Shown: positions 1 to 64,000 of the stretch, one piece after another
How positions within the stretch are numbered: the stretch's first letter is position 1
Layout of the letters: each line of letters opens with the position of its first letter
IMG/VR virus record: IMGVR_UViG_2885360797_000005
Source of the DNA: a virus
Taxonomy: Duplodnaviria > Caudoviricetes
Strand: one strand, 5' to 3'
DNA: 64,000 nucleotides
Made by a program: the position numbers and the translations under genes
Notes under the pieces: generated by a model
Databases searched by the model: none
Seen by the model: only the letters and a program-made list of their open reading frames with translations
What the model was told of the DNA's origin: nothing

Positions 1-54
1 CCAAAGGGGTCAGTCCCGCGTGCCCGAAGGGGTCAAACTCACGCGCCTTTTCCA
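1..54. mobile_element. Probable terminal end of an IS21-family insertion sequence interrupting the integrase
   Basis: Two imperfect 21-bp direct repeats with 23-bp period (4-24 aaggggtcagtcccgcgtgcc; 27-47 aaggggtcaaactcacgcgcc; 16/21 identical). The segment ends in CA at 53-54, exactly where integrase-like sequence stops after HTWATI. TG..CA ends with multiple subterminal repeats are typical of IS21. No transposase is in the window. Confidence 0.55.
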
Positions 55-1112
55 ATGGTAGCCCACGTATGCCGGAATGTATAGAAACAATAGCAGTCTT
101 CTTTTTCCATGCCCATATCCCTGCAAATTTTGCGGATACCGTGGTTCACGTTCGCATTGAAACTGTCGAAATCACAGTATCGCTTATGGAAGTTAAACAG
201 GTATTCGTCTTCTTCGTCCGAAAGATACTTGTCAAAGGTTGATTGGATAAACGGTTCTATCCGCATCTCCATATAGGCTTCATCCCTTCTGCTGTGCCTG
301 GTCTTCGCCCTCTTGTAACCTATTACGCCGTTATTGTAGTCTTTCTTTTTCAGACTATACAGGTCTACCGTATTGATGCCACCGATACAGAGTGAGAGAA
401 GTGCAACATCCCTGCCAAGTTCGGGTAAGGAGGAAATCATCTTGGTTTGAGGCAAAGGACGGTTGAAGAACTCCCGGCAGGCTTCTGCGCTTATGGCACG
501 TTTCAACGTGGTGTCAGACTTCGGAATTTGAATCTTTAACCAAGGATTGAATTTGATGCGTATGACACCACGTTCCTCGTCATTCAACTCGATGATAGCC
601 TTCTTGAAGATTTGACGGATACAAGTGGGGTACATTTCCTTTGCACGATTCGTTTGAGATAGATGCTCTATCCATTTTCTCAATACAGATGATGTAAGAT
701 GGTTAAACATAATTTTGTTCGTTCCCAGATAGCGTTCCAAATGATTAACCGAGAGTTGATAGTTCTTTGCTGTACGCTGACGACCTTGGGACTCCATTTT
801 CCCAATAAATGATTTCGCATATTCGCTAAAACAAACTTCCTCGTCTGCCTTTAACAAATACTCTAAAACTTCTTTTATACCCCAAAGAGACACGTCTGTT
901 CGGTTTAACCGATCCGTGTATTGTCTAATTAGCATAGCACAATACTCATTGACGACCGGATCTGTCAGTTCGCCATTACTTGTGATATGTTCCGCATCAA
1001 CGATTTTATTCGTTTTGATGTACCCCGGTTTTCGATTGTGCACAATTCTGATGTACACAGAGTAGAAGCCATCTGTTCTCGGCTTTCTTACCATTGCTTT
1101 TAGTGTTGTCAT
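39..1112 (-). pseudogene. int: Tyrosine integrase, C-terminally truncated
   Basis: N-terminal arm-binding-like region (VYIRIVHNRKPGYIKT), SAM-like core-binding region, YKRAKT, and YTFRHTWAT box. The ORF stops 5 aa later, so the final H/W and catalytic Tyr segment is missing. Confidence 0.8.
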
Positions 1113-1143
1113 ATCCTATCAGTTTATTACAGTGAAATTATTG

Positions 1144-1195
1144 GTGTAAGCAGGTGTAAGCAGGGGCTATTTTAGTGTAAGCAGAGAGTAATCAA
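1144..1195 (+). repeat. GTGTAAGCAG direct repeats, putative integrase arm-type sites
   Basis: Exact copies at 1144-1153, 1154-1163 and 1175-1184, plus a degenerate copy at 1186-1195, just upstream of int. Confidence 0.6.
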
Positions 1196-1251
1196 ATACG
1201 TTCATTTCGCTCATTTTTTGCGGTCAAGTGAACGAACCGTCCAAACGCAAC

Positions 1252-1292
1252 TCAGGCTGTAATTACCGCTAATGCAGTGAATTACAGCCTGA
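1252..1292. terminator. 13-bp perfect inverted repeat, probable terminator in the att region
   Basis: tcaggctgtaatt (1252-1264) and aattacagcctga (1280-1292). Confidence 0.6.
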
Positions 1293-1518
1293 TATTAATA
1301 TTTATATGTATCGGACTTTAGTCCTCTATTGCAGCCTGCGCCGCGCTCGAAAAGCACGTAATATCGGATATTTAGAGCGGCCTTGTAAGTTTCCTTACAT
1401 TTTGGCTAATCATTCATTTTTGATTCATTGTTTTTGACGGTCTAACAGAGAGGGCGGAAACCCTCTATTTCTTTCAGAAATGCCCCTCTGCCGGACTTTG
1501 TGCGCTCGGTTGAGGGTT

Positions 1519-1932
1519 TTATTGTTTTGGCGACTGACGCGCCTGCAAATGCCTTAAAATCGCTTCCTGCTCTGCGGTCTTGTCGTATCGGTCTATTGCG
1601 GAGTATGAACAGAACCGCTTTGCCCACTGGCGAAAGGTATTGCACTCACCCGTCTCCGGGTCGGTATATTCGTCATCCCACATCTCGCAGAGAGAAGCGT
1701 ATGCCTCGGCAGGGTGTGAGCCTATCGCGTCCACAACCTCGGTCGGATACTGGCGCATAATGATGTCAATCCATTCGTCCATGTCAATGCCGGGATTCTC
1801 ATGCAGGACGTTCCATGCCGCCGTCTTGAGTTCGCCGTAGAAGTCCGGCTCTTCCTCGTCAAGCATATTGTCAAGTGCCTCAACAAGGGATGCCATTTCT
1901 TCGTCCGATATGTTGTAGTTGCTTTTATTCAT
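1519..1932 (-). CDS. Hypothetical acidic protein, repressor operon
   Basis: 137-aa ORF translationally coupled to the upstream gene (4-bp overlap). Confidence 0.7.
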   Translation of the reverse strand: MNKSNYNISDEEMASLVEALDNMLDEEEPDFYGELKTAAWNVLHENPGIDMDEWIDIIMRQYPTEVVDAIGSHPAEAYASLCEMWDDEYTDPETGECNTFRQWAKRFCSYSAIDRYDKTAEQEAILRHLQARQSPKQ

Positions 1933-2213
1933 ACCTCTGACTTTTTGTTTTTTATAGCAACATACTTGGAATGATTCAAGATTTCGACATCTCTTGGAGA
2001 TAGAAGCGTCTTGTTATCTTCAATCATTTCTATTAGTTCGTTGAGTGCTTCGCTCTGTTCGTTCAAGTCAATCTGTAGGGATTTGAGTTTGCTCTCAACA
2101 GTCTGAACATACTCTGACTTATCATGCTGTCTATTCAGAATTTCTCTAATTGAGTATAGTTCAGCAAATATAAGCAAACCGACAATTATAACAGCGATAC
2201 TGAAGCCTGTCAT
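1929..2213 (-). CDS. Membrane-anchored coiled-coil protein, repressor operon
   Basis: N-terminal hydrophobic helix (FSIAVIIVGLLIF), heptad-like tail, AT-rich, coupled to the repressor stop. Confidence 0.7.
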   Translation of the reverse strand: MTGFSIAVIIVGLLIFAELYSIREILNRQHDKSEYVQTVESKLKSLQIDLNEQSEALNELIEMIEDNKTLLSPRDVEILNHSKYVAIKNKKSEV

Positions 2214-2611
2214 TATTTCCCTTTCAGTTCCTCGATCCGTTCTTTGAGTTCTGCAATTCGCTCGTCCTTTTCCTCAATCAACTGCTGGAGCAACTTCACA
2301 CGCTCGGCAAGGACAGCATCGCCGACAACCACCGAAACATCTCCGCTATCAGAGGCAGGAGAATAGTCCCCCTCGGTATGAACCTCTTTTTTGGGCGATT
2401 CTTCTCCCGTAAGTAACCAACGTGCATCAACATCGAGGGTGACCACAATTTTTGTAACCATGTCCACACTCGGTTTACTACGGCGTTGCTTGCTCAAATA
2501 ACTCGACATCCCAGTAGGTGGTAAGCCTATTGATTTAGCAAAAGCAGCCTTATTACCATCAAAACGCTCATTGACAAGCATTTCAATTCGGTCATTGATA
2601 GTTTCAGCCAT
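2213..2611 (-). CDS. CI-like XRE helix-turn-helix repressor
   Basis: NKAAFAKSIGLPPTGMSSYL...KPS...VDARWLLTGE pattern, C-terminal coiled coil, divergent from the early operon. Confidence 0.85.
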   Translation of the reverse strand: MAETINDRIEMLVNERFDGNKAAFAKSIGLPPTGMSSYLSKQRRSKPSVDMVTKIVVTLDVDARWLLTGEESPKKEVHTEGDYSPASDSGDVSVVVGDAVLAERVKLLQQLIEEKDERIAELKERIEELKGK

Positions 2612-2661
2612 AAGCCAATATGTTAAAAATTCTTAATTGTTTATCAATGTTGGGAAATTGC

Positions 2662-2693
2662 TTTGGTAAATCAATTCAATTGCATTACCTTTG
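2662..2693 (+). promoter_or_regulatory. Early lytic promoter, Bacteroidetes consensus
   Basis: TTTG (2662-2665), 20-bp spacer, TACCTTTG (2686-2693). Confidence 0.75.
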
Positions 2694-2732
2694 CATTCAA
2701 ATTTACTAAAAAGTAATCAAGCTACCACAAAA

Positions 2733-2927
2733 ATGGAACTAAAAAAACTCAAAACCGCTTCACTCGCCGATGCGCTCAAGGAAATGAATGTCGGAGAAAC
2801 GTGCATAGCCCCCGATGGATATGCACCTGCAACGGTCATCAAGACCTGCTCTGAGTTAAAGGACAAAGGTTACCTTTTTCAGACTTCGCAACGCGCCGGA
2901 GTACAAATCATCACGCGATTGAAATAA
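2733..2927 (+). CDS. Cro-like small DNA-binding protein
   Basis: First gene opposite the repressor. ATG at 2733 follows an A-rich leader; the track's 2691 TTG overlaps the promoter. Confidence 0.6.
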   Translation: MELKKLKTASLADALKEMNVGETCIAPDGYAPATVIKTCSELKDKGYLFQTSQRAGVQIITRLK

Positions 2928-2938
2928 ACAATTGAATT

Positions 2939-3136
2939 ATGGCAAAGCACGGAATTTTCTACGCACTCTGCGACCTCTTCAACGAGGGCGAGGCGGTGGT
3001 CAGCATCGACAACGCCAAACAGGTAATAACCGCAGCTCGGCACACTCTTCCCGAATTTGTGGTCTGCGCAGGGTTATTCGACCCCGATAGCAAGACAATC
3101 GAACTCTATGTGGAGAACTACAAAGACGCAAAATGA
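2939..3136 (+). CDS. Hypothetical protein
   Basis: 65-aa ORF in a tightly packed early operon. Confidence 0.6.
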   Translation: MAKHGIFYALCDLFNEGEAVVSIDNAKQVITAARHTLPEFVVCAGLFDPDSKTIELYVENYKDAK

Positions 3137-3273
3137 TGAAGACCACTGAGCAGAAGAGAGCGCAGGCACAGCGCATAGTCAATCTGATTGACACTCGCGG
3201 CGACTGGGTCAACCGCCTCTACCGCTTCACCCAGTTCCTGCTCAAATACCACCCCTATTTAATAATCAAGTAA
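3133..3273 (+). CDS. Hypothetical 46-aa protein
   Basis: MMKTTEQKRAQAQRIVNLIDTRGDWVNRLYRFTQFLLKYHPYLIIK, ATGA-coupled to the previous gene; below the ORF-track cutoff. Confidence 0.55.
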   Translation: MMKTTEQKRAQAQRIVNLIDTRGDWVNRLYRFTQFLLKYHPYLIIK

Positions 3274-3292
3274 CATCAAACCGACAATAGAT

Positions 3293-3529
3293 ATGAAAAA
3301 GTACATTCTTACCCTCGCACTCGCAACCGCCCTGCTGACCGGTTGCACCACCAACAAGGTTGCCCTTGACGACCTCCGCGCCGAAATCTCGTGGAACGCC
3401 TTTTGCGATGCCCACGGCTACGACCGCAACGACAACACCTATCAAGCAACCAATGAATACCTCGATACTTGGTGCGGCTCCGTGGACGAGGAAGCCGCCT
3501 TCATCAAGGCAGGAGTTGAACCCTATTAA
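3293..3529 (+). CDS. Small lipoprotein
   Basis: MKKYILTLALATALLTG-C signal peptide with a lipobox. Confidence 0.75.
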   Translation: MKKYILTLALATALLTGCTTNKVALDDLRAEISWNAFCDAHGYDRNDNTYQATNEYLDTWCGSVDEEAAFIKAGVEPY

Positions 3530-3540
3530 ATCCCACCGCC

Positions 3541-3759
3541 ATGCTACACAAGATAGAAAAGATATACCTCATCGCGCAGGTCACATTTTCAGTACTCGTG
3601 ATTCTTTTTGGATTTAGTTACGGCATTCGTTGCCTTGTAGCTAATCAGATATTCTGCGCCCTCTGCTTCGCCGTAATAGGATACGTCAGCGGATACCGTC
3701 TGCTGTTCAAGGCTTCAATGGCAGAACTCCGAGAATACAAACAGCGTGTTGGCAAATGA
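3541..3759 (+). CDS. Small membrane protein with two TM helices
   Basis: Two hydrophobic segments in 72 aa. Confidence 0.6.
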   Translation: MLHKIEKIYLIAQVTFSVLVILFGFSYGIRCLVANQIFCALCFAVIGYVSGYRLLFKASMAELREYKQRVGK

Positions 3760-4034
3760 CATTTCTCCAGTTCGCCGACAAGAGCGTACCCTACGGCGTA
3801 TTCGTGAAAGATGTAGCCGCTGAGGTAGCCGTATTGCTCCAACAATTCAAGGACGACCCCGAATACATCAGCCAAAACAAGGCTTTTGCGATTTTCGGCA
3901 GGGCAAACGTGGAGCGGTGGCGCAGGCAGGGCAAAGTCACCCCATGCAAACGTCCTGGCAAACTGGAATACCGTACGGCAGACCTGCGACTGCTCCAACG
4001 GACACAACAGGACTACTTAGACCCATCGAAGTAG
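3756..4034 (+). CDS. Excisionase-like winged-HTH protein
   Basis: YISQNKAFAIFGRANVERWRRQGKV...KLEYRTADL resembles Xis/MerR-like HTH proteins. Confidence 0.6.
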   Translation: MTFLQFADKSVPYGVFVKDVAAEVAVLLQQFKDDPEYISQNKAFAIFGRANVERWRRQGKVTPCKRPGKLEYRTADLRLLQRTQQDYLDPSK

Positions 4035-4041
4035 TCATCAA

Positions 4042-4135
4042 GGGAGAATACAACCAAGCGGCCGAGGTGACCAGTAGGTGAAAGCACTGGTGCGGTAAAA
4101 CGCCATCGCAGGTTCGACTCCTGCTTCTCCCACCA
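4042..4135 (+). tRNA. Atypical class-II tRNA or tRNA-like RNA, anticodon uncertain (possibly GAA)
   Basis: Acceptor stem GGGAGAA/TTCTCCC plus A-CCA, T arm GCAGG-TTCGACT-CCTGC, long variable arm, anticodon stem CCAGT/ACTGG around a 10-nt loop. Confidence 0.75.
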
Positions 4136-4168
4136 ACGAGACAACAAACATTTTTAATCTCTCAAAAT

Positions 4169-5194
4169 ATGAGCAAAATCAATCTTACCGTTGAGCAAAT
4201 CAACGACCTGCAACCGCAGGACATCGCCACGAATGATTTTGTGCGCGACAAGTTCATCCAAATCTACGAAGCCATGTGGACACCCTCTACTGGCGTGTCC
4301 GGCGAAGCCGCCTATGAGCGCGAAAGCCGTAACTTCAACCGCATCCTCGCCGAGAAAGAGGACATCCGTAAGAGCTGCACCCGATTCTCGCTCTTCACGG
4401 CATTCCTTGACGTGGCTATATCGGGTCTCTCCCTTGACGCAGGAACTCGTGCGCAGGCATACCTGCTCTCTCGCTCCATCGCCGTTGACTCCGACCTCGA
4501 TCAGCAGGGCAACAAGAAAAACAGATACGAAACCCAGTGCGTCCTCACCATCTCCGGCTACGGCGAACTCCTGCACCGCGCCCGTGTCGGCCAGATACGC
4601 CACGCCGACAACCCAGTCATCGTATATGCCGAGGATGAGTTTGAGTTCGGAGAGCGCAACGGCAACAAGTTCGTGAACTACACCTGCCGTCTGCCCCATA
4701 CATCGGGCAACATCGTAGCCTGCTTCATGAAGATTACACGCGCTGACGGCTCGGTTGACTATGCTGTCATGCTTCCCGAGGACTGGAGCCGCCTCGCAGG
4801 TTACTCAGCACGTCAGAACCGCAAATGGGATAATCAGAACCGCCGATGGGTTGAGGGTGCGCCCAACGCCCTCTACGGACAGCGCGGACAGGACAACACA
4901 TTCAAGATTGATACTGGCTTCCTCATCGCCAAGTGTATCAAGCACGCTTTCAAGTCATACCCGAAAGCGCGTGTCGGCCGTGCTACCCAACTGGAATCAC
5001 AGCAGGTCGAAGAAATGGAAATCAGCGATGGCATCTACGGACTGGAGGACGGCTCTTCCGTCAACACCTCAACTGGCGAAATCATGCCCAAGCAGGACAC
5101 TGGCTTTGCCCCTGCCCCCGACACATCCAACGGCGTGACAATCGACCCCGAAGCCTCTGCCGACAACGCAGGTGGTAACGATGACGTATTCTAA
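4169..5194 (+). CDS. recT: RecT-like single-strand annealing recombinase
   Basis: A..GLSL...AYL, LTISGYGEL..R.G, IVYAEDEFE, final KCIKHAFK..P helix, acidic tail; near an exonuclease gene. Confidence 0.8.
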   Translation: MSKINLTVEQINDLQPQDIATNDFVRDKFIQIYEAMWTPSTGVSGEAAYERESRNFNRILAEKEDIRKSCTRFSLFTAFLDVAISGLSLDAGTRAQAYLLSRSIAVDSDLDQQGNKKNRYETQCVLTISGYGELLHRARVGQIRHADNPVIVYAEDEFEFGERNGNKFVNYTCRLPHTSGNIVACFMKITRADGSVDYAVMLPEDWSRLAGYSARQNRKWDNQNRRWVEGAPNALYGQRGQDNTFKIDTGFLIAKCIKHAFKSYPKARVGRATQLESQQVEEMEISDGIYGLEDGSSVNTSTGEIMPKQDTGFAPAPDTSNGVTIDPEASADNAGGNDDVF

Positions 5195-5218
5195 TAACCC
5201 TTACAATACCAAAGTACA

Positions 5219-6433
5219 ATGAGTGAAACTAATAACAACCTGCCTATCCTGCGCGAAGAGAACGTGCAGATGATAGTGCAAAGCGCACCCAACGCCTACA
5301 ACACCAACTCGCTCTCATCCATGCGTTGCGCAGACTTCGGCAAGAATCTTCTTGACGAGATAGAACGTTCCGGCATGACCGATGAACTGGACAAACGATG
5401 TGCCGACTACATAGACAAGGCGAAACGTACTCTCAAGGCGATGAATGAACGCCGTGCGCCGTTCACAAAACTCTTCGACCAGATACGCTCCGAGTTCACT
5501 GGCATGGAGAACACCATCGACCCGACCAAAAAGGACACCGTGCCTTATCTGATTCAGCAGAAGCGCAACGCCTATGCCGCCAAAAAGCGTGAAGAGGCTG
5601 AACGCGCACGCCAAGAGGAAATGCGCCGTCAGCAACGCGAACAGGCTATTGCCCGATACACGCAGGAAGCCGAGGACGACTACCGCCGTCAGTTCGACAG
5701 CACCGTCACCTCCACCATCAACGAACTCACCAGCCTCAACCAGTCGCTCACGATCGAGAACTTTGACGAGGTCAGCGAGAAACTCAAGAACTTCAAGACT
5801 ACCCTCGGCAACGAGTGGTTTCAGCATTGCCAGTCCTACGCCCACAAGCCGTTTGAAATCAGCGATGGCGAGGCTATCAAGATTCGCCAGTCTATCCTCA
5901 ACCGCCTCTCCACGCAGTTCAAGGCGCAGTACTCAAGCGAAATCGGGGAATACCGCGACACCATTACTGACGCTCTGCCCTCAAAGAAGCGTGAACTGGA
6001 GCGCATGGCGAAAGCCAGTGCCGAGGAGCAGGCACGCATGAAAGCCGAACTGGAGGCCCGCGAAGCTGCGGAAACCCGCCGTCTTGACGAAGAGCGCAAG
6101 CGCAAGGAAGAGGAAGCGCAGGCCGCCAAGAAAGCACAGCAGACCGCTACCGAAATGGACGGACTTTTCGGCCAGGCCGCCGTTGCTACCCCGGTAGGCT
6201 ATCAGCCTAAGACCGCCGTCCGCAAGCGCGTTGTCACCGACACCCCCGACGGCATCCTCGCCGTGGTATCAATGTGGTGGTCGAAAGAGGGCCGCTTCCT
6301 CTCAATGGAAGAACTCAGCAAGATTTTCAAGAAGCAGATTACCTTCTGCGAGAAACTTGCCAACGACAAGGACAACCCCGAACTCATCAGTTCGCCTTTC
6401 GTGCGCTACGAGGACGAGGTTAAAGCAAAGTGA
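5219..6433 (+). CDS. Coiled-coil hypothetical protein of the recombination module
   Basis: 404-aa ORF with long E/R/K/A-rich helices, between RecT and the exonuclease. Confidence 0.75.
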   Translation: MSETNNNLPILREENVQMIVQSAPNAYNTNSLSSMRCADFGKNLLDEIERSGMTDELDKRCADYIDKAKRTLKAMNERRAPFTKLFDQIRSEFTGMENTIDPTKKDTVPYLIQQKRNAYAAKKREEAERARQEEMRRQQREQAIARYTQEAEDDYRRQFDSTVTSTINELTSLNQSLTIENFDEVSEKLKNFKTTLGNEWFQHCQSYAHKPFEISDGEAIKIRQSILNRLSTQFKAQYSSEIGEYRDTITDALPSKKRELERMAKASAEEQARMKAELEAREAAETRRLDEERKRKEEEAQAAKKAQQTATEMDGLFGQAAVATPVGYQPKTAVRKRVVTDTPDGILAVVSMWWSKEGRFLSMEELSKIFKKQITFCEKLANDKDNPELISSPFVRYEDEVKAK

Positions 6434-7092
6434 GCATGAACAATCCCGATGCATACTATCAGCGCAGTGAGGTCAGCAACTCCGACCTCACTGCCTTGAA
6501 AGAACTCCTGCACCCTCGCCCGATGTTCGGTGACCGCGAGGCGGCTTTCCGCTTCGGGTCTATCGTGGACGCTATCATCACCGAACCCTCGCGTGTGGAT
6601 TTCCTGCGCATGACGATTGATGGCGAACCGGTTGACGAGGACGAGTTTCTCCATGCACGCGAAATGCAACGCGCCCTCCGCGCCGAGGCACGCCGTGACC
6701 CATTCCTCGCCAAAGTCCTTGAACTTGCCGACACACAGCGGTTCATGGTCAACAAGGCGCAGGAGTTTGAGAACGGCGGCTTCCACTTCACGCTTGACAC
6801 TCGCTGTAAGTGGGACTGGTGGTTGGATGCCGCACACTTCGGCGGTGACCTCAAGACCTGCGCAGCATCAACCCAAAGGGAGTTTGAGGATGCCGTTGAC
6901 TTCTTCGACTGGGATAGGAGCCGCGCATGGTACATGGACATAGCCAAGTCCAACAAGGATTTCATCTATGCCATCAGCAAGAAGAACTGCAACATCTTCA
7001 AGTTATTCATCAACCGAGGCGATGCCATCTACAATCGCGGACGCGAAAAGTATGAAGACCTCGCTTTCAAATACTGGGCTTTCACCTTATGA
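6430..7092 (+). CDS. PD-(D/E)XK exonuclease VIII/RecE-like (DUF3799-like)
   Basis: Y...SEVSNSDL, FGSIVDAIITEP, RCKWD...GDLKT, Y..I motifs. Confidence 0.8.
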   Translation: MSMNNPDAYYQRSEVSNSDLTALKELLHPRPMFGDREAAFRFGSIVDAIITEPSRVDFLRMTIDGEPVDEDEFLHAREMQRALRAEARRDPFLAKVLELADTQRFMVNKAQEFENGGFHFTLDTRCKWDWWLDAAHFGGDLKTCAASTQREFEDAVDFFDWDRSRAWYMDIAKSNKDFIYAISKKNCNIFKLFINRGDAIYNRGREKYEDLAFKYWAFTL

Positions 7093-8549
7093 GCAATCTT
7101 CAGCATAAACTCAAGGTTGAGCCGTACCCTTACCAAAAAGAGGGTATCGAGGCAGGACTGAAGTGGAAACGCTTCCTCATCGGCGATGAGCCGGGACTGG
7201 GCAAGACGCTCCAAAGCATAGGCGTGGTTGACACAGCCAACGCCTACCCCTGCTTGGTTATCTGTCCGTCCTCGCTCAAAATCAACTGGCAACGTGAGTT
7301 TGAGAAATTCACCGACAAGAAAGCACTGGTGCTTGACAACTCCGTGGCTACCACATGGCCCTATCTCCTGCGGATGGGTATGCAACAGGTCGCCATCGTC
7401 AACTACGAAAGCCTGCGCAAGTTCTTTGTTTGGGATATTCACGCACGCAAGGGTCAATCGTTCCGCCTCAAAGACGTGGTGTTCTGCCCGGACATCCAAA
7501 TCTTCAAGTCGGTAATCATTGACGAGAGCCATAGGGTCAAAGACCCCTCGGCACAGCAGACAATCTTTGCGCGTGGCATAGTCGAGGGCAAGCAGTGGCG
7601 CATACTCCTTTCGGGTACGCCTGTTGTCAATCGCCCTGCCGACCTCATTGCGCAGCTCTCAATCATGGGGCGATTGGCAGAGTTCGGCGGTAGATCTAAA
7701 TTCCTCGCCGACTACGGCGGTGGAGAAATCACCAAAGAACGCCGGGGCAAAGATGATGATGACGAGCCTCGCAATCTTGACCGCCTTTCGGCAGAACTCT
7801 ACTCGCGGTGCATGATTCGCAGAGAGAAAGCAAAAGTGCTGACGCAGCTCCCCGACAAGACACGGACAGACCTCTATGTTGACATATCCAATCGTGAGGA
7901 GTACGCACTGGCGGCCGAGGACTTGGCAGAGTACCTGCGTACCTATGCCAAATGCGAGGACTACGAGATACGCCGTAAGATGCGCATGGAAGCGTTGGTG
8001 AAGTTCATGACCCTACGCGCCCTCTCGTCAAAGGGAAAGGTCAGGCAGGCGGTTGACTTTGTCAAGACGTTCCTTGCCAATGGCAAGCCCCTCATACTCT
8101 TCTGTTCCCTGCATGAGATTGTGGACGAGTTGAAAAAGGCTTTCCCGAAAGCGGTCAGCGTCACCGGGCGCGATTCCATGATGATGAAACAGGCGGCTGT
8201 TGATGCGTTCCAGTCGGGAAAGGCGCAACTGATAATCTGCTCCATCAAGGCCGCAGGTGTCGGTCTTACCCTCACGGCTTCCTCCAACGTGGCATTCGTG
8301 GAATTTCCGTGGACGTATGCCGACTGTTGCCAGTGCGAGGACCGTGCGCACCGCATAGGGCAAAAGGATAATGTCACCTGCTACTATCTAATCGGCCGTC
8401 ACACTATCGACCGAACCCTCTACGACATCATCCATAAGAAGAAATCAATCGCCAACCAGATAATGGGTACTGACGATGACATTCCGACCGATGAGATGTA
8501 TTTCGACCAACTGGCAGACCTGTTCCTGAATTCCGACCCCGATGGCTGA
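7089..8549 (+). CDS. SNF2-family helicase/ATPase
   Basis: DEPGLGKT, DESH, LSGTP, AAGVGLTL, QCEDRAHRIGQ. Confidence 0.92.
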   Translation: MSNLQHKLKVEPYPYQKEGIEAGLKWKRFLIGDEPGLGKTLQSIGVVDTANAYPCLVICPSSLKINWQREFEKFTDKKALVLDNSVATTWPYLLRMGMQQVAIVNYESLRKFFVWDIHARKGQSFRLKDVVFCPDIQIFKSVIIDESHRVKDPSAQQTIFARGIVEGKQWRILLSGTPVVNRPADLIAQLSIMGRLAEFGGRSKFLADYGGGEITKERRGKDDDDEPRNLDRLSAELYSRCMIRREKAKVLTQLPDKTRTDLYVDISNREEYALAAEDLAEYLRTYAKCEDYEIRRKMRMEALVKFMTLRALSSKGKVRQAVDFVKTFLANGKPLILFCSLHEIVDELKKAFPKAVSVTGRDSMMMKQAAVDAFQSGKAQLIICSIKAAGVGLTLTASSNVAFVEFPWTYADCCQCEDRAHRIGQKDNVTCYYLIGRHTIDRTLYDIIHKKKSIANQIMGTDDDIPTDEMYFDQLADLFLNSDPDG

Positions 8550-8703
8550 TGTCTGCAAGACCGACCTGCAAAAGGTCATTTCCTACCTCGATGAGGCTGC
8601 GAAACTATATGACGCGCTCCCCATGCAGAAATGCAAGTGCCGGGCGTACATGATAAACCAGTTAACAACCAAATTAAAATCCAAACTCAATGACAAAAAA
8701 TGA
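8542..8703 (+). CDS. Hypothetical 53-aa protein
   Basis: MADVCKTDLQKVISYLDEAAK...NDKK fills the gap between the helicase and HU with short overlaps. Confidence 0.55.
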   Translation: MADVCKTDLQKVISYLDEAAKLYDALPMQKCKCRAYMINQLTTKLKSKLNDKK

Positions 8704-8977
8704 TTTGGCAAGAGAGGTGTCGGTATCAGAGAAACTGCACCTTTCGACAGCAGTAAAGGCGGTGGACGGAATAATCCGTGTCATCAAGGAAGCACTCGCC
8801 AAGGGCGAGGAAGTAACCCTGCGCGGCTTCGGAACTCTCTCCGTAGTACAGCGCGAGGAGCGCAACGCGGTTCACTTCAAGACCAAAGAGCCGATTGTCG
8901 TTCCTGCACACCGCACCGTGAGAATCAGAATCAGTAAAGAACTCAAAGAACAACTCAACAATGGCACAGTGGATTGA
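8690..8977 (+). CDS. HU/IHF-family DNA-binding protein
   Basis: MTKNDLA...LAKGEEVTLRGFGTL...IVVPA...SKELKE. Confidence 0.92.
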   Translation: MTKNDLAREVSVSEKLHLSTAVKAVDGIIRVIKEALAKGEEVTLRGFGTLSVVQREERNAVHFKTKEPIVVPAHRTVRIRISKELKEQLNNGTVD

Positions 8978-9590
8978 AGTCAGAGCGCGTTACGACAAGA
9001 TGATGGAGAACGGCTCGGTAAAGAAAGTAACCGAACCCTATCTCGTTGACGCGCTGTCCTGCACCGAAGCAGAGGCAAGGGTAACTGAGGAACTCACGCC
9101 CTTTATCAGCGGAGGCGACTTCCGCATTTCATCGGTAGTCACTACCAAAATCTCGGAAATCTTTTGGGATGCGTCCGGCGACCGCTTCTACAAGGTTAAG
9201 GTCAATTTCATCACCCTTGACGAAAAGACCGCTACCGAAAAGCGGACGGCAACCTACATCCTCGTGCAGGCTTCCAGTTTCAAAGAGGCATACGACAATT
9301 TCATTGACGGCATGAAAGGTACGATGGCCGACTATGAGATTGAGGCTATCAACGAAACAAAGTTGGTCGATGTGTACCGCGCCAACCTTGCCTCGGAAGC
9401 CGAAAGGGAAGCCGACAAGATGTTGCGTGACCCCAAAGTTCAGCGTCACGTCAAGAAGTTCGTAGATGCCTGCGCCGAGGGCGGTGTTGAGAGTGTCACC
9501 ATGACTGCCTGCGATGGCAGGACAGTCAAGTCTGCCACGATCGAGATTCCCCAAAAGGGTAACAAGCCTAAACCAAACGACAATGGCTAA
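8961..9590 (+). CDS. DUF4494-like protein
   Basis: ENGSVKKVTEPYLVDALSCTEAEAR...YKVKVNFITLDEK...LVQA, the typical Bacteroidetes DUF4494 pattern. Confidence 0.75.
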   Translation: MAQWIEVRARYDKMMENGSVKKVTEPYLVDALSCTEAEARVTEELTPFISGGDFRISSVVTTKISEIFWDASGDRFYKVKVNFITLDEKTATEKRTATYILVQASSFKEAYDNFIDGMKGTMADYEIEAINETKLVDVYRANLASEAEREADKMLRDPKVQRHVKKFVDACAEGGVESVTMTACDGRTVKSATIEIPQKGNKPKPNDNG

Positions 9591-10026
9591 GCGTGCTAAC
9601 AGAGTGGCTATGCTTGCCCGGCTCGGATATGAGGTTAAGAAAGATGCACTCTCTGCGCTCTCTGCCCCTGCCAAAAAGAACAAGTACGGCGCACAACGTG
9701 TCGGCGGTCATGCCTCTCAAAAGGAGCATGACCGCTCCAACCAACTCAAGTTGTGGCAACGCGCAGGTGTCATCTCCAATCTCTGTGAGCAGGTGTCCTA
9801 TGAACTTATCCCTGCCCAGTATGGCGAGTGCGGCACCGACCTCAAAGGTAAACCGGTCCGCGTCTGCCTTGAGAAAGCCTGCAAGTACATTGCCGACTTT
9901 GTCTATACCGACAACGAAACCGGGCAGACCATAGTTGAGGACACGAAAGGAGTTCGCACAAAGGAATATATAATCAAGCGGAAACTAATGCTATATCTGC
10001 ATGGCATCCGCATAAAGGAAGTCTGA
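9583..10026 (+). CDS. DUF1064-like PD-(D/E)XK endonuclease
   Basis: NKYGA...SQKE, QVSYELIP, YIADFVY...VEDTKG...Y.IKRKLM. Start at ATG 9583 preferred. Confidence 0.8.
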   Translation: MAKRANRVAMLARLGYEVKKDALSALSAPAKKNKYGAQRVGGHASQKEHDRSNQLKLWQRAGVISNLCEQVSYELIPAQYGECGTDLKGKPVRVCLEKACKYIADFVYTDNETGQTIVEDTKGVRTKEYIIKRKLMLYLHGIRIKEV

Positions 10027-10029
10027 ACT

Positions 10030-10614
10030 ATGGACCGTGAGAGTTTCATATTCTACCGCAGCTTCTATGAGGCTATCAAATGTATGCCCACTGACGTGCA
10101 GGCTGAAATATATCCAGCCATCTGCGAGTATGCTTTGTTCGGGAAACTGCCGAAGAATCTTTCCGAGGTTGCCAAAGGTATGTTCACGCTGATTAAGCCT
10201 AACATTGACGTGAACACCGCTCGGTTTGAGAATGGCAAGAAAGGCGGTCGCAAGAGCCGAGCCAAGAAGCAGACCGCCACAGCCGAACCTGCCTACACCC
10301 TTACCTATGAGCAGGAGGTGGAGCAGATGAGGTCTGATGAGAAATGGCGCAAAACTATCTGCGAGGATTTCAACATCACTGCGGAAGAGTATGAAAAACG
10401 CCTCTCTCGTTTCCTCGATCGCTGTAACGAAGATAAGACACGCAAGGGCAAGGAGCATCATGATAGTTTCGTGGACTGTCAGAGCCATCTGCGATACTGG
10501 ATGTCCAAAGCATACGCTCACCAACAAACATCAACCCCTGCGCCCGAAGATGATGCAGTTCCTTTCCCGGATAGGGGTGATTCTTTCGGTGGCGTGGACT
10601 ATGACGAACAATAA
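10030..10614 (+). CDS. Putative replication initiator (DUF6291-like N-terminus)
   Basis: RESFIFYRSFYEAI...AICEYAL.G...NGKKGG, upstream of the loader ATPase. Confidence 0.7.
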   Translation: MDRESFIFYRSFYEAIKCMPTDVQAEIYPAICEYALFGKLPKNLSEVAKGMFTLIKPNIDVNTARFENGKKGGRKSRAKKQTATAEPAYTLTYEQEVEQMRSDEKWRKTICEDFNITAEEYEKRLSRFLDRCNEDKTRKGKEHHDSFVDCQSHLRYWMSKAYAHQQTSTPAPEDDAVPFPDRGDSFGGVDYDEQ

Positions 10615-10616
10615 CC

Positions 10617-11444
10617 ATGAGTTACATAACAGAAAATACAACTGGACTGACACCCGAAATGATTGCGCAGGTCTACGAGAAACGGCGCAGGGACGCTCTG
10701 CGTGACGAGCAGATGAAGATTGACAATGCAATCAAGCAGGTGCAGCTTGATGTGCGCAGGGCTGCCCAGTCTTTCCCCGACCTGTCCGACCCCGACATAT
10801 TCAAATGGCACTGGAACTTCCTGCATCAGGTAGCCGAGGACATCGTTCTTGCACCTCAACGGCGCAAGTTCGTGGTCGATGACCACAACAAGCAGATAAT
10901 ACTCTTCATGCTGTATTACTTCAACAACTGCGCCCTCGCAGAGCAGGTGTTTCCCGACAAACGCTACAAACTTGCCAAGCCCCTGCTTGTGCGCGGTGAA
11001 AAGGGAGTCGGCAAAACATTCCTCATGCAGCTCTTCTCCGAGTACCTGCGCAGGACAAAGAACCCCAACTTCTTTTTCAACGTGTCGGTTACGGAAATGG
11101 TGAACTACTATACCATCAACAACAACCTCAACCGATACACCTACAATGACCGCTCCGGAACAAAAGAGGATAACACCTTTGACGGCTGTCGCCCCTCCAA
11201 TGTTTGCCTCAACGATGTCGGATTGCAGACACAGACTTTCTTCGGCCAGAACACCAAGCAACTGGTAAGCGAGTTTATCCATGCACGCTATGAGATATGG
11301 ACGCAGTTCTCCTGCCGGGGTCATCTTACCACCAATCTATCCGTGCAGGCCCTCGCCAAAGAATTCTCCGATGCCTACGGGCGCACGGTCGATAGGTTCA
11401 AGTCATACAACATAATCGAAATGACCGGTTCAAGCCGTAGATAG
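10617..11444 (+). CDS. DnaC/IstB-like AAA+ helicase-loader ATPase
   Basis: GEKGVGKT Walker A, LNDVG Walker B, TTNL, DR, G.SRR end. Confidence 0.8.
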   Translation: MSYITENTTGLTPEMIAQVYEKRRRDALRDEQMKIDNAIKQVQLDVRRAAQSFPDLSDPDIFKWHWNFLHQVAEDIVLAPQRRKFVVDDHNKQIILFMLYYFNNCALAEQVFPDKRYKLAKPLLVRGEKGVGKTFLMQLFSEYLRRTKNPNFFFNVSVTEMVNYYTINNNLNRYTYNDRSGTKEDNTFDGCRPSNVCLNDVGLQTQTFFGQNTKQLVSEFIHARYEIWTQFSCRGHLTTNLSVQALAKEFSDAYGRTVDRFKSYNIIEMTGSSRR

Positions 11445-11446
11445 CC

Positions 11447-11656
11447 ATGACACCTACTGAAGAAGTTATCGTAACCCACGCTCAGGAAGCCAACCACAAT
11501 GCTGAACGCGCCTACTGGTGGATGAAAGGTATCGACCGCGAAGAGGCTCAACGCCTCGGCCTGTCCGACATGGTTCAGTCGGTACTCTCGCTCCTGCAGA
11601 AGGTTGACAACATCACTATGGACATTCAAATAACAATTAAACAAAAATCAAAATGA
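11447..11656 (+). CDS. Hypothetical protein
   Basis: 69-aa coupled ORF. Confidence 0.55.
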   Translation: MTPTEEVIVTHAQEANHNAERAYWWMKGIDREEAQRLGLSDMVQSVLSLLQKVDNITMDIQITIKQKSK

Positions 11657-12018
11657 CAATCGTAACACCACTATCAATCTGCCTCACGGTCGTTTGTGCG
11701 TTCCTGCTGGGTCGCTCTGCAGTCATCAGTACCCGGCGCGACAACTACAACAAGAAACTCAAAGCCGAGGTCAAGAAACTCAACCATCGCCTCGATCGCA
11801 TTGCCGATTCCTCAAAGTACGACCGCTACTATGAGATTGAAGAGGATGCAAACGCCTACAACGTCAACATGAAAGTCTATGTGCGCGTATCTTCCTACGC
11901 AGGCGAACACATTGACACCTGCTGTTACTGCCTCATCAAGCAATTCCCCTTTGCCGATGACAAGGAGTTTGCCAAACGTGAAGCCGAGGAACTCCTCGAT
12001 AAACTCAACGAGAAATGA
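11653..12018 (+). CDS. Membrane-anchored hypothetical protein
   Basis: N-terminal hydrophobic helix, ATGA coupling. Confidence 0.6.
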   Translation: MTIVTPLSICLTVVCAFLLGRSAVISTRRDNYNKKLKAEVKKLNHRLDRIADSSKYDRYYEIEEDANAYNVNMKVYVRVSSYAGEHIDTCCYCLIKQFPFADDKEFAKREAEELLDKLNEK

Positions 12019-12341
12019 AAATCCTTGATTTAGTTGTAAAGCATAAGTGGTACGACATGGAAGAGTCCGGCGAAAAGCCGGAAGAATACCGCGCACTCTC
12101 TGACCATTGGGTAAAACGATTCCTCCGTATTGACACTGGACGAGAGGGAGCATTGAGGTATCTTGCATCGCTTCCAACGAACCAAGTGTGGCAGGAATAC
12201 ACCCATGTCCGCTTACATAGAGGCTATACATCAACAACAATGCTCTTTGAAATTAAGAGTATGCACATAGGTGTCGGTAATCCCGACTGGGGCGCACCCA
12301 AAGAAGAAGTATTCATCATAAAATTAGGAGAACTAATATGA
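12015..12341 (+). CDS. ASCH/PUA-domain protein
   Basis: LDLVVKHKWYDM..SGEKPEEYR...W..R...GY...WGAP. Confidence 0.8.
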   Translation: MKILDLVVKHKWYDMEESGEKPEEYRALSDHWVKRFLRIDTGREGALRYLASLPTNQVWQEYTHVRLHRGYTSTTMLFEIKSMHIGVGNPDWGAPKEEVFIIKLGELI

Positions 12342-12505
12342 GAGTAAGAATCGCACTAAAAATCTTTAAGGCAGTTGGAGAGTATTCCGGCTGGGAACGC
12401 TTCGATATGCCTTACACTGGTAAGCAGATATATGCAGCCGCCAAACGTCTGCTTCCTGTGCAGTGGCGCAAGGGATATAAGGGGTGGCATCGTGTAACCA
12501 AATAG
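12338..12505 (+). CDS. Hypothetical 55-aa basic protein
   Basis: MRVRIALKIFKAVGEYSGW...HRVTK, ATGA-coupled to the ASCH gene. Confidence 0.5.
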   Translation: MRVRIALKIFKAVGEYSGWERFDMPYTGKQIYAAAKRLLPVQWRKGYKGWHRVTK

Positions 12506-12548
12506 CAAGGCATCGCCGAAGTCATGACAATTCTGAAAGGAGGTAAAA

Positions 12549-12875
12549 ATGATAAGTAAAGAAGATGCACGCCTGCTGTATAACCTCCACTCGCAGATAG
12601 AAACAACTCAGACCATAATATCAGACTTGGAAGAGTTTGTGAAACAGCAGGGCGAAAAAGTCCCCGACATCATAGACAAAAACTATAACACCTATGGTAG
12701 TATCTCAATTGATATTCCCTACTTTGAGAGTGGCAAGTTCTCAAAACGAGGTGCAAGAGTTTACAACATCAGTTACAACGCGGCTATGCGCGTGCTGAAG
12801 AATCACATTCGTAACCTTAAAAAGCAAGTCAAGGCATTAAGCGATAGACTTGAGAAAGGAGATAACAATGATTGA
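12549..12875 (+). CDS. Hypothetical protein
   Basis: 108-aa ORF with an AAGGAGG leader. Confidence 0.65.
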   Translation: MISKEDARLLYNLHSQIETTQTIISDLEEFVKQQGEKVPDIIDKNYNTYGSISIDIPYFESGKFSKRGARVYNISYNAAMRVLKNHIRNLKKQVKALSDRLEKGDNND

Positions 12876-13140
12876 ATTACTTGTAAACTTCGCTTCCTTA
12901 ATCATTTCGGCAGTAATAATCACTATTATCATCAATCGCATTGAGCGCAAAAGGCACGGAGATTATCACATAACCTGCGAGTATATGCGCTACCGCTACT
13001 CATACAGCAAAATGGACGAGTGCATCGCCGAACTCTGCAAGCTGGGTGCTGATGGTTGGGAAATAGCAACCTGCGCAGGCGAAGATAGTTTCGCAGCTTA
13101 CCTCATACTCAAACGTGAAACCCTCCACACATCTAAATAG
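12868..13140 (+). CDS. Membrane-anchored DUF4177-like protein
   Basis: TM helix followed by EY...LGADGWEI...LILKR; ATG at 12868. Confidence 0.55.
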   Translation: MIELLVNFASLIISAVIITIIINRIERKRHGDYHITCEYMRYRYSYSKMDECIAELCKLGADGWEIATCAGEDSFAAYLILKRETLHTSK

Positions 13141-13142
13141 CC

Positions 13143-13370
13143 ATGACTATCGCAAAACAACTCGCACTCGTTCTTGTCAAGGAGATTATCGCCAACAAGA
13201 GGAGCAGCCACATCTCGCCGGACTACGCTCTGCGCAATGAGGTCAACTTATTGCTCGGCCAGGCACTCGATTCACTGGTCGCTGATGGCTCTCTCATTCA
13301 GCGCAGCGCATCGGTAAACCGTTATCAAGCTTATGAGATTCCCCAAACGCCGTGCCAACCTGCTCTATAA
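13143..13370 (+). CDS. Hypothetical small protein, possibly winged helix
   Basis: 75-aa ORF in the operon. Confidence 0.55.
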   Translation: MTIAKQLALVLVKEIIANKRSSHISPDYALRNEVNLLLGQALDSLVADGSLIQRSASVNRYQAYEIPQTPCQPAL

Positions 13371-13510
13371 GCTGCGCCGTAAAGGGATTGAGGCTGACAC
13401 CAAACAACGTGTCATCTTCATTCCCTACGGCGAAGAGCCTCGGCAATACGTGCAGGCCGGTCCGGCTCTGCCGTGAGTTTTATTTCAGTATTCAATTCAT
13501 TATCACATGA
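13333..13510 (+). pseudogene. Small basic protein, probably frameshifted
   Basis: MRFPKRRANLLYKLRRKG... stops at 13476. The +1 frame continues VRLCREFYFSIQFIIT to a TGA that overlaps the next ATG at 13507. Confidence 0.45.
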
Positions 13511-13737
13511 AGAAAGACGGCAATCGAATATCGCTAACAATAAAAGAGGCGGACGAGATAAGAGAATACCTCGAAACTCTTTATGCGATGGAAGGAACGC
13601 TTGACGAGGATTTCAATTCCGAATGTCATCGGGCAGGATTCTATGCCCGGAATATGTGTAAGTTAATCTATGGGCATAGACATCCGACATGGGATGCTGC
13701 AGGCCAAGTCGAATCTAAATACAATCCATTGATATGA
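13507..13737 (+). CDS. Hypothetical protein
   Basis: 76-aa coupled ORF. Confidence 0.55.
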   Translation: MKKDGNRISLTIKEADEIREYLETLYAMEGTLDEDFNSECHRAGFYARNMCKLIYGHRHPTWDAAGQVESKYNPLI

Positions 13738-14637
13738 ACATAGGTATAGTTGACGTTGATGGGCATAACTTCCCCAACTTCGCACTCATGAAAATATCAG
13801 CGTGGCACAAGTCGCAAGGCGACAATGTGGAGATAGCGTTGCCCATGTTCGGCAACTATGACCGCGTATATCAGTCCAAGATATTCACGTTCACTCCCGA
13901 TGAACAAACCGACTGGCAATGTGAAGTTGTCAAAGGTGGTACTGGCTATGATATTCACAGCCGATTGCCCGAAGAGATTGAGCAATCCACGGCAATGGAC
14001 TATTCAATCTATCCCCAGTATCCTTTCTCGATCCAATTCTTTTCTCGCGGTTGCATACGGCATTGTCCGTTCTGCCTCGTCCATGACAAAGAGGGCATGA
14101 TTCGTCCTGTTGAACCGGTCCAACTCAACCCCAATGGAAAATGGATAGAGGTGCTTGACAATAATTTCTTCGCCAATCCCGAATGGAAGAGCGCGATTGA
14201 TTACCTCATCAAAGCCGGGCAGAAAGTAAACCTCCACGGCGTGGACATAAGAATCATGAACGAAGAGCAGGCATATTGGCTCAACAAACTGCGTCTGCGC
14301 CGGAACATACATATCGCATGGGACTTGCCTGCCATTGACCTTACCGAGAAACTACGCGAGGTCACACGCTACTTAAAGCCATACAAAATCATGTGCTATG
14401 TACTTGTCGGCTTCAACTCCACCATAGGGCAAGGATATGTTTAGGATTGAAACGCTCCGCTCCTTTGGTATCAAACCATACGTCATGCCATACCGCGACT
14501 TTGAAAACAAGCGCACGCCCTCGCAGTATGAAAAAGACCTCGCCCAGTATGTCAACAAACCAATGATATTCAAATCATGCACCTTTGCAGAGTTCTCTCC
14601 ACGCAAAGGCTTCAAATGCCAAACCTATCTCCAATGA
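13734..14637 (+). pseudogene. Radical SAM protein split into two ORFs (13734-14444, 14437-14637)
   Basis: SRGCIRHCPFC CxxxCxxC motif, FPNFALMKIS and GGTG N-domain, LDNNF, YVLVGF. The barrel continues in the +1 frame near 14430 (DMFRIETLR..PYVMPY). Confidence 0.7.
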
Positions 14638-15128
14638 GCAATACAGATTTCAAATATCCTGCCTGCGGCTTCTGCCGTAACTTCCAATGGGAAGCAGGCA
14701 ACACTTCATCGGCGCAATGCAGTGAAATGCACAGAGAGGTCACAGCCAATGGTGATGTATGTGGCTTTTACAAAGCCGCGTGTAACGAGCAAGCGATAAA
14801 AGAATACATGGCATTTCAAAAAATGTTGATAGAGGTTGATATGCGTCCAAAGTTGCACTATAGCCCCTATGTAGATGCTTGTGGAAATAATTATGAAGGA
14901 CTTAGCCGTTCTGAATGCATGGATGTTTTAGTTAACCACGTTGAGGAATATGGGCTATGGTATGAACTTGATGTAATGTTCGACCCCTTTGGTAATGGTT
15001 GTGATTTCTTCTTTGCTCCTGATGTTATGTTCCATTTTTCGGCGGATGAGTACGAGGCATTTTATGCCCGGATTAGCAACGCCATAAAGAAATTTCATGA
15101 ACAATTCAATGAAACTCCGCGTCTTTGA
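14634..15128 (+). CDS. Cys-rich hypothetical protein
   Basis: ATG 14634 is coupled to the previous stop; CGFC...C...CGFY cluster; AT-richer than its neighbours. Confidence 0.6.
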   Translation: MSNTDFKYPACGFCRNFQWEAGNTSSAQCSEMHREVTANGDVCGFYKAACNEQAIKEYMAFQKMLIEVDMRPKLHYSPYVDACGNNYEGLSRSECMDVLVNHVEEYGLWYELDVMFDPFGNGCDFFFAPDVMFHFSADEYEAFYARISNAIKKFHEQFNETPRL

Positions 15129-16647
15129 AGCCTTTGCAGGCTACGGCTCTCAGTCTATCGCCCTTGAGCTGCTTGCCCAAGCGTTCCCCGATTTCCAGTT
15201 TGACACTGTCGGAATTTCGGAGATTGACAAGAACGCTATCAAGGCATATCGTACACTTCACGGGAATATCATTCCCAACCACGGCGACATAACCAAGATT
15301 GACTGGACGCAGACAGCCGATTTTGACCTGCTTACATATTCGTTCCCCTGTCAAGACATTTCTTCGGCAGGCAAACAGCGTGGCTTCACCGAGGGTAGCG
15401 GAACACGCTCGTCCTGCTTGTGGGCCTGTGCCGATGCCATTGAAACAAAGCATCCCCAGTTCCTGCTCATGGAGAATGTAAAGGCACTCGCCACGCAAAA
15501 GAAATTCAGCGATGACTTCCGCAGGTGGCGTGAGTGGCTGATAAAGCACGGTTACACCAACTACTATGCCGTCCTCAACGCAAAGGACTACGGCGTGCCG
15601 CAGAACCGTGAGCGCGTGTTCATGGTGTCGTTCCTCGGCGAACATACTCCGTTCTATTTCCCGGCTCCCTTTGAACTGACGCGCCGACTGAAGCACGTCC
15701 TTGAAGATGAGGTTGACGAGAAATACTGGTTACAGCAGGAGCAGATTCAAGCCTTGATAAAGCACAACGAACGCAAGCAGTCCGAGGGTTGCGGATTCAA
15801 GACGAACTTTCAGACTGGCGAGGGCATAAGCGGTGCTATCAAGACCAAAGAAGGGAGCCGCGAATATGATACCTACATCAAAGTGCCGACCTACGGCAAC
15901 AGCCGCCTCAACGCCATGATTGCCGACGGCAAGATTGACCCGGAGCAGACGTTGTGGATTGACTGCTACAACCAACGTGTTGACCCCGACATAGCAGGCA
16001 CGATACTGGCTCGAGTAAATGCTACTGGGCATTATCTCATATCCGACCCTCGCGGCTGCGCCATGCGCGGCCGCCCCGATGCATCGGGGCGAAATTCACA
16101 GCAGATCGAACTTGGTTCGGATGTTGCCAACGCTCTCACGTCCGTCCAAAAGGACAGCATGGTAGCCGAGGCGCGTGTCATACAGGTCGGCAACCTCATA
16201 GAGGATTCCGCTTACAAGAACCCTCATCGTGGGCGCGTCTATTCCGTTGAGGGCATCGCCCCCTGCCTCAACTGCAACGAGGGCGGTCAACGTGAAGTCA
16301 AGATTATACAGCGCGGTCACGGATATGCCAAAGGCGGTGTATTCGATATTTGCCCGGCTCTCACCACCTCAAAGTGGCAGGACAATCACTTTGCCCTCAT
16401 TGAGTACTGGATTCGCAAACTCACTCCGCGCGAGTGCTTCCGCTTGATGGACGTACCCGAACACTATATCGACCGACTGCTGTCCACAGGAATATCCAAT
16501 TCGCAGCTCTATAAACTTGCAGGCAATTCTATCGTGGTCGCCTGCCTCTTCCACATCTTCCGAAAGATGTTCTGCGAAACGGCAAGGGGAAGCGGCTCTC
16601 CGATTGCTCATAGCCGTGAAACCCCGGCGCAGTTGTCGCTTTTCTAA
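15109..16647 (+). CDS. dcm: C5-cytosine DNA methyltransferase with an expanded variable region
   Basis: FAGYG (motif I), SFPCQD (IV), MENV (VI), QNRERVF (VIII), RKLTPREC.RLM (IX), AGNSIV (X). No cognate restriction gene nearby. Confidence 0.93.
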   Translation: MKLRVFEAFAGYGSQSIALELLAQAFPDFQFDTVGISEIDKNAIKAYRTLHGNIIPNHGDITKIDWTQTADFDLLTYSFPCQDISSAGKQRGFTEGSGTRSSCLWACADAIETKHPQFLLMENVKALATQKKFSDDFRRWREWLIKHGYTNYYAVLNAKDYGVPQNRERVFMVSFLGEHTPFYFPAPFELTRRLKHVLEDEVDEKYWLQQEQIQALIKHNERKQSEGCGFKTNFQTGEGISGAIKTKEGSREYDTYIKVPTYGNSRLNAMIADGKIDPEQTLWIDCYNQRVDPDIAGTILARVNATGHYLISDPRGCAMRGRPDASGRNSQQIELGSDVANALTSVQKDSMVAEARVIQVGNLIEDSAYKNPHRGRVYSVEGIAPCLNCNEGGQREVKIIQRGHGYAKGGVFDICPALTTSKWQDNHFALIEYWIRKLTPRECFRLMDVPEHYIDRLLSTGISNSQLYKLAGNSIVVACLFHIFRKMFCETARGSGSPIAHSRETPAQLSLF

Positions 16648-16685
16648 ACTTAAAACATCATAACAACTAATTCCCAATATCTTTG
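16639..16685 (+). promoter_or_regulatory. Putative late promoter, copy 1
   Basis: CTAAACTTAAA (16644-16654), 23 bp, TATCTTTG (16678-16685). Confidence 0.6.
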
Positions 16686-16689
16686 CTCC

Positions 16690-17064
16690 ATGATTAAACT
16701 GTTGGAACATAATCGCCGACCCGACATCTCTTTCAGCCGCAAGAGAGGTACTATCCGCATTACGGCAAGGGTGGCGCGTGTCCTCGCCCTGCGTCCCGGT
16801 GATGCAATCAACATAGCCGTCAGTAACGGCGAGTATTACCTGCACGCCGTCCATATCACAAACGGCATCGGACGGTTTGAGGCGCAGTGCTGGCCCACAA
16901 AGAAAGGGAGCGGTAACTACTGCGCCAGTTGCGTGCGCCTATGCCGTTCCCTGCTTGATTCCGTAGGTGTCAAGGCTGACAAGGTCGCCTACATGGTCGG
17001 CCAGGCATTCGAGCGCGACAGCACTACCTATGTTCCAATCATAACTCTGCATCCGCTACTATGA
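16690..17064 (+). CDS. Hypothetical protein, AbrB-like beta-rich N-terminus
   Basis: GTIRITARVARVLALRPGDAINI pattern; coupled to the 893-aa gene. Confidence 0.6.
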   Translation: MIKLLEHNRRPDISFSRKRGTIRITARVARVLALRPGDAINIAVSNGEYYLHAVHITNGIGRFEAQCWPTKKGSGNYCASCVRLCRSLLDSVGVKADKVAYMVGQAFERDSTTYVPIITLHPLL

Positions 17065-19742
17065 ACAAAGATGTAAAATACAATGGCTACTCCGCACAGC
17101 CGTCCGACTATGAATGTCAGGACGGCGACCTTGCCGTAGCCATAAATCTTGTGCCGGAAGATGGTGCGCTTAAACCAGTCCTGCCTCCGAAAGTCGGGGG
17201 GCAGGCTTCGGACACAATCGGCAACTGCGTTTATATCCACAAGAATTCGGGCTACACACATTACATTGTCCGCAACGGCAATTCGTTCAGTTGGTACGAT
17301 AAGTCAGCACCCGACACGCTGACAACAATCGGCTCGATCTCAAAATACATCAAGGTCACATCGGTAGGCAACACGCTCATATTCCTTACTGATGACGGTA
17401 TGCAATACTACCTTTGGAAAGGAGGCACCACCGGGTATCTCTATCTGGGCAACAAGATTCCCGAATGCCCTATCTCGTTTGGATTGCAGGGGAAGATGGT
17501 GCGTACCGATGAGTTCTCAATATCCTTTGATTCCATCAAAGAGGGCGACATTTGGAACGAGTTTACCGACAACAACAAGACACGCATAACCGACCAAGTG
17601 TTGGCGCACATCAATAAGTTCATCGCTGACGAGTCAACCAACAAGGGAAAGTTCATATTCCCTTTCTTCGTCCGCTATGCCTATCGTCTGTATGACGGCT
17701 CTCTCACAATGCACTCTTCTCCGGTTCTCATGATTGCTTCCTCCGACCTCGCTCCGCAGGTCTTTTGGTCGCACATTACTGGTAAGGGTAAATACACCGA
17801 TGCGCAACTCCGTGTCTGCGCTATGGTGCATACGCTTGACTACGCCGTCATTCTCCAGTCACGGCTTGATATGCTCAACAACTGGAAAGATATTGTCCGC
17901 TCGGTCGATGTCTTTATCTCCAAGCCCATATACACCTACGACCAAAACGGCAAGTGTACCAAATTCGCCAACTCCGAGGGCTATAACTCCTATTGCGTCT
18001 GCAAGCATACCAATCAGGCCGTATCTACCTCCACATATCCGTTACGCTATCAGCGTCACACATTCAACAAACTCTACGCTTTCACATTCGACCCGACCAA
18101 CCTCACATATCCGATGGGCCGCTTGATGATTCCGCGCCGTAGTGTCGATGCGGTCAAAGAGGATATTCGCTCCACCGCGCAGTTCTACCTGCTTGAGAGT
18201 ATCAAGGTAGAGCAGCTTACGACCACGCGCACGGCACTCAATGTAGAGGAAGATTATCTTCAGTCGTTGGTGACACGCGAGGTAATGACGGATGACTACG
18301 ACAGCCACGATACTCTGATTCCGCGCTATTGCTTCACCTACAACTCACGCCTTAACCTCAGCAACATATCGAAGCGTCTGTATGCGGAATACAATGCCGG
18401 GGCATTGATGACACACACCGATGGATATATCGGCAACTGGACAGATACGCCATCGGACTTTTTCGACAACACCGCAGGCGTGAGCGTTTACTTCTTCATC
18501 AAGCAGGACGGCAAGGATATTGTTGTGCAGGGTGAAAGTTGTGCCATGTCCCGTTATAAGGCCCCGTTCCTGTACCTCTACTATCCGAATGTGAACGCAT
18601 ATAAGGCGGTGATTGTGTCATGGTACGGTGTGCCCATGTACTATGAGGTTCAACTGGAGCAACACGGATTCCTCAACGGCTCGTTCTATTTCGCAGGTTG
18701 GGAGAATCCGAGTATGAACGGCAATATGCCCTCGGCAAGTTCCAACGCCGACCGCACGATAGAAATCCCTAATAAGATTTACACGTCCGAGGTCAACAAT
18801 CCTTTTGTGTTTCCGCTTCTCGGCATCAACACAGTCGGTACTGGGGAAATAAAGGGCATCTGCTCGGCGGCAAAGGCTCTCTCCGAGGGTCAGTTCGGAC
18901 AGTTCCCCCTCTATGCTTTCACGTCCGAGGGAGTTTGGGCGTTGGAAGTGTCGGCGACTGGCACATATACGGCGCGTCAGCCTATCACGCGCGATGTCTG
19001 CATCAACGCTGATGGAATAACTCAACTGGATAATGCGGTGCTGTTCCCCACGGATCGAGGCATAATGTTGATTTCGGGTTCGCAGACACAATGTATTTCA
19101 GAAAGCATAAATTCTGAGTATCCGTTTAATGCCCTTGACCTGCCCGGCTTTGACAAACTGCACGATATGTTGGGGCATGACCCGGTTACCGACAAGTGCC
19201 TGCCGACACTACCGTTTACGGAGTTCCTTAAGCAATGCCGAATGATTTACGATTATGTGCATCAGCGCGTCATCGTCTATGCTCCGAATATAACCTATGC
19301 CTATGTGTTCTCGTTGAAGTCTAAACTATGGGGCATGACGTTCTCAAACATCGCCTCACACCTCAACTCCTACCCGGAGGCTCTTGCCGTTGACAAGGAG
19401 AATAACATAGTGAACTTTTCGGAATCGGACGAAACGCAGGTCAAATGTCTGTACGTTACACGTCCGCTCAACCTTGATACCGTCAATATCCACAAGACCA
19501 TTGACAGCATCATTCAGCGCGGATTCTTCCGAAAGGGCAATGTGGCAACCGCACTCTACGGCTCACGCGATTTAGTCAACTGGTATCTGATATGGTCAAG
19601 CAAAGACCACTACCTGCGCGGCTTCCGTGGCACGCCCTACAAGTATTTCCGCATTGCAGGTGTCGCCACGCTCGATGCTGATGAAAGTATCTATGGCGCG
19701 TCTGTGCAGTTCACTCCGCGCCTCACCAATCAACCGAGATAA
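17061..19742 (+). CDS. Putative tail stabilisation/nozzle protein (beta-propeller type)
   Basis: 893 aa, beta-rich. DGDLAVAINLVPEDG.LKP start; IYTSEVNNPFVF, GQFGQFPLYAFTSEGVWAL and VLFPTDRGIM are typical of podovirus stabilisation proteins. Lies under the late-promoter motif. Confidence 0.65.
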   Translation: MNKDVKYNGYSAQPSDYECQDGDLAVAINLVPEDGALKPVLPPKVGGQASDTIGNCVYIHKNSGYTHYIVRNGNSFSWYDKSAPDTLTTIGSISKYIKVTSVGNTLIFLTDDGMQYYLWKGGTTGYLYLGNKIPECPISFGLQGKMVRTDEFSISFDSIKEGDIWNEFTDNNKTRITDQVLAHINKFIADESTNKGKFIFPFFVRYAYRLYDGSLTMHSSPVLMIASSDLAPQVFWSHITGKGKYTDAQLRVCAMVHTLDYAVILQSRLDMLNNWKDIVRSVDVFISKPIYTYDQNGKCTKFANSEGYNSYCVCKHTNQAVSTSTYPLRYQRHTFNKLYAFTFDPTNLTYPMGRLMIPRRSVDAVKEDIRSTAQFYLLESIKVEQLTTTRTALNVEEDYLQSLVTREVMTDDYDSHDTLIPRYCFTYNSRLNLSNISKRLYAEYNAGALMTHTDGYIGNWTDTPSDFFDNTAGVSVYFFIKQDGKDIVVQGESCAMSRYKAPFLYLYYPNVNAYKAVIVSWYGVPMYYEVQLEQHGFLNGSFYFAGWENPSMNGNMPSASSNADRTIEIPNKIYTSEVNNPFVFPLLGINTVGTGEIKGICSAAKALSEGQFGQFPLYAFTSEGVWALEVSATGTYTARQPITRDVCINADGITQLDNAVLFPTDRGIMLISGSQTQCISESINSEYPFNALDLPGFDKLHDMLGHDPVTDKCLPTLPFTEFLKQCRMIYDYVHQRVIVYAPNITYAYVFSLKSKLWGMTFSNIASHLNSYPEALAVDKENNIVNFSESDETQVKCLYVTRPLNLDTVNIHKTIDSIIQRGFFRKGNVATALYGSRDLVNWYLIWSSKDHYLRGFRGTPYKYFRIAGVATLDADESIYGASVQFTPRLTNQPR

Positions 19743-19776
19743 CTCATGTACTAATTCAATATCTATTGTAAGACGA

Positions 19777-19811
19777 GAAAGGCCGCCATGCGTGATGCAC
19801 AGCGGCCTTTC
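19777..19811. terminator. Hairpin between convergent operons
   Basis: gaaaggccgc (19777-19786) and gcggcctttc (19802-19811). Confidence 0.7.
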
Positions 19812-19828
19812 GCTTTGATATGGCAACA

Positions 19829-20353
19829 TTAAAAAGGGTGCATACGTCTGCGTGCCTTTGCTATCCTGTTGTGCAGGTTTATCCGTATCTCGCTCTCCGC
19901 GTCCTCGGCTTTGGCTTCCCATACCTGCGCCTTTGCGGTGTTGGTAATAGTCAGCCAGTCGGCCACAGCCTTGCAGACAAGGTATTCGTGGATGAGGTTC
20001 TCAAGCAGGTAGAGTGTGGTCTGCGAGAAGTCGAGCGGTACGCTCAACACTATCCCATAGACAGGCGGCTCACGCAGGTTGTCGTTCAGTTCCGTGCGGT
20101 GCAGGTCGTTCTTGGTGTAGGGATAAAGGAGTTCCCTGCATTTGCACACGGTCAGATTCAGCACTCGCGTCACACGGTCCACGTTTCCGTCCTCGCCCAC
20201 ATCCTGCACCATGTGGCGGTTGTGGTTGCTTTCCGTGTCCATGACGCTACCCTCTATAAAGGCATAGTTCTTTATGTCATACAGCAGTTGGTCGCGCTTG
20301 AACCCTAACACGGCGTTGAGCCTGCCGTCCTTTTCTTCCAAAAAGCAACTCAT
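19829..20353 (-). CDS. Putative neck/tail ring protein, paralogue 3
   Basis: Shares LLYDI.N, L..P..F and H.YL...A.ADW...TN with its neighbours. Confidence 0.65.
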   Translation of the reverse strand: MSCFLEEKDGRLNAVLGFKRDQLLYDIKNYAFIEGSVMDTESNHNRHMVQDVGEDGNVDRVTRVLNLTVCKCRELLYPYTKNDLHRTELNDNLREPPVYGIVLSVPLDFSQTTLYLLENLIHEYLVCKAVADWLTITNTAKAQVWEAKAEDAESEIRINLHNRIAKARRRMHPF

Positions 20354-20364
20354 GGAACCTGGGA

Positions 20365-20874
20365 TTAGTTGGTGGGACGTGCCGGGCGGCTACGCTTGCT
20401 CACGGTCTGACGGATTAACTCCATGTTCTTGTTTGCAAGGGCGTAGTATTGCTCCGCGTCTGCCTTGTTGGTAACCATGTACCAGTCGGCGATAGCGGTG
20501 TTGGCGAGATATGCGTGGACGGCTTCGCCTACGCCGGTTGTCGCGGCTTCGTTGAAGTTGCTCGGCATGGTGAGATTCAGCACAAGGTCATGGCTTCCGT
20601 CATAGTGACTGTTGTCGGTCGTTGTGCCGTTCTCGTTGAGATACTCGCCCAGTTCGGTCTGAACCTCCGCAAAGGCTCTCTTGACTGAGCGGAGTATCTT
20701 CTCGCGGTTTTCCTCGTCCTCCGAGGCGAACATACTTGCAACCTCTTTGTGGTTGTCTTTGTTCTGAATGGTACGTCCGCGCAGGAACGTTTCATTCATG
20801 ATGTCATAAAGCAGCCACGAGATTTTGATTGTGGCTGTGACTGGTTTCTTTGCGCCTAAAGTGGGGTTTGGCAT
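20365..20874 (-). CDS. Putative neck/tail ring protein, paralogue 2
   Basis: LLYDIMN...LTMPSNF...HAYLANTAIADWYMVTN. Confidence 0.65.
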   Translation of the reverse strand: MPNPTLGAKKPVTATIKISWLLYDIMNETFLRGRTIQNKDNHKEVASMFASEDEENREKILRSVKRAFAEVQTELGEYLNENGTTTDNSHYDGSHDLVLNLTMPSNFNEAATTGVGEAVHAYLANTAIADWYMVTNKADAEQYYALANKNMELIRQTVSKRSRPARPTN

Positions 20875-20897
20875 AGTTCGTAGTTATTAAATGTTGA

Positions 20898-21461
20898 TTA
20901 GTCGGTGGGGCGTGTCGGCTTTCGGCGGCTGTAGAGTAACCTCTCGGCGGTTTCCATCATGTCGGCCGCCTGCGTGAAGTAGTCCTTTGCCTCGCCTTTG
21001 TTTGCGAATTTGAACCATTGCCCGATGATCGAGGCAATGAAGAAACTGCGCAGGGTTGACTGGACGCTTGCGGTCAGCACCTTGTCAAACGACTTGCTGA
21101 CCTCTATGACGGCTTCGTAACCGGTCCTGCCTAATGTTACCGGGGGGAGAACTGGGGGTAAAGCATTTGCGTTTTCAGACTGCGTTGATATGACCGGTGG
21201 TGTGGGTGTCGGGTCAATTATAGCAATGGTGCTGATGAGTTTTGTCCTACCCGACACCAGCATTTCCTTTAGGTTCTCGTTGGTGGCGGACACAGACTCT
21301 TCCCAAAACCTGCTCAATTCCGCGAGGTCATCATCGGCCGCAAGGATGCGGTCGCGTGCGCCCTCGTCGCCGTCTATCAGTTTAGACCCTGTGTAGTCGG
21401 TCGCCTTGGCCACCTCTTCGTATACATCGTCTTGAAATATCTGTATGGTGATTGTTTCCAT
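20898..21461 (-). CDS. Putative neck/tail ring protein, paralogue 1
   Basis: Same C-terminal pattern (SF...RSFFIASIIGQWFKFAN...R.P.RPT), with a Pro-rich insert. Confidence 0.6.
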   Translation of the reverse strand: METITIQIFQDDVYEEVAKATDYTGSKLIDGDEGARDRILAADDDLAELSRFWEESVSATNENLKEMLVSGRTKLISTIAIIDPTPTPPVISTQSENANALPPVLPPVTLGRTGYEAVIEVSKSFDKVLTASVQSTLRSFFIASIIGQWFKFANKGEAKDYFTQAADMMETAERLLYSRRKPTRPTD

Positions 21462-22045
21462 TATAAATCAATGATTGAATAGGTCAGACTGATTCCGATG
21501 AACGGCTCAAAGCCGTGTGGCGTATAGCCGAAGCCGACTGTCGGCCCTATGTGCCACCGCTTGGGAGGCTTCTTTATAGTCACTATCTCGCGCCGGGGAT
21601 ATACGAACAGGCTGTCAAGGCTCGGATAAACACCGCTGACGTATGCCTTGTAGTCCTCTCCCTCATAGACGTTCTGCGTGATTGGCAGCTGTAATGTCAG
21701 GCTGTCGGGTGTTGTCACTTCAACGTCTGCGCTTGTCAGTTCGGCGGTGTCCGCTCTGATGTCGGGCAGGTTCTCAATCCCTCGGTCAATGTATGACGTG
21801 GGGATTGTAACCTTTTTAGAGCCTACCTGCTGTGAGTGGACAGGCGCAGGCTCGATGTAGGGAATGGTGTCATATATCGTGATGGTGTCGGTTTCGATTG
21901 CCTCTCGGCCTGGGATGTTGTCGCCGGGCGGTGACTGGCACTTGTGGAGATACGCGCCTGCCGCCATGCAAGCGACAATTACAAGCACTATGGCAAGGAT
22001 GTCCTTGACCTTGCGAATTATTTTGCGTGGTGTGTCGCTTCTCAT
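21461..22045 (-). CDS. Putative spanin-like membrane protein of the lysis cassette
   Basis: ATG 22045 is coupled to the amidase stop. N-terminal TM, DTITIYDTI, C-terminal beta strands WHIGPTVGFG...FIGISLTY. Confidence 0.6.
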   Translation of the reverse strand: MRSDTPRKIIRKVKDILAIVLVIVACMAAGAYLHKCQSPPGDNIPGREAIETDTITIYDTIPYIEPAPVHSQQVGSKKVTIPTSYIDRGIENLPDIRADTAELTSADVEVTTPDSLTLQLPITQNVYEGEDYKAYVSGVYPSLDSLFVYPRREIVTIKKPPKRWHIGPTVGFGYTPHGFEPFIGISLTYSIIDL

Positions 22046-22713
22046 TTCTTGTGGTTTTTGATGTAGTTGATGATTCCGTTGGCATGGAGTTCCACGATTG
22101 CCTTTGTCCCCTCTTCCGAGAGCAGGAAGTCGCAGTCTGCCTTGTTGTCTTGGAAGAGCGATTCGGTCAGCACAGCCGGGCATTTGGTGTGGACGAGGAT
22201 GTAGAACCGCGCCTCATAGTCTGGGTCACCGTCACTCCAGTCTGCCCTCATGGGCTTCTGTCTGCTGTCGTATGCGCCCTGCGCCTGCAAGAATGGGAAA
22301 CGCTCTTTGTAGTCTTTCAGCCCCTCGTCAGCGGCTTTCCAAATCTCGGTGGCGAGGTCGTCAGCCTTAGTCCTGCCCGGCGAGGTATAGACACACCAAC
22401 CGCCTGCGCTCTTCCACTTGCCGTCCGCGCCTGCGGCGTTGCAGTGGATGGAAACGAGCAGAACATTCTCCTTGCCGTATTTGTCGCAGTAGGCATTGGC
22501 TCTGCGGCACCTTTCGGGCAGGCTTATGTCTTTATCCTCCTCAACGAGCAGATGCGCCTCTATCGGTGTTTTGGCATTGACCATGCGGCTGTTCAATGTC
22601 TTTACCAATCGGCGTGCTATCTCGCGGCTCTTGAGATACTCTTTGAGTTTTCTGTCGGGGCTACACTTGCCGGGGGTGTCGCTCCCGTGTCCATTGTCAA
22701 TAAGAACTATCAT
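22042..22713 (-). CDS. Endolysin, N-acetylmuramoyl-L-alanine amidase (Amidase_3)
   Basis: IDNGHG, E, LVSIHCNA, PAVLTE zinc and catalytic motifs. Confidence 0.92.
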   Translation of the reverse strand: MIVLIDNGHGSDTPGKCSPDRKLKEYLKSREIARRLVKTLNSRMVNAKTPIEAHLLVEEDKDISLPERCRRANAYCDKYGKENVLLVSIHCNAAGADGKWKSAGGWCVYTSPGRTKADDLATEIWKAADEGLKDYKERFPFLQAQGAYDSRQKPMRADWSDGDPDYEARFYILVHTKCPAVLTESLFQDNKADCDFLLSEEGTKAIVELHANGIINYIKNHKK

Positions 22714-22719
22714 ATCTAA

Positions 22720-23169
22720 TTAGTGATGAGGTGATACTTCGCTTTTGGTAGAGATTACACCGATAATCTTTTCTGCATCTTTTTTTGATGTTGCTGCGAT
22801 GATGCCATCTATAATTTCGGGCAAATCAATAAGATGGCTTTTCCTGCGTTTGGCGTGTTCAAACATACTGATTATCTCTACGACAATCAGGCCCATGCCG
22901 AAAAGCAATGCCATGAACGGCAGGAAATAAAAACTGAACAGGAAGCCGAGGCAGTCTGCCAAAAAGCCTATCAGCAAAAATCGCCAGTACTCGCTTACTT
23001 TGGCGATGGTTACTCGCAACTTATGGGAGTGAACCCGTTGCCCAGTTCGTTTCGCTGTGTATACTCCGTCCCATAGGTCAAGCATTATGGCCATGATTAC
23101 CAAGAGCGACACGGCGAAAAACACCCCGATGAAGAAGTATCCTTTCTCTAATGATAAGATTGATTCCAT
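22720..23169 (-). CDS. Holin
   Basis: Three TM helices, DLWDGV..AK, EIISMFEH; directly upstream of the endolysin. Confidence 0.8.
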   Translation of the reverse strand: MESILSLEKGYFFIGVFFAVSLLVIMAIMLDLWDGVYTAKRTGQRVHSHKLRVTIAKVSEYWRFLLIGFLADCLGFLFSFYFLPFMALLFGMGLIVVEIISMFEHAKRRKSHLIDLPEIIDGIIAATSKKDAEKIIGVISTKSEVSPHH

Positions 23170-23194
23170 GATGATTTATCGTTTTGGTTCGGCG

Positions 23195-23241
23195 CAAAGT
23201 TACCCATATACTATCCCTGCCACGCTTTAACTTTTGTGACG
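23195..23241 (-). promoter_or_regulatory. Putative late promoter, copy 2 (lysis and ring operon)
   Basis: Minus strand CGTCACAAAAGTTAAA, 23 bp, TAACTTTG. Confidence 0.7.
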
Positions 23242-23251
23242 CGACACAAGG

Positions 23252-23277
23252 ACGGCGCAAGATTGCTCCTGCGCCGT
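23252..23277 (-). terminator. Hairpin after the 161-aa membrane gene
   Basis: acggcgca (23252-23259) and tgcgccgt (23270-23277). Confidence 0.45.
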
Positions 23278-23285
23278 GTCTGCTT

Positions 23286-23771
23286 TTAACGATATGAGAG
23301 TATCAGAATCAGTGATGCGTATAGGTTGTATAGTAGTCCGGCTTCAAGCCAAAAGACAAAGTGCCTGCGGTCTGTTGCCAGGCCGATGAGCGTTGCCGTG
23401 AGTGCTATGTATGGCACTCCGCTTGTCAGTATGAGCCATGCCAGTGCTGACAGCCCCAGTATTATGGCGGCTCCGCTGTGGACGTGGTTCGTCAGTTCCT
23501 CGCGGAAAGCAGGAGCAGCCGCCACAAATAAGATAGAGGCGACTATGAAGAATGCCACGAACTGATAATTGTCGGGCGTGACATTGAGCAGAGGCACAAG
23601 GGCGAGTGTTCCGGCGGTCGCCGTGCAGGTCGGGAAGAGCCACTTTTTCTGCGTCTTGTAGTAGGTTTCGCTGATAGATGTCGGCACTCCTACGTTCAGA
23701 AGGTACGCTATGAGATACAGCGTCATGATGGTGCATGACATCGTCACGCATATAAGTTCCGCTATCATCAT
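23286..23771 (-). CDS. Multi-pass membrane protein
   Basis: About five hydrophobic helices; GVPTSISETYY and H..AA motifs. Confidence 0.7.
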   Translation of the reverse strand: MMIAELICVTMSCTIMTLYLIAYLLNVGVPTSISETYYKTQKKWLFPTCTATAGTLALVPLLNVTPDNYQFVAFFIVASILFVAAAPAFREELTNHVHSGAAIILGLSALAWLILTSGVPYIALTATLIGLATDRRHFVFWLEAGLLYNLYASLILILSYR

Positions 23772-24268
23772 AGTGCGTTCTCGAATTTAGTCCAGTCAAT
23801 AGCGGCTTTCTCCTGCCACGATTTATTGTAGCACTCCTGCGAGAACATCATGAGAGCGTCCGTGAAACTCTCAAATTCCTCGGCATCGGCGAAATAATGG
23901 AAAGCAGGAGAGCCGTCAGGGTAATCTCCCAGTTTGAATTTGAGGGGGAACATGGCGGCTCCCAGTCGCGGTATCTTGACCGACAGCCCGGTTATGTTGC
24001 GCTCTGCTTCCTCATCGTAGCGGACAGGCACGCCTTCCCACTGGAAGCCGTTGCGCTTACGCTCGTCAGCGTCTGCCGAGAGTTGCGCGTTGATGACTGC
24101 CTTTATCTCGTCAAGGGTCGGTCGGCGGTTGAATGTATGGCGATACTCGTATGTGCTTCCCTCTGCCGTTGTATAAAGACCGAAGAAAAGCACCCATGTG
24201 TTGCGCCCTGTTCGTTGCAGGCTGTCCTGCCTTACGGTTGTGCCAAATATCTTTTCCATATCGTTATA
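23768..24268 (-). CDS. DUF4376-like, tail-fibre-assembly-like protein
   Basis: RPTLDEIKAVINAQL...GFQWEG.PV...FPLKFKLG...W.EK..IDW. The start is probably an ATG downstream of the promoter at 24281-24288. Confidence 0.6.
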   Translation of the reverse strand, partial: YNDMEKIFGTTVRQDSLQRTGRNTWVLFFGLYTTAEGSTYEYRHTFNRRPTLDEIKAVINAQLSADADERKRNGFQWEGVPVRYDEEAERNITGLSVKIPRLGAAMFPLKFKLGDYPDGSPAFHYFADAEEFESFTDALMMFSQECYNKSWQEKAAIDWTKFENAL

Positions 24269-24280
24269 TGATTTTTGGCA

Positions 24281-24327
24281 CAAAGATAAGGACCTGCGCT
24301 TTGCAGACCCTTTTAAGTTTAGTGACG
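24281..24327 (-). promoter_or_regulatory. Putative late promoter, copy 3
   Basis: Minus strand CGTCACTAAACTTAAA, 23 bp, TATCTTTG. Confidence 0.7.
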
Positions 24328-24352
24328 TGTCACGCTTTGGGGTGTGATGGTA

Positions 24353-24601
24353 TTAGGTGAACGAGAATTTCTGCTTGTTGCCGTCAAAGATTTCGCTCAC
24401 GATGGTTGTTTCAAACGGGAACCCATCCTCAATGTCCGAGATTTGGTCAAGGATGTTCTTCATCTCTTCGCTTGCGGTGAAGAATTTGCCCCACTCGCCG
24501 GTCGCCTTGACCTTGAACGATACGAGATAGCGGCTGTTGCCGTATGAGGTGTCCATCTCTACCTCATAATCGTGTATCTCTAACTCTTTGTTTTGGATTA
24601 C
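24353..24601 (-). CDS. RT-associated C-terminal module, out of frame with the RT
   Basis: The -1 frame reads VIQNKELEIHDYEVEMDTSYGNSRYLVSF...KFSFT and overlaps the RT stop. Confidence 0.55.
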   Translation of the reverse strand, partial: VIQNKELEIHDYEVEMDTSYGNSRYLVSFKVKATGEWGKFFTASEEMKNILDQISDIEDGFPFETTIVSEIFDGNKQKFSFT

Positions 24602-25920
24602 GGCATGACTTTGCCGGGAAAGCGGTTCTTCCCATCGGCAGGAGTGTATGTCACTCCCATTTCTGAAAACTTTTTCATACGTTTACCAGTGATTAAGTGA
24701 AATATATACTTACAGTCGGCATGGCACGCCATACCCTTGAATGAGCCTATGATTTCCTGTCTGCGTTTCCGCGATTTCACCTTTGCCAGTTTACGGGCCG
24801 CGTTCTGCTTCGTGCGCCTGCGTATCCGGGCATAGTCGCCGAAATTCACATAACCAAGTGCGTCCATCCCTGCTGTTATGGGCGCAATCCTTTCGCTCGG
24901 CTTTATTGTCAGTCCGAGTTTTGAACTCTCTTCATGTAAGCACTCCCTTAATCTCCATAACTCTCTTTTACTTTCTGCCAGTATAAACGTATCGTCACAA
25001 AATCTGAAATAGTAAGTCGCTCCGTGTTTCTCGATCATGGCGTGGTCGAGGTCGTTCAGATAGAGATTGCCGAAAAACTGCGATGAACGTAAGCCCTTGC
25101 TGATACCTATGTCCCCATCGGGGTGCAGGGCTTTTACGAAATTCCGCAACATCGGTAATAGTATCGGGTCGGATATGTATCGCTCTATAATAGCAATCAT
25201 ATCGTCATGAACTATGTGGTCGTAATATCCTTTGTAGTCCGACTGGTAATAATACTTCAGATTCGGGTTAGCCTCTATCGCGGCTTGTATCTCATGGAAC
25301 AATCCGTGTGGGCCTCGTCCCTTTATGGAAGCGGCCGTGCTTTCAATCAGTACTGGAGCAAGCCGGGTTTCTATGACTTCCATAATGCTGTTGCTCCCCA
25401 TGCGCTCTACGACAATGGGTGCTTGTACTGTCCTTATCTTCGGGCCGTCCTGCGTATCAAAGGATGTCAGTTTGGTTATACGGAATTCTCCACTGCTTAT
25501 AGAGTGTTTAAGCTGCTCTATAATCTCTTTCTTCTTACGCACATATCGCGCCTGCCTCTTGGTGTATTCTTTGCCGTCAATGACAACGGTATCCTTTTTC
25601 TCGCTGTCCGATGCCGACTGGCGCAGGTTGCTTATTACGCGATTGAACGATGATATTAGATTGGCTTCCGTGATTATCTCCGGGATAAGATTGCATAAAG
25701 GATAGTTGACCGAGGGGCAATCCTCGGTCAACTCCATGAATGTTGCTATGTCTGTGACCGCCTTCCGGTCCTGTGGAGAGAGGCATTGCCCCTCTCCACT
25801 GTTGGTTATAATGTTCTTCCGGCTTTCCATATTCTTATGCTGTTGCCGAGGCGCAAACCCCTCGGAGAGTGCTGTGCCTGTCGCGCAGGCGTGCAGGGTC
25901 ATCCGATTGTGTTTAACCAT
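24598..25920 (-). CDS. DGR reverse transcriptase
   Basis: K.R motif (GPKIRTV), ASIKGRG.H, SDYKGYYDHI.H, GISKGLRSSQ (DGR-type GxxxSQ), FRFCDD catalytic motif, DALGY; adjacent to TR. The true start may be 25830 or later. Confidence 0.95.
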   Translation of the reverse strand: MVKHNRMTLHACATGTALSEGFAPRQQHKNMESRKNIITNSGEGQCLSPQDRKAVTDIATFMELTEDCPSVNYPLCNLIPEIITEANLISSFNRVISNLRQSASDSEKKDTVVIDGKEYTKRQARYVRKKKEIIEQLKHSISSGEFRITKLTSFDTQDGPKIRTVQAPIVVERMGSNSIMEVIETRLAPVLIESTAASIKGRGPHGLFHEIQAAIEANPNLKYYYQSDYKGYYDHIVHDDMIAIIERYISDPILLPMLRNFVKALHPDGDIGISKGLRSSQFFGNLYLNDLDHAMIEKHGATYYFRFCDDTFILAESKRELWRLRECLHEESSKLGLTIKPSERIAPITAGMDALGYVNFGDYARIRRRTKQNAARKLAKVKSRKRRQEIIGSFKGMACHADCKYIFHLITGKRMKKFSEMGVTYTPADGKNRFPGKVMP

Positions 25921-25923
25921 TCA

Positions 25924-26039
25924 GAATTTGAGCCGACCACCGTAGTTCGTGTTCGAGTTCGAAGAAGCGTTGTTCGCGTTCGCATAAGCGAGGCCGCCAT
26001 TCGCATTCGAGTTGTTGCCCGACCGCAAAACCACACGGC
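25924..26039 (-). repeat. DGR template repeat (TR)
   Basis: 116-bp repeat of 26206-26321. Contains 10 AAY codons and 26 adenines on the minus strand; all 14 differences are at TR adenines. Confidence 0.97.
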
Positions 26040-26066
26040 GCGCGGGGTTATCTGCCTTTCAAGGTG

Positions 26067-26074
26067 CAAAGTTA
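26067..26074 (-). promoter_or_regulatory. -7 promoter box for the TR-RT transcript
   Basis: TAACTTTG, 27 bp upstream of TR; lacks the late-promoter upstream motif. Confidence 0.6.
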
Positions 26075-26105
26075 CAAAATTTTCGCCTAACTCGACTCGC
26101 TTACG

Positions 26106-26163
26106 CGAGAAAAGGAGAGGGAGCAACCTCCCGTTGGTCGGTTCTCCCTCTGCGCTTTTTTCG
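26106..26163. other. Hairpin/cruciform downstream of VR (DGR homing element and/or terminator)
   Basis: agagggag(c)aacc pairs with ggttctccctct, and the outer cgagaaaag with cttttttcg; lies just past the target stop codon. Confidence 0.7.
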
Positions 26164-26178
26164 TGGGGACGAGTTCCG

Positions 26179-29100
26179 CTATCCGACAATGACGAATTTT
26201 CCGCGGAAGGCGAGCCGACCACCGCAGCTCGCGACCGAGCTCGAAGAAGCGTAGCTCGCGCTCGCATAAGCGAGGCCGCCACTCGCACTCGAGTTGTTGC
26301 CCGACCGCAAAACCACACGGCCACGGAAGCCGGGCAACCAGTGTCCTGCCGCATAGTGGGTAGTGTATCGGCTTGTGTCGGTCTGATGCACCTTACTTGC
26401 AAGAATGTCACACTTTGCGCCGTGGACTACACGCACCACGCAGTTACCGTTGCCGGTTACTGTCTGCACAACACGTTCCGTCTTGGTGATTGGGTCATAG
26501 ATATGAGCCTTGTAATCAATCGGGTCATCGTTGTTGTTATCAAGACAGCGGTTTTTATAGAATTCGGCATAACTCTTAACGTTGCAGGCGATATAGTCCA
26601 TCCACTCCGAGTCACAGCCGACATAGTGCTTGAGTCCCAGTATTGAGTTCATGGCATTGCCGACATATTCCGTGTCAGCCATACCGATGGAGTCACGGCT
26701 GTTCAGCGTTGCGTCATGCGCTCCGTTGCCGACAACAGCCTGCTCGTTGGTCGTTCCGCTCAATGCCCACCATAGGTTGCTGATTTCCTTGTGCTGTTCG
26801 TAGTCTTGCAACTGATAGCCTGCTCCGCGCCTGCGAGTGCTGTTTTGGAAATCCTTATCCGTGTAGTGGATTGTGCCGACTGGGGTTTCGGTCGGGTTGC
26901 CGTCTGAATCATGCGCCCACTCGGACGAGGTGGTTGAATTGCCGTCACCTTTTTTGGAACGGATAGCACCCGAAAGACTGCGAGGCATTTTCAGTCCGTC
27001 AATAGTAATCGGGTATGTTCCGATGAGGCTGTCGTTCTCGCCGACCGTGTGTTCAGTCCATTCGGGTTCGATCGCCTCAATGTGTGAACTGTCAACGGCA
27101 AGACACATGATGTCGCCGATGTCGCGGTATGAGGTGAAGTACATCCACTTTGCACCGCTCGGCACATCGCAGAAGACGTAGTTGCCGATTGAGAAATCAA
27201 AGTAGGTGTGGCTTACCTGCATGATGAACGAGCCGACAATCTTGCCGTCAGCGTCAGTAAAGACTGCGCCGAGGCGTGCGTGGTTCAGTCCGGGCCAGCG
27301 TGCCTGCTTCATGCCCTCTACGTCCATGCGATAGGCGTTAATGTTGGAGGCTGTGGCGATGACAGTATCATCAATGGTTTCTCCAACCTGCGCTTCGTCT
27401 GCATAGACCCCGGTGTTTTCAGCATAGAGCAGTTCCGAAAGCATAGCCTTAACGCTCTTGTTGACGGTCGATAGAGGTTCATTCTCCGTGGTAGAATACA
27501 AGATATATTTCTTCTGATTCTTGTAATCGTTCACCCCCTTGTACCAGTGGTGCGGCAGGTGATGGAAGATGTCGAAACCCTCTCCGGCTTGGTCGGAGTT
27601 GTCAAAACTTTCGCCCGAATTGAGGTAGCCGAAATCGGTGTCGCTCAACTGCACTCCCTCCATTTGATTGAGTTTGGAGTTGAACGTACACTTGTAGGCG
27701 TGAATACCCTGCTTGATTTTGAGGGTGTGACCGCTCGGCGCGAATGCCTTGTTGTAGTCTGCGCCAGTCTGATTTTCGGGGTTACTGTACCTCTCGCAGA
27801 AATCTCCGCCGATGATGTCATCAATCTTCAGCAACGAGAACTGGGAGTTGATGAGGTCGAGTTCGGGGAAATAGTTGCTCAGCGTTGTCATGCCTGCGTT
27901 GCCGTCCGTGTCAGTGTCCTCAATGAGTTCCGACAATATCCAACGGCCCGTGATGCCCGAACACTGTCCGCTCTCTTCGTAGGCTTTGCCAGTCGCGTCA
28001 AGTCCGATGGCGCCGGTCTTGCGCAGCTGACGGAGTACCGACACACTGGCGGTCATGTTGATGTTCGGAATGCGAACCTCGCGGATTGCTCCTGCCTCTG
28101 CGATTGTCATCACAAGGCTCTCCACGTCCACGAAGTCGCAACCCTCTACCCACAGACGGTTGATGCCGTTGACGCTTGCCAGTGTCAGACCGCCGGGATA
28201 TGTGAGCCTCGGCAGGTTCACAAGTTCCAGTTTGGTTACTGACGCAGGCAGTTTCAGCGTTTCGATAGGCGATGTCTGCGCAAGGTCGCAGTTGGTAAGC
28301 AGTGTGTTGCTTGCGTTGATTGATTCAATGCGCGGACAGCCCTTTGCATCAATGCCAGTAGCAGTGGTGTTGCTCACGTCAAAGATGCGCAGGAACGGCA
28401 TATCTCCCAACGTCAGGTTGCCGAGAGGATTGAAGCCGTTGAGCGCGGTGTTCTCGGTGTGCTTGTCACCGCCCAGTATGATTTCTTCGGCAAGCTGCAA
28501 CTTGCTCAAATCGTCAAAGTGGAACGCGAGGGACATTTCCGAAAGGTCAATCTTGCTCATGCGCCCAGTCTGATAGATGTAGAGCAGTGCGCCTGAGTCA
28601 TGGGCGAAAAGCGTGAACGCGTGGGTCTGTCCTGCTTCCAAAAAGACGGATTCCGACAACTGACCGCTTGCGTCATTACCGATTCCGAAATATCCCGGAG
28701 CTGCTGCGGTGATGTAGATTTTAGAATCGGCTTTGATGGCAGACACACGTCCGCTCAATGGATTGGTAAAGAAGTCGCCTGTCTGATAATAGCCGTCACG
28801 GATTGCCCAACGCTGTTCGATGAATCGGGGCAGTGTTGTCAGTCCCAGGCCGTGAAGCGCGTAGAAGTACGGCAGGTTGGCTATGCCAGTGTGGTCAATG
28901 TACTTGCGCTCTCCGTCATACGATGATACGACTTTGGGCCAGAATTTCAGACGCTTCTCCACAAAGAAGTATAACGCTCCATCGGGCGAGAACGGAACGA
29001 GGGTCTTGCCGTCTATCTGCGCTGTCTGATTACGCATTCGGTTCACAACACTCTTCAGTGATATGGTGGTCGTGCCGAGGTCGTTGCTGTTCCAGCACTC

Positions 29101-32100
29101 CTGCTGACGGTCCATGTTGTTGAAGAGTACCGAGCCGTAACCCATGTAGGGATTGGTATAACCGGTAGCTTCATCAGTCATCTTGTTGGGGTCTACCTCC
29201 GCGTCTATGTCTCGGCCGCCGTCATTGTCTGCGCCGTTGCAGGTGTCACAGTCATATACCTTGTTAAGATACATTCGGGTTGGCTCCATATTTCGGTAGC
29301 CGGAGTAAACGCCGTTCTCTACCGAACAGCCGTCCTCCAAGAAGAACATAGGCTGCATATTCTTGGCTCGTTGGTCAACAGCCGCGAGATAGTCAGTAAA
29401 GGCGGTGTATGCCATTGCGCTCTCAAGCGACATATAGCGGTAGGCGTTCTCTCTCCATATCTTCTCCCACCCGTTGACTTTGGAGTAGTCGCAGGAGTTG
29501 AAGAAACGAAGCATATTGAAGAGGTCGTAGGGTACTTTCTTGCCGAGTGCCAAATCCTCTTGGAGTTGGTCATCGTCAATCATGCACTCAAAGTAGTACG
29601 TCCATGCAGGATATTCCGTAGCCGCAAGTCCGAGTTTGCGAACCCATGATGAAATCTGTGTTGACGGCTTCATCATGTCTTCAATAGTCGCTACACCCTG
29701 CCACCAGTCCATACCTGCATATTGCAGTAGTTCGTAACCACTCACCGGGTTAAGCACATCGCCGGTCACAACCCACATGCCGTCAACCTGCTTCATTGAG
29801 CCAGTCGAACGTGTCCATGCGCCGTTCTTGTAGCGGTAGATAGCATAGTCGCGTCCGCAATACTGTGATATGAGATACACATTCTTTTGGGCGGCCTCTG
29901 TATTTGTTTCGGGGTCTGCCTTGAAACGAGCCTCGGTTTGCGCGAGGGTTTCATCGGGTGTGCCGAAGTATTCCACAAAGTCTCCGTAGTTGAGACAGCC
30001 TTTGTTATAGCCGGGTGTATCCTTGAAGCCGAGGGCGGTCTGCTCTCCCTTGTCCTCTTTCCAGTTGCCCTTGGCATGAAACCATGCGTCCTGCAAGGTG
30101 TCGGTCGTGGCGCGGAAGCAGGCTATCGGGTGGTTCTTTGTGGAATGGTCCATCTGACGACCCGTGATAACGTCTCCGTTGGAAAGAATCTGACGCCCGT
30201 CAAAGGCTCTTTGCGCCGGGGTCATGTATGACGAGCCGAGAGAGCGGAATGTGGCGTTCATCATATCGCACACGCCGCAGTCGTTGGCATTGGAACTGTC
30301 GGAATAATCGACTTTGACAGTAACCACGTCAATAAAGTTACCAGTCTCAGCGCAAAACACCTTTCGGTCAGCAGCAGCCTTGATTGCGTTGCGTCCAAGT
30401 TCGGTGCTGTCATCGGGATTGAGCAGGGTGACGGTCGCTTTAAGTCCTGTGGTCTTGTTCTTCTTGTTGAAGTTGAAGCGGTCGTTCTTAATGGGTCGCT
30501 GTGCCGAAGTCGTTCCCTGCCTGCGCCAAAGCACATTCACAGCCTTGAAGTTTACTTCCGGATGCTGTGGGTTGAAGTAGTACAGCGTGCAGGCAAACTG
30601 GTCGCTTGTTGATGTACCGCCGTTCAGAGCATAGTCGAAATTATTGAATGTGGTCTGGTCGGCGACAATCACATAGTAAGGTATACCTTTGGCCGCCATA
30701 AGGCTCATGGACGGCTTGCCTGTCGTATCCAGTACATTCTCTTTGTCATACTCCGCTATCATGGCGCGGACATCGCTCAACTTGCAAAGGTAGTTGCGGA
30801 ATGCCTGCAACCATTCCATATAGGAGTTGTAGGCCATGATGTAGTTGAGGTTGAAATCGCCGTTCTCGGAGTTGAACGTGATTGTCCTGTTCTGACGCAG
30901 TGCGCTCGTTCCCGGCTGATAGCCTATGGCGGCGCACTCCTCGCCGTTGACGTAGAGTTTGACAAAGGAGTAGTTCGTTCCGCTGGATGCGTCTGAGGCT
31001 TTGTATGTGACATACTTGCTCCCCGGCTCAACGACAACGGCGACTGTCACTTTCTCTCCGCATTTGAAGCCTACGCGCTGTCGCCTCGGCGTGCCGTTAA
31101 GCACTGTCAGCACAATCTCATTGCCACGTATATAGAAGCCGACACCTGCCGCAGGGTCGTAGCACTCGCAGAGCATAGCGTTTCTATCCTTGATACTCTT
31201 GGTGGAGAATGCCAACTGGATGGCGGCTCCGCTCGTTTCAAGGGCAGAGGGCGAGAACGGCGCATAGGGTATCTCCGCTTTGACATTTTCGGCGATGCGC
31301 AGGACATTCTCACCGAGGACGGACACAAAGCCGTTGGAGCTCCAGTTACTGCCGATGACCTGCATCGTGTAGCCGTTGTCCTTGATGGTGTGGTCGCTCT
31401 CGCTGTTGTTGCGTGTGGAGAAATCGTAGGCGAAGAGTGCGCCCTCTTTGATCTCAGCGTCAATGGCCGAACCCTCGACCGTGAGTGTGATTGTATAGGA
31501 CTTGGATGTTCCGCTCTGTGCGTACACGTCAAAACTCTTGCTTCCGTCCGAGGCATAACCTTGAATCTGCTTCGTTACATTGAGCGTCTGACTGGTTTCG
31601 CAGTTGGCGGTAGTGGCTATATGTCCGTCAATCATTACCTCAATGGCTGTGCGTGTTTTGCCCGGAGTGTAAGCTGCGACATCAAGCGCGATGGAATCAT
31701 ACAAGCGCACTTTACCCTCGTTGCGGTCATCGTATCGCATGACTACAATCGGCGTGCTGTTGTTTGCGTCAACGCACATCACGGCTGTGTAGATTGTATT
31801 GCCTGTCACACCCGAAGCAATGTCTTTGCCTTGAATGCGCAGGGGGTATGCGCCGTGCGTCAGTTGTTCGGAATTGCCGAACACGTTGTTCGGGTCAATG
31901 CTGATGTTGTGGCTGTACTGGTCTGTGACCGTAGCCGTGCCGAGGGTGTGCCATGCGCCGTTGTAGAACATCTCGGTTGTCACCAGTATGCCCTGTTTGG
32001 TGCTGACGTTGTTTTCAAACTTATACATCGGCAGGCTCTTCTCGCGTCCTCCTGCTTCAAGAGCGGTGGCGGCTGAGTAGTTAAGTGCCTGCACACAGGT

Positions 32101-34581
32101 ACACGTCACGTCAACGGCGGTAACGCTGATTACACGAGTGCGCTCGTTGCCGTCCGCGTCAGTGGCTTTGATTTTGTAGTCCTTGCTCGATGCCCCGGTT
32201 ATGAACTCGGTAAAGTCAAATTCAAATTTGAGGTCATTGGCTGATGTTGAGGACGGCTGATTGACAACCTCACTCCACAACTCTATATTGGTGGTCGGGT
32301 CGATGATACTCAGTGAGCGGATTGTTCCCAGTACCTCATCTTCGCCGTCATAACTTACGCTCTTGATGGCGGCCGACAAAACGATTTTACCACCATACGC
32401 GCCCCATACGGCAGAGTCGCAGTAGATGGTGAGTGTGCTTCCGCTCTGACCGCCACCGCCGTTGCTCTTGGGTATCTTCACGGAATCGCCGAGAGGTTCG
32501 CCTGCTTTAGTTACGGCTTGTATGATATAATCCGATGGGGCGGGTTCTATCTGCAAGCCTCCGAATGAGCGTTGTTCCATATCGTACGCGCCGCCGGTTG
32601 ACAATGCTTTAGTGCCGTTTACCTCTGGCTCGTTGCCGAGTTCAAAAGTAGAGCCACCGCCACCGCCGAAGTCTGGCCATAGGTCATCGCCGTTTGTCGC
32701 GGATATATCCTGCACCTGCCCACGGAACTGCTTTGTCTCCCATGCATGGGGCGTTTTGGAAGAATCCCTGCGGTAGGTTATGACAAGTCCGGATTTGAGA
32801 TAGTTTACCCCGGTGGTGTCGCGCAGGTCAATGAGTGCCTGTATGGCAAGCGACATGGTGTAGTCTTTATCTTCGCACACCTCATTGACATTCACGATGG
32901 CTTCTGCGCCTGCGCTCATGCCTGCGAGATCGAGCCAGTTTTCACTGCTCAAAACATCTTCCTTTTCAAGTGTCGCGCCGACATACTGGTATATCTTCCA
33001 CGCACCGTGAGCAACGGCAAAGGTAATCTGCAAGCCGAAACCTGCCTTTCCCTGCTCATAGACTATCGCTGGAGCATAATACTTGGTGTCGGTCGGGTCG
33101 TTCAATTGATAGAACAACTTGTCGGGGTCGCTTGTGGGTATTTCCGATGTGAGGTTGAACGTATTGCCGACTGAAGCCCCTCCGACCATTGTCAGTTTAT
33201 CGTTGATAATGCGGTATAGTCCGTCTGCCATACGATATAGACAGCCGGAATTATACGTCATGTCAGAGTTATATTCTTCTTCAGGGAGGTCATAAAAATT
33301 GGTGTTGCCAAAACTGCGGAAATACCAACCGCCCTCTTCATTCGGACAAAGCCATACACCACTTTTAGGTGTAGTGCCGGTTCCATCCCATTGACCGTCA
33401 CAAAGCAGAATCCCTAAGTTGCGCAATCGGTTGGCTGTGTTTTTTAGATTTTTCTGCAACTGCGCTCCTTCATCGCCGGGGAACGCCGTGTTTGCTGTAC
33501 GACCCAGTGCAAGGTCATTACCAATGATGACAAGTTGTGTGCCACTCCAACGATAGGTTTTATTATCTGAGGTAGAAATATACACCTTGCCACCTTCGGG
33601 GATTCTACCTTTTGCGTCACCTTCACCAAAGGAGCCACCGTCAAGCCAGTTGTTGTAGTAGGTGAATTTTGATGTGATGAGTGAGGCTGTTCCGTCCGTA
33701 AGTTCCCAGTAATCCACAACGTTCAATAGAGGCAACGCCTCAACGCTCTCTGCGGTGGCGGTGGCAGGAGTGTTGAGTGTCTTTATCGGGCGCAATATCT
33801 GCTCTCTCCATTGTGTACGCTGTTCATCGGGTATGGCCAAATGCGACACTGCAAGAATAAATCGGTTGCGGTCGCTGTCATAAACCACCATACAACCGGC
33901 ATCAGTTGATTTTTTGTTCGCTGATTGTGCAAGCGGTGTTATGTCGGAGACTATGGCATTGAACTCTACGACATCATCAACGAAGCCGGGAAGCTGCGCT
34001 GACGGAACTTTGCCGTTTGCGTCAAGAGAGGCCAGGCCGTTAGCCTTGCCCTTGCTGTTGTTGATGCTCTGAATGCTTGTCTCAGCATTGGTCACGCGAG
34101 TTTTCAGGCCGGACACATCGGTCGTGAGCGTATTGACCGAACTGCCGATAGTGTTTATCTGCGTGCGTATCTGCTCAATGCTCTGTGCGTTTGCCGATAC
34201 ATCTTTCGCCAGTTCTTTCAAATCAGCGTCAAGGGCCGCAACGGCATCGTTGTACTGTTGGCTGTCAATGGTCGGGTTGCCTGCCGATTCGCCGGTCGCT
34301 ACCCATGCACCGCCGTCTGCGATGTATAGGGGCGCAGGCAGGGTGTTGCCGACTAATGCCCACCAACCGTCATGCGGTAACGGATATGCCTCACGGAGTT
34401 TAGTCACGTCAAGGAAGATACCTTTGTTGGGGCCTTTGATGTTTCGGGCATCAAGCCATCCCTCAACTTTCAGATTCTTCTTGACAGTCGTATTCCCCTG
34501 TATGGTCGCGTTACCGCCTGCGGTGACGTGTCTGCCGATAGCCACATCACCCTCAATTTCGGTTGTCTTTATCTGACTCAT
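26179..34581 (-). CDS. 2800-aa tail fibre/receptor-binding protein, DGR target
   Basis: Fibre-type N-terminus (coiled coil, GLASLDANGKVPSAQLP, YRWSGT), Ig-like and LamG-like beta domains, CotH-like region, LRR-like repeats, C-terminal CLec-type end (EW..., VVLRSG...GGRLAF) containing VR. Confidence 0.9.
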   Translation of the reverse strand: MSQIKTTEIEGDVAIGRHVTAGGNATIQGNTTVKKNLKVEGWLDARNIKGPNKGIFLDVTKLREAYPLPHDGWWALVGNTLPAPLYIADGGAWVATGESAGNPTIDSQQYNDAVAALDADLKELAKDVSANAQSIEQIRTQINTIGSSVNTLTTDVSGLKTRVTNAETSIQSINNSKGKANGLASLDANGKVPSAQLPGFVDDVVEFNAIVSDITPLAQSANKKSTDAGCMVVYDSDRNRFILAVSHLAIPDEQRTQWREQILRPIKTLNTPATATAESVEALPLLNVVDYWELTDGTASLITSKFTYYNNWLDGGSFGEGDAKGRIPEGGKVYISTSDNKTYRWSGTQLVIIGNDLALGRTANTAFPGDEGAQLQKNLKNTANRLRNLGILLCDGQWDGTGTTPKSGVWLCPNEEGGWYFRSFGNTNFYDLPEEEYNSDMTYNSGCLYRMADGLYRIINDKLTMVGGASVGNTFNLTSEIPTSDPDKLFYQLNDPTDTKYYAPAIVYEQGKAGFGLQITFAVAHGAWKIYQYVGATLEKEDVLSSENWLDLAGMSAGAEAIVNVNEVCEDKDYTMSLAIQALIDLRDTTGVNYLKSGLVITYRRDSSKTPHAWETKQFRGQVQDISATNGDDLWPDFGGGGGSTFELGNEPEVNGTKALSTGGAYDMEQRSFGGLQIEPAPSDYIIQAVTKAGEPLGDSVKIPKSNGGGGQSGSTLTIYCDSAVWGAYGGKIVLSAAIKSVSYDGEDEVLGTIRSLSIIDPTTNIELWSEVVNQPSSTSANDLKFEFDFTEFITGASSKDYKIKATDADGNERTRVISVTAVDVTCTCVQALNYSAATALEAGGREKSLPMYKFENNVSTKQGILVTTEMFYNGAWHTLGTATVTDQYSHNISIDPNNVFGNSEQLTHGAYPLRIQGKDIASGVTGNTIYTAVMCVDANNSTPIVVMRYDDRNEGKVRLYDSIALDVAAYTPGKTRTAIEVMIDGHIATTANCETSQTLNVTKQIQGYASDGSKSFDVYAQSGTSKSYTITLTVEGSAIDAEIKEGALFAYDFSTRNNSESDHTIKDNGYTMQVIGSNWSSNGFVSVLGENVLRIAENVKAEIPYAPFSPSALETSGAAIQLAFSTKSIKDRNAMLCECYDPAAGVGFYIRGNEIVLTVLNGTPRRQRVGFKCGEKVTVAVVVEPGSKYVTYKASDASSGTNYSFVKLYVNGEECAAIGYQPGTSALRQNRTITFNSENGDFNLNYIMAYNSYMEWLQAFRNYLCKLSDVRAMIAEYDKENVLDTTGKPSMSLMAAKGIPYYVIVADQTTFNNFDYALNGGTSTSDQFACTLYYFNPQHPEVNFKAVNVLWRRQGTTSAQRPIKNDRFNFNKKNKTTGLKATVTLLNPDDSTELGRNAIKAAADRKVFCAETGNFIDVVTVKVDYSDSSNANDCGVCDMMNATFRSLGSSYMTPAQRAFDGRQILSNGDVITGRQMDHSTKNHPIACFRATTDTLQDAWFHAKGNWKEDKGEQTALGFKDTPGYNKGCLNYGDFVEYFGTPDETLAQTEARFKADPETNTEAAQKNVYLISQYCGRDYAIYRYKNGAWTRSTGSMKQVDGMWVVTGDVLNPVSGYELLQYAGMDWWQGVATIEDMMKPSTQISSWVRKLGLAATEYPAWTYYFECMIDDDQLQEDLALGKKVPYDLFNMLRFFNSCDYSKVNGWEKIWRENAYRYMSLESAMAYTAFTDYLAAVDQRAKNMQPMFFLEDGCSVENGVYSGYRNMEPTRMYLNKVYDCDTCNGADNDGGRDIDAEVDPNKMTDEATGYTNPYMGYGSVLFNNMDRQQECWNSNDLGTTTISLKSVVNRMRNQTAQIDGKTLVPFSPDGALYFFVEKRLKFWPKVVSSYDGERKYIDHTGIANLPYFYALHGLGLTTLPRFIEQRWAIRDGYYQTGDFFTNPLSGRVSAIKADSKIYITAAAPGYFGIGNDASGQLSESVFLEAGQTHAFTLFAHDSGALLYIYQTGRMSKIDLSEMSLAFHFDDLSKLQLAEEIILGGDKHTENTALNGFNPLGNLTLGDMPFLRIFDVSNTTATGIDAKGCPRIESINASNTLLTNCDLAQTSPIETLKLPASVTKLELVNLPRLTYPGGLTLASVNGINRLWVEGCDFVDVESLVMTIAEAGAIREVRIPNINMTASVSVLRQLRKTGAIGLDATGKAYEESGQCSGITGRWILSELIEDTDTDGNAGMTTLSNYFPELDLINSQFSLLKIDDIIGGDFCERYSNPENQTGADYNKAFAPSGHTLKIKQGIHAYKCTFNSKLNQMEGVQLSDTDFGYLNSGESFDNSDQAGEGFDIFHHLPHHWYKGVNDYKNQKKYILYSTTENEPLSTVNKSVKAMLSELLYAENTGVYADEAQVGETIDDTVIATASNINAYRMDVEGMKQARWPGLNHARLGAVFTDADGKIVGSFIMQVSHTYFDFSIGNYVFCDVPSGAKWMYFTSYRDIGDIMCLAVDSSHIEAIEPEWTEHTVGENDSLIGTYPITIDGLKMPRSLSGAIRSKKGDGNSTTSSEWAHDSDGNPTETPVGTIHYTDKDFQNSTRRRGAGYQLQDYEQHKEISNLWWALSGTTNEQAVVGNGAHDATLNSRDSIGMADTEYVGNAMNSILGLKHYVGCDSEWMDYIACNVKSYAEFYKNRCLDNNNDDPIDYKAHIYDPITKTERVVQTVTGNGNCVVRVVHGAKCDILASKVHQTDTSRYTTHYAAGHWLPGFRGRVVLRSGNNSSASGGLAYASASYASSSSVASCGGRLAFRGKFVIVG
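26206..26321 (-). repeat. DGR variable repeat (VR)
   Basis: Encodes RVVLRSGNNSSASGGLAYASASYASSSSVASCGGRLAF, versus TR-derived RVVLRSGNNSNANGGLAYANANNASSNSNTNYGGRLKF. Confidence 0.97.
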
Positions 34582-35213
34582 ACTAAAAGTTGTTTGCTAA
34601 GTTCTGACATTACTGAGGATAGTTCGCTCTGACCGATTGTGGCAAGTACAAGCGAGGCGGCTTGATAGACCACCGACATATAGCACCGCTCCGGGATTTC
34701 GATACCGCCGTCACAATCCACTTTCGGTAGAGGGATATAGACGGCCTGCTCAACGGTCGCGGTCTTGTCCTTGCAGGAGAATAATTCCAGCGCACGGCCC
34801 TCGGCTCGGCTGACAATAGCCACAACTGGTTTCTGCGGATTTCCTCGCAGTCCCTTGTAGCGTGAGAATTGCAGCTGATACTGAGGGTCGGCGGCTGTGA
34901 TTGGTTCATACACTGGTCGCTCCCAATCACTCATTTTGAAGATTAATAGGCGCATGAAATCTTCGGGCAGGAGTGTCCAGCCCGAACCTTTGCTTCGCCA
35001 AAAGACGGCATCGCCGAATGGCAGACCGCCGTCAAGCAGGTGCGTGGGTGCTTCGGTCACAACCCTGCGCACAGCCTCGACAATCTTGGAGCGCACAATA
35101 TCGTTCAGCGACAGGGTGTCAATATCCTCATCGGCTACCAGTTGTTCGCTCGTCTTGTTTTCGTCTATGGCGATACGCACGTCACGCGCGATTTGCAGGA
35201 TTTTATACACCAT
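34578..35213 (-). CDS. Putative head-tail adaptor/ring protein
   Basis: Position after the capsid genes; LPEDFMRL, PQKP and YIP.P motifs, plus a C-terminal helix pair. Confidence 0.55.
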   Translation of the reverse strand: MVYKILQIARDVRIAIDENKTSEQLVADEDIDTLSLNDIVRSKIVEAVRRVVTEAPTHLLDGGLPFGDAVFWRSKGSGWTLLPEDFMRLLIFKMSDWERPVYEPITAADPQYQLQFSRYKGLRGNPQKPVVAIVSRAEGRALELFSCKDKTATVEQAVYIPLPKVDCDGGIEIPERCYMSVVYQAASLVLATIGQSELSSVMSELSKQLLV

Positions 35214-35225
35214 ATCGCCGGACGT

Positions 35226-35789
35226 TTACACGAAGATTATTTCTACGTTGTGGACCTTGCCTGCGTTGATGATGTCCTCGCGGTTGCGCAGCTTGCTACG
35301 GACGTAGCCGAAAGTCTGCTCAAGGTAGTCCTTTGCATCATCGTTGCAGGAAAACTCCACCTGCGTGAGCGGTGCGGTCGGCGCGGATTCTTCGGGCTGT
35401 TCCTCGGATGTCGCGCCGTCCTCGGCGTTGACCTCGGCGGCCTCTGCTTCCTCGGTAGGTTCGGGGACTTTCTCGGCTTCTGCCGTGGGCGTGGGCGCAG
35501 GATTGCGCCGCTCTGCGATTGCAGTAGCAGGCTTGGGTCGCTCGATGTGGATTTCTTCATCCAGTTCTATGGTTCGGACAATGCGGATGCGTCCGCGCTT
35601 GAACTCGTTGCTGTTCTCTATTGCCTGCTGAATGAGGAAACTACTTGTGGTATATGTGGCAGGTGTCACGCCGATGGCATTCATACTGCCTCCAGTAAAT
35701 GTAACCTTGAGGGTATTCTTACCGAAGCGGATGATGCTCTGATATTCCATCATGCCCGACACGCCGTAGGTTATTCTCTTTTTTTTCAT
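35226..35789 (-). CDS. Hypothetical structural-region protein with an acidic linker
   Basis: 187 aa, two small domains joined by an E/A/P-rich linker. Confidence 0.65.
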   Translation of the reverse strand: MKKKRITYGVSGMMEYQSIIRFGKNTLKVTFTGGSMNAIGVTPATYTTSSFLIQQAIENSNEFKRGRIRIVRTIELDEEIHIERPKPATAIAERRNPAPTPTAEAEKVPEPTEEAEAAEVNAEDGATSEEQPEESAPTAPLTQVEFSCNDDAKDYLEQTFGYVRSKLRNREDIINAGKVHNVEIIFV

Positions 35790-35805
35790 TGTTGTGGCAT
35801 TTATT

Positions 35806-35841
35806 AAAAGAGGCGGACGGCATTTCTACCAGTCCGCCTCT
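35806..35841 (-). terminator. Rho-independent terminator after the capsid gene
   Basis: agaggcggac/gtccgcctct 10-bp stem followed by a T-run on the minus strand. Confidence 0.75.
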
Positions 35842-35868
35842 CTGTTGTTTACTTAGTCTTGATGGGCC

Positions 35869-37446
35869 TTAGACGCTGATTACATCGCCAACCTCATACT
35901 CGCTCCACGTTGTTGTGGTCTTGGTGGTCGCGGAAGCACCCTCACCTGTGGTAGTGGTGGTGTTCTTGGCACGCCAAAGCGTACCCTTGACAGCGGTGGC
36001 TGCGATACCGGGGCAGTCGCTCAGCAGGTAGTAGATACCGCCGTCAACCGGGGATTCGGGGGCAGTAGAGCCTTCGTAGAACAGATAGTGGGCTGCGTCC
36101 TCGTTGACGTTGTCGTTGGCGGTGGTGTCCTCGCCGTTGATCCATAAGTGGCAAGAACCTTTGAGGGCGATTGCATCCCATGTGAGAATGCTCTCGCGTG
36201 TTGCCTCTTCGCCCTCCACGCGGTCAGACGATGAGTGTTCCGCGGCGAGAACGTAACGCACAAGGCGGTCGGGCGAAAGCAAGAATGCCGAATTGCTCCA
36301 GCCGAGGCGGTCAAAGGTCGGCTCACGCTTGAACTCGATGTCGCCGAACACGGTGTGAATGGCGGTGACGGTCCATCCGAACTTGTTGGTCTTGACGTCA
36401 ATCTTGACCTCCGGGTGCTTCGAGAAGTCGATGCACTGGATGTTCTCAAGGAAGTTCTTGCCGCAGAGGGCCAGGCCACTGCTCGGAACATCCTCGCCGG
36501 TGAAGAACATCTTGGCAAGGGCGATGAACTCTTCGTAAGTCCACTTGCCGATGTGCTGAATCTCTTTCTTCACCTGATAGCGCACGCCCTCGGAGAAGTA
36601 GATGTCCTGCACGCCGACTTCGGGTGTGTTCACCTTAATCTTGCCCTTACGTCCGGCAAGCAGGGAGCGGTTGGTGTCGCACTTGAACTTGGTAAGTGCG
36701 GCCTCGGCGATGATTGCCTTGGTGAACGGGATGCGTTTCTTGACGGCATCGAAGTAGTCCGACACGATGCGGTTCATGCCACGCTTCTGCAAGAACACGC
36801 GAGTGGGCTGCGGAACAAAGAGGTCGGGGTCAACTTTCTTCTGCGTTTCATAGAGCGCGTTGCCGAGCAGAATGAGTTTCGTTCCGGCAGGAATTGCAGG
36901 CGTAGTGCAATACTCAGCATCAGTGGTTGACTTGGGACCGTTCACGGCGCGACAGATGGGATTGCCTGTTGTGGGGTCGTGACCGACAACAAACAGCATG
37001 AGGTCTTTGCCGGGCGTTGCCTTGCTTCCGTCCTCGGTATAGCCGTCAACGCCAACGGCAAGCAACGTGCCGTAGGGGCGCGGAATCTGCTGGTCGTCGC
37101 CGTCAAGGGAAACTACGAACTGATTGCTTGTGCCTTTGGCAACGGCGGCGGTTGTGGTCACGCAGGTGCGAGGCTCGTCAATCATGTAGTGGTCAACTTC
37201 GGGCGATGTTACCTTGACACGCTTTGCTTTCAGCGCAATCTGCATGAGGGGTGTGTCATCGCCCTTAAACTTGTAGAGTTCTTCGTCAAGGTCGGGCTGC
37301 ACGAGGTTTCCACCGTCAATGCCGCCAGTTGCCCCTGCGAGATTGCTCACAGTAGCGGCTGCTCCGCTTACCTGCGAACTGACTCCGGCTGAGCCGGGGG
37401 TCGGGGTGGGATTTGTACCACCAACAATTACTGTTTCTCCGTCCAT
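35869..37446 (-). CDS. Major capsid protein
   Basis: 525 aa, downstream of the scaffold and followed by a terminator; DTPLMQI, FSEGVRYQ and T.FGDIEF..EP motifs fit an HK97-fold MCP. Confidence 0.75.
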   Translation of the reverse strand: MDGETVIVGGTNPTPTPGSAGVSSQVSGAAATVSNLAGATGGIDGGNLVQPDLDEELYKFKGDDTPLMQIALKAKRVKVTSPEVDHYMIDEPRTCVTTTAAVAKGTSNQFVVSLDGDDQQIPRPYGTLLAVGVDGYTEDGSKATPGKDLMLFVVGHDPTTGNPICRAVNGPKSTTDAEYCTTPAIPAGTKLILLGNALYETQKKVDPDLFVPQPTRVFLQKRGMNRIVSDYFDAVKKRIPFTKAIIAEAALTKFKCDTNRSLLAGRKGKIKVNTPEVGVQDIYFSEGVRYQVKKEIQHIGKWTYEEFIALAKMFFTGEDVPSSGLALCGKNFLENIQCIDFSKHPEVKIDVKTNKFGWTVTAIHTVFGDIEFKREPTFDRLGWSNSAFLLSPDRLVRYVLAAEHSSSDRVEGEEATRESILTWDAIALKGSCHLWINGEDTTANDNVNEDAAHYLFYEGSTAPESPVDGGIYYLLSDCPGIAATAVKGTLWRAKNTTTTTGEGASATTKTTTTWSEYEVGDVISV

Positions 37447-37473
37447 GGTTGGAAAAATTTTGTGATTAAAGAT

Positions 37474-37644
37474 TTATTTATTGTCGTTTTCAATGAAATT
37501 GCCTTTGCCTATTCCACCAGTCGCGGATGCAAGATTGCTGACTGACGCGGTCGCGCCTGCAACATGACTGCGGATTCCTGCCGACCCTTTTGTCGGTGTG
37601 ACCTTATAGCCCTCATCGGGGCAGTGTACCACAACGCCGTCCAT
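37474..37644 (-). CDS. 56-aa paralogue of the capsid N-terminal arm
   Basis: MDGVVVHCPDEGYKVTPTKGSAGIRSHVAGATASVSNLASATGGIGKGNFIENDNK; 24/34 identical to MCP residues 14-47. Confidence 0.75.
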   Translation of the reverse strand: MDGVVVHCPDEGYKVTPTKGSAGIRSHVAGATASVSNLASATGGIGKGNFIENDNK

Positions 37645-37646
37645 GA

Positions 37647-38387
37647 CTACATGGCTTCGCTGGCGAGGTCAAACATAGACTGCTCTTTGCGTGTCGGAGC
37701 TGCGCCCTGTCCGTTCTTGCCGCCGATTGGGGCTGTGCCGTCACCTTTCTTGCTCTTGCGCAGTTTCTCCACAACTTTTGCGTTGCGTCCTGCTATCTCG
37801 CCCTCTTCACCTGCGGCCGCTACATCGGCATCGTAGTTGAGGGCCTTGCTGGCCATGTCAAGAGTTTCGGTGCTGAACTTGCCCATAACGCCGTCACGGA
37901 CTATGCCGAGGAGGAGTTCAACGAGTTTGTCAATCTGCTCATCGCTCATGCCGCGCTCGGCCTGGAACTGACGGAGAGTTTCAAGAGTGGTGTCCATGTT
38001 CTTCTCATACTCTTCGTCCAGTTTCTTGGAGTTGGCTACGCGCTCGACATAATCCTTATTGGCTTCGGCAATCTTGTCCTGCATTTCGGGGTCGTCAAGC
38101 ACGTCCTTGATTTCCACGCCGAAGTTGCGCACAAGACCGAGAACCGGGTCAGTGCCGTTATGCATATCGGTGAGGAACTGCGCACTGCGAGGGTCGGCCG
38201 CGAACATATCCGACAGAGATTTCTCCCTGCCGCGATACCCCTCCAACTCTGCCTCGTAATTGTCGTAATCATCGGAAATCTGTCCGTAGATTTCCTCATC
38301 GTCCTCGAATTTCTTTTCGGGGTATTTCTTGCGCAGCCGTTCAAGGTGTTGGTCGCGCCTGCTCTTAACTTCGTTAGTATCAGCCAT
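37647..38387 (-). CDS. Capsid scaffolding protein
   Basis: Acidic and helical, upstream of MCP, flexible C-terminal tail. Confidence 0.65.
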   Translation of the reverse strand: MADTNEVKSRRDQHLERLRKKYPEKKFEDDEEIYGQISDDYDNYEAELEGYRGREKSLSDMFAADPRSAQFLTDMHNGTDPVLGLVRNFGVEIKDVLDDPEMQDKIAEANKDYVERVANSKKLDEEYEKNMDTTLETLRQFQAERGMSDEQIDKLVELLLGIVRDGVMGKFSTETLDMASKALNYDADVAAAGEEGEIAGRNAKVVEKLRKSKKGDGTAPIGGKNGQGAAPTRKEQSMFDLASEAM

Positions 38388-38425
38388 TATTTTGAAAATC
38401 TTATGGTTGGGTCATTATCTATGCG

Positions 38426-38472
38426 CAAAAATAAGTCTATAAATTCGGGCGCGACTTTTAAGTTTTGTGACG
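38426..38472 (-). promoter_or_regulatory. Putative late promoter, copy 4 (head operon)
   Basis: Minus strand CGTCACAAAACTTAAA, 23 bp, TATTTTTG. Confidence 0.7.
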
Positions 38473-38481
38473 TGAATTGGT

Positions 38482-38489
38482 TAACTTTG
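38482..38489 (+). promoter_or_regulatory. -7 box of the divergent terminase-operon promoter
   Basis: TAACTTTG, 36 bp upstream of the ATG at 38525. Confidence 0.55.
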
Positions 38490-38524
38490 CATAGGAACTA
38501 CCAATCAACATCGCAATGGAATAG

Positions 38525-38971
38525 ATGGCTAAACATTTCGGCTCTATAATGGATTTCACGAGCCAACGCAATGATGACCTCATGCGTGCATATCGTGAAC
38601 AACTCGCCTTGGCGAATTACATTATTATGCCCGAAATTTTTGAGAAGGTGGCTGAATCACCTGCAAGACGCTTCTGGGTTTCCGAAGAGCGGGCCACCGT
38701 GGAGGTGGCGCGTATGTTGGTTGGAAAGCCGTTTTCGCGTATGCGTCAGAACAAACGCGAGATGTTTGAAGAGATATTTCGCAGGTACTTGGCTCTCCGC
38801 GATTTGCACCCCGACAAATCACTCTTTGAACTGGTGTCAAGGGTTGTCCATCAGCCTGCTCCGAAATTCTATCTTACACCTCGCACAGTAGGAGAATTCA
38901 TATACCGCATTAAGAATGGTTGGTATGACAAGCAGTTTGACCGATATAGACAAGATATTGACGGAGAATGA
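38525..38971 (+). CDS. Small helical DNA-binding protein (terminase small subunit or late regulator)
   Basis: Overlaps the terL start; internal duplication (PARRFWVS and PAPKFYLT). Confidence 0.55.
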   Translation: MAKHFGSIMDFTSQRNDDLMRAYREQLALANYIIMPEIFEKVAESPARRFWVSEERATVEVARMLVGKPFSRMRQNKREMFEEIFRRYLALRDLHPDKSLFELVSRVVHQPAPKFYLTPRTVGEFIYRIKNGWYDKQFDRYRQDIDGE

Positions 38972-41036
38972 CCGCCGTAATGAGGTGATGTATGCTTCGT
39001 TCAACCCGATTACTGGAGAGGGTTCTATTGGGGAAAGGGTCAAGGTGTCTATCTCCGACTTCGTCATGCCGGTCCAGTGGTTGCCTGATGAAATGATGTC
39101 TATCCCTTTTGTCAGCAAACTGGTTAAGGCAGGCTCTATTGACAGATTCCTTTCGGATGTCCTGCACGTTGAGCCGAACGATACAGACCATGACAAGGTT
39201 TCCGAGAAGTTCATACGCCTGCGCTATCGGCACGATTTCGCTTTTTGGGCCGCAACCCTTGTGTGGATTCACAACAAGGATGCAGGCTCTGACGTGCTGT
39301 TCCGGCTACGCTATCCGCAACGCATACTGGTGTCGCGCTTTGAAGAGAAGCGAAAGGCAGGCTTGCCTATACGTCTTATCCTGCTGAAAGCACGTCAGTG
39401 GGGCGGCTCCACTACGACCCAGTTGTATATGGCATGGTTGCAGTTCTTTCACAAGCGAGGGCTGAACTCCCTTATCATCGCACATCAAGGCACGGCATCC
39501 GATGAAATCAAGGATATGTTCGACACGATGATAAAGGAATACCCGATTGAATTGCTCTACGACATGGGCGCGTCATACGACCGCAATGCCCCAAAGATGG
39601 TAGGTGTCGGTAAGTCCGGGTCAACATCGCGCGTACCACAGCGCAACTGCAAGATTAAGATTGGTACTGCCGAACGTCCTGACGGTTGCCGTGGCGGTGC
39701 TTATTCGCTCGTCCATCTCTCCGAGGTCGGGATATGGAAAAAGACTGACGGCAAATCTCCCGAAGATATTGTGCGCTCTGCCTGTTCGGGTATTCTCCTG
39801 CGTCCGCTCACAATGATTGTGATGGAATCAACTGCAAATGGTACTGGCAATTTCTTCCACACCGAATATTCTGCGGCCGTTGACCCTAATACTCCATCCC
39901 AGTTTGAGGCGTTGTTTATAGCATGGTTTCAGATCGAGCAATACTCTCTGCCGTTTGAGAGTGGCGAGGAGTTGCGAGATTTCGCAAAGTGGCTCTATGA
40001 TAACCGGGAAAATGACAATGTGCTGTCATCGCGTGAAGAGTGCGGAAAGTATCTTTGGTGGCTGTGGGAAAAGGGTGCGTCACTGGAAGCAATCAACTGG
40101 TACATCAAGGAGCGTAGCGGTAAGAACGACCACGGCATCATGGCTTCCGAGTTCCCCTCGGATGATGTTGAGGCTTTCGTTCATTCCGGAACAATGGTGT
40201 TCGACAAATATCAAGTCGAAGAATTTGAGAACGCCTGCCGTCCTCCGCGCTACATCGGCGATGTATATGCGGATAGTGATGAGGGCGAAAAGGCTCTTGA
40301 GAACCTGCGCTTCCATGAGGACAGGCAGGGGCAGTTCTGCATTTGGGTAAAGCCCGAAGATGATGACGAGGTGGAAATAACCGACCGATACCTCACTGTC
40401 GTTGACGTGGGCGGTCGCTCGGCAAAAGCCGACTGGTCTGTGATTCTTGTTATCGACCGTCTGAATATGATAGAGGGCGGTCGCCCGGCTGTTGTAGCCC
40501 AGTGGTACGGACATTGCGATATTGACCGCCTCGCGTGGAAAGCTGCGCAGGTGGCGGCTTACTACAATGAATCGCTCCTTGTCATAGAGAGCAACACACT
40601 GGAAACACATGACCGAGAAAGGCAGGTTGAGGGTGGCGACCAGTCGCAATATATCCTCAATCAGATTTCAACCATCTATCCCAACCTCTATGCACGCCGT
40701 CAGTCCGAGGACGAGATTAGGCAGGGCGTTCCGCGCAAATATGGCTTCCACACCAACATTGCCACAAAGCCGATGATTATCTCAACGCTCGTCAAAGTCA
40801 TACGCGAACACCTCTACACGGAACGCGACAAGCGGTGTCTTGATGAATATCTGACCTATGAGCGTAAGCAGAACGGCGCGTATGGGGCTATCATCGGCAA
40901 ACATGATGACTTGCTCATGACACGCGCCATCGGTATGCACATCTGCTTCTATGAAATGGATATGCCTCGGATTATTCCCAAACAGCATGGCCCGGCGAAA
41001 AAAAGAAAAGGCCCCGTTTCCGAGGCCGTTTTCTGA
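38916..41036 (+). CDS. terL: Terminase large subunit
   Basis: LKARQWGGST Walker A, HLSE Walker B, ESTANG, VDVGG...D nuclease motif, IESN, HDDLLM. Confidence 0.92.
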   Translation: MVGMTSSLTDIDKILTENDRRNEVMYASFNPITGEGSIGERVKVSISDFVMPVQWLPDEMMSIPFVSKLVKAGSIDRFLSDVLHVEPNDTDHDKVSEKFIRLRYRHDFAFWAATLVWIHNKDAGSDVLFRLRYPQRILVSRFEEKRKAGLPIRLILLKARQWGGSTTTQLYMAWLQFFHKRGLNSLIIAHQGTASDEIKDMFDTMIKEYPIELLYDMGASYDRNAPKMVGVGKSGSTSRVPQRNCKIKIGTAERPDGCRGGAYSLVHLSEVGIWKKTDGKSPEDIVRSACSGILLRPLTMIVMESTANGTGNFFHTEYSAAVDPNTPSQFEALFIAWFQIEQYSLPFESGEELRDFAKWLYDNRENDNVLSSREECGKYLWWLWEKGASLEAINWYIKERSGKNDHGIMASEFPSDDVEAFVHSGTMVFDKYQVEEFENACRPPRYIGDVYADSDEGEKALENLRFHEDRQGQFCIWVKPEDDDEVEITDRYLTVVDVGGRSAKADWSVILVIDRLNMIEGGRPAVVAQWYGHCDIDRLAWKAAQVAAYYNESLLVIESNTLETHDRERQVEGGDQSQYILNQISTIYPNLYARRQSEDEIRQGVPRKYGFHTNIATKPMIISTLVKVIREHLYTERDKRCLDEYLTYERKQNGAYGAIIGKHDDLLMTRAIGMHICFYEMDMPRIIPKQHGPAKKRKGPVSEAVF

Positions 41037-41053
41037 TTGGTGTACTGGGGTTG

Positions 41054-43006
41054 TTATGCTGCAAGCATACGCTGTGCCTGCTGTGCGGCTTGCATATTCG
41101 CGCCCTGCTGTGCCTGCTGTGCCAGTTCGGGCGAAATCCCTTCGGGCATCTGACCCTGCTCCAGTTGTTCGCGTTGGCTCTTGATGCTCTGCAAAAGTCC
41201 GTCCGCAAATGGGAAGTCACCGTGTTCAAGCAACTGCTCTATGGAGATTGCCTGCGCTTTCCACAACTCCATCAGCATATCGTTCACAATTGCGCGGTAT
41301 GCAGGCGTTGACGTGCTTTCTACAATAGACAGGTCAAACTCAACGTCACGGATTTTCCGTGGGTCATACTCAACGATAGCCGAGTTCTTGCCTGCGATGT
41401 TGAACACTCTCGGAGTTTCGTAGTATTGCTGAATGTTCTTGACATCCTTTGTCGCGCCATCTCTGATGAACGAAGAGAACGTATCGAGCAGGTCAAGCAA
41501 CGAGGTTGTTGCGTTCTGCGCCTGCTGATTGTAGAGGCTTGCTGACATTCCCGAATAGCCAGGCTTGCCCTGCAATGCGCCGTTCACGCCCGATATGTCC
41601 TCAAAGAATTTCAGCTGCATATTCAGCAACTCGGTTATGCCTATCTGCGTGCAGTTGTTGGCAACCTGCTGTGGCAGGGCCGTGCCTGCCTTTGGCTGTC
41701 TTATCATTATCACGCCGTTGAACCGCGCCCACTCGTCTGCAATATCTTCTATTGTCATTCCTTTTGGCAGGCAGTCCTCCGGGAAGAGAAGCACACCCTT
41801 TGCACTCGCACGCATAATCCAGTCGTACATCGTGATGAGGCGGTTGGTGTATCGCTGTTGGTCGATCACGTTGCTGACTAAAGAATGAATTTCTCCGTCA
41901 ATGAACGGATACGCCTTGAAAACGTATGGGTGGCTCTTGTGTTCGTAGGGCGTTTCTCCCTCTTCCAGTATGTCGCCGAAAGGAGAGAGCAGATAATAAT
42001 ACCAGTAGGAGTCCATGAACCATTCGCACTGAATCAGAGGAACGTCACTCTCGTCCATGCCCAATTCCTGCGCCTCGCGCTTTCGCTCTCGGTTCACACT
42101 GCCGACAAATTCCTCATAGTCCTCCAGTTCGATTTTGAACACATCGCCGTTGTTTATATCGTGACAGCGGTAGCGAGGCTTGCTCTCCTTGCGCCACACC
42201 TCAATCACACGGCATCGGGTAATGTCGCGTGGAACGAGGAAATCATAGTATCCCTGCAACGGATGACCGAAAGATTCAAATGCCGCGCCCAATGCATTCT
42301 TGTCACGGGCATCTTTGTATATGTCCGCAAGACGTTTGTAGTCTGCCGGATTATGCGCGAACCGCTCACACAATTCTTCAAACGATACGTCATGCACCTC
42401 TCCGAGGCAGGACACGTCCCATCCTCGGAAGTCGCGCATATTGTTATCTATAAAGAAATTGTTAGGCTGAACATAGTCCGTCCAACAATCCAGTTTATCA
42501 TTGCGCCAGCCATACCACTTGCGCTGTACGACAAAGCCGGAGATTAAGAACTCTTCCATGCATCGGGCGTTAATCTCGGTCATGCGGTTGAGCTGCATAT
42601 TGCATTGCAGGACGGTTGACATGGTTTCGCCGTATTTCTGCTCGTCGCGGTCACGCGCCGTGCAGGTCGGCTCTTTGGCCTGACTGCGGTACACGCCCAG
42701 TACAGCCTGCACCATTCGGCGGATAAGGTTGTTCTTCAGTGCGACATTGCCCTGCGACTTGATGTAGTCCTCTTCCCTCATCATCTTGCCGTCAACGCAT
42801 ATCAAGTCATCCCACTGCCTGCCGTAGGTATAGTTCTTGTTGCGCTCTCGGTCTTGACGGAATGTCTCCATTGCCTGCCAATATTGTTGCGCTTCCCATA
42901 GAACATCAAAGGCTCGGTTGCGCCCCGTACTCTTGGCGCGTGCCACGCTGTCCAGTTCACTCTTGGGCATTACGCGGCTTGCTTTATGTAATTTCTTCTT
43001 TGCCAT
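41054..43006 (-). CDS. Portal protein (P22-like)
   Basis: NYTYGRQW, NNLIRRMV, IDQQRYTN, ISGVNGALQG...SG, Gln-rich tail; ATG at 43006. Confidence 0.8.
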   Translation of the reverse strand: MAKKKLHKASRVMPKSELDSVARAKSTGRNRAFDVLWEAQQYWQAMETFRQDRERNKNYTYGRQWDDLICVDGKMMREEDYIKSQGNVALKNNLIRRMVQAVLGVYRSQAKEPTCTARDRDEQKYGETMSTVLQCNMQLNRMTEINARCMEEFLISGFVVQRKWYGWRNDKLDCWTDYVQPNNFFIDNNMRDFRGWDVSCLGEVHDVSFEELCERFAHNPADYKRLADIYKDARDKNALGAAFESFGHPLQGYYDFLVPRDITRCRVIEVWRKESKPRYRCHDINNGDVFKIELEDYEEFVGSVNRERKREAQELGMDESDVPLIQCEWFMDSYWYYYLLSPFGDILEEGETPYEHKSHPYVFKAYPFIDGEIHSLVSNVIDQQRYTNRLITMYDWIMRASAKGVLLFPEDCLPKGMTIEDIADEWARFNGVIMIRQPKAGTALPQQVANNCTQIGITELLNMQLKFFEDISGVNGALQGKPGYSGMSASLYNQQAQNATTSLLDLLDTFSSFIRDGATKDVKNIQQYYETPRVFNIAGKNSAIVEYDPRKIRDVEFDLSIVESTSTPAYRAIVNDMLMELWKAQAISIEQLLEHGDFPFADGLLQSIKSQREQLEQGQMPEGISPELAQQAQQGANMQAAQQAQRMLAA

Positions 43007-43031
43007 TGTAATTGGTATATTATGGACGGTG

Positions 43032-43073
43032 CAAAGATAACACTCTGCATCGTCCACAATCATTTAACTATTG
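43032..43073 (-). promoter_or_regulatory. Putative late promoter, copy 5 (portal)
   Basis: Minus strand CAATAGTTAAA, 23 bp, TATCTTTG. The -7 box sits inside the tggacggtgca/tgcatcgtcca inverted repeat. Confidence 0.55.
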
Positions 43074-46000
43074 CTGTATGTATTCCTCTGCGAATCGTTC
43101 CTTCATTTTGTTGACCTGCACAGAATCATGAGCGACTTTCATAAGTGATACAACCTCCCGTTTGAGCCTGCGCATTTCTTCCTCGTATGTCGCCCGTTCT
43201 TCATCGGCGATTTCAGAGTCTTTTGTCGCTCTGTTCAACCAGTTGTAATCGGTTATATACTCATCCATCACATCATGCCTTGCTCCGTCTCTCGAATGTT
43301 TCAGAGCATCAAGAAAAATACTGTACCTGTCTGAGCCTCGCTCTGCCTCGTCCTCGTATTTACGCAAAAGGGTGTGAGTGCGTCTGTATTCCTCAAGATA
43401 TTTGAAGAAGTCCGAGTTTATTTTTTTCTCGGCGGTTCGTTCGTCTCCCATCTTGACAAGCCTGTTCACCAGAAGGATGCTGCTCGGGTCATACTCCCGC
43501 TCTCCGAGCATCGTCTCGCCGGTCTTGACCATCTTGTTGATTACATTTGAGTAGCCGCCGAAGTAACCGTTAAGAAGGTACTCCAGCTGCGCGGGGTTGA
43601 AATTCGCCCATCCTGCGGCATAGTTGTTCCCTCCGCTTGCCTCGTTAGCCCATCGGGATAGTTCAACGAGCTGAGTGTTGGTGCGTGGATATGCTTTTGT
43701 CCATTCGGGCATATTCTTGTTGAACGGAGTGTTTTTGTAGATGGGCAATCCTGTCCATGATGTATTTGTAGCTGTTTCCACCATGGGTTTAAACGCACTC
43801 GGAACGAATGCATGCAGTCCGCCTCCTCCCTCCATGAAGTCAAGAGGAAGCAGTTGCGAGAGTTGGGATGCTGTCTCTTTCGCCAGTTCTGCGTCTGAAT
43901 ACTCTTCCCTTCCTGATGTCACACTGTAAGCGAGTTCTCCAAGACCATAAATTGCCCGGTATTCAACCGGTAGTGGAATTGTTAGCCATTGTTCGCCGAA
44001 GCGGAACATCAGATTCGAACGGCGCGTGTACTTCGGTACGTTATAATATCCATTCTTATCCTCATCATCTCCGTCATCCGCCAGTAACGCCATTATATAA
44101 CCCAACAGCAAAAGTGAGGTTGCGGCTGTGATAGACTTGACAGGGTGCTTGCGGAATGCCTTGCCGAAGTTCGCCGTGCCTTGTATGGCAGCATTCCAGA
44201 ACACATAGAAACTCCTGCCGAGACCGGAAGTGAATCCGGCAGCTTTGCCTGCAAAAGTCTGTCCCGTTGCATCCATGAATTTGCTGCCAGCTCCCTTCTT
44301 GTTGAAATTGACGGATATTTCCTTTGCATCATACGCAGACCTCTGTACGTCTCTTCCGACCTCTCGCGATGTTATGAAGGCCGCGAATCGCGCACTGTTC
44401 TCCACTGCCCGGTTTATCTGGTCGAGGTTGTTGCCGATAAGACCAAGAATACTCATCGGATTCAGCTGCCCCCTGCGGGCCTCTTTCATTATTTTTGATA
44501 CAAGCTTCTTCTCCTGTTCAAGATTCCGCTGCAAGGTATAGCCGGTCTCACCACCCCAATGCATGAACTCATAGAACATTCTGTGCATTGGATTGCGCAT
44601 ATCAAGTTTATTCGCCTCATATAGGTGCAGAAGCTCGACCATGCGTATGGGATTGACCTTGGCGTGGTTCTTGTGGAATCTCATCGCATAACCTTGATTC
44701 TCCTTCACATGTACCATCGTGTTGGAATATATCAGGTCTCGGATAAAGTTCGACACAACAAAGTCGGGGTTTCGTGTGGTGTAGAGCTGGCTTAACTCCC
44801 GGTTGACGGTTGAGGCTATATTGAACACTTTGCCGATAGCACCGTTGAGGTCATTGTCGGGATTGGTAAGCCCGTTGACTGCCTGAGCAGCCCTCGGATT
44901 GCCGTTGATGGTGATGACATAACTCTCGCCGTTGCGTTTCACTACCACTTGATGTTCTTTGATATTGCCGTCAACAATACGATACGGTATGCCGATAGCG
45001 TCTCGTCCTCGCTTATACTTGTCCGGTTCCGATTGCGACAACGACTCCATGCGCTCCTCGAAATCCATCACAACTTTGTCTATCTCATCCGGTGTCATGT
45101 TTTCGTCCACATCGGCAAAGACAGGCTTCCATGTATCCGTAATTTCGTCATGGACCAGCCATAGTTTATTCACGCTTGCAAGGTCGCTCGGATGATTCTG
45201 AACATATGTGAGGAATTTCTGCTTCATGACGTTGCGGTTACCTTGTATGATACTGTTCTGCGCCATATAGGCAATCGTGGCCAGTGGGTCATCCGCCTTA
45301 GATTTTCGCCCTTCCGCTTTCTTTATTGGACTGCTGAACGCACCCTTTTTGCTTGTCAGATAGCCATACACATCATCGCTCGTCTTCTCGTCAAAGCCTT
45401 GCAGTGGAATGTAGAAGTTATACATATCTCGAATCTTCTCATACTGCGCCTTGCTTATCAAACCGCAATTATAGATTTTCTGCAAAGATGTTTTGGTAGC
45501 TTTGTTTACTGCACTCCACAATGCAGGGATATCTGTTGAATGCGCCGCCTCGTAATCGTCAACCATTTGCTGCGCCACGATTTCAGCGTTCTGCCAGTCC
45601 GTCTCTCCGGTCAGACCGCATAACCCGGCAAAGTCTCGCTCTGATTCTTCTCCATTGGCAATAGCTTCATTACGCATATAGGCATTACGCTCCAGTCCAT
45701 GCTTGGCCATCATATAGTCCAACAGCTCTTCACGTCCTCTTTTATCACCGGACATGCGAGCGGCTATATCAAGGAGAGGGCGCAGGATGCGATGTTCATA
45801 CTCGTCCATTTCAGCATGGCTCTTACTGCTCATAAGGTTTTCTGCTATGTATGCGTTCTCAAAACTTGACACATCCTCTATGTCGCGTTTTGCACCTTGA
45901 CTTTCCACGGCTTTGTAGAATTCCATAAGTCCTCGCATGGAATCCTGCATAGCCTCGGTAAACTGGTACATACTTGACTGTATCTGCTTCTCATACATGG

Positions 46001-49000
46001 CACGAGCCATCACCGGGACGCGCTCCACATAGTCAGCCCCGTCTCTGAATCTCACATCTTCGTCTCCGTCAAATGTCGGATTCTCAAAAGTTTTTATTAC
46101 CTTTGCAACATCTTCCAAGTCAAGATAGTCAACGTCAGCGAGAATCGTTCGCTGTTTGTCTATTAAGGCTTGGATTTTTTGTTTGTCTGCATAAAGCAGC
46201 TTCCCTTGCGAAATCCAGTTCAGCCATTCGGCGTTGTGCTTGGGGAATACATTTCTTACGCTGTTTATCTCCAGCGCTTTGCCATTGACAATCGGATTTA
46301 GGGAAAGTCCTACGATAAATTGCTTGCCATTGCTTTCAATTCCCACAATAATATTCTGCATCTTCCCCTTGTTGCCGTAGGCGAATACTGCCATAGGGGT
46401 CTGCAGTTCCTTCACAAGATTCCGTATCTCCGCCAAATCAAAATCATGCCCATATTCGGTTGCTTTGGCACGTAGTCTTGTGGCAGACATCTGAATAGGC
46501 AGATTGGGAACACCGGTGGAGCGTAAAATGTTACTTGGCATTCCTAACTGATAAATATGGCCGTCAGGAAGATTCCCATCAACCTGCCGCTGTAATTCTT
46601 TATTGAAACGATTGTTGGCGTCCTCAATTTTGGCAGATTCGCTCAACATAGCCTCGCCCCATCCCGTACGGTGACGCATAACGGCATCCTCGGCATCGGC
46701 GAACACGCCGCCTTTGCCCTGTTTATCGCGCATATTCTTCCATGACTTGAAGAGGATATATGAAAGGTCTTTATCGTTGAGGCGTATGCTCTTGGCAATT
46801 TTTAAACCGCTCAGGAATTTGTCCAGGAACGATTGAACCTTTGCCTTGATTTTACCCCAGAGCGTCAGTTCGTCACGGCTCATCTTCTCAAAACCCTCGC
46901 TGCCGATACGACCGGCGAGATCTGCCATATATTCCTCAGTGGCTTCCTTGCGGAAATCCTTGCGCTTTGCTTCGGCCTCAACTCGCGCCTCTGCCATGTC
47001 GGTGTAGTAATTGGCGTTCACATCTTTCCCGGCTCGCTCGTGTGCCTGTGCCTTGCGAGTGCGCAGGCGGTCGGCTTCCTCGCTCACCATTCTGTCGGTC
47101 ATCTTGTCAATGACTTTGCGGATGGGATTTGAGGCATGGTCGTAAATCTCGCCGAGGAATTCATCGAAGCGTTCCTCTCCTACGAGCGCACGCAGGCCCT
47201 TGTGTCCTGCAACTTCATGGACAAACGTATTGTCCACATCGGCTACATTGACGTTGTTAGGCAGGACGATGACAACCTCATCATCCTTTGCGCTCCACCA
47301 GCCTTTGGCACGCCTCTCTCTGCGAGTGGGGAGTGCATCGGCCTCTTCCTGCGTCCTTACAATACGGACTGGGGTGTTGGCTCTTGCCGACAGGTCGGCG
47401 ACACGCGCTTCTTTGGCTTCGGTCGATGATTCGTAAGCGTCAAGGTAGGCGCGTGCCTTTTCAAGACCTGCGTCCCATTCGCCTGCGTTCACTCGATCGC
47501 GCAGCTCATTGAGCATGGGTATGTCGGCTTCTGCCACGCTTCCGCTGATGTCACCGAACTTTGCGCCACGTTTGGCGAGTTCGGCACGGAGCATCGGGGG
47601 AACGGCATTTATGGGGAACGTAATCTTTTGGTTGCCCACGCGCTCCATGATGAGGTCTGCAACCTCGCTCCACGGAACAATGCGCCCCGGCTTGAAATAG
47701 CGCGACAGCATGGTCTGAACCTTGGTGTCATCGCTCAACTGACCGTTGACGCTTCCGCTGTGCCAGTCCATAAGACCTACGGAATCCTTTGCGCCCTCGG
47801 CCTGATAGCCGCTCGTTTCCTCGCTTTCGGGATAGTAACCCTCGACAACAAGAAGTTCGGGTCGGTCGTAGGCGGCTGTGAACTGGTCGTTGAGCGGAGA
47901 GGTACGGATATGGAAATATGGATTGTAGGCCACATCCCCGGTGGTGCGTCCGTTACCCTGCACAAGGTCGGCTTTGCCGTTCTCCTTGCGCATACCCTCT
48001 TCGCTCTGCTCCCAACGGCTGAATATCATCGGCGCACGCCATTCTCCGTTCTGCTTGGCGGTCATGGGTGGCAATACGCCCATGTTCGCCCACTGCGAGT
48101 AGCGGTAGCCTTTCTTCAGCGGCTGTGCGTCAAGGAAGTCAAGCAGTTCACGCTCGGCGACAAGGCGATACTTATTGCCGTCCCCTGTGGTCGGGGTGTC
48201 AGTGCTGTCCTCATCGGTCAGAGTGATGTCCGAAGCGGTTTCTACCGATTTGTCAAGTTCGGCATACTTGGCTTCTTTCTCTGCCAATTCTTTCTTCATG
48301 GCTTCCTCATACTTGGCAAGACGCTCTTTGGCTTCTGCCAGTTCCTGCTTGTGTGGGAACTCACGGCCGTTGCGCTGTTCAAGTTGGGTTCGTTCCTCGG
48401 TGTAATGAGCGAGTTGCTGTTGACCCCTGCTAAGGAGTTCACGGCTCTCTCTGCCAGTCACAATGTCCTCGGCGATTTTCTGCATTATGTTCTTTAGACG
48501 GTTGCCCTTGATGGCTTGGTCTTTAATGCCGAGTTCCTCGCAGGAATATGTGACATTGCGCTCCGGCTCAAACGTCAGAGTACCCTGACCCTTGCTGTCA
48601 ACGGTTCGGCTGACGGTCGTTGTGACCTCAAATTTCAAGCCGTCAACATCGACCACAAGTTTACTGGTGTAGTTGTCAGCACCCTCACGGACATTCTCGG
48701 CCGCCTCGTTCATCTTGGCATTCTGCTCTTTGAAGAAATCATCCATAGCAGCCACGCTGTCGAATGTGAGTTTGCCGATGGTTATCTTCTTGATAGTGCC
48801 GTCGGGGAAGTGTGAACCGATTATTTCAAGGTTCTTGGTTTCAATCTCGATGCGGCGTTCAGCACCTTTGATGAAGCCCTCAACCTTTGGCAACTGGTTG
48901 TGAACATAAATCTGATCGAGGTCGTGACCTTTCTGCTTGGCGGTAAGATTACGAACCTCGCGCTCGGCTTGATTCTTCAGTATGGCATACTCACTGCCCG

Positions 49001-52000
49001 AAAGTTGCGCGGTCATGTCGCCGAAAGAATCTTCTTCCTCTTCCAGTACGCGGTTTTCCATTGAGTTCTGCATCATCTTTGAGCCGTTCATGATTGAATC
49101 GGCTATCGCGCCTTTGGTTTTAAGACGCTGATATGCGGTTACGTCAAGGCTGTCCTCAACACCGAAACGGATAATGCGGACCGGTATGTCCATATCCTTG
49201 TGCAGGTTGCCCTGTCGCAGGGCGCGTCCGTTGCGCTGTGTGTAGTCCATCGGGCGGTTGGGCGCGTCCACATGGATGAGGGTGTGCAGGCGTTCCTGTA
49301 TGTTCACGCCAGTACCGAGAGTAAAGGTTGAACCCATGATGACACGGATTTCACCTGCGTTGACTTTCTCGAAGATGTCCAGTTTCCTCTTGACAGTCAT
49401 ACCCGGCTTGATGACAACTATCTGCTCGGCAGGAACGCCCTCGGCTATGAGTTTCTTGCGAATGTCCTCATAGAGGTTGAATCCGCTCTGCTTATTCTGA
49501 TAGTTGTCGGAGAAGATTGCGACTGTGCCTTTGTATTTCTCGCTGTCGCGGAGTGAGCGCAAGGTTTCGCGCACGGTCGCATTGGTCTTGCTGTTGGGGT
49601 CATCTTCGGCGTTGGGAACGACAAGGCGCACGTCAACGGCGGCTGCCTTTGCAATGCCGTACATCGTGAGCGGAATATGGCTGTTCTCTTTCTTCTCCTT
49701 GCCAGTCATATTGTCGTAGCGGTCAAGTTCTGCCTTGACGTACTTCATGACACTGCGCATGGCGCGGGTTTGCGGCAGGTAGATGTCCTGTGGCTTACCG
49801 CCTTCCATATCGGGAATCTTGTCGCTTACACCGCCTGCCTCGCGTGTGAGGACAGTATCGGCGACACTGCTCCATATACGCACGAGTTCGGGCAGGTTCA
49901 CATATCCGGCGAAGCGGTTGTTCTCTTTGAACTTGCCGTTGGTCGAGAACTCTACCATCTGCGCGATGTTGCCGAAGTTGCGGACAAAATCGTCAAAGTA
50001 GTAGATGCCGTAGGATTTCATCGTGTCAACTGGCATGAGATAACGCATGAACGTCCATATCTCGGCGGCTGTGTTGGAGATAGGCGTACCAGTCGCAAAC
50101 ACTACGTTGCGTCCGTTATTGCGCTCCATGACAGCCTGCGCCTTTAGGAACACACCCTGCGACTTCTTGCTGTATGAGGGGTCAACGCCTTTCACACCGC
50201 GTTGCATGGCGGTGGCGAAGCCGAGGTGCTTGTATTCGTGGGCCTCGTCCACAAGTATGGCGTCAATGCCCATATCGTCAAAGTTCTCCACATCGTCAAC
50301 CTCGCGGTCGAGCATTTCCAGTGCGCGAACCTCGGCGTTCTGACGAGTGGTGGCCTCGCGCTTCTCATCGCGTTTCTTCTTCTTGCCCTGCATGGTTTCG
50401 GTCAGTTCGGCAAGTCGCGCTTCCTGCTCGGCAAGTTCCCTTTCGGCTTGGCGAACAATCAAACTGCGACCGTCTGAATCAGCCTCGCGCATGGCTTCAA
50501 GAACTTTCATCTTCTCTTCGATGATGTCCTTGACGTATGCCATTTCGCGCTCCTCGCTGTCGGGGATGCGCTCAAATACGGACTGGGGAACGACAATCAT
50601 GTCCCAGTCGTTGTACTTGATTTTAGCATAGAAGTTCTTGCGGCCCTCGGCTGTGCGGTCGGCTTCCTCAATCGTCAGCACCTTTGCATTTGGATAGATT
50701 TCCTTTGCGCTCTCCACAAACTGACCGACTGTCGCGTTCTGAACGACAATCATAGGCTTGCGTGCTGTGCCGAGTCTGCGCATTTCCATAGCCGTGGTGA
50801 TGAGTGTATAGGTCTTGCCAGTACCTACCTCATGTGCAAGCAGGATAGGTTCGGTAGTTCCTCTTACCACGGCTCTGCCTTGATGAGGACGCAGGGCAAA
50901 GGGATTGCCGTGCAGCTCGCTTACTTGACCGCCGAAGTGCTGGGGAACGAACTCGTCCGGGATAGACATAGGCACATAGTTGTTGAACTGGTCGTTGTAG
51001 GTTTGCTCGATGCGTGCCGACATTGCAGGGTCAGCCTGCATATGCTCACGCGCCCAGTCCTTGAACTCTGCGCGTATCTCGTCAACTTTGGTGCCGCACT
51101 CGGCGGTGGCCGCCTTGTCGGTTATCGTTTTGGTTGAGCCGTCATAGTGCTTCTCGGTCTTGCTGACGGTTATCTGCCTGTTGGTGATGGCGGCTTCAAT
51201 GAGTTCGTGACCCATGATTGTCTTGTCACACATCTTGCTGACAACAGCCATAGCGCGGTTCTTCTCGTTGAATGTACTCCACGGAGTTTTCATGAACCAT
51301 GTACCGCCTGCGTTGGTGAGAGTGACGCGCAGACCAGTCTTTTCAAACACGAAGTCCTCATATAGTTTCGGCTCGATCCACGATGAACCCAACGAGAACT
51401 CAATGAGGTGCGCAGGTATGGTCATCGGCATAACTCCCTCAAGAGCCTTGATATTCGCGTCATACCTGCCGTCAGCATTATTCTCCTGCGCAATATGCAA
51501 TTTCTCGCGCACATTTCCCGAAAGGTATTTGTACGATACCTCCATTGTGCCGGTCGACGGATTTTCAAAGCCGGGTCCGCTTGACACGATTTCGCGCTTC
51601 ACCTCCTCGGTCGGTTTGCCGAGGGCCTGGCCGATATATTCAACATCAACACCGCCACTCTTGTATAGGCTTGCGAGGATAGCGTCTTTGATGGTGGTAG
51701 GCTGTGGCTCTTTCTCGGTGTCAATAACTCGGTGGCTGAAGATGTCAGTCTTGCCGACCTTGACAACCTTGTTGCCCTTCTTATCGCCTTTCTCGGAATA
51801 AGTTTCCAGTGCAAGGATGCTTGAGAAGTCAACATCGTTGCGCAGGAATGAGATTGCGGTGTTCTTATGCAGGTTGCCGTAGGTGCGTGTGAATGTGTCA
51901 AAGGCGCGGTTCAACTCTTTCAGAAGAGGTGCAAGTCCCTCGTCACCCTCATTGCTCGACTGGTATTCAAGCACATCAGACAACGCTTTCTTGATAGCCG

Positions 52001-55000
52001 AGTATGCTTTGAAACACTCCGCTTTGGTGTGACCCTTGACCTTGTTTTTGTTCAGTCCGAGGGGAACAGCCTCGCCCATTCGTGCCATGCAGAGTTCGCC
52101 CTGCGAGTTCAGCACCATGCTTCCCTCCTTGACACCCTCGCCGAGTTGCTCATTGATTCGGGTTATCTCATCTTCGACTTTCGGCGCGGCTGTGGCTTCC
52201 TCTTCCATGTCGGCGAAACTGCTTGCCCATTCGGACAACATCTTCGACTGTTCCTTTTCCTTGACTGGGAAGAGGGCGCGACTGGTCGGGAAGCGTGTTT
52301 CACCACGCTCAAAGTTGAACATCATCTCGCCTGCCATATTCTCCGGATGTTCCGCAAAATATTTGTTGTACATCATGCTGTACTGCTTGATGACGGGAAT
52401 TTCCTGACCTTTGACCTTGCGAGTGTCGCCAGTATCATAGTCAGCCACGCGCACACCTATTGCATCCGTCACGTCTATGGCATTAGGTGAGGGCTTGCCG
52501 TTGACGCGCTTGCGCACAACGATGATGTCCGAGGTTGCCCCGGTGCCTCCGAATGTCTTGTTGTGCATACGGAAAGCACCTACAACGTCAGCATTACCCT
52601 CGCCGATAATCCAAAGGCGAAGTTCCTTTGAGTTGTCCATCGTGCCGCTTGACGTGATGAATATGCCAATACCGCCCTCGCGGAGTTTGCGGATATTCTT
52701 CGCAATGCAGAAATCGTGGATGTCATGGAATTTCTTGGAGAGGTCTTTGTCGCCTGTCTCGTCAAACACTTTCGCACCAGTTATGAAAGGCACGTTGGTA
52801 ATGGCGAGGTCAACGGTGCCGTTCTGCACTCGCGTTTTCTCAAAGCCTTGTATCTCCACCTTGGCATCCGGGTAGAGCAACGAGAGGATTCCGCCAGTGG
52901 TGCGGTCAATCTCAACGGCATGGATTGAGCTGCGCTCACTCATGTCGGTAGGCATAAGTCCGATGATATTGCCGATACCTGCTGACCCCTCAAGCACGTT
53001 GCCGCCCTTGAAGCCCATAGCGCGTGCTACATCCCACATGGTGTCTATGACCTCGGCAGGAGTGTAGTAAGCGGAACGGCGGCTGTCCACAGCGTCTTGA
53101 TAGCCGTCCTCGCCCAGTAGTTCTTTCAGACGTTTGGCAATCGGGTTCGGAGTATAGCCCTGCTCATTGAAAGCCTTGCCCAGTCCACCCCAACCGCTGA
53201 ACTTACGGAGTACGGCCATCTGTTCGGGTGTGGCGGTTTCGCCTGCGTCAAGCAGTCGCTTGGCAAGTTCGATCGCTTCCATATTGGCCTTGATGCGTGC
53301 GTCCTCGCCTTTGGGGGCATAGTCAACGCCACGCTCGGCATGGTTGTTGCGGACATTCTTCCGCTCCGATTCGGGGACCGGCTCAATTACTGGTTGGCTC
53401 TTAGGCTTTCGAGGTACGCCTGCGCCTCGCTCTCCGTCAGACATAGGATTGACGCTACTACGTCCACCCATTCCTCGTCCGTCAGTTCCTTTAACTTCAT
53501 TCCGTTGGCTCTCTCCCAACGGTTCATGCGATTGAGGTTCGTGTCCTCTTTCTCGCTCGGCAGTGCCGGGGCGAGGTTGTACGTCAGTTTCTTCATGATT
53601 GCTTGAGTTTTGAGTGTTATCGAATAGGCCGCCGAACAAATCTCCGACAGGTTGTTCCGGCTTCAAAGTTACATCTTTTTTGCGAGAACTTCGCTTCTTC
53701 TCCTGTGCGGCTCTTGCTACACGCTTTGCCTCGCCGAAGATTCCATCGGCAGGCTTGACGCGGCTCCAGTCTCCCTTTTCTGACATGACATCCTTGACAG
53801 CCTCAAAGATAGGCCCACCGTCAGTGTCAAAATCTTCTATCTTGACTTTCTCCCAATTGCCGTTGCCGTAACGGTCCCACATGACCTCATCGCCGACCTT
53901 GTAGCCGTTGTGAGTCACGTCTACTTTTCGCTCTTCGGCAAGCTGCGCTTCAACTTCGGGAGTGATGGTATATGGAGATTCGCCACGTTCTGCCATATCA
54001 GACCATTCATGCCAAAGCTCATCTACAGACTTTTCTTTAGGAAGATAGTCGCGTGTAATCTCTTTTACCCTGCGCAGAAAATCGGCATAGGTTGATTCAA
54101 CCGGGGCATACATATTGTAGCCCCAACGTTCCATACCGCTCCCATTCGGATTTTCCACCCGGTATAGTATCCGCTCAACGGCAAGATTGTCACCACGTCT
54201 ACGTGTGCCTCTTTCTGCAACTGGTTCAAGACCGATATAGATGGCGAGTATTCTTCCCTCGTTGAGAGGGAGATTTACAATTACGTCACCACCTGCCGGG
54301 GCGATGTTCGCTCTTACCGCAGTGCCTTTCTTGACTCTCTTGCGGCCGAGCGTGGTCGCACTCGTGACTTTAATGTCAATGCCGAGGTCGTTTACCAACT
54401 GCTTTGCAAGTTTTGTAGCATCTGCCACGGCTTTTTTCTCTGCTGTGAGCATATAGCCGTAACTCTCATGGAACTTTGAATCGTCCTCAACGGCTTCATA
54501 GTAGCCGAGGACTGCCAGTTGGTCGTTGATCTCGTCAAGTGTTTGGTCAATCAGTTCTGAGGCTCGGTTGAGTTCGCCTGCGTCTGCTGAAGTTTCTGCG
54601 ATACTTTCTGCCTCGCCTGCAACAGCCTCTGCTTTTTCTGCAAGAGCTGCTGTATCTGCTTCTGTCTGCTTGTCATTTTCTCTTCGGTTTTTGTTTCGGG
54701 TTTCGGTAAGTTCTTTCTGCGCCTGCGCGGATGCGGTTGAGGCTTTGCGCTCTTCCACAATCATAGCCGCCTGCGCGATTGGGTCAGCCTGCTTCTTGTC
54801 GAAGTTCTGCACGTCAAACGTGGCAACCTGCTCGGTCGGTGTAAAGGTATATTTGTCATAGCCGGGTGTCCAGCGTGCGCCCTCATAGAACGATTTGAGC
54901 CACGGACGTATCTTGTCGCCCAACAATCCCACCATCTTGGTGGCATAGTCGGGGAATGCCGTTGTGCCTCGCTCGATAAGACCCATAGCAAGACGGATGC

Positions 55001-58000
55001 CTGCGGACTGGATGCGCTGACGCTCCTGCGCTGTCAGTTCGCCGGGGTCGCGGAACTTGATGTTGGTGTCGCCCTCGTCATCGCCTATGCCCAACAGGTC
55101 GCGCAACTCGTCAGCCAAAGACTTCATTTCGTCATCGCTGATTTCGTGCTGTTGCTCCGGCTCTGCCTTGACTGGTTCGGCGTGGTCGCTCAACTTGGTT
55201 TCTCCTTTGGTCGACAGGTCGGTCATCACATCTTCAAGGCTGACGCGGTTGATAGGTGCTTTCTTCGGCTTCCGTGCAGGCTTCTTCTCCGCAGGAGCCG
55301 CAGGAGCGACAGCCTCACGGAGTTCCTCGGCGGTCATTGGCTGTGCGTCCGCAACCGCTTCTTCGTTGCCAATCATCTCGGCGAGTTGGCGTGCGGCTTC
55401 CTCACTGCGCATCATGTAACCGCCCTGCTTGCGGTCATACCAACCGCGAGAGGTTTTCTTACCCTCGGTGAGAGGCTCACGCGCGAATGTGTCAAGAGCC
55501 GCCTTTTGCTCGGCGGTCAGTTCGCGGTTGAACTTGACAAGGTGAACATCGCTCGTCTTGCCTTTCTTGTTGGTGTAGGTTGTCGGCGTAATGGTGTACG
55601 GTTCAGAACTTTCCGCGCTCTCCGTTTGTTTATCTGCTGACAAAGTATTAACTTTGCGGTCAGAAGGCGAGTCGAGCGTAGGGCCGGAAAGGGCACCGGC
55701 CTCCTCCGAAGATTCGGAGGGCAGTATGAGGGATTGCCCGTCCTCACGCTCTTTCCCCTTAACATTATTGTCGGACGTAGGAACAAGGTCCGGTCCCTCC
55801 GATTCACTCGGAGCCTCGGTTAAGTACCTTTCAGAACTGGGGGACAAACTTTCAGAGAGATGTAGAATTTTACCATTCTGCATCTCTTTCTTTATTGCTT
55901 TACCCTCGGCTTCATGGCTGCTTATTGATACCTCCATGCCGTCACGCTGAACGGTTACAGATTCAAAATGCACAAGACGGCTTCCATCGGATTTGATGAA
56001 CGTCTTTACAAACAGATATTTGCTGTCTCGCTCTGCACCTTCAGCAGGTGCGTTTTTCTCAATGATGACATCGGGAGTGTTGAGTGTAGGATGTATCATG
56101 CTGAAATACTCTGTCCTTTTCAGTGAGTAGAGTTTCAGCAACTGGTTTGCACCCATCTTGACAATGCCTATGGGAGTTTCAACAGTGCCGTCCTCTCCGA
56201 ACTGGGCAATCCAGTTTTCGGGCGTGAGTTCAATTGAGGGAGCGACTTCGGCGGTTGCTTCCATTCGTGCAATCAACTCCGTTGCTTCCTGCTCGGTGAG
56301 TGAGCGTCCAATCATGCCGTTGCCCTCAATAGCCTTGACGCTCTTGTACTCGGCAAAGGGCTTGGTCTTACGTCTGCTCGACTGAATCCACTTCTTGAAC
56401 TCTTCCTTGCTGACGTGGGTAATCGCGCCGAGACCGGTCCAACCCGGCTCATAGTTGGAGAGGTATGCGTAACGCGCGGCCTGCTCCGTGGGGAAGCCGT
56501 ACATAACCTTATGCTCGTCAAACGAGCCGTCCTCGTTCACTTGGTCAACGACAAACACATCGCCCTCTTCGGGAGTGTCGGAAAGGAACACGTCAATGTG
56601 GTCGCCGTCCACGCCCTCAGTCCCACGGATATATCCGTAGTCGTTCTGCATGGTAGTTTCCCACGGCTTGCCGTCCGCTCCAGTACCTCGGCGTACACTA
56701 CCTTTGGCGTTCTCAATGCTGACGTTGTAGCCGTCAACCTTGCGATGTTCCATCTTGTAGTTGCCTGCGGCTTTCTGCGCCTCAGTCGGTTCGGACTGCA
56801 TACCTCCGTCAACCTTTAGCTCGGCGGACGGATGTCCATCAATATACTGGGCAATCTCGGCGATGTCGCCAAAACGCTTGCCGTCAAATTCAAAGTATGA
56901 GCCTGTGTAGTGTCCGTCCTCATTGGGTGCGTCAACTTGCGTAACTATGTGAGTGCCGTCAATGATGATTTCACACTTATAAGTGGGCTTGTCACTGTCA
57001 CCCTCTTCCCAGTCGTTTTCAGTAATCTCAACACGGGCCGCGAGTGCCTGCTCTTCGGGAGTCAGTTCCTCGCGAGTGCCTGCTACTGGCTGTTGAGGCT
57101 CTGCACTGCGTTCAACATCATTCGGAGTTTGTTCACTTTCTTGGTCTCGTCCAAGCTGTTCTGCTTCTGCTCTGCGCTTGCGTTCCGCAATGGCAGCTTC
57201 CACGAGTGCCTGCTGTTCTTTGGGGGTTGCATTTCTGAAATGTTCGTTTACATTGGTGAGTATTTCTTCTTTTGAGGGGATCGAGCCTGAAAACATGTCA
57301 AGTTGACCGCCCGAAGCTTGTGCAGCCTCGTTGTTGTATGAGGTCAGCACCTTGCGCAGGTCGCTCGGCTTACCGCTGTTGAGAATGTCTGCAAGCAGGA
57401 GTGCGGTCGCGTCAGTCACACGGCTGTCTCCAAACTCATCATCAAACAATCCCTGCATACGTCCGAAGGGCGACACTGGCATTCCATCGGTATATACGTC
57501 CGGCATAGCGGCCTTGGCGCGAGTAACAAGGTCTACAGCCTTTGCAAGTTCCTCGCTGATGTCGTAGCCGTTTCGGGCAAGAGTGCGGTTATTGGCAATC
57601 TCATTCAATCCCATAACGATTGACTGGCGAAGTGTCGGCATAGAGATTATCTGACGCACTGCATCGGGCGAGGTTTGGAACACCTTGCCGATAAGAGTGT
57701 TTTCGATAAGTTCCTTTCCTGCGGCCGACAACGCCGTGCCTGTCCGCAGTTCGGGCATCTGCATATCGTTGATGACTCCTGCCTGCATGAGTGCGCCCAG
57801 TGCGTGAGCTACGGCTTTCTCGTCAGCATAGTAGTCCGAGAGGCGGTCGTAACGGCTGATGTCGTTGACAATGACGTTGAACACATTGTCGGGGACAATC
57901 TTTCCGAGTTTCACGGCGGCTTCGGGCTTGCCCTGCGATTTCTTCTCCTGCGCGTTGAACCGAGCAAAGGTTGTGGCATCGTAAGGAAGAGCCTCGTCCG

Positions 58001-61000
58001 GCACGAACACCACGCGCGGATTCTTCATACTTGCCACCTGCTCCGGGGTAAAGCCGTATTTCTTGTGTCCGAACTGCGCGAGGTAGTCATTGTATGCCCT
58101 ATCTGTGCCTTGACGCGCTGCGAGGTCGCCCGACATGGTGCGATTGTTGCCCGACAGCACCACGCCGTCCTTGCTCACTATTACTGGGTCTTGCAGGGCG
58201 CGGTTGTCATAGTTGCCTGCCATACCCTCAACTTTCTGCTGTGCGTCCTTATCACGCTGATAGTCGCGGTCGTTGACGCTTTGGCCGTTCTCATCAATCG
58301 GGAAACCCTCGGTGGGTGCATAAGCATTGTTCACATCATGGCTCGGCGAGGCGGCTCCTGCCTCGGTCAGAATGTATCTGCCGGAGATAGTAGAGCCGTC
58401 GGGCAGGGTCAGAGCGTCCTCGTTACCCTCCACCTTAGGAGCGGACTCCCAACGCTCGCGTATCTTCGGATTGACGGCATGAACGCCGATGCGCTCCTGC
58501 TCGGCCTGCTTCTCTGCCTTGATGCGCTGTTCCTCTTCAAATCGGGCGACAGCCTTATCATGGGCGATTGCGTCACGCTGACGGCGTTCCTCTTCCTGCT
58601 GACGGCGCAGCTCGGCTTTGCGCGTGTTGTGGACGGCAACAATGCCGTTCCATGCGTCAATGCGTGCCTGCGCCTCGGCAATCTGCTGATTGTACAGGGC
58701 GAGGTCGTTCTGATACTGCTCGGCTGCCTTGCGCTTGGCTTCTGCCATGGCCATGGGCGAACCTTTCAGTTTGGGGGCCTTCATTGTCGGCGGCTTCTTA
58801 TTGAGAGCTTCGAGGTCGGCGGTCGCCTGCTGAACCTGCGCCAAAGCGATTTCAACGGCATCATCCTCACCGCCGACAGCCTCAACAAGACCATCCCAGG
58901 CCGTTTCCTTATCCACGGCTTCAAAACTCGGCTCTCCTTTCTCGTTGAGAGGAATGCGCGAGAGTGCGGTCTGCTGTCCGTTTTCTACACTTGGGACCGT
59001 TTCGGGCGCGGTTTCTGCGTCTGAAACTGGGTTTTCCGTAGGATTGGGAACGCTTTCGGGCATTTCGGGAACGCTCTGCGCTTCCATAGCCCTGTTCTGC
59101 TGTTCGTATTCGTAAGCCTCAAGCAGACCACGTCCGAAGTCAGTCAGACGGTTGGAATCGGCGCGGAGGTTCTCAATCTCGGCGTTTAGTTTGACATCAT
59201 CGAAATTCTTTGCATCGTTCAGTCCGCTTTCATAGCCTCGGTCATACGCCTCGGTGTCGGCGGTCGCAGGTGCTTCCGCTTCGGGCTGGGCAAATGGGTC
59301 TATATCGTCCTGCTGTGGCTCTTCTCCCTCGGCAGATTCTTCGGGGGCAACGGCATTGTCGCCAAAGATATTCATCTGCTCCTGCTCGATCACCGACAAA
59401 GCGGTGTCCAGTTCGTCCTGCGGATTGACAGCCTCGGACACTTTGAAGATTTGGTCGGGGGATGTAAACTGATATTCCCCGGTCTGCGCGTCCATGACAA
59501 CGACACTCTCCGAAGAGTTGTGTACGTCAACGGCTGTGCCATCGGGGAACATTACAACATCACCCTTGACAATATAGACCGGTCGGTCATCCACTTTCAT
59601 GGTGGCAGGAATAATCACGCCATTGTCCTTGTGGGTGCGCTTGGCAACACTTTCCTCAACCTCGGCACGCTTGCGGTCGGCAACCTCGTTGGATGCGTCC
59701 ATAACGCCGTCAAGAGCCGCCTTCGCATTGATGTAGTAGAGGACAGCGTCTTTCTGCTCAATAGTCAGTTCGGGGTCATTGACCAACGCCCACGGATTTT
59801 CATTCACATGGAACATATAGTATTCGGCTTCAGAACCGAAAGCGTCCTCAACCGCTTGGTATGCTTCCTGCATACGCAGGGCGATAGCGTCCACGTCTGC
59901 CTGCACGGTCGGGTCGCCCTCTTCAAAGCGTCCGAACAACTCACGGCCCTGCTCATATTGGCTTTGCGCCTCTGCCTGCTCCGCAGTAGGCTCTGCGGCC
60001 TGCTGACGTACCTCTTCGGGAAAGAGCCGTTCAAGATACGTCTTGACGGCATCCTGCTCCGCTTTGGTGCGCTTGCTTGGCATCTTGCGCAGGACTGCAT
60101 CTACATCAATGCCAGTTTCCTCTTTCAGAGCCTCGCGGATTGCTTCGGGGCGATAGCGGTCGGCAATGTCGCGGTTGCGCTCCATAGCATCATCAAGGAA
60201 CTCAACCAACTGCTTCTGTGATTCGGTCACGTCCTTGTTACCGGCCTTGACTTCGCGATAGATTCTCTTGATGGTTGCAGGGTCGGCACCGGGCGACACC
60301 TCGCTGATAGCGGCATCAAGCACCATGTCATCGGCAACGGCCTCCTTGTACCGCTCACCAACGTCCACCGAGTTGAGTTCTGCCTGACGCATGATGTTGT
60401 CGGTTTCCTGCTTGGCTTCCTGCTCGTTCTTGAACGTGCGACTGGTAACGACCTCGCCATTGGCGGCTATGGAGTTGACGGTCACACGTCCGTCAGCGTC
60501 CGTGTTGGTGGTGTAACCAGTAACGGAAGCCATCGGAAGTCTGCGCCCAGTAAGTATGTAGTAGGCTTTTGCGCGTGCGGACTGGCTCACATTGCCGTCC
60601 TGCATGAGTTCTTCCATTGAGGAATAGCCGTCAAATTCGGGATTACGGCTGATTGTTTCAGCCTCAACGCGCTCTGCTCTCAACTCAATCGCTCCCTCGG
60701 TAGGGTTTGGTTGAGATACTTCCTGCACTCGGTCACGGCTGAACAGGTCGGCGAGTTCGCCATAGCCTGCCCTGCGCAGCTCTTCGCGCTCATCGGTGGT
60801 AAACCGCATTGCCTCTGCTACACGTCCGGCATCGTCAGCCCCTGTGAGATTGTTTATGTTGGCAGGGTCAAGAGCCTTGCGGATTCTCTCCTCGAAGTCC
60901 ATGCGGTTGTGGTTGCGCTCTGCCTGCGTCAGCGGTCGGCCGTTGACTGGCTTGACTGGGCGCAAACTGGCGATAACTCGCGGTGCGCTCTTGAGTCCGT

Positions 61001-62909
61001 GCTGTGCCTTGAAGCCTAACATCATCGCCATATTGTCAGTCCACACGTCCATTGCATCGGCATCGCCGTTTATCCATTCGGGAACGGAGAATATTGTACC
61101 CTCGGCAAGGGTCGATACTGCAACCTCGCCGAGGCGCACGCCTGCCTTGCCTGCTGTGGAGGTGGTTGCCTTGACAGTTTTGTCAGCGACATTGCCGATG
61201 ACTGGCGACAATGTGCCAGTCACGCTACCGAGTATGAGGCCATGACCGCCTGCGCTCAACACCGCTCCTGCTGAATAGCCCTCGTTCTCTCCAGTTTCGG
61301 GGTTGATGTGACCGCCGTGCAGGAACTGGCTCTCGCCCTCTTTCAGCATTTCGTATGTGGCGAAGTTGCCACCGCCTGCGGCTGCCCCGGTGATGATACG
61401 ACCAGTTAGCGAGGACGAGAAGAGGCGTGAGCCTACCTGCGTACTCATTGACGTGGCGGCTCTGCCTGCTACGATACGACCGCCGATGTTGATTGCTCCT
61501 TTGCCTGCGAGTGAGCCGACACCGCCCGACACCCATGTCACGGGGTCAACCGCCATGCCAGTAACGGTGCCTGCAATCTGTGCCACGTAGTGATTCTTGC
61601 CGTACTCGCCCATAGCGGCCTCGTAAGCTGCAAGGTCGCCACTCGTTCCTGCTTGGCTTCGGGCAAGACCTTTGCTGATTGAGTTAATCACGTTCATGTC
61701 GGCGACTATCCGACCGAAGTATTCCAATGTGCTTTTGGGCGTGTTCTGCTGAACGGCATACTGATACACGGCATTGTCGGTCAACTGGCGTGCCATCTGC
61801 GATGCGGTTGTCTGCAATTCCTCTTCGGATGCGTCAGGATATTGCTGACGCAGGCGGTTGTAGCAGTTGGCGGTAACCTTTGAGCCTGCACGCGCCCACG
61901 CATTGTCCATCATCTTCTGAAGGTCAAAGCGTGTCATGTGGGAAATATTATCGGCATGGCGGTTCATAGACGTTGTAACGATACGCATTTCACGTCCACC
62001 GCCCATAGCCGCATAATTGCTCCATTCGCGGTCGGCATTGCGCTCTTTGTCTGCCTTGTGCTTTTCCTCGGCTTCCTGCCAAAGTTCTGCTACGGCATCA
62101 TAGGCAGGAGCCTGTGCGTCATACTGCGCCTGCATTTCAACATCTTCGGGCTTGGCAGGGTCAAGTCCATTCTGCTTCATGCGGTTCTCGAACTGGTGGC
62201 GCAGGCGATTTTTACGAGCGGTATCCTCGGCGCGGTCAGCCGCGAACTGGCTTGTGGTCAGACTGCCATCGGGCATGAGCCACTGGGTTACTGGCTTGCC
62301 GTCAACATACTCCACTCCATAAGGCTGTGGCGAACCGCCGTCATAAATTTGACCAGATGGAACATTAAGACCCAATCCTGCGGTCGTTTTAGTCCCTGCG
62401 AGTTGTGCTTGGAACTTTTTGGCGGCTCTCTTCTTCCTGCCCTCGGGTGTGAACGGCTCGGTCATGCGCTGAACCTGCGCGATGCGTGCCTTTGACTTCT
62501 GATTGAAGTCGTTGAGCATTGTGTGAATCTGATACGACATCCGTATCTTATCCTGCTCGGTGGGATGCCATGCAGCCTGTTCGGGTTGAGACTGGACCGG
62601 TGCCTGCTCTTGCTCTTCCGCAGTTGCCGAAGCAGGTACGGAAGTAGGGGCTGCGGTCGCGGCAGGTTGAGCCTGCTGTTGTGGTGTCGGGGCGGTGGGC
62701 GCAGGCGCAGGTGTAGGTGCGCCAAATCCGATATTGCTCTCAAAGTCGGCGAACGGTTCCATGTTGTAGCCGTCAGCAACAAGAGCGTCATAAGCGGCTT
62801 TGCGCTTCTTGGGGTCTTTGAGGTTCTCGCGGAACTGCGCCTCTGGCTCCATCGCATAGCCGTTCTTGACAAATGCGTTATATAGATTGGTTACTTTATC
62901 TTCTGCCAT
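43068..62909 (-). CDS. Giant polyvalent (DarB-like) protein, probably virion-ejected
   Basis: 6613 aa: ParB-like (SGNNRT), inorganic pyrophosphatase-like (YGYIRGTEGVDGDHIDVF), BECR-like nuclease, N6-adenine MTase (LEGSAGIG, NVPF), SF2 helicase (HEVGTGKT, DEAH, TGTP, QRNGR), zincin (HEVAGH), second BECR/MuF-C-like domain, LPD38-like C-terminus. Confidence 0.9.
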   Translation of the reverse strand: MAEDKVTNLYNAFVKNGYAMEPEAQFRENLKDPKKRKAAYDALVADGYNMEPFADFESNIGFGAPTPAPAPTAPTPQQQAQPAATAAPTSVPASATAEEQEQAPVQSQPEQAAWHPTEQDKIRMSYQIHTMLNDFNQKSKARIAQVQRMTEPFTPEGRKKRAAKKFQAQLAGTKTTAGLGLNVPSGQIYDGGSPQPYGVEYVDGKPVTQWLMPDGSLTTSQFAADRAEDTARKNRLRHQFENRMKQNGLDPAKPEDVEMQAQYDAQAPAYDAVAELWQEAEEKHKADKERNADREWSNYAAMGGGREMRIVTTSMNRHADNISHMTRFDLQKMMDNAWARAGSKVTANCYNRLRQQYPDASEEELQTTASQMARQLTDNAVYQYAVQQNTPKSTLEYFGRIVADMNVINSISKGLARSQAGTSGDLAAYEAAMGEYGKNHYVAQIAGTVTGMAVDPVTWVSGGVGSLAGKGAINIGGRIVAGRAATSMSTQVGSRLFSSSLTGRIITGAAAGGGNFATYEMLKEGESQFLHGGHINPETGENEGYSAGAVLSAGGHGLILGSVTGTLSPVIGNVADKTVKATTSTAGKAGVRLGEVAVSTLAEGTIFSVPEWINGDADAMDVWTDNMAMMLGFKAQHGLKSAPRVIASLRPVKPVNGRPLTQAERNHNRMDFEERIRKALDPANINNLTGADDAGRVAEAMRFTTDEREELRRAGYGELADLFSRDRVQEVSQPNPTEGAIELRAERVEAETISRNPEFDGYSSMEELMQDGNVSQSARAKAYYILTGRRLPMASVTGYTTNTDADGRVTVNSIAANGEVVTSRTFKNEQEAKQETDNIMRQAELNSVDVGERYKEAVADDMVLDAAISEVSPGADPATIKRIYREVKAGNKDVTESQKQLVEFLDDAMERNRDIADRYRPEAIREALKEETGIDVDAVLRKMPSKRTKAEQDAVKTYLERLFPEEVRQQAAEPTAEQAEAQSQYEQGRELFGRFEEGDPTVQADVDAIALRMQEAYQAVEDAFGSEAEYYMFHVNENPWALVNDPELTIEQKDAVLYYINAKAALDGVMDASNEVADRKRAEVEESVAKRTHKDNGVIIPATMKVDDRPVYIVKGDVVMFPDGTAVDVHNSSESVVVMDAQTGEYQFTSPDQIFKVSEAVNPQDELDTALSVIEQEQMNIFGDNAVAPEESAEGEEPQQDDIDPFAQPEAEAPATADTEAYDRGYESGLNDAKNFDDVKLNAEIENLRADSNRLTDFGRGLLEAYEYEQQNRAMEAQSVPEMPESVPNPTENPVSDAETAPETVPSVENGQQTALSRIPLNEKGEPSFEAVDKETAWDGLVEAVGGEDDAVEIALAQVQQATADLEALNKKPPTMKAPKLKGSPMAMAEAKRKAAEQYQNDLALYNQQIAEAQARIDAWNGIVAVHNTRKAELRRQQEEERRQRDAIAHDKAVARFEEEQRIKAEKQAEQERIGVHAVNPKIRERWESAPKVEGNEDALTLPDGSTISGRYILTEAGAASPSHDVNNAYAPTEGFPIDENGQSVNDRDYQRDKDAQQKVEGMAGNYDNRALQDPVIVSKDGVVLSGNNRTMSGDLAARQGTDRAYNDYLAQFGHKKYGFTPEQVASMKNPRVVFVPDEALPYDATTFARFNAQEKKSQGKPEAAVKLGKIVPDNVFNVIVNDISRYDRLSDYYADEKAVAHALGALMQAGVINDMQMPELRTGTALSAAGKELIENTLIGKVFQTSPDAVRQIISMPTLRQSIVMGLNEIANNRTLARNGYDISEELAKAVDLVTRAKAAMPDVYTDGMPVSPFGRMQGLFDDEFGDSRVTDATALLLADILNSGKPSDLRKVLTSYNNEAAQASGGQLDMFSGSIPSKEEILTNVNEHFRNATPKEQQALVEAAIAERKRRAEAEQLGRDQESEQTPNDVERSAEPQQPVAGTREELTPEEQALAARVEITENDWEEGDSDKPTYKCEIIIDGTHIVTQVDAPNEDGHYTGSYFEFDGKRFGDIAEIAQYIDGHPSAELKVDGGMQSEPTEAQKAAGNYKMEHRKVDGYNVSIENAKGSVRRGTGADGKPWETTMQNDYGYIRGTEGVDGDHIDVFLSDTPEEGDVFVVDQVNEDGSFDEHKVMYGFPTEQAARYAYLSNYEPGWTGLGAITHVSKEEFKKWIQSSRRKTKPFAEYKSVKAIEGNGMIGRSLTEQEATELIARMEATAEVAPSIELTPENWIAQFGEDGTVETPIGIVKMGANQLLKLYSLKRTEYFSMIHPTLNTPDVIIEKNAPAEGAERDSKYLFVKTFIKSDGSRLVHFESVTVQRDGMEVSISSHEAEGKAIKKEMQNGKILHLSESLSPSSERYLTEAPSESEGPDLVPTSDNNVKGKEREDGQSLILPSESSEEAGALSGPTLDSPSDRKVNTLSADKQTESAESSEPYTITPTTYTNKKGKTSDVHLVKFNRELTAEQKAALDTFAREPLTEGKKTSRGWYDRKQGGYMMRSEEAARQLAEMIGNEEAVADAQPMTAEELREAVAPAAPAEKKPARKPKKAPINRVSLEDVMTDLSTKGETKLSDHAEPVKAEPEQQHEISDDEMKSLADELRDLLGIGDDEGDTNIKFRDPGELTAQERQRIQSAGIRLAMGLIERGTTAFPDYATKMVGLLGDKIRPWLKSFYEGARWTPGYDKYTFTPTEQVATFDVQNFDKKQADPIAQAAMIVEERKASTASAQAQKELTETRNKNRRENDKQTEADTAALAEKAEAVAGEAESIAETSADAGELNRASELIDQTLDEINDQLAVLGYYEAVEDDSKFHESYGYMLTAEKKAVADATKLAKQLVNDLGIDIKVTSATTLGRKRVKKGTAVRANIAPAGGDVIVNLPLNEGRILAIYIGLEPVAERGTRRRGDNLAVERILYRVENPNGSGMERWGYNMYAPVESTYADFLRRVKEITRDYLPKEKSVDELWHEWSDMAERGESPYTITPEVEAQLAEERKVDVTHNGYKVGDEVMWDRYGNGNWEKVKIEDFDTDGGPIFEAVKDVMSEKGDWSRVKPADGIFGEAKRVARAAQEKKRSSRKKDVTLKPEQPVGDLFGGLFDNTQNSSNHEETDVQPRPGTAERERGHEPQSHEPLGESQRNEVKGTDGRGMGGRSSVNPMSDGERGAGVPRKPKSQPVIEPVPESERKNVRNNHAERGVDYAPKGEDARIKANMEAIELAKRLLDAGETATPEQMAVLRKFSGWGGLGKAFNEQGYTPNPIAKRLKELLGEDGYQDAVDSRRSAYYTPAEVIDTMWDVARAMGFKGGNVLEGSAGIGNIIGLMPTDMSERSSIHAVEIDRTTGGILSLLYPDAKVEIQGFEKTRVQNGTVDLAITNVPFITGAKVFDETGDKDLSKKFHDIHDFCIAKNIRKLREGGIGIFITSSGTMDNSKELRLWIIGEGNADVVGAFRMHNKTFGGTGATSDIIVVRKRVNGKPSPNAIDVTDAIGVRVADYDTGDTRKVKGQEIPVIKQYSMMYNKYFAEHPENMAGEMMFNFERGETRFPTSRALFPVKEKEQSKMLSEWASSFADMEEEATAAPKVEDEITRINEQLGEGVKEGSMVLNSQGELCMARMGEAVPLGLNKNKVKGHTKAECFKAYSAIKKALSDVLEYQSSNEGDEGLAPLLKELNRAFDTFTRTYGNLHKNTAISFLRNDVDFSSILALETYSEKGDKKGNKVVKVGKTDIFSHRVIDTEKEPQPTTIKDAILASLYKSGGVDVEYIGQALGKPTEEVKREIVSSGPGFENPSTGTMEVSYKYLSGNVREKLHIAQENNADGRYDANIKALEGVMPMTIPAHLIEFSLGSSWIEPKLYEDFVFEKTGLRVTLTNAGGTWFMKTPWSTFNEKNRAMAVVSKMCDKTIMGHELIEAAITNRQITVSKTEKHYDGSTKTITDKAATAECGTKVDEIRAEFKDWAREHMQADPAMSARIEQTYNDQFNNYVPMSIPDEFVPQHFGGQVSELHGNPFALRPHQGRAVVRGTTEPILLAHEVGTGKTYTLITTAMEMRRLGTARKPMIVVQNATVGQFVESAKEIYPNAKVLTIEEADRTAEGRKNFYAKIKYNDWDMIVVPQSVFERIPDSEEREMAYVKDIIEEKMKVLEAMREADSDGRSLIVRQAERELAEQEARLAELTETMQGKKKKRDEKREATTRQNAEVRALEMLDREVDDVENFDDMGIDAILVDEAHEYKHLGFATAMQRGVKGVDPSYSKKSQGVFLKAQAVMERNNGRNVVFATGTPISNTAAEIWTFMRYLMPVDTMKSYGIYYFDDFVRNFGNIAQMVEFSTNGKFKENNRFAGYVNLPELVRIWSSVADTVLTREAGGVSDKIPDMEGGKPQDIYLPQTRAMRSVMKYVKAELDRYDNMTGKEKKENSHIPLTMYGIAKAAAVDVRLVVPNAEDDPNSKTNATVRETLRSLRDSEKYKGTVAIFSDNYQNKQSGFNLYEDIRKKLIAEGVPAEQIVVIKPGMTVKRKLDIFEKVNAGEIRVIMGSTFTLGTGVNIQERLHTLIHVDAPNRPMDYTQRNGRALRQGNLHKDMDIPVRIIRFGVEDSLDVTAYQRLKTKGAIADSIMNGSKMMQNSMENRVLEEEEDSFGDMTAQLSGSEYAILKNQAEREVRNLTAKQKGHDLDQIYVHNQLPKVEGFIKGAERRIEIETKNLEIIGSHFPDGTIKKITIGKLTFDSVAAMDDFFKEQNAKMNEAAENVREGADNYTSKLVVDVDGLKFEVTTTVSRTVDSKGQGTLTFEPERNVTYSCEELGIKDQAIKGNRLKNIMQKIAEDIVTGRESRELLSRGQQQLAHYTEERTQLEQRNGREFPHKQELAEAKERLAKYEEAMKKELAEKEAKYAELDKSVETASDITLTDEDSTDTPTTGDGNKYRLVAERELLDFLDAQPLKKGYRYSQWANMGVLPPMTAKQNGEWRAPMIFSRWEQSEEGMRKENGKADLVQGNGRTTGDVAYNPYFHIRTSPLNDQFTAAYDRPELLVVEGYYPESEETSGYQAEGAKDSVGLMDWHSGSVNGQLSDDTKVQTMLSRYFKPGRIVPWSEVADLIMERVGNQKITFPINAVPPMLRAELAKRGAKFGDISGSVAEADIPMLNELRDRVNAGEWDAGLEKARAYLDAYESSTEAKEARVADLSARANTPVRIVRTQEEADALPTRRERRAKGWWSAKDDEVVIVLPNNVNVADVDNTFVHEVAGHKGLRALVGEERFDEFLGEIYDHASNPIRKVIDKMTDRMVSEEADRLRTRKAQAHERAGKDVNANYYTDMAEARVEAEAKRKDFRKEATEEYMADLAGRIGSEGFEKMSRDELTLWGKIKAKVQSFLDKFLSGLKIAKSIRLNDKDLSYILFKSWKNMRDKQGKGGVFADAEDAVMRHRTGWGEAMLSESAKIEDANNRFNKELQRQVDGNLPDGHIYQLGMPSNILRSTGVPNLPIQMSATRLRAKATEYGHDFDLAEIRNLVKELQTPMAVFAYGNKGKMQNIIVGIESNGKQFIVGLSLNPIVNGKALEINSVRNVFPKHNAEWLNWISQGKLLYADKQKIQALIDKQRTILADVDYLDLEDVAKVIKTFENPTFDGDEDVRFRDGADYVERVPVMARAMYEKQIQSSMYQFTEAMQDSMRGLMEFYKAVESQGAKRDIEDVSSFENAYIAENLMSSKSHAEMDEYEHRILRPLLDIAARMSGDKRGREELLDYMMAKHGLERNAYMRNEAIANGEESERDFAGLCGLTGETDWQNAEIVAQQMVDDYEAAHSTDIPALWSAVNKATKTSLQKIYNCGLISKAQYEKIRDMYNFYIPLQGFDEKTSDDVYGYLTSKKGAFSSPIKKAEGRKSKADDPLATIAYMAQNSIIQGNRNVMKQKFLTYVQNHPSDLASVNKLWLVHDEITDTWKPVFADVDENMTPDEIDKVVMDFEERMESLSQSEPDKYKRGRDAIGIPYRIVDGNIKEHQVVVKRNGESYVITINGNPRAAQAVNGLTNPDNDLNGAIGKVFNIASTVNRELSQLYTTRNPDFVVSNFIRDLIYSNTMVHVKENQGYAMRFHKNHAKVNPIRMVELLHLYEANKLDMRNPMHRMFYEFMHWGGETGYTLQRNLEQEKKLVSKIMKEARRGQLNPMSILGLIGNNLDQINRAVENSARFAAFITSREVGRDVQRSAYDAKEISVNFNKKGAGSKFMDATGQTFAGKAAGFTSGLGRSFYVFWNAAIQGTANFGKAFRKHPVKSITAATSLLLLGYIMALLADDGDDEDKNGYYNVPKYTRRSNLMFRFGEQWLTIPLPVEYRAIYGLGELAYSVTSGREEYSDAELAKETASQLSQLLPLDFMEGGGGLHAFVPSAFKPMVETATNTSWTGLPIYKNTPFNKNMPEWTKAYPRTNTQLVELSRWANEASGGNNYAAGWANFNPAQLEYLLNGYFGGYSNVINKMVKTGETMLGEREYDPSSILLVNRLVKMGDERTAEKKINSDFFKYLEEYRRTHTLLRKYEDEAERGSDRYSIFLDALKHSRDGARHDVMDEYITDYNWLNRATKDSEIADEERATYEEEMRRLKREVVSLMKVAHDSVQVNKMKERFAEEYIQQ
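46098..46180 (+). ncRNA. Candidate antisense small RNA with its own promoter and terminator
   Basis: TACCTTTG (46098-46105), long stem-loop at 46114-46174, then T6. Confidence 0.45.
53387..53596 (-). CDS. Overprinted 69-aa ORF in an alternate frame of the giant gene
   Basis: A-rich leader before the ATG; globular amphipathic composition while the main frame is linker-like. Confidence 0.5.
   Translation of the reverse strand: MKKLTYNLAPALPSEKEDTNLNRMNRWERANGMKLKELTDEEWVDVVASILCLTESEAQAYLESLRANQ
55625..55760 (+). ncRNA. Candidate antisense four-way-junction RNA with a full consensus promoter
   Basis: TTTG-N20-TAACTTTG (55625-55656), followed by a closing stem and three hairpins at 55674-55751. 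Confidence 0.5.
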
Positions 62910-62921
62910 AGTGGATTATGA

Positions 62922-63998
62922 TTATGCGGTTGGAGATTGTCTGCCGGTGGGGCTGGGTTTGCCTGCATGACCGCCTTTCGTGGTCTTGGTCGATGTACGC
63001 TTTTGAGGCTTGGATTCGGGCGTGCGCCTTGTTTCGGTTGTCGTTGTTTCCGTTTCGTCCTCTTCTTTCCATGTGCCGTGCTGTTTGGCATAGGCTTCTG
63101 CGGCTTCTCTTGTGCGAAACTTATGCTCGTTGCCATGCTCATCCCATGCAGAGAACTCATTTTGATTGGAGCGGCCGTGTGCAGCCGCAGAGGCGCGAGA
63201 GTTGGCGGCCGAAGCGTCCAAACTGCCTTTTCTCGCTTTTTCGGTGGCGATTTTAGCCCGCTGGAGTTCGGGAGCTGCCTCGGCTTCTGCTTTCGCTGTG
63301 ATAGCTTCCTGCTCGGCTCGGTTGGCCTTGCCTGCCTGCTCACGCTGTTTGTCAGGTTGCAGAACAGCCGCCCAACCGTGCGCCTCAGCTTCACGCTGAG
63401 CCTTTTCGCGTGCCAGTTTCTGACGCTCCTGCTGTGCTTCCAGTTCGCGCAAGGTCTTGGCACGCTCATTTTCAAGGTCTCCGAGTTTGAGCGAGAATTG
63501 CAGATACTTGTCGGCATTCTTCTCACGCTCCGCTTTCAGACGTTCAAGGCGTGCGTCAACGGCATTAGTCATGCTCCCTTTCTCATGGTTGTACATATCG
63601 GGAGCATACTGCGATGTAAAATACAGATTGCTCAACGCCGATATGCCGTCACTGACAGCAGCGATAATACGCTTGGATTTCTCCCTGCGCTCACGCTTCT
63701 TTCGCTCTTCCTCGGTTTCGGGGCGGTTGCCCTCCGCGTCCATCCAGTCTTGAATGGTCTTGATTTGTCGGTCAGTACCTGCGGTAGCGTCCACGCGCTG
63801 TTGCTGTTCGGGAGAAACAGCAGGCGTTTGGTGTTCCGTGTCGGTTGAAGCCGCAGGGGAATCCGCAGGTGGCGGTGGTGTGGGCGTAGTGGATGCACCG
63901 CCAGTCGGAGGAGTGACGGTCTGCTGTGCTTCGTAAGCCTCTAATGTGCCGGGGGCAGGGTTGGGTGTCGGTGTCAGTTCGGGTGCGTTGTCACCGCT
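62922..63998 (-). CDS. Coiled-coil putative ejection/internal virion protein, 5' end outside the window
   Basis: The frame is open to the window edge through a P/T-rich region; IIAAVSDGISALSNL helix then a long coiled coil; upstream of the giant gene. Confidence 0.65.
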   Translation of the reverse strand, partial: SGDNAPELTPTPNPAPGTLEAYEAQQTVTPPTGGASTTPTPPPPADSPAASTDTEHQTPAVSPEQQQRVDATAGTDRQIKTIQDWMDAEGNRPETEEERKKRERREKSKRIIAAVSDGISALSNLYFTSQYAPDMYNHEKGSMTNAVDARLERLKAEREKNADKYLQFSLKLGDLENERAKTLRELEAQQERQKLAREKAQREAEAHGWAAVLQPDKQREQAGKANRAEQEAITAKAEAEAAPELQRAKIATEKARKGSLDASAANSRASAAAHGRSNQNEFSAWDEHGNEHKFRTREAAEAYAKQHGTWKEEDETETTTTETRRTPESKPQKRTSTKTTKGGHAGKPSPTGRQSPTA

Positions 63999-64000
63999 AT

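Follow-up and report, generated by a model that had tools for sequence, protein, structure and literature searches.

Whether an RT gene and a pair of 116-nt repeats at the end of a giant phage gene form a diversity-generating retroelement (DGR), and whether this copy can still diversify its target, are the questions raised by this locus of the window, i.e. the whole stretch of 64,000 nucleotides analysed here (IMG/VR record IMGVR_UViG_2885360797_000005). The locus sits in a temperate prophage of about 64 kb whose relatives include the Bacteroides phages BS-TP4 and BKO1-TP3, and the element is very probably a real DGR of a Bacteroidales-phage clade that includes the hankyphage DGR. The repeats were placed as follows:

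25924-26039, minus strand: TR, from the repeat alignment (two copies in the assembly), with a fixed AAA at repeat positions 111-113 (25927-25929)
26206-26321, minus strand: VR, of which 26212-26321 (repeat positions 1-110) is the rewritten part
26209-26211, minus strand: fixed GCC triplet encoding the Ala in RLAFRG, spared by the rewriting and marking the 3' boundary in the manner of an IMH

On the minus strand (TR from 26039 to 25924, VR from 26321 to 26206), the two are direct repeats with a start-to-start distance of 282 nt, and the 116-nt repeat was present in just two copies across the 2.88-Mb assembly. Alignment over the 116 nt confirmed the sequence-only reading that there are 14 differences between TR and VR, each at an adenine of the TR sense strand (14 of its 26 A); mismatches at non-A positions of the TR were absent from the window, and the hypergeometric chance of all 14 falling on TR adenines was 2.4e-11. 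All 14 had been counted as a signature of mutagenesis, which held for 11 of them and not for the 3' AAA/GCC triplet, a fixed marker (see below). With this triplet set aside, the mutagenic differences affected 11 of 23 adenines, and the chance for the 11 mismatches within repeat positions 1-110 was 3.2e-9. The TR contains ten AAC/AAT codons in the reading frame of the target, in agreement with the roughly ten Asn-templated codons proposed earlier, and the changes fell at codon positions 1-2. Relatives displayed the same pattern: 545 of the 569 TR/VR mismatches in 58 related IMG/VR loci were found on TR adenines (A>T 271, A>G 221, A>C 53), and the adenine specificity extended to 24 prophages found in named genomes of Bacteroidales. 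The 58 IMG/VR loci carried 14 distinct TRs versus 58 distinct VRs, and all 23 A positions of the rewritten part of the VR were variable among relatives. A sibling contig, L003, was 99.5% identical to the window over 6.5 kb, with 18 of the 24 substitutions located inside the VR, and 11 of 80 IMG/VR contigs terminated within the 116-nt VR. The VRs of this lineage have recently turned over.

The 3' end of the repeats behaved differently from the adenines. On the VR side the triplet was GCC in 58/58 IMG/VR loci and in 24/24 genome loci (82 VRs), while TRs carried AAA or, in distant relatives, some other triplet, and no TR examined had GCC. Because the AAA/GCC difference is fixed in 58/58 loci, we consider it an IMH-type boundary marker and not a product of mutagenesis, as had been suspected when it was read as a possible IMH*/IMH distinction. 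Differences between lineages at non-A positions of the TR were mirrored in the VR, and these concerted changes extended to repeat position 110, consistent with transfer that runs one way and stops at a fixed 3' boundary.

The repeats were then considered in the context of the gene they modify and the hairpin that follows it:

26179-34581, minus strand: target gene, an ORF of 2800 aa between capsid genes and lysis genes (structural module)
26182-26841, minus strand: C-terminal variable domain of 220 aa, with a C-type-lectin (DGR variable-protein) fold in the structure model
26116-26155, no strand: hairpin past the target stop codon, from fold and terminator scan, with A and T runs at its flanks

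The VR does form the C-terminus of the 2800-aa gene, as first described, its end lying 27 nt ahead of the stop codon. No Pfam family was found in the 2800-aa target, nor in its last 499 aa searched separately; these 499 aa matched phrog_14959 and phrog_5302 (‘tail protein’), and the gene is syntenic with gp14 of BS-TP4 and gp44 of BKO1-TP3. The target is likely to be a tail protein or to bind the receptor. A model covering its last 330 aa and based on 22 close relatives was discarded (pLDDT 29); a deeper alignment, assembled out of 275 representative hits, gave a usable model of the 220-aa variable domain (pLDDT 80.5). When this model was compared by VIA-align, TaqVP (5vf4) ranked best with a Z of 10.6 and an rmsd of 3.6 over 171 residues, followed by TvpA (2y3c, Z 5.8), Mtd (1yu0, Z 5.6) and then FGE and C-type-lectin chains. 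The profile of the domain also matched 5vf4 (E 3e-4), and Foldseek returned weak rows alone (TaqVP, E 0.06). As modelled, the target shows a predicted C-type-lectin fold with the VR at its C-terminus. Thirteen codons are randomised (the ten Asn codons plus TAT, ACG and TAC), probably altering receptor binding, and variation of the target may in this way switch tropism. The hairpin described after the VR and target gene was present and conserved in relatives, with a stem of 12-13 bp flanked by an A6 run and a T4 run. Located about 50 nt downstream of the VR, it has terminator features and the look of an ordinary bidirectional terminator, and all relatives kept it with compensatory stem changes, regardless of what sequence comes next. 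It may be a terminator or, alternatively, the target-site hairpin of the DGR.

The sequence around the TR was predicted to belong to a structured RNA with the following parts:

26067-26074, minus strand: -7 box TAACTTTG, matching the Bacteroidetes -7 consensus TAnnTTTG, immediately ahead of the conserved leader
26044-26057, minus strand: leader at the 5' end of the DGR RNA, supplying one side of the leader-spacer duplex (helix of 26044-26049 with 25856-25861)
25831-25923, minus strand: structured spacer RNA between TR and RT, from covariation among relatives
25902-25906/25862-25866, 25886-25890/25876-25880 and 25849-25861 (the last pairing with the leader), minus strand: spacer helix strands, from covariation

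A promoter had been proposed upstream of the TR, and a Bacteroidetes-type -7 box does lie there, marking a putative promoter by a single 8-nt motif. TAACTTTG is one of two minus-strand TAnnTTTG matches in 24-27 kb, no -33 TTTG box accompanies it, and the box was kept as TAACTTTG or TAATTTTG in 5/5 examined loci with the 281-284-nt arrangement (window counted). Single-sequence folding of the TR region was no better than that of shuffles (z -0.4), and the helices became visible only by comparative analysis, in which 93% of cells were paired versus 77% in the shuffled control and 14 of 20 pairs had double changes. Helix 2 was 100% paired, with compensatory changes in all six pairs, and the duplex that the spacer forms with the stretch ahead of the TR comprised 10 pairs that were 96-100% paired, 8 of them with compensatory changes. 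Strong covariation thus reveals a leader-spacer RNA duplex bracketing the TR, like the analogous avd:Sp “cPRT Stop” duplex of Bordetella (bioRxiv 10.1101/2023.10.23.563531).

We propose that an RNA starting just past the -7 box would comprise the leader, the 116-nt TR, the structured spacer and the RT message, and that pairing of leader and spacer would loop out the TR between two helices, as in the Bordetella duplex. After a presumed priming step, the RT would copy the TR into cDNA and misincorporate opposite adenines, and this cDNA would substitute for VR positions 1-110, within the last 40 codons of the 2800-aa virion protein. The 3' limit of the transfer would be marked by the triplet that is GCC in each VR and never GCC in the TR.

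The enzyme required for these steps is not intact in the window:

24598-25830, minus strand: RT core of 410 aa (Pfam RVT_1), ending prematurely at a TAA and containing all sequence alignable to bRT
24596-24610 (about 24603), minus strand: site of a 7-bp deletion (GCTTAGG in L003) that shifts the RT frame
24353-24604, minus strand: detached RT C-terminal domain (phrog_19665), in which 24353-24556 (67 aa) is the sole ORF to have a start codon

The GxxxSQ and xxDD motifs attributed to the RT were recovered as GLRSSQ (25078-25095) and FCDD (24991-25002), and its start, formerly put at 25920, has to be moved to the ATG at 25830, which is conserved in relatives. The best PDB match was 8ub7_A, a 328-aa RT (E 7e-16), which we infer to be bRT since its length equals that of the 328-aa Brt of BPP-1. 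In the RT tree, the family clustered with BPP-1 Brt and with further phage RTs that match this RT (SH-aLRT 97), several of which we take to be DGR RTs. Within the tree it was sister to the hankyphage RT (SH-aLRT 100) and apart from retron (100) and group II RTs (95), so that grouping with DGR RTs, the placement on which the sequence-only reading depended, was obtained.

The RT is normally about 494 aa long, whereas the window copy, which lacks an intact RT gene, stops prematurely after residue 410 and loses the last ~85 residues through the 7-bp deletion. This deletion is seen relative to the 99.5% identical sibling L003, whose RT is intact, and the detached domain matches residues 412-494 of the intact RT at 99% identity. 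The deletion junction was absent from three public collections (viral, genome and metagenome), and the deletion appears to be private to the window copy. A second lesion, 22 bp from the first, replaces a Lys that is invariant in 20 relatives by Asn, and the two lesions together give the gene a look of decay. As the RT is truncated, present activity of the window copy is doubtful, and that it still diversifies on its own is conceivable but not the outcome we would expect.

The lost part is a domain of ~110 aa with a mean column identity of 75% and 61-91% identity across the clade, more conserved than the RT core. No PDB sequence match was found for it. A likeness to the phi29 SSB (protein-language-model score 0.95) was unsupported, as Pfam at E<=10 gave nothing and hhalign against phi29 p5 gave a probability of 0.1. 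Kinship with the small ORFs overlapping the 3' end of phage DGR RTs (BPP-1, VP585, LBR48, cr50_1, vir215) was also rejected, these being a different family.

One way to retain activity would be a truncated RT that still functions, with the C-terminal domain dispensable, or with the domain or a whole RT supplied in trans by the 67-aa remnant or by the RT of contig C228. The 410-aa core has all the sequence alignable to bRT, and the domain exists as a stand-alone family (phrog_19665), but it is fused and in frame in 79 of 82 relatives and retained at the identities given above, and the remnant ORF lacks the invariant DGKKRFPG segment. Similarly, C228, from the same assembly, carries an intact RT of the same family (52% identical) and its own TR-like sequence, but its leader and spacer are unlike those of the window, and overall we find this explanation unlikely. 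An alternative explanation is that the element is fully active, the deletion and the K-to-N change being MAG assembly or consensus errors or a minority allele in a population whose RT is the intact 494-aa form. Such an origin would fit the fragmented assembly (329 contigs), the junction missing from the public collections and the intact RT of L003; however, a clean 7-bp loss outside homopolymers is untypical of short-read error, and the residue hit by the second lesion, 22 bp off, is otherwise invariant, which makes this account improbable. That there is no DGR at all, the repeats being an ordinary duplication of the 3' end of the gene diverged by point mutation or recombination, would agree with the existence of a direct repeat but is refuted by the A-specificity, with all mismatches at one base of one strand here and likewise in ~80 relatives, next to a DGR-clade RT and in a target domain with a modelled CLec fold, and its probability is negligible. 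A real DGR whose RT has been truncated in this copy is therefore the reading we retain.

One further gene belongs to the conserved arrangement:

23768-24283, minus strand: DUF4376 protein (Pfam PF14301), always next after the RT in the clade

The Bordetella enzyme requires Avd, and canonical Avd (PF05635) was not found at E<=1 across the whole 94%-complete assembly, so that the element is not a BPP-1-type DGR in the narrow sense. Its earlier assignment to that type stands for the adenine-specific retrohoming signature, the RT clade and the TR-bracketing duplex, and fails on the missing canonical Avd. The DUF4376 protein is 28% identical to a hankyphage protein with the same domain (E 5e-18), which the hankyphage paper names ‘Avd’; in the literature, DUF4376 proteins adjoin receptor-binding proteins. 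The protein would act either as a chaperone of the tail fibre or as an accessory to the DGR.

Comparison with BPP-1 (mtd, avd, TR, brt) showed, besides the shared A-specific TR-to-VR transfer and RT clade, a target with a C-terminal CLec fold (Mtd, Z 5.6 to the window model), a TR bracketed by an upstream-spacer duplex and a fixed TR/VR difference at the 3' end. BPP-1 has Avd, whereas the window does not, and the intact RT of the window family has ~45 extra N-terminal and ~115 extra C-terminal residues compared to the BPP-1 RT. The IMH difference of BPP-1 comprises 5 positions in a 35-bp element, unlike the single triplet of the window, and the distance of ~50 nt between VR and hairpin in the window also differs from BPP-1. 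The hankyphage (Bacteroides phage p00) is a different, Mu-like transposable phage type with a small ORF between its VR and TR, and its RT, although from the sister clade, is just 38% identical. Nevertheless, its TR is also 116 nt (77% identity over 90 nt to that of the window), its VR likewise lies C-terminally, closing a tail fibre of ~2200 aa, its RT shares the C-terminal domain and a DUF4376 gene follows the RT in both. Closer still are the temperate phages BS-TP4 and BKO1-TP3 (PQ571277, PQ571269), which have the same capsid genes, two small genes, giant target gene, DGR, DUF4376 and lysis genes, with RTs 64-66% and TRs 89% identical to those of the window. Their RTs are intact, whereas that of the window is truncated; in BS-TP4 the VR-TR spacing is 1012 nt, compared to 282 nt here, and a RelE/XRE toxin-antitoxin pair lies between the two, and BKO1-TP3 has a single TR-like copy fused to the target gene, whereas the window has TR and VR. 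This phage family and its DGR were already published in 2025 (BS-TP4, target gp14; Gut Microbes, PMC12694917), and the window is a further member.

As a DGR, the locus consequently adds little, the family being published and the sister DGR of the hankyphage being reported as active in culture (PMC12135933). Members of the clade abound in gut Bacteroidales of humans, mice and ruminants, with intact relatives in Duncaniella muris DSM 103720 and Phocaeicola massiliensis DSM 17679. Comparison within the clade is useful for work on the DGR mechanism in three respects: the transfer limits are naturally defined as positions 1-110 plus one fixed 3' triplet, covariation shows that a clade without Avd retains the leader-spacer duplex known from the Bordetella cryo-EM structure, and the unnamed, strongly conserved RT C-terminal domain emerges as a candidate accessory module. 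We tentatively suggest, without considering it the probable case, that in the Avd-free clade formed by this family and the hankyphage the ~110-aa domain, perhaps together with DUF4376, holds the DGR RNA in the place of Avd. If true, the window copy would be a natural knock-out of this domain.

The element in the window is almost certainly a genuine DGR. Alignment of its two repeats showed that 14 of 116 positions differ, each of them an A in the TR (26 adenines in total; the chance of all 14 falling on adenines is 2.4e-11), in agreement with the sequence-only reading, and the repeat occurs in just two copies in the 2.88-Mb assembly holding the window. When read in the frame of the target, the 2800-aa ORF at 26179-34581, the TR contains ten AAC/AAT codons together with TAT, ACG and TAC, and the VR changes fall on codon positions one and two.

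Features of the DGR region in the window
26321->26206, minus strand: VR, 116-nt direct repeat, 282 nt from the TR
26116-26155: hairpin, conserved throughout the relatives, its stem varying by compensatory changes
26074-26067, minus strand: candidate -7 box TAACTTTG, fitting the Bacteroidetes -7 consensus
26044-26049 with 25856-25861, minus strand: leader helix, 100% paired, 6/6 pairs covarying
26039->25924, minus strand: TR, 116-nt direct repeat
about 24603, minus strand: RT frameshift site, where 7 bp (GCTTAGG) present in the sibling contig L003 are missing; stop at 24598
23768-24283, minus strand: DUF4376 protein, next gene after the RT

A related RT was encoded at 80 IMG/VR loci, 58 of which had both repeats alignable in register. 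Across positions 1-110 of these 58, TR adenines accounted for 545 of 569 differences (A>T 271, A>G 221, A>C 53), all 23 adenines were variable in at least some relative, and 58 distinct VRs were found versus 14 distinct TRs. TR positions other than A that differ between lineages have the same base in the VR as far as position 110, which shows that TR-to-VR copying is ongoing. The sibling contig and the window shared 99.5% identity across 6.5 kb, and 18 of the 24 substitutions lay inside the VR, with one just 5' of it. In 11 of the 80 related contigs the contig start or end falls within the 116-nt VR, a pattern that assemblies broken by mixed VR alleles would produce. Seven loci (L015, L017, L018, L074, L080, L047 and L054) carried TR copies in which bases other than A occupy sites that are normally adenine, and which differ little from their VR (at three positions in L015); this suggests either VR-to-TR conversion or chimeric assembly of both repeats.

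The triplet at repeat positions 111-113 behaved otherwise, being AAA in the TR and GCC in the VR at 58/58 loci. The VR triplet was also GCC in 24/24 more distant genome prophages, whose TR triplet was AAA, GAA, GAT, AAC, AAT, GCG, ACA or GGA; this makes it a fixed IMH/IMH*-type boundary marker, as had been proposed from sequence. Of the 14 differences in the window, 11 (among 23 adenines) are mutagenic.

In a tree of 29 RTs, including six retron and six group II RTs, the RT family clustered with BPP-1 Brt and further RTs from phages (SH-aLRT 97), several of which we take to be DGR RTs. It was sister to the hankyphage RT (SH-aLRT 100) and apart from retron (100) and group II RTs (95); this phylogenetic placement had been put forward as a check. 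The window DGR adds a member to an already published phage family and is sister to the hankyphage element. The nearest solved structure was 8ub7, a 328-aa RT (E 7e-16) equal in length to BPP-1 Brt, followed by retron-type and group II RTs at ~1e-10. Conservation in relatives starts at ATG 25830 (MESRKN), not at 25920, which corrects the RT coordinates given earlier.

The RT of 79/82 relatives is ~85 residues longer, with a total of ~494 aa. Residues 1-409 of the window RT are 100% identical to the RT core of the sibling contig, and loss of the 7 bp shifts the frame into the stop. The lost domain (phrog_19665) is 61-91% identical across the clade, above the conservation of the RT core, and has invariant motifs such as DGKKRFPG; the second Lys of this motif, itself invariant, has become Asn in the window (K>N). 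The deletion junction was searched for in three public collections and not found; the deletion may be real decay or an assembly fault. Elsewhere in the family, two relatives carry lesions in the same RT region as the window: L071 has a 1-nt loss at ~5200 in an A-run just ahead of the KRFPG motif, and in L004 (3920-6070) a 716-aa ORF results because the RT frame continues through to DUF4376.

About 25 nt 5' and ~90 nt 3' of the TR were conserved in all relatives. A four-helix RNA model, scored on 21 diverse sequences with shuffles and slid partners as controls, gave 93.3% paired cells, compared to 77.0 +/- 1.2% when shuffled and 32-49% with slid partners, and 14/20 pairs changed on both sides. 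TR/VR homology starts 4 nt past the leader helix. The Bordetella RNP has a matching arrangement in its avd:Sp 'cPRT Stop' duplex, just short of which cDNA synthesis stops; the duplex survey in that study was confined to Avd-containing DGRs (bioRxiv 10.1101/2023.10.23.563531). No match to Avd (PF05635) was found anywhere in the assembly. The hankyphage paper labels as 'Avd' a homologue of the window DUF4376 protein (E 5e-18), and DUF4376 is mentioned in the literature on receptor-binding proteins and on chaperones of tail fibres. The hairpin is retained whether the TR or a toxin-antitoxin pair comes next, and its flanking A and T runs would likewise fit a bidirectional terminator. The Bacteroidetes -7 consensus is TAnnTTTG; the box was TAACTTTG or TAATTTTG in all five loci examined with the 281-284-nt arrangement, window included, and no -33 box was seen with it.

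The last 220 residues of the target were modelled from an alignment of 45 sequences (pLDDT 80.5) and compared to 48,161 PDB representatives. The three best matches, TaqVP (Z 10.6, rmsd 3.6, 171 residues), TvpA (Z 5.8) and Mtd (Z 5.6), are all DGR variable proteins, followed by formylglycine-generating-enzyme and C-type-lectin chains; the sequence profile also matched TaqVP (E 3e-4). Across 275 representative clusters, domains of this type lie at the C-terminal end of proteins between 200 and 2900 aa long.

The window covers the initial 64 kb of a contig longer than 126 kb, part of a MAG with 329 contigs. It encodes an integrase, portal, terminase, SU10-type capsid protein, holin and a 6613-aa ORF, and all genes of the DGR region are on the minus strand.

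Flanking features of the phage
39-1112, minus strand: tyrosine integrase right where the contig begins, implying that the assembly broke at one prophage end
43068-62909, minus strand: 6613-aa ORF adjoining the portal gene; BS-TP4 counterpart 5391 aa

The window shares synteny with BS-TP4 and BKO1-TP3, two cultured temperate phages of Bacteroides (each ~64 kb), for which DGRs were already reported, with BS-TP4 gp14 named as target (PMC12694917). Prophages with RT relatives were found in Prevotellaceae, Muribaculaceae (Duncaniella muris), Bacteroides, Phocaeicola and Alistipes genomes. The same MAG holds a second DGR of this family (contig C228, 480-2235), whose intact 479-aa RT (52% identical) is accompanied by the conserved spacer and a TR-like sequence, and for which no VR copy was found on its 3.5-kb contig; a third RT of 439 aa (contig C283, 913-2232), a long-branch member of the DGR clade; and, 60 kb past the window on its own contig (C322, 123857-125188), a 622-aa group II intron RT/maturase that served as outgroup.

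Overall, the sequence-only reading holds as to a DGR, with the RT coordinates, the mutagenic-site count and the likely state of the element revised: that the window copy is still active autonomously seems rather doubtful to us. Relatives differ in the VR-TR interval. A RelE/XRE toxin-antitoxin pair lies there in BS-TP4 (13481-14141) and most IMG/VR relatives (spacing ~950-1012 nt) and is missing in the lineage of the window and in many of the genome prophages (209-352 nt). In BKO1-TP3 (13100-13560), L005 (3792-3907) and L016 (3794-3901), a single TR-type copy, with all Asn codons and AAA rather than GCC, is joined straight onto the target gene; recombination between the repeats appears to have deleted the VR-to-TR interval, and, if so, the protein would be fixed in its template state and diversification ended.

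Follow-up and report, generated by a model that had tools for sequence, protein, structure and literature searches.

The + strand at 55625-55905 of the window, a stretch of 64,000 nucleotides of DNA from a virus of the Caudoviricetes, is most likely a complete small-RNA gene that lies antisense to the gene of a polyvalent virion protein, as judged by comparison with homologous sequences. In about a hundred related phages, this type of RNA is maintained by compensating mutations, and it was always found in the tails of modules predicted to cut RNA; it may therefore be their partner or antidote. To the statement as a whole, namely that comparison reveals a small-RNA gene here and that its product is an RNA partner or antidote of a BECR-type RNase, we assign a probability of about 0.55. 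The comparative analysis makes it highly probable that the promoter, the fold, the strand, the terminator, and the linkage to the modules are real. The features are listed in Table 1.

Table 1 Features of the predicted antisense RNA locus and of the gene opposite to it.
Feature	Position	Strand	Basis
Polyvalent (DarB-like) virion protein gene	43068..62909	-	6613-aa ORF, directly upstream of portal gene
PBECR2 domain, predicted BECR-fold RNase	55863..56213	-	PF18810, residues 2233-2349
-33 box TTTG, antisense promoter	55625..55628	+	sequence; 20-nt spacer to -7 box
-7 box TAACTTTG, sigma-ABfr-type antisense promoter	55649..55656	+	matches TAnnTTTG consensus
Predicted transcription start (~55663) and leader CAGAAG	55657..55673	+	leader conserved; start position inferred
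Four-way junction, LPD13-type (type B)	55674..55751	+	MFE fold, R1 match, covariation
Closing stem GAGCGT/ACGCTC	55674-79/55746-51	+	MFE fold
Arm GGCCGG/CCGGCC	55682-87/55696-701	+	MFE fold
Middle arm CCTCCGA/TCGGAGG, 4-nt loop	55703-09/55714-20	+	MFE fold
Arm GAGGG/TCCTC	55728-32/55741-45	+	MFE fold
Complementary kissing loops GGGCA/TGCCC	55691-95 with 55735-39	+	MFE fold, family covariation
Block of about 96 nt	55678..55763		absent from PBECR2 relatives L005-L010, L013-14; LPD13-module tail
PBECR2-type (type A) RNA body, multibranch	55768..55847	+	fold and PBECR2 relatives
Type A P1	55768-72/55843-47	+	
Type A P2	55773-76/55793-96, inner 55780-82/55789-91	+	
Type A P3	55797-802/55808-13	+	
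Type A P4	55814-21/55835-42	+	
Intrinsic-terminator-like hairpin and U-rich tail	55854..55905	+	hairpin 55854-55889, 15 pairs, terminator scan

The polyvalent gene and the antisense promoter

Nucleases are carried into new hosts by polyvalent proteins. The 6613-aa protein of the window contains ddrB-ParB, InPase, PBECR2, ResIII/SNF2/Helicase_C, MuF_C, and LPD38 domains. PBECR2 was assigned by a match to PF18810 (E 1.1e-6, 29.3 bits against a cut-off of 27.1) that covered 117 of the 120 profile positions, and no match to LPD13 (PF18825) was obtained across the whole protein. The final ~50 bases that code for PBECR2, together with its tail, fall within the span of the predicted antisense RNA. 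This tail is S/E/P-rich, which bears out the description in the earlier note of an S/E/P-rich linker C-terminal to a BECR-like domain.

The same note had placed a Bacteroidetes promoter on the non-coding strand, and both boxes were indeed found there and are conserved across homologues. The consensus for sigma-ABfr promoters was taken from PMC7366714. The full motif TTTG-N18-22-TAnnTTTG occurred three times in the 64 kb, compared with 0.7 expected. The remaining two copies face each other in the intergenic region 2662-2731. A -7 box of the form TAnnTTTG was present in 53 of 57 aligned rows and in 102 of 107 unique LPD13/PBECR2 tails, where background codon usage with the amino acids alone constrained gives an expectation of roughly 5%. 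The boxes in the tails fall into two reading frames (88 in one and 15 in another), and a yTTG -33 box with a spacer of 19-20 nt was found in 44 of 52 homologue rows. In the sequences compared, the two boxes and the putative U-tract terminator are conserved, being kept by synonymous-codon bias.

Fold of the window RNA

The MFE fold of the + strand at 55660-55850 was the structure given in the earlier note: the four-way junction, its arms, and its complementary loops were all recovered at the same positions, and the kissing loops covary in the family. The junction has a spacing of 2-1-7-0 nt. When folding energy was considered, the + strand gave z = -1.97 against dinucleotide shuffles and the other strand z = -1.57, and two nulls that preserve the protein sequence gave z = -0.8 and -1.5; the region ranked in about the top 2% of the windows in the gene and was not unique. 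Since these single-sequence statistics are weak, folding energy was not used as evidence. The fold of the window taken by itself is thus no more than chance, whereas the fold across homologues is clearly beyond chance.

A tRNA identity was considered and rejected, as ARAGORN found 0 tRNA or tmRNA genes in the window, the loop of the middle arm is only 4 nt long, and the T-loop consensus is absent. An antisense micro-ORF within the RNA was also rejected; none was conserved, the longest usually being 16 aa and missing in one clade. An Rfam 15 scan of 54500-57000 with E up to 10 returned two chance-level matches (E 2.6 and 8), far below the gathering scores.

An RNA family linked to LPD13 modules

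A covariance model of the antisense RNA in LPD13 tails, R1, was built without the window. R1 matched the window once, at full length, on the + strand at 55657-55772 (76.5 bits, E 1.6e-18), and this site was the sole strong match in the genome. The model also matched 104 of 105 LPD13 loci of Bacteroidales phage polyvalent proteins, always in the antisense orientation, with about half of the matched loci serving as its seeds and the conserved coding sequence being captured by it as well. One locus with both LPD13 and the RNA lies in Segatella copri HDE04 (L190, NZ_CP152346.1:1484458-1486391, 123.7 bits); in LPD13 loci, the predicted RNA would be about 105 nt long. Plain MAFFT alignments with RNAalifold recovered some helices only, because the arms vary by indels between clades; a hand-set structure and the covariance model were used instead.

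Covariation across homologues, an analysis that had been suggested together with the original observation, was strong and exceeded both slid and shuffled controls. Paired cells accounted for 82.7% in 45 distinct LPD13 tails (window excluded), compared with 36-49% for slid partners, and for 85.2% against 33-51% in 56 distinct model-aligned sequences; the covariation score of the 45 tails was 0.334 against about 0.1. Changes on both sides of a pair numbered 172 cells in the 45 tails, compared with 19-55 for slid partners and 56 +/- 6 for shuffles (0 of 500 reached 172), and 191 against 12-68 in the 56 sequences, counts that overstate the number of independent events because the sequences represent few clades. 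Some compensation was nonsynonymous, such as that from GAGCGT/ACGCTC to CCATCCGT/ACGGATGG or CTATCAG/CTGATAG, and the loci L099 and L100 differed by a synonymous swap of T-A to A-T. In the kissing helix, three positions were 100% paired and a flip from C-G to G-C was observed (27 vs 16). On the helices in shared register, wobbles were counted as 80 G-U and 10 A-C, a ratio that favours the antisense strand.

The loop of the middle arm has 3-6 nt across the family. The closing stem of the family is followed by the U-tract yCTTTTTATTyTTTC, in which codon choice was biased: ATA for Ile was used at 87% (35% in the background), AAA for Lys at 80% (39%), and AGR for Arg at 100% (43%).

To our knowledge, no function has been assigned to LPD13. 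Its best structural matches were RNase toxins of the BECR type, namely CdiA-CT 7m5f (Z 6.2), BrnT (Z 5.2), CdiA-CT 5i4q (Z 5.2), and colicin D (Z 4.8), with RelE/ParE also among the top matches, and all Z scores were below 8. When LPD13 was searched with Foldseek in the PDB, no match had an E below 0.04, and an hhalign comparison of LPD13 with PBECR2 was not significant (probability 1.8%). The nuclease nature of LPD13 is a prediction that rests on these structural Z scores below 8. In the LPD13 model, the tail had a pLDDT below 50.

Composite structure of the locus

The LPD13 domain itself has been lost from the window gene; what the ~96-nt block specifies, KGKEREDGQSLILPSESSEEAGALSGPTLDSP, is the tail of such a module. 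The relatives L005-L010 and L013-14 have the same PBECR2 and flanks as the window without the whole block. An orphan type-B copy without the LPD13 domain was found in five contigs. The earlier note had taken the junction to travel with the adjacent nuclease domain as its partner. The linkage to nuclease-like modules held, as seen from 104 of 105 LPD13 loci, but a partnership with the adjacent PBECR2 did not, since the four-way junction was present in only 4 of 80 PBECR2 loci and was missing in the relatives with the same flanks.

A second structured unit, also described previously, was present in the fold; however, it represents a separate type of RNA that accompanies PBECR2, and it is followed by a strong predicted terminator that had gone unmentioned. 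The sequence that codes for the C-terminal helix of PBECR2 (KEMQNGKILHLSE) contains this terminator-like hairpin at 55854-55889, which is directly followed by CTTTATTGCT; in the relative L007, the wobbles of the terminator pair on the antisense strand only. One antisense -7 box was found in 49 of 51 unique PBECR2 tails, 169-232 nt past the DGxEV motif, and the corresponding distance in the window-like composites was 295 nt. The folds of the PBECR2 tails listed, about 25, were multibranched, and a terminator-like hairpin with a U-tract was read in those PBECR2 subfamilies that were inspected. As the second unit is an RNA of the PBECR2 type that ends at 55854-55889, the window is predicted to encode a composite antisense RNA of ~235 nt.

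The type-B copy in the window has neither the ~12-bp closing stem of the family (CAAGyC with GGCTTG), its outer pairs being non-canonical, nor the directly adjoining U-tract; ACGCTC is followed by TTTCCCCTTAAC, because PBECR2 and its tail appear to have replaced LPD13 here. Recombination junctions inside the tail were found in three arrangements (the window, L011, and L005-9). Without the outer stem and a terminator of its own, the type-B copy could be a recombination scar instead of a working module. Nucleotide identity was 89-96% in the tail versus 77-86% in the PBECR2 domain.

A mobile repeat (MITE/RPE-like) was rejected as the source of the 96-nt block, which is single-copy in the genome and is better explained by an origin from an LPD13 tail. 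The block weakly resembles the neighbouring tail (score 31 vs 18 +/- 3.4).

Among cultured phages, R1 gave no match in the three Bacteroides TP phages. Searches of the phage collection with the RNA by blastn and with LPD13 or the PBECR2 of the window by tblastn gave no match, and a scan of viral contigs for relatives of MuF_C found none. In an order-wide sample, matches were obtained in only 2 of 151 genomes, including the window's own.

Proposed explanation and alternatives

We propose that a host-type sigma-ABfr promoter (-33 TTTG, -7 TAACTTTG) would start transcription near 55663, and that the transcript would contain, in this order, the type-B four-way junction locked by the kissing helix, the multibranch body of type A, and the terminal hairpin with its U-tract, ending near 55895 after a total of ~235 nt. 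Type B goes with LPD13 modules and type A with PBECR2 modules; domain-swapping recombination in the tail would then have produced the present gene, in which PBECR2 and its RNA are joined by an orphan RNA of the LPD13 type. More tentatively, and as a possibility to which we give somewhat less than even odds, the folded RNA may bind and neutralise the BECR-type RNase module whose coding sequence it lies opposite to, or may act as its uncleavable tRNA-like pseudo-substrate. Neutralisation of the RNase module by the RNA would keep a producing cell or a lysogen safe, and an orphan copy of the RNA could protect a lysogen from the same module when it is injected by a rival phage. With the RNA gene placed inside the tail of the module itself, shuffling of modules would not separate the toxin from its antidote. 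It is doubtful, but conceivable, that a general rule holds for injected polyvalent proteins in which each BECR-type module (LPD13, PBECR2, and probably MuF_C) has a cognate, tRNA-shaped inhibitor RNA transcribed by the host polymerase from the strand opposite to its disordered tail, with orphan copies serving as immunity against competing phages.

The foremost alternative, which we regard as unlikely, is a cis-acting countertranscript that silences or cleaves the 20-kb polyvalent mRNA, for example via RNase III in lysogens. The compact fold would then serve only for stability and for the initiation of pairing by kissing loops, as in lambda OOP, P22 sar, and the type I antitoxins. The RNA is by construction perfectly complementary to the mRNA, it has a host-type promoter and a terminator of its own, and it extends over the 3' portion of the sequence coding for the nuclease domain, as in type I systems; moreover, structured cis-antisense RNAs have been reported in Bacteroides (PMC7366714). 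However, simple antisense pairing would require neither a closed junction nor an intramolecular kissing helix that covaries, and these bury most of the sequence. In addition, the two RNA types each follow one type of BECR-like module instead of a fixed position in the gene, and five contigs have retained the orphan type-B copy without its domain.

It is improbable that the RNA is a tRNA-shaped decoy or recruiter directed at the host, with a tRNA-directed defence nuclease or the tRNA-processing or Ro/Y-RNA-like machinery as its target. The junction spacing (2-1-7-0 nt) fits a cloverleaf, the GG of the 'D-loop' pairs with the 'T-loop', and the middle-arm loop of 3-6 nt leaves no anticodon, but ARAGORN recognised no tRNA, the T-loop consensus is absent, and Rfam, including its Y RNA families, gave nothing beyond chance-level matches with E up to 10. 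The strict linkage to LPD13 and PBECR2 would also be left unexplained by a purely host-directed role.

It is very improbable that selection acts on pairing in the DNA or the sense mRNA, where a hairpin or cruciform might be a hotspot of recombination or might make translation pause once the domain is complete: although the recombination junctions do lie within the tail (window, L011, L005-9) and Watson-Crick pairs are equal on both strands, the wobbles (G-U vs A-C, 80:10) point to the antisense strand, and the promoter and U-tract, conserved at synonymous sites and at fixed distances, would be unaccounted for. Chance, i.e., partly self-complementary codons of a Ser/Glu/Pro/Gly-rich linker together with an accidental promoter on a T-rich strand, would be in keeping with the codon-preserving nulls (z -0.8 and -1.5), the ~0.7 full promoter motifs expected per 64 kb, and other windows of the gene that fold equally well for their GC content, but is negligible in view of the covariation above shuffled and slid controls, the independent match of R1 (E 1.6e-18), the promoter kept in two reading frames, and the U-tract preserved by codon bias.

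Comparison with known systems

The reading that we prefer, an RNA partner or antidote of a BECR-type RNase, resembles the type III toxin-antitoxin systems (ToxI/ToxN, CptIN, and TenpIN) in its folded RNA, endoribonuclease, phage conflict, and co-inheritance, and in the neutralisation that is proposed here. The type III antitoxins, however, are tandem repeats that precede the toxin on its own strand and are processed by it, whereas the RNA of the window would be a single-copy, non-repetitive block with its own promoter, antisense within the tail of the nuclease module. The predicted nuclease in the window also differs from the type III toxins in being one BECR-like domain within a protein of 6613 aa.

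With lambda OOP, P22 sar, Sok, SymR, and Sib, the RNA shares the form of a short countertranscript of a mobile element with its own promoter, an intrinsic terminator, and a 3' coding overlap. These antisense RNAs consist of a hairpin or two whose loops are exposed, whereas the window RNA is predicted to close several helices into a junction that has a covarying tertiary kissing helix, lies in the middle of a 20-kb ORF, and belongs to module-specific types. In type I systems, the RNA controls the translation of the toxin, a small hydrophobic peptide, in contrast to a domain in a 6613-aa protein.

The YrlA Y RNAs, the tRNA-like domain of tmRNA, and viral tRNA-like structures are similar in that they form a cloverleaf whose first loop contacts the third and whose closing stem is long, and in that they lack a real anticodon loop. 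The window RNA differs from them in having no T-loop or D-loop consensus and no CCA end, and its loop-loop contact consists of 3-5 Watson-Crick pairs.

PBECR domains of polyvalent, MuF, and portal fusion proteins were described by Iyer et al. (2017, PMC5512222). The window gene, with PBECR2 and MuF_C, belongs to the same class of proteins; in the passages of that paper that were searched, the word 'noncoding' is absent, and no RNA partner is mentioned in those found on PBECR or immunity. Our search of the literature found no description of such an antisense RNA in the tails of RNase modules.

If the general rule is correct, it would define a new class of RNA-antitoxin system, with a first function for LPD13, and a self-contained cassette of toxin and RNA immunity that survives module shuffling. 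How producing cells survive polyvalent nucleases, and how modules are freely shuffled without loss of protection, has so far been unexplained; an antisense gene for a structured RNA in the tail of each RNase module would answer both questions. A family of RNAs invisible to screens of intergenic regions would also be added, and LPD13 would gain a partner. The locus would be an extreme case of dual coding, in which the two strands specify the tail of a protein and an RNA with a four-way junction, respectively, and codon choice is visibly shaped by both, and would give a warning that the 'disordered linkers' of giant phage genes may be conserved for reasons other than the protein.

Two further RNAs may be mentioned. 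The Skipping-rope RNA motif (RF02924) is a different RNA, to which the Rfam scan of the window region with E up to 10 gave no match. The FopS sRNAs of Bacteroides have been tied in the literature to RbpB and to the control of polysaccharide utilisation.

Phage, host gene, and predicted antisense RNA

The window comprises most of a temperate Bacteroidales phage, with genes for an integrase, helicase, DNA methyltransferase, reverse transcriptase, large terminase subunit, and portal; viral contigs nearly identical to it are ~62 kb long. According to Pfam, its 6613-aa ORF contains ddrB-ParB, InPase, PBECR2, ResIII/SNF2/Helicase_C, MuF_C, and LPD38 domains, and the product is a polyvalent protein as defined by Iyer et al. 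2017 (PMC5512222).

Coordinates of the features in the window
Feature	Position	Strand	Remarks
Polyvalent protein gene	43068-62909	-	6613-aa ORF, immediately upstream of portal gene
PBECR2	55863-56213	-	Residues 2233-2349 of 6613-aa ORF, Pfam
S/E/P-rich tail C-terminal to PBECR2	55625-55850	-	Residues ~2354-2429
Match to R1	55657-55772	+	76.5 bits, E 1.6e-18
Type-A body	55768-55847	+	Fold, covariation in subfamily
Type-A terminator	55854-55889	+	Terminator scan
119-aa ORF	55591-55950	+	Overlaps antisense RNA
Candidate MuF_C-tail sRNA	46098-46184	+	TACCTTTG at 46098-105, stem, ATTTTTTGTTTG
Reverse transcriptase gene	24598-25920	-	phrog_1423
2800-aa ORF	26179-34581	-	Adjoins reverse transcriptase gene
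Facing promoter motifs	2662-2731		Near integrase end

The earlier note had described an antisense promoter, a four-way junction with complementary loops, and a second structured unit in the linker C-terminal to a BECR-like domain, which corresponds to PBECR2, a predicted BECR-fold RNase domain. Both promoter boxes, separated by 20 nt, the junction with its loops, and the second unit were all found at the positions given. The full promoter motif occurred 3 times in the 64 kb (0.7 expected). The fold energy of the region had a z of -1.97 against dinucleotide shuffles, -1.5 when codons were permuted inside the segment, and -0.8 when synonymous codons were resampled with the protein fixed (81 of 400 equally good). 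The single-sequence fold is unremarkable, and tails of the S/E/P-rich type fold readily owing to partial self-complementarity of the codons for Ser-Glu, Pro-Ser, and Ala-Gly. Rfam and ARAGORN gave no match in this region.

Origin of the junction

The junction had been proposed as the companion of the adjacent PBECR2, which was contradicted by viral-contig relatives (L005-L010 and L013-14) that share PBECR2 and the downstream domain without it. They lack a 96-nt block holding the entire junction, and the sequence flanking the gap is 85-96% identical in L005-L008, against 88% and 39% in L010 and L013. The block has one copy in the genome; an exact-pattern scan located it in contig L011 behind LPD13 (PF18825), with PBECR2 absent. 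LPD13 modules were gathered from viral and genome contigs (27, 68, and 37 loci), the genome sources including MAGs labelled Bacteroides, Segatella, Prevotella, Muribaculaceae, Paludibacteraceae, and Porphyromonas. The peptide encoded by the block (...IKRQAEREGGELLIL...SLSTP...DLSS) is LPD13's conserved C-terminal tail. Since locus L186 has the order LPD13-tail-SDDKVNTLSA, the right-hand junction of the block in the window is native. On its left side, LPD13 has given way to PBECR2 with its own tail.

R1, a covariance model of the LPD13-tail antisense RNA (type B) built without the window, had one match in the window, the sole strong match in the genome. It matched 104 of 105 LPD13 loci, every one antisense (about half of the loci being model seeds), and only 4 of 80 PBECR2 loci, all near relatives of the window. 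The copy in the window lacks the outer closing-stem pairs and the U-tract because the LPD13 coding sequence supplying them is gone. Some LPD13 genes have two type-B units, as in L202 (R1 matches at 1096-1191 and 1657-1764) and L095:900-1300, where the units are in tandem and the tail is duplicated (...LTDGQQVEKNGGELVMLSSKDKVESLSTP...).

Selection on the type-B fold, promoter, and terminator

Across homologous tails, the junction is preserved by compensatory changes, many of which, in LPD13 tails, are nonsynonymous on both sides of the pair. Variants were found for the closing stem GAGCGT/ACGCTC (CCATCCGT/ACGGATGG, CTATCAG/CTGATAG), arm 1 GGCCGG/CCGGCC (GGTTGG/CCAACC, GGCTGG/CCAGCC, GGTCGG/CCGACC), and arm 2 CCTCCGA/TCGGAGG (CTTCTGA/TCAGAAG, TTATCC/GGATAA); L099 and L100 encode an identical peptide, yet T-A is swapped for A-T. 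In 45 distinct sequences, with the window and its close relatives left out, 82.7% of cells were paired against 36-49% with partners slid, and 172 cells were altered on both sides against 19-55 (shuffled control, 56 +/- 6, with 172 reached in 0 of 500 shuffles); the covariation score was 0.334 versus about 0.1. A model-fitted alignment of 56 distinct sequences gave 85.2% paired versus 33-51% and 191 both-side changes versus 12-68. The predicted loop-loop helix was borne out as well: three positions are 100% paired, with a flip from C-G to G-C between clades (27 vs 16), and the window's group has five pairs; the variants are GGGCA/TGCCC, GACCA/TGGTC, and GGCCA/TGGCC. The junction spacing of 2-1-7-0 nt corresponds to a cloverleaf topology. 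In helices with a register common to all clades, G-U outnumbered A-C by 80 to 10 on the antisense strand; therefore, the functional single strand is that opposite the protein gene. These patterns indicate that the type-B fold is under selection.

The -7 box TAnnTTTG lies at a constant upstream distance in 53 of 57 rows and was present in 102 of 107 unique LPD13 and PBECR2 tails. It is read as xxC-AAA-nnT-Axx in 88 tails and, one base off, as xCA-AAn-nTA in 15, encoding other amino acids. If the peptide alone were constrained, roughly 5% would be expected from background codon usage (Lys AAA 0.39, C-ending 0.26-0.41, T-ending 0.31-0.59). In 44 of 52 rows, yTTG precedes the -7 box at a spacing of 19-20 nt, and the -33/-7 boxes agree with the published sigma-ABfr consensus (PMC7366714). 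The family's 12-bp closing stem is immediately followed by yCTTTTTATTyTTTC, which on the protein-coding strand reads E-[RK]-I-K-[RK]. Codon bias keeps this U-tract: ATA accounts for 87% of the Ile codons (background 35%), AAA for 80% of Lys (39%), and AGR for 100% of Arg (43%). With a promoter, a fold, and an intrinsic terminator, the element amounts to a complete predicted sRNA gene of ~100-110 nt.

Type-A RNA of PBECR2 and the composite

PBECR2 carries a predicted RNA of its own, type A. A single antisense -7 box lies 169-232 nt after the DGxEV motif in 49 of 51 unique PBECR2 tails, despite widely varying tail peptides, and 295 nt after it in window-like composites. The predicted transcripts, in the 25 or so folds read, have a multibranch body enclosed by a stem. 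Their ends, read by eye in several subfamilies, are of two kinds: the closing stem with a U-tract after it, or a strong hairpin of its own with a U-tract, placed within the coding sequence of PBECR2's last helix. CGTAGGAAnnAGGTCCGG does not vary in the window's subfamily; there, helices P2, P3, and P4 show covariation and hardly any broken pairs, and the P1 stems are all different but complementary (TTGTC/GACAA, GAAACATTATTCTC/GAGAATAATGTTTC, ACATTGTCACC/GGGTGACAATG). The terminator hairpin is the most variable sequence (62-76% identity) but retains pairing, with wobbles functional on the antisense strand only. The "second unit" of the earlier note is this type-A body (55768-55847), and its terminator lies at 55854-55889.

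The window is predicted to encode a composite antisense RNA of ~235 nt consisting of the promoter, an orphan type-B junction, the type-A body, and the terminator. L011 has the mirror composite, in which type A comes next to the promoter and type B, complete with terminator, comes last, in the gene order InPase-LPD13, type-B tail, type-A tail (L011:1084-1725; PBECR2 absent), and therefore inter-module recombination takes place inside the RNA-coding tails. The 119-aa ORF might be annotated as a gene in error. It begins before the predicted transcript does, and the RNA family has no conserved antisense ORF.

LPD13 and the function of the RNA

We found no assigned function for LPD13. A model from alignment A1 (L091:601-1137; pLDDT 73, tail below 50) showed helices followed by a four-stranded sheet. 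In an exhaustive structural search, BECR-type RNase toxins, RelE-type included, ranked first (Z 4.8-6.2), with matches to CdiA-CT (7m5f, Z 6.2; 5i4q, Z 5.2), 7vd7 (Z 5.5), BrnT (Z 5.2), and colicin D (Z 4.8). These matches are a lead to the function of LPD13; since the Z scores are modest and Foldseek and hhalign returned nothing for the fold, its assignment as a BECR-like RNase is suggestive only.

Comparative sequence evidence shows an RNA element that is conserved and strand-specific, extends from promoter to terminator, and is linked to two families of nuclease-like modules. The PBECR papers examined, PMC5512222 among them, do not describe such an antisense RNA. The RNA may inhibit the BECR-type RNase module or serve as its pseudo-substrate, to which we assign a probability of roughly 35-40%. 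That the junction is closed and has a tertiary contact under selection speaks for a folded RNA acting in trans, for example on a protein partner, and the module-specific RNA types argue for a tie to the module's activity. Cis-antisense control of the polyvalent mRNA is a less likely role, a plain countertranscript being disfavoured by that same closed, tertiary-linked junction. A host-directed tRNA mimic seems improbable, a structure acting at the DNA or mRNA level more so, and an artefact least probable of all.

Other candidate elements

A second antisense sRNA may lie at the tail of MuF_C (46170-46466), the other BECR-family domain of the gene. Its stem CCAAG...CTTGG encloses a hairpin (46136-46154) and is followed by ATTTTTTGTTTG; no -33 box was found upstream in the window. 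Of four distant homologues, L312 and L313 retain a -7 box at the corresponding (S)AAKV motif, and after it come a fold enclosed by a stem and a U-tract. L310 does not retain it, and L311, whose frame breaks there, shows none.

The reverse transcriptase gene and the adjoining 2800-aa ORF may constitute a diversity-generating retroelement, the target of which would be a large protein. Near the integrase end, a stretch of 70 nt holds two complete Bacteroidota promoter motifs that point towards each other. This arrangement resembles a divergent regulatory region and might be the lysis-lysogeny switch.
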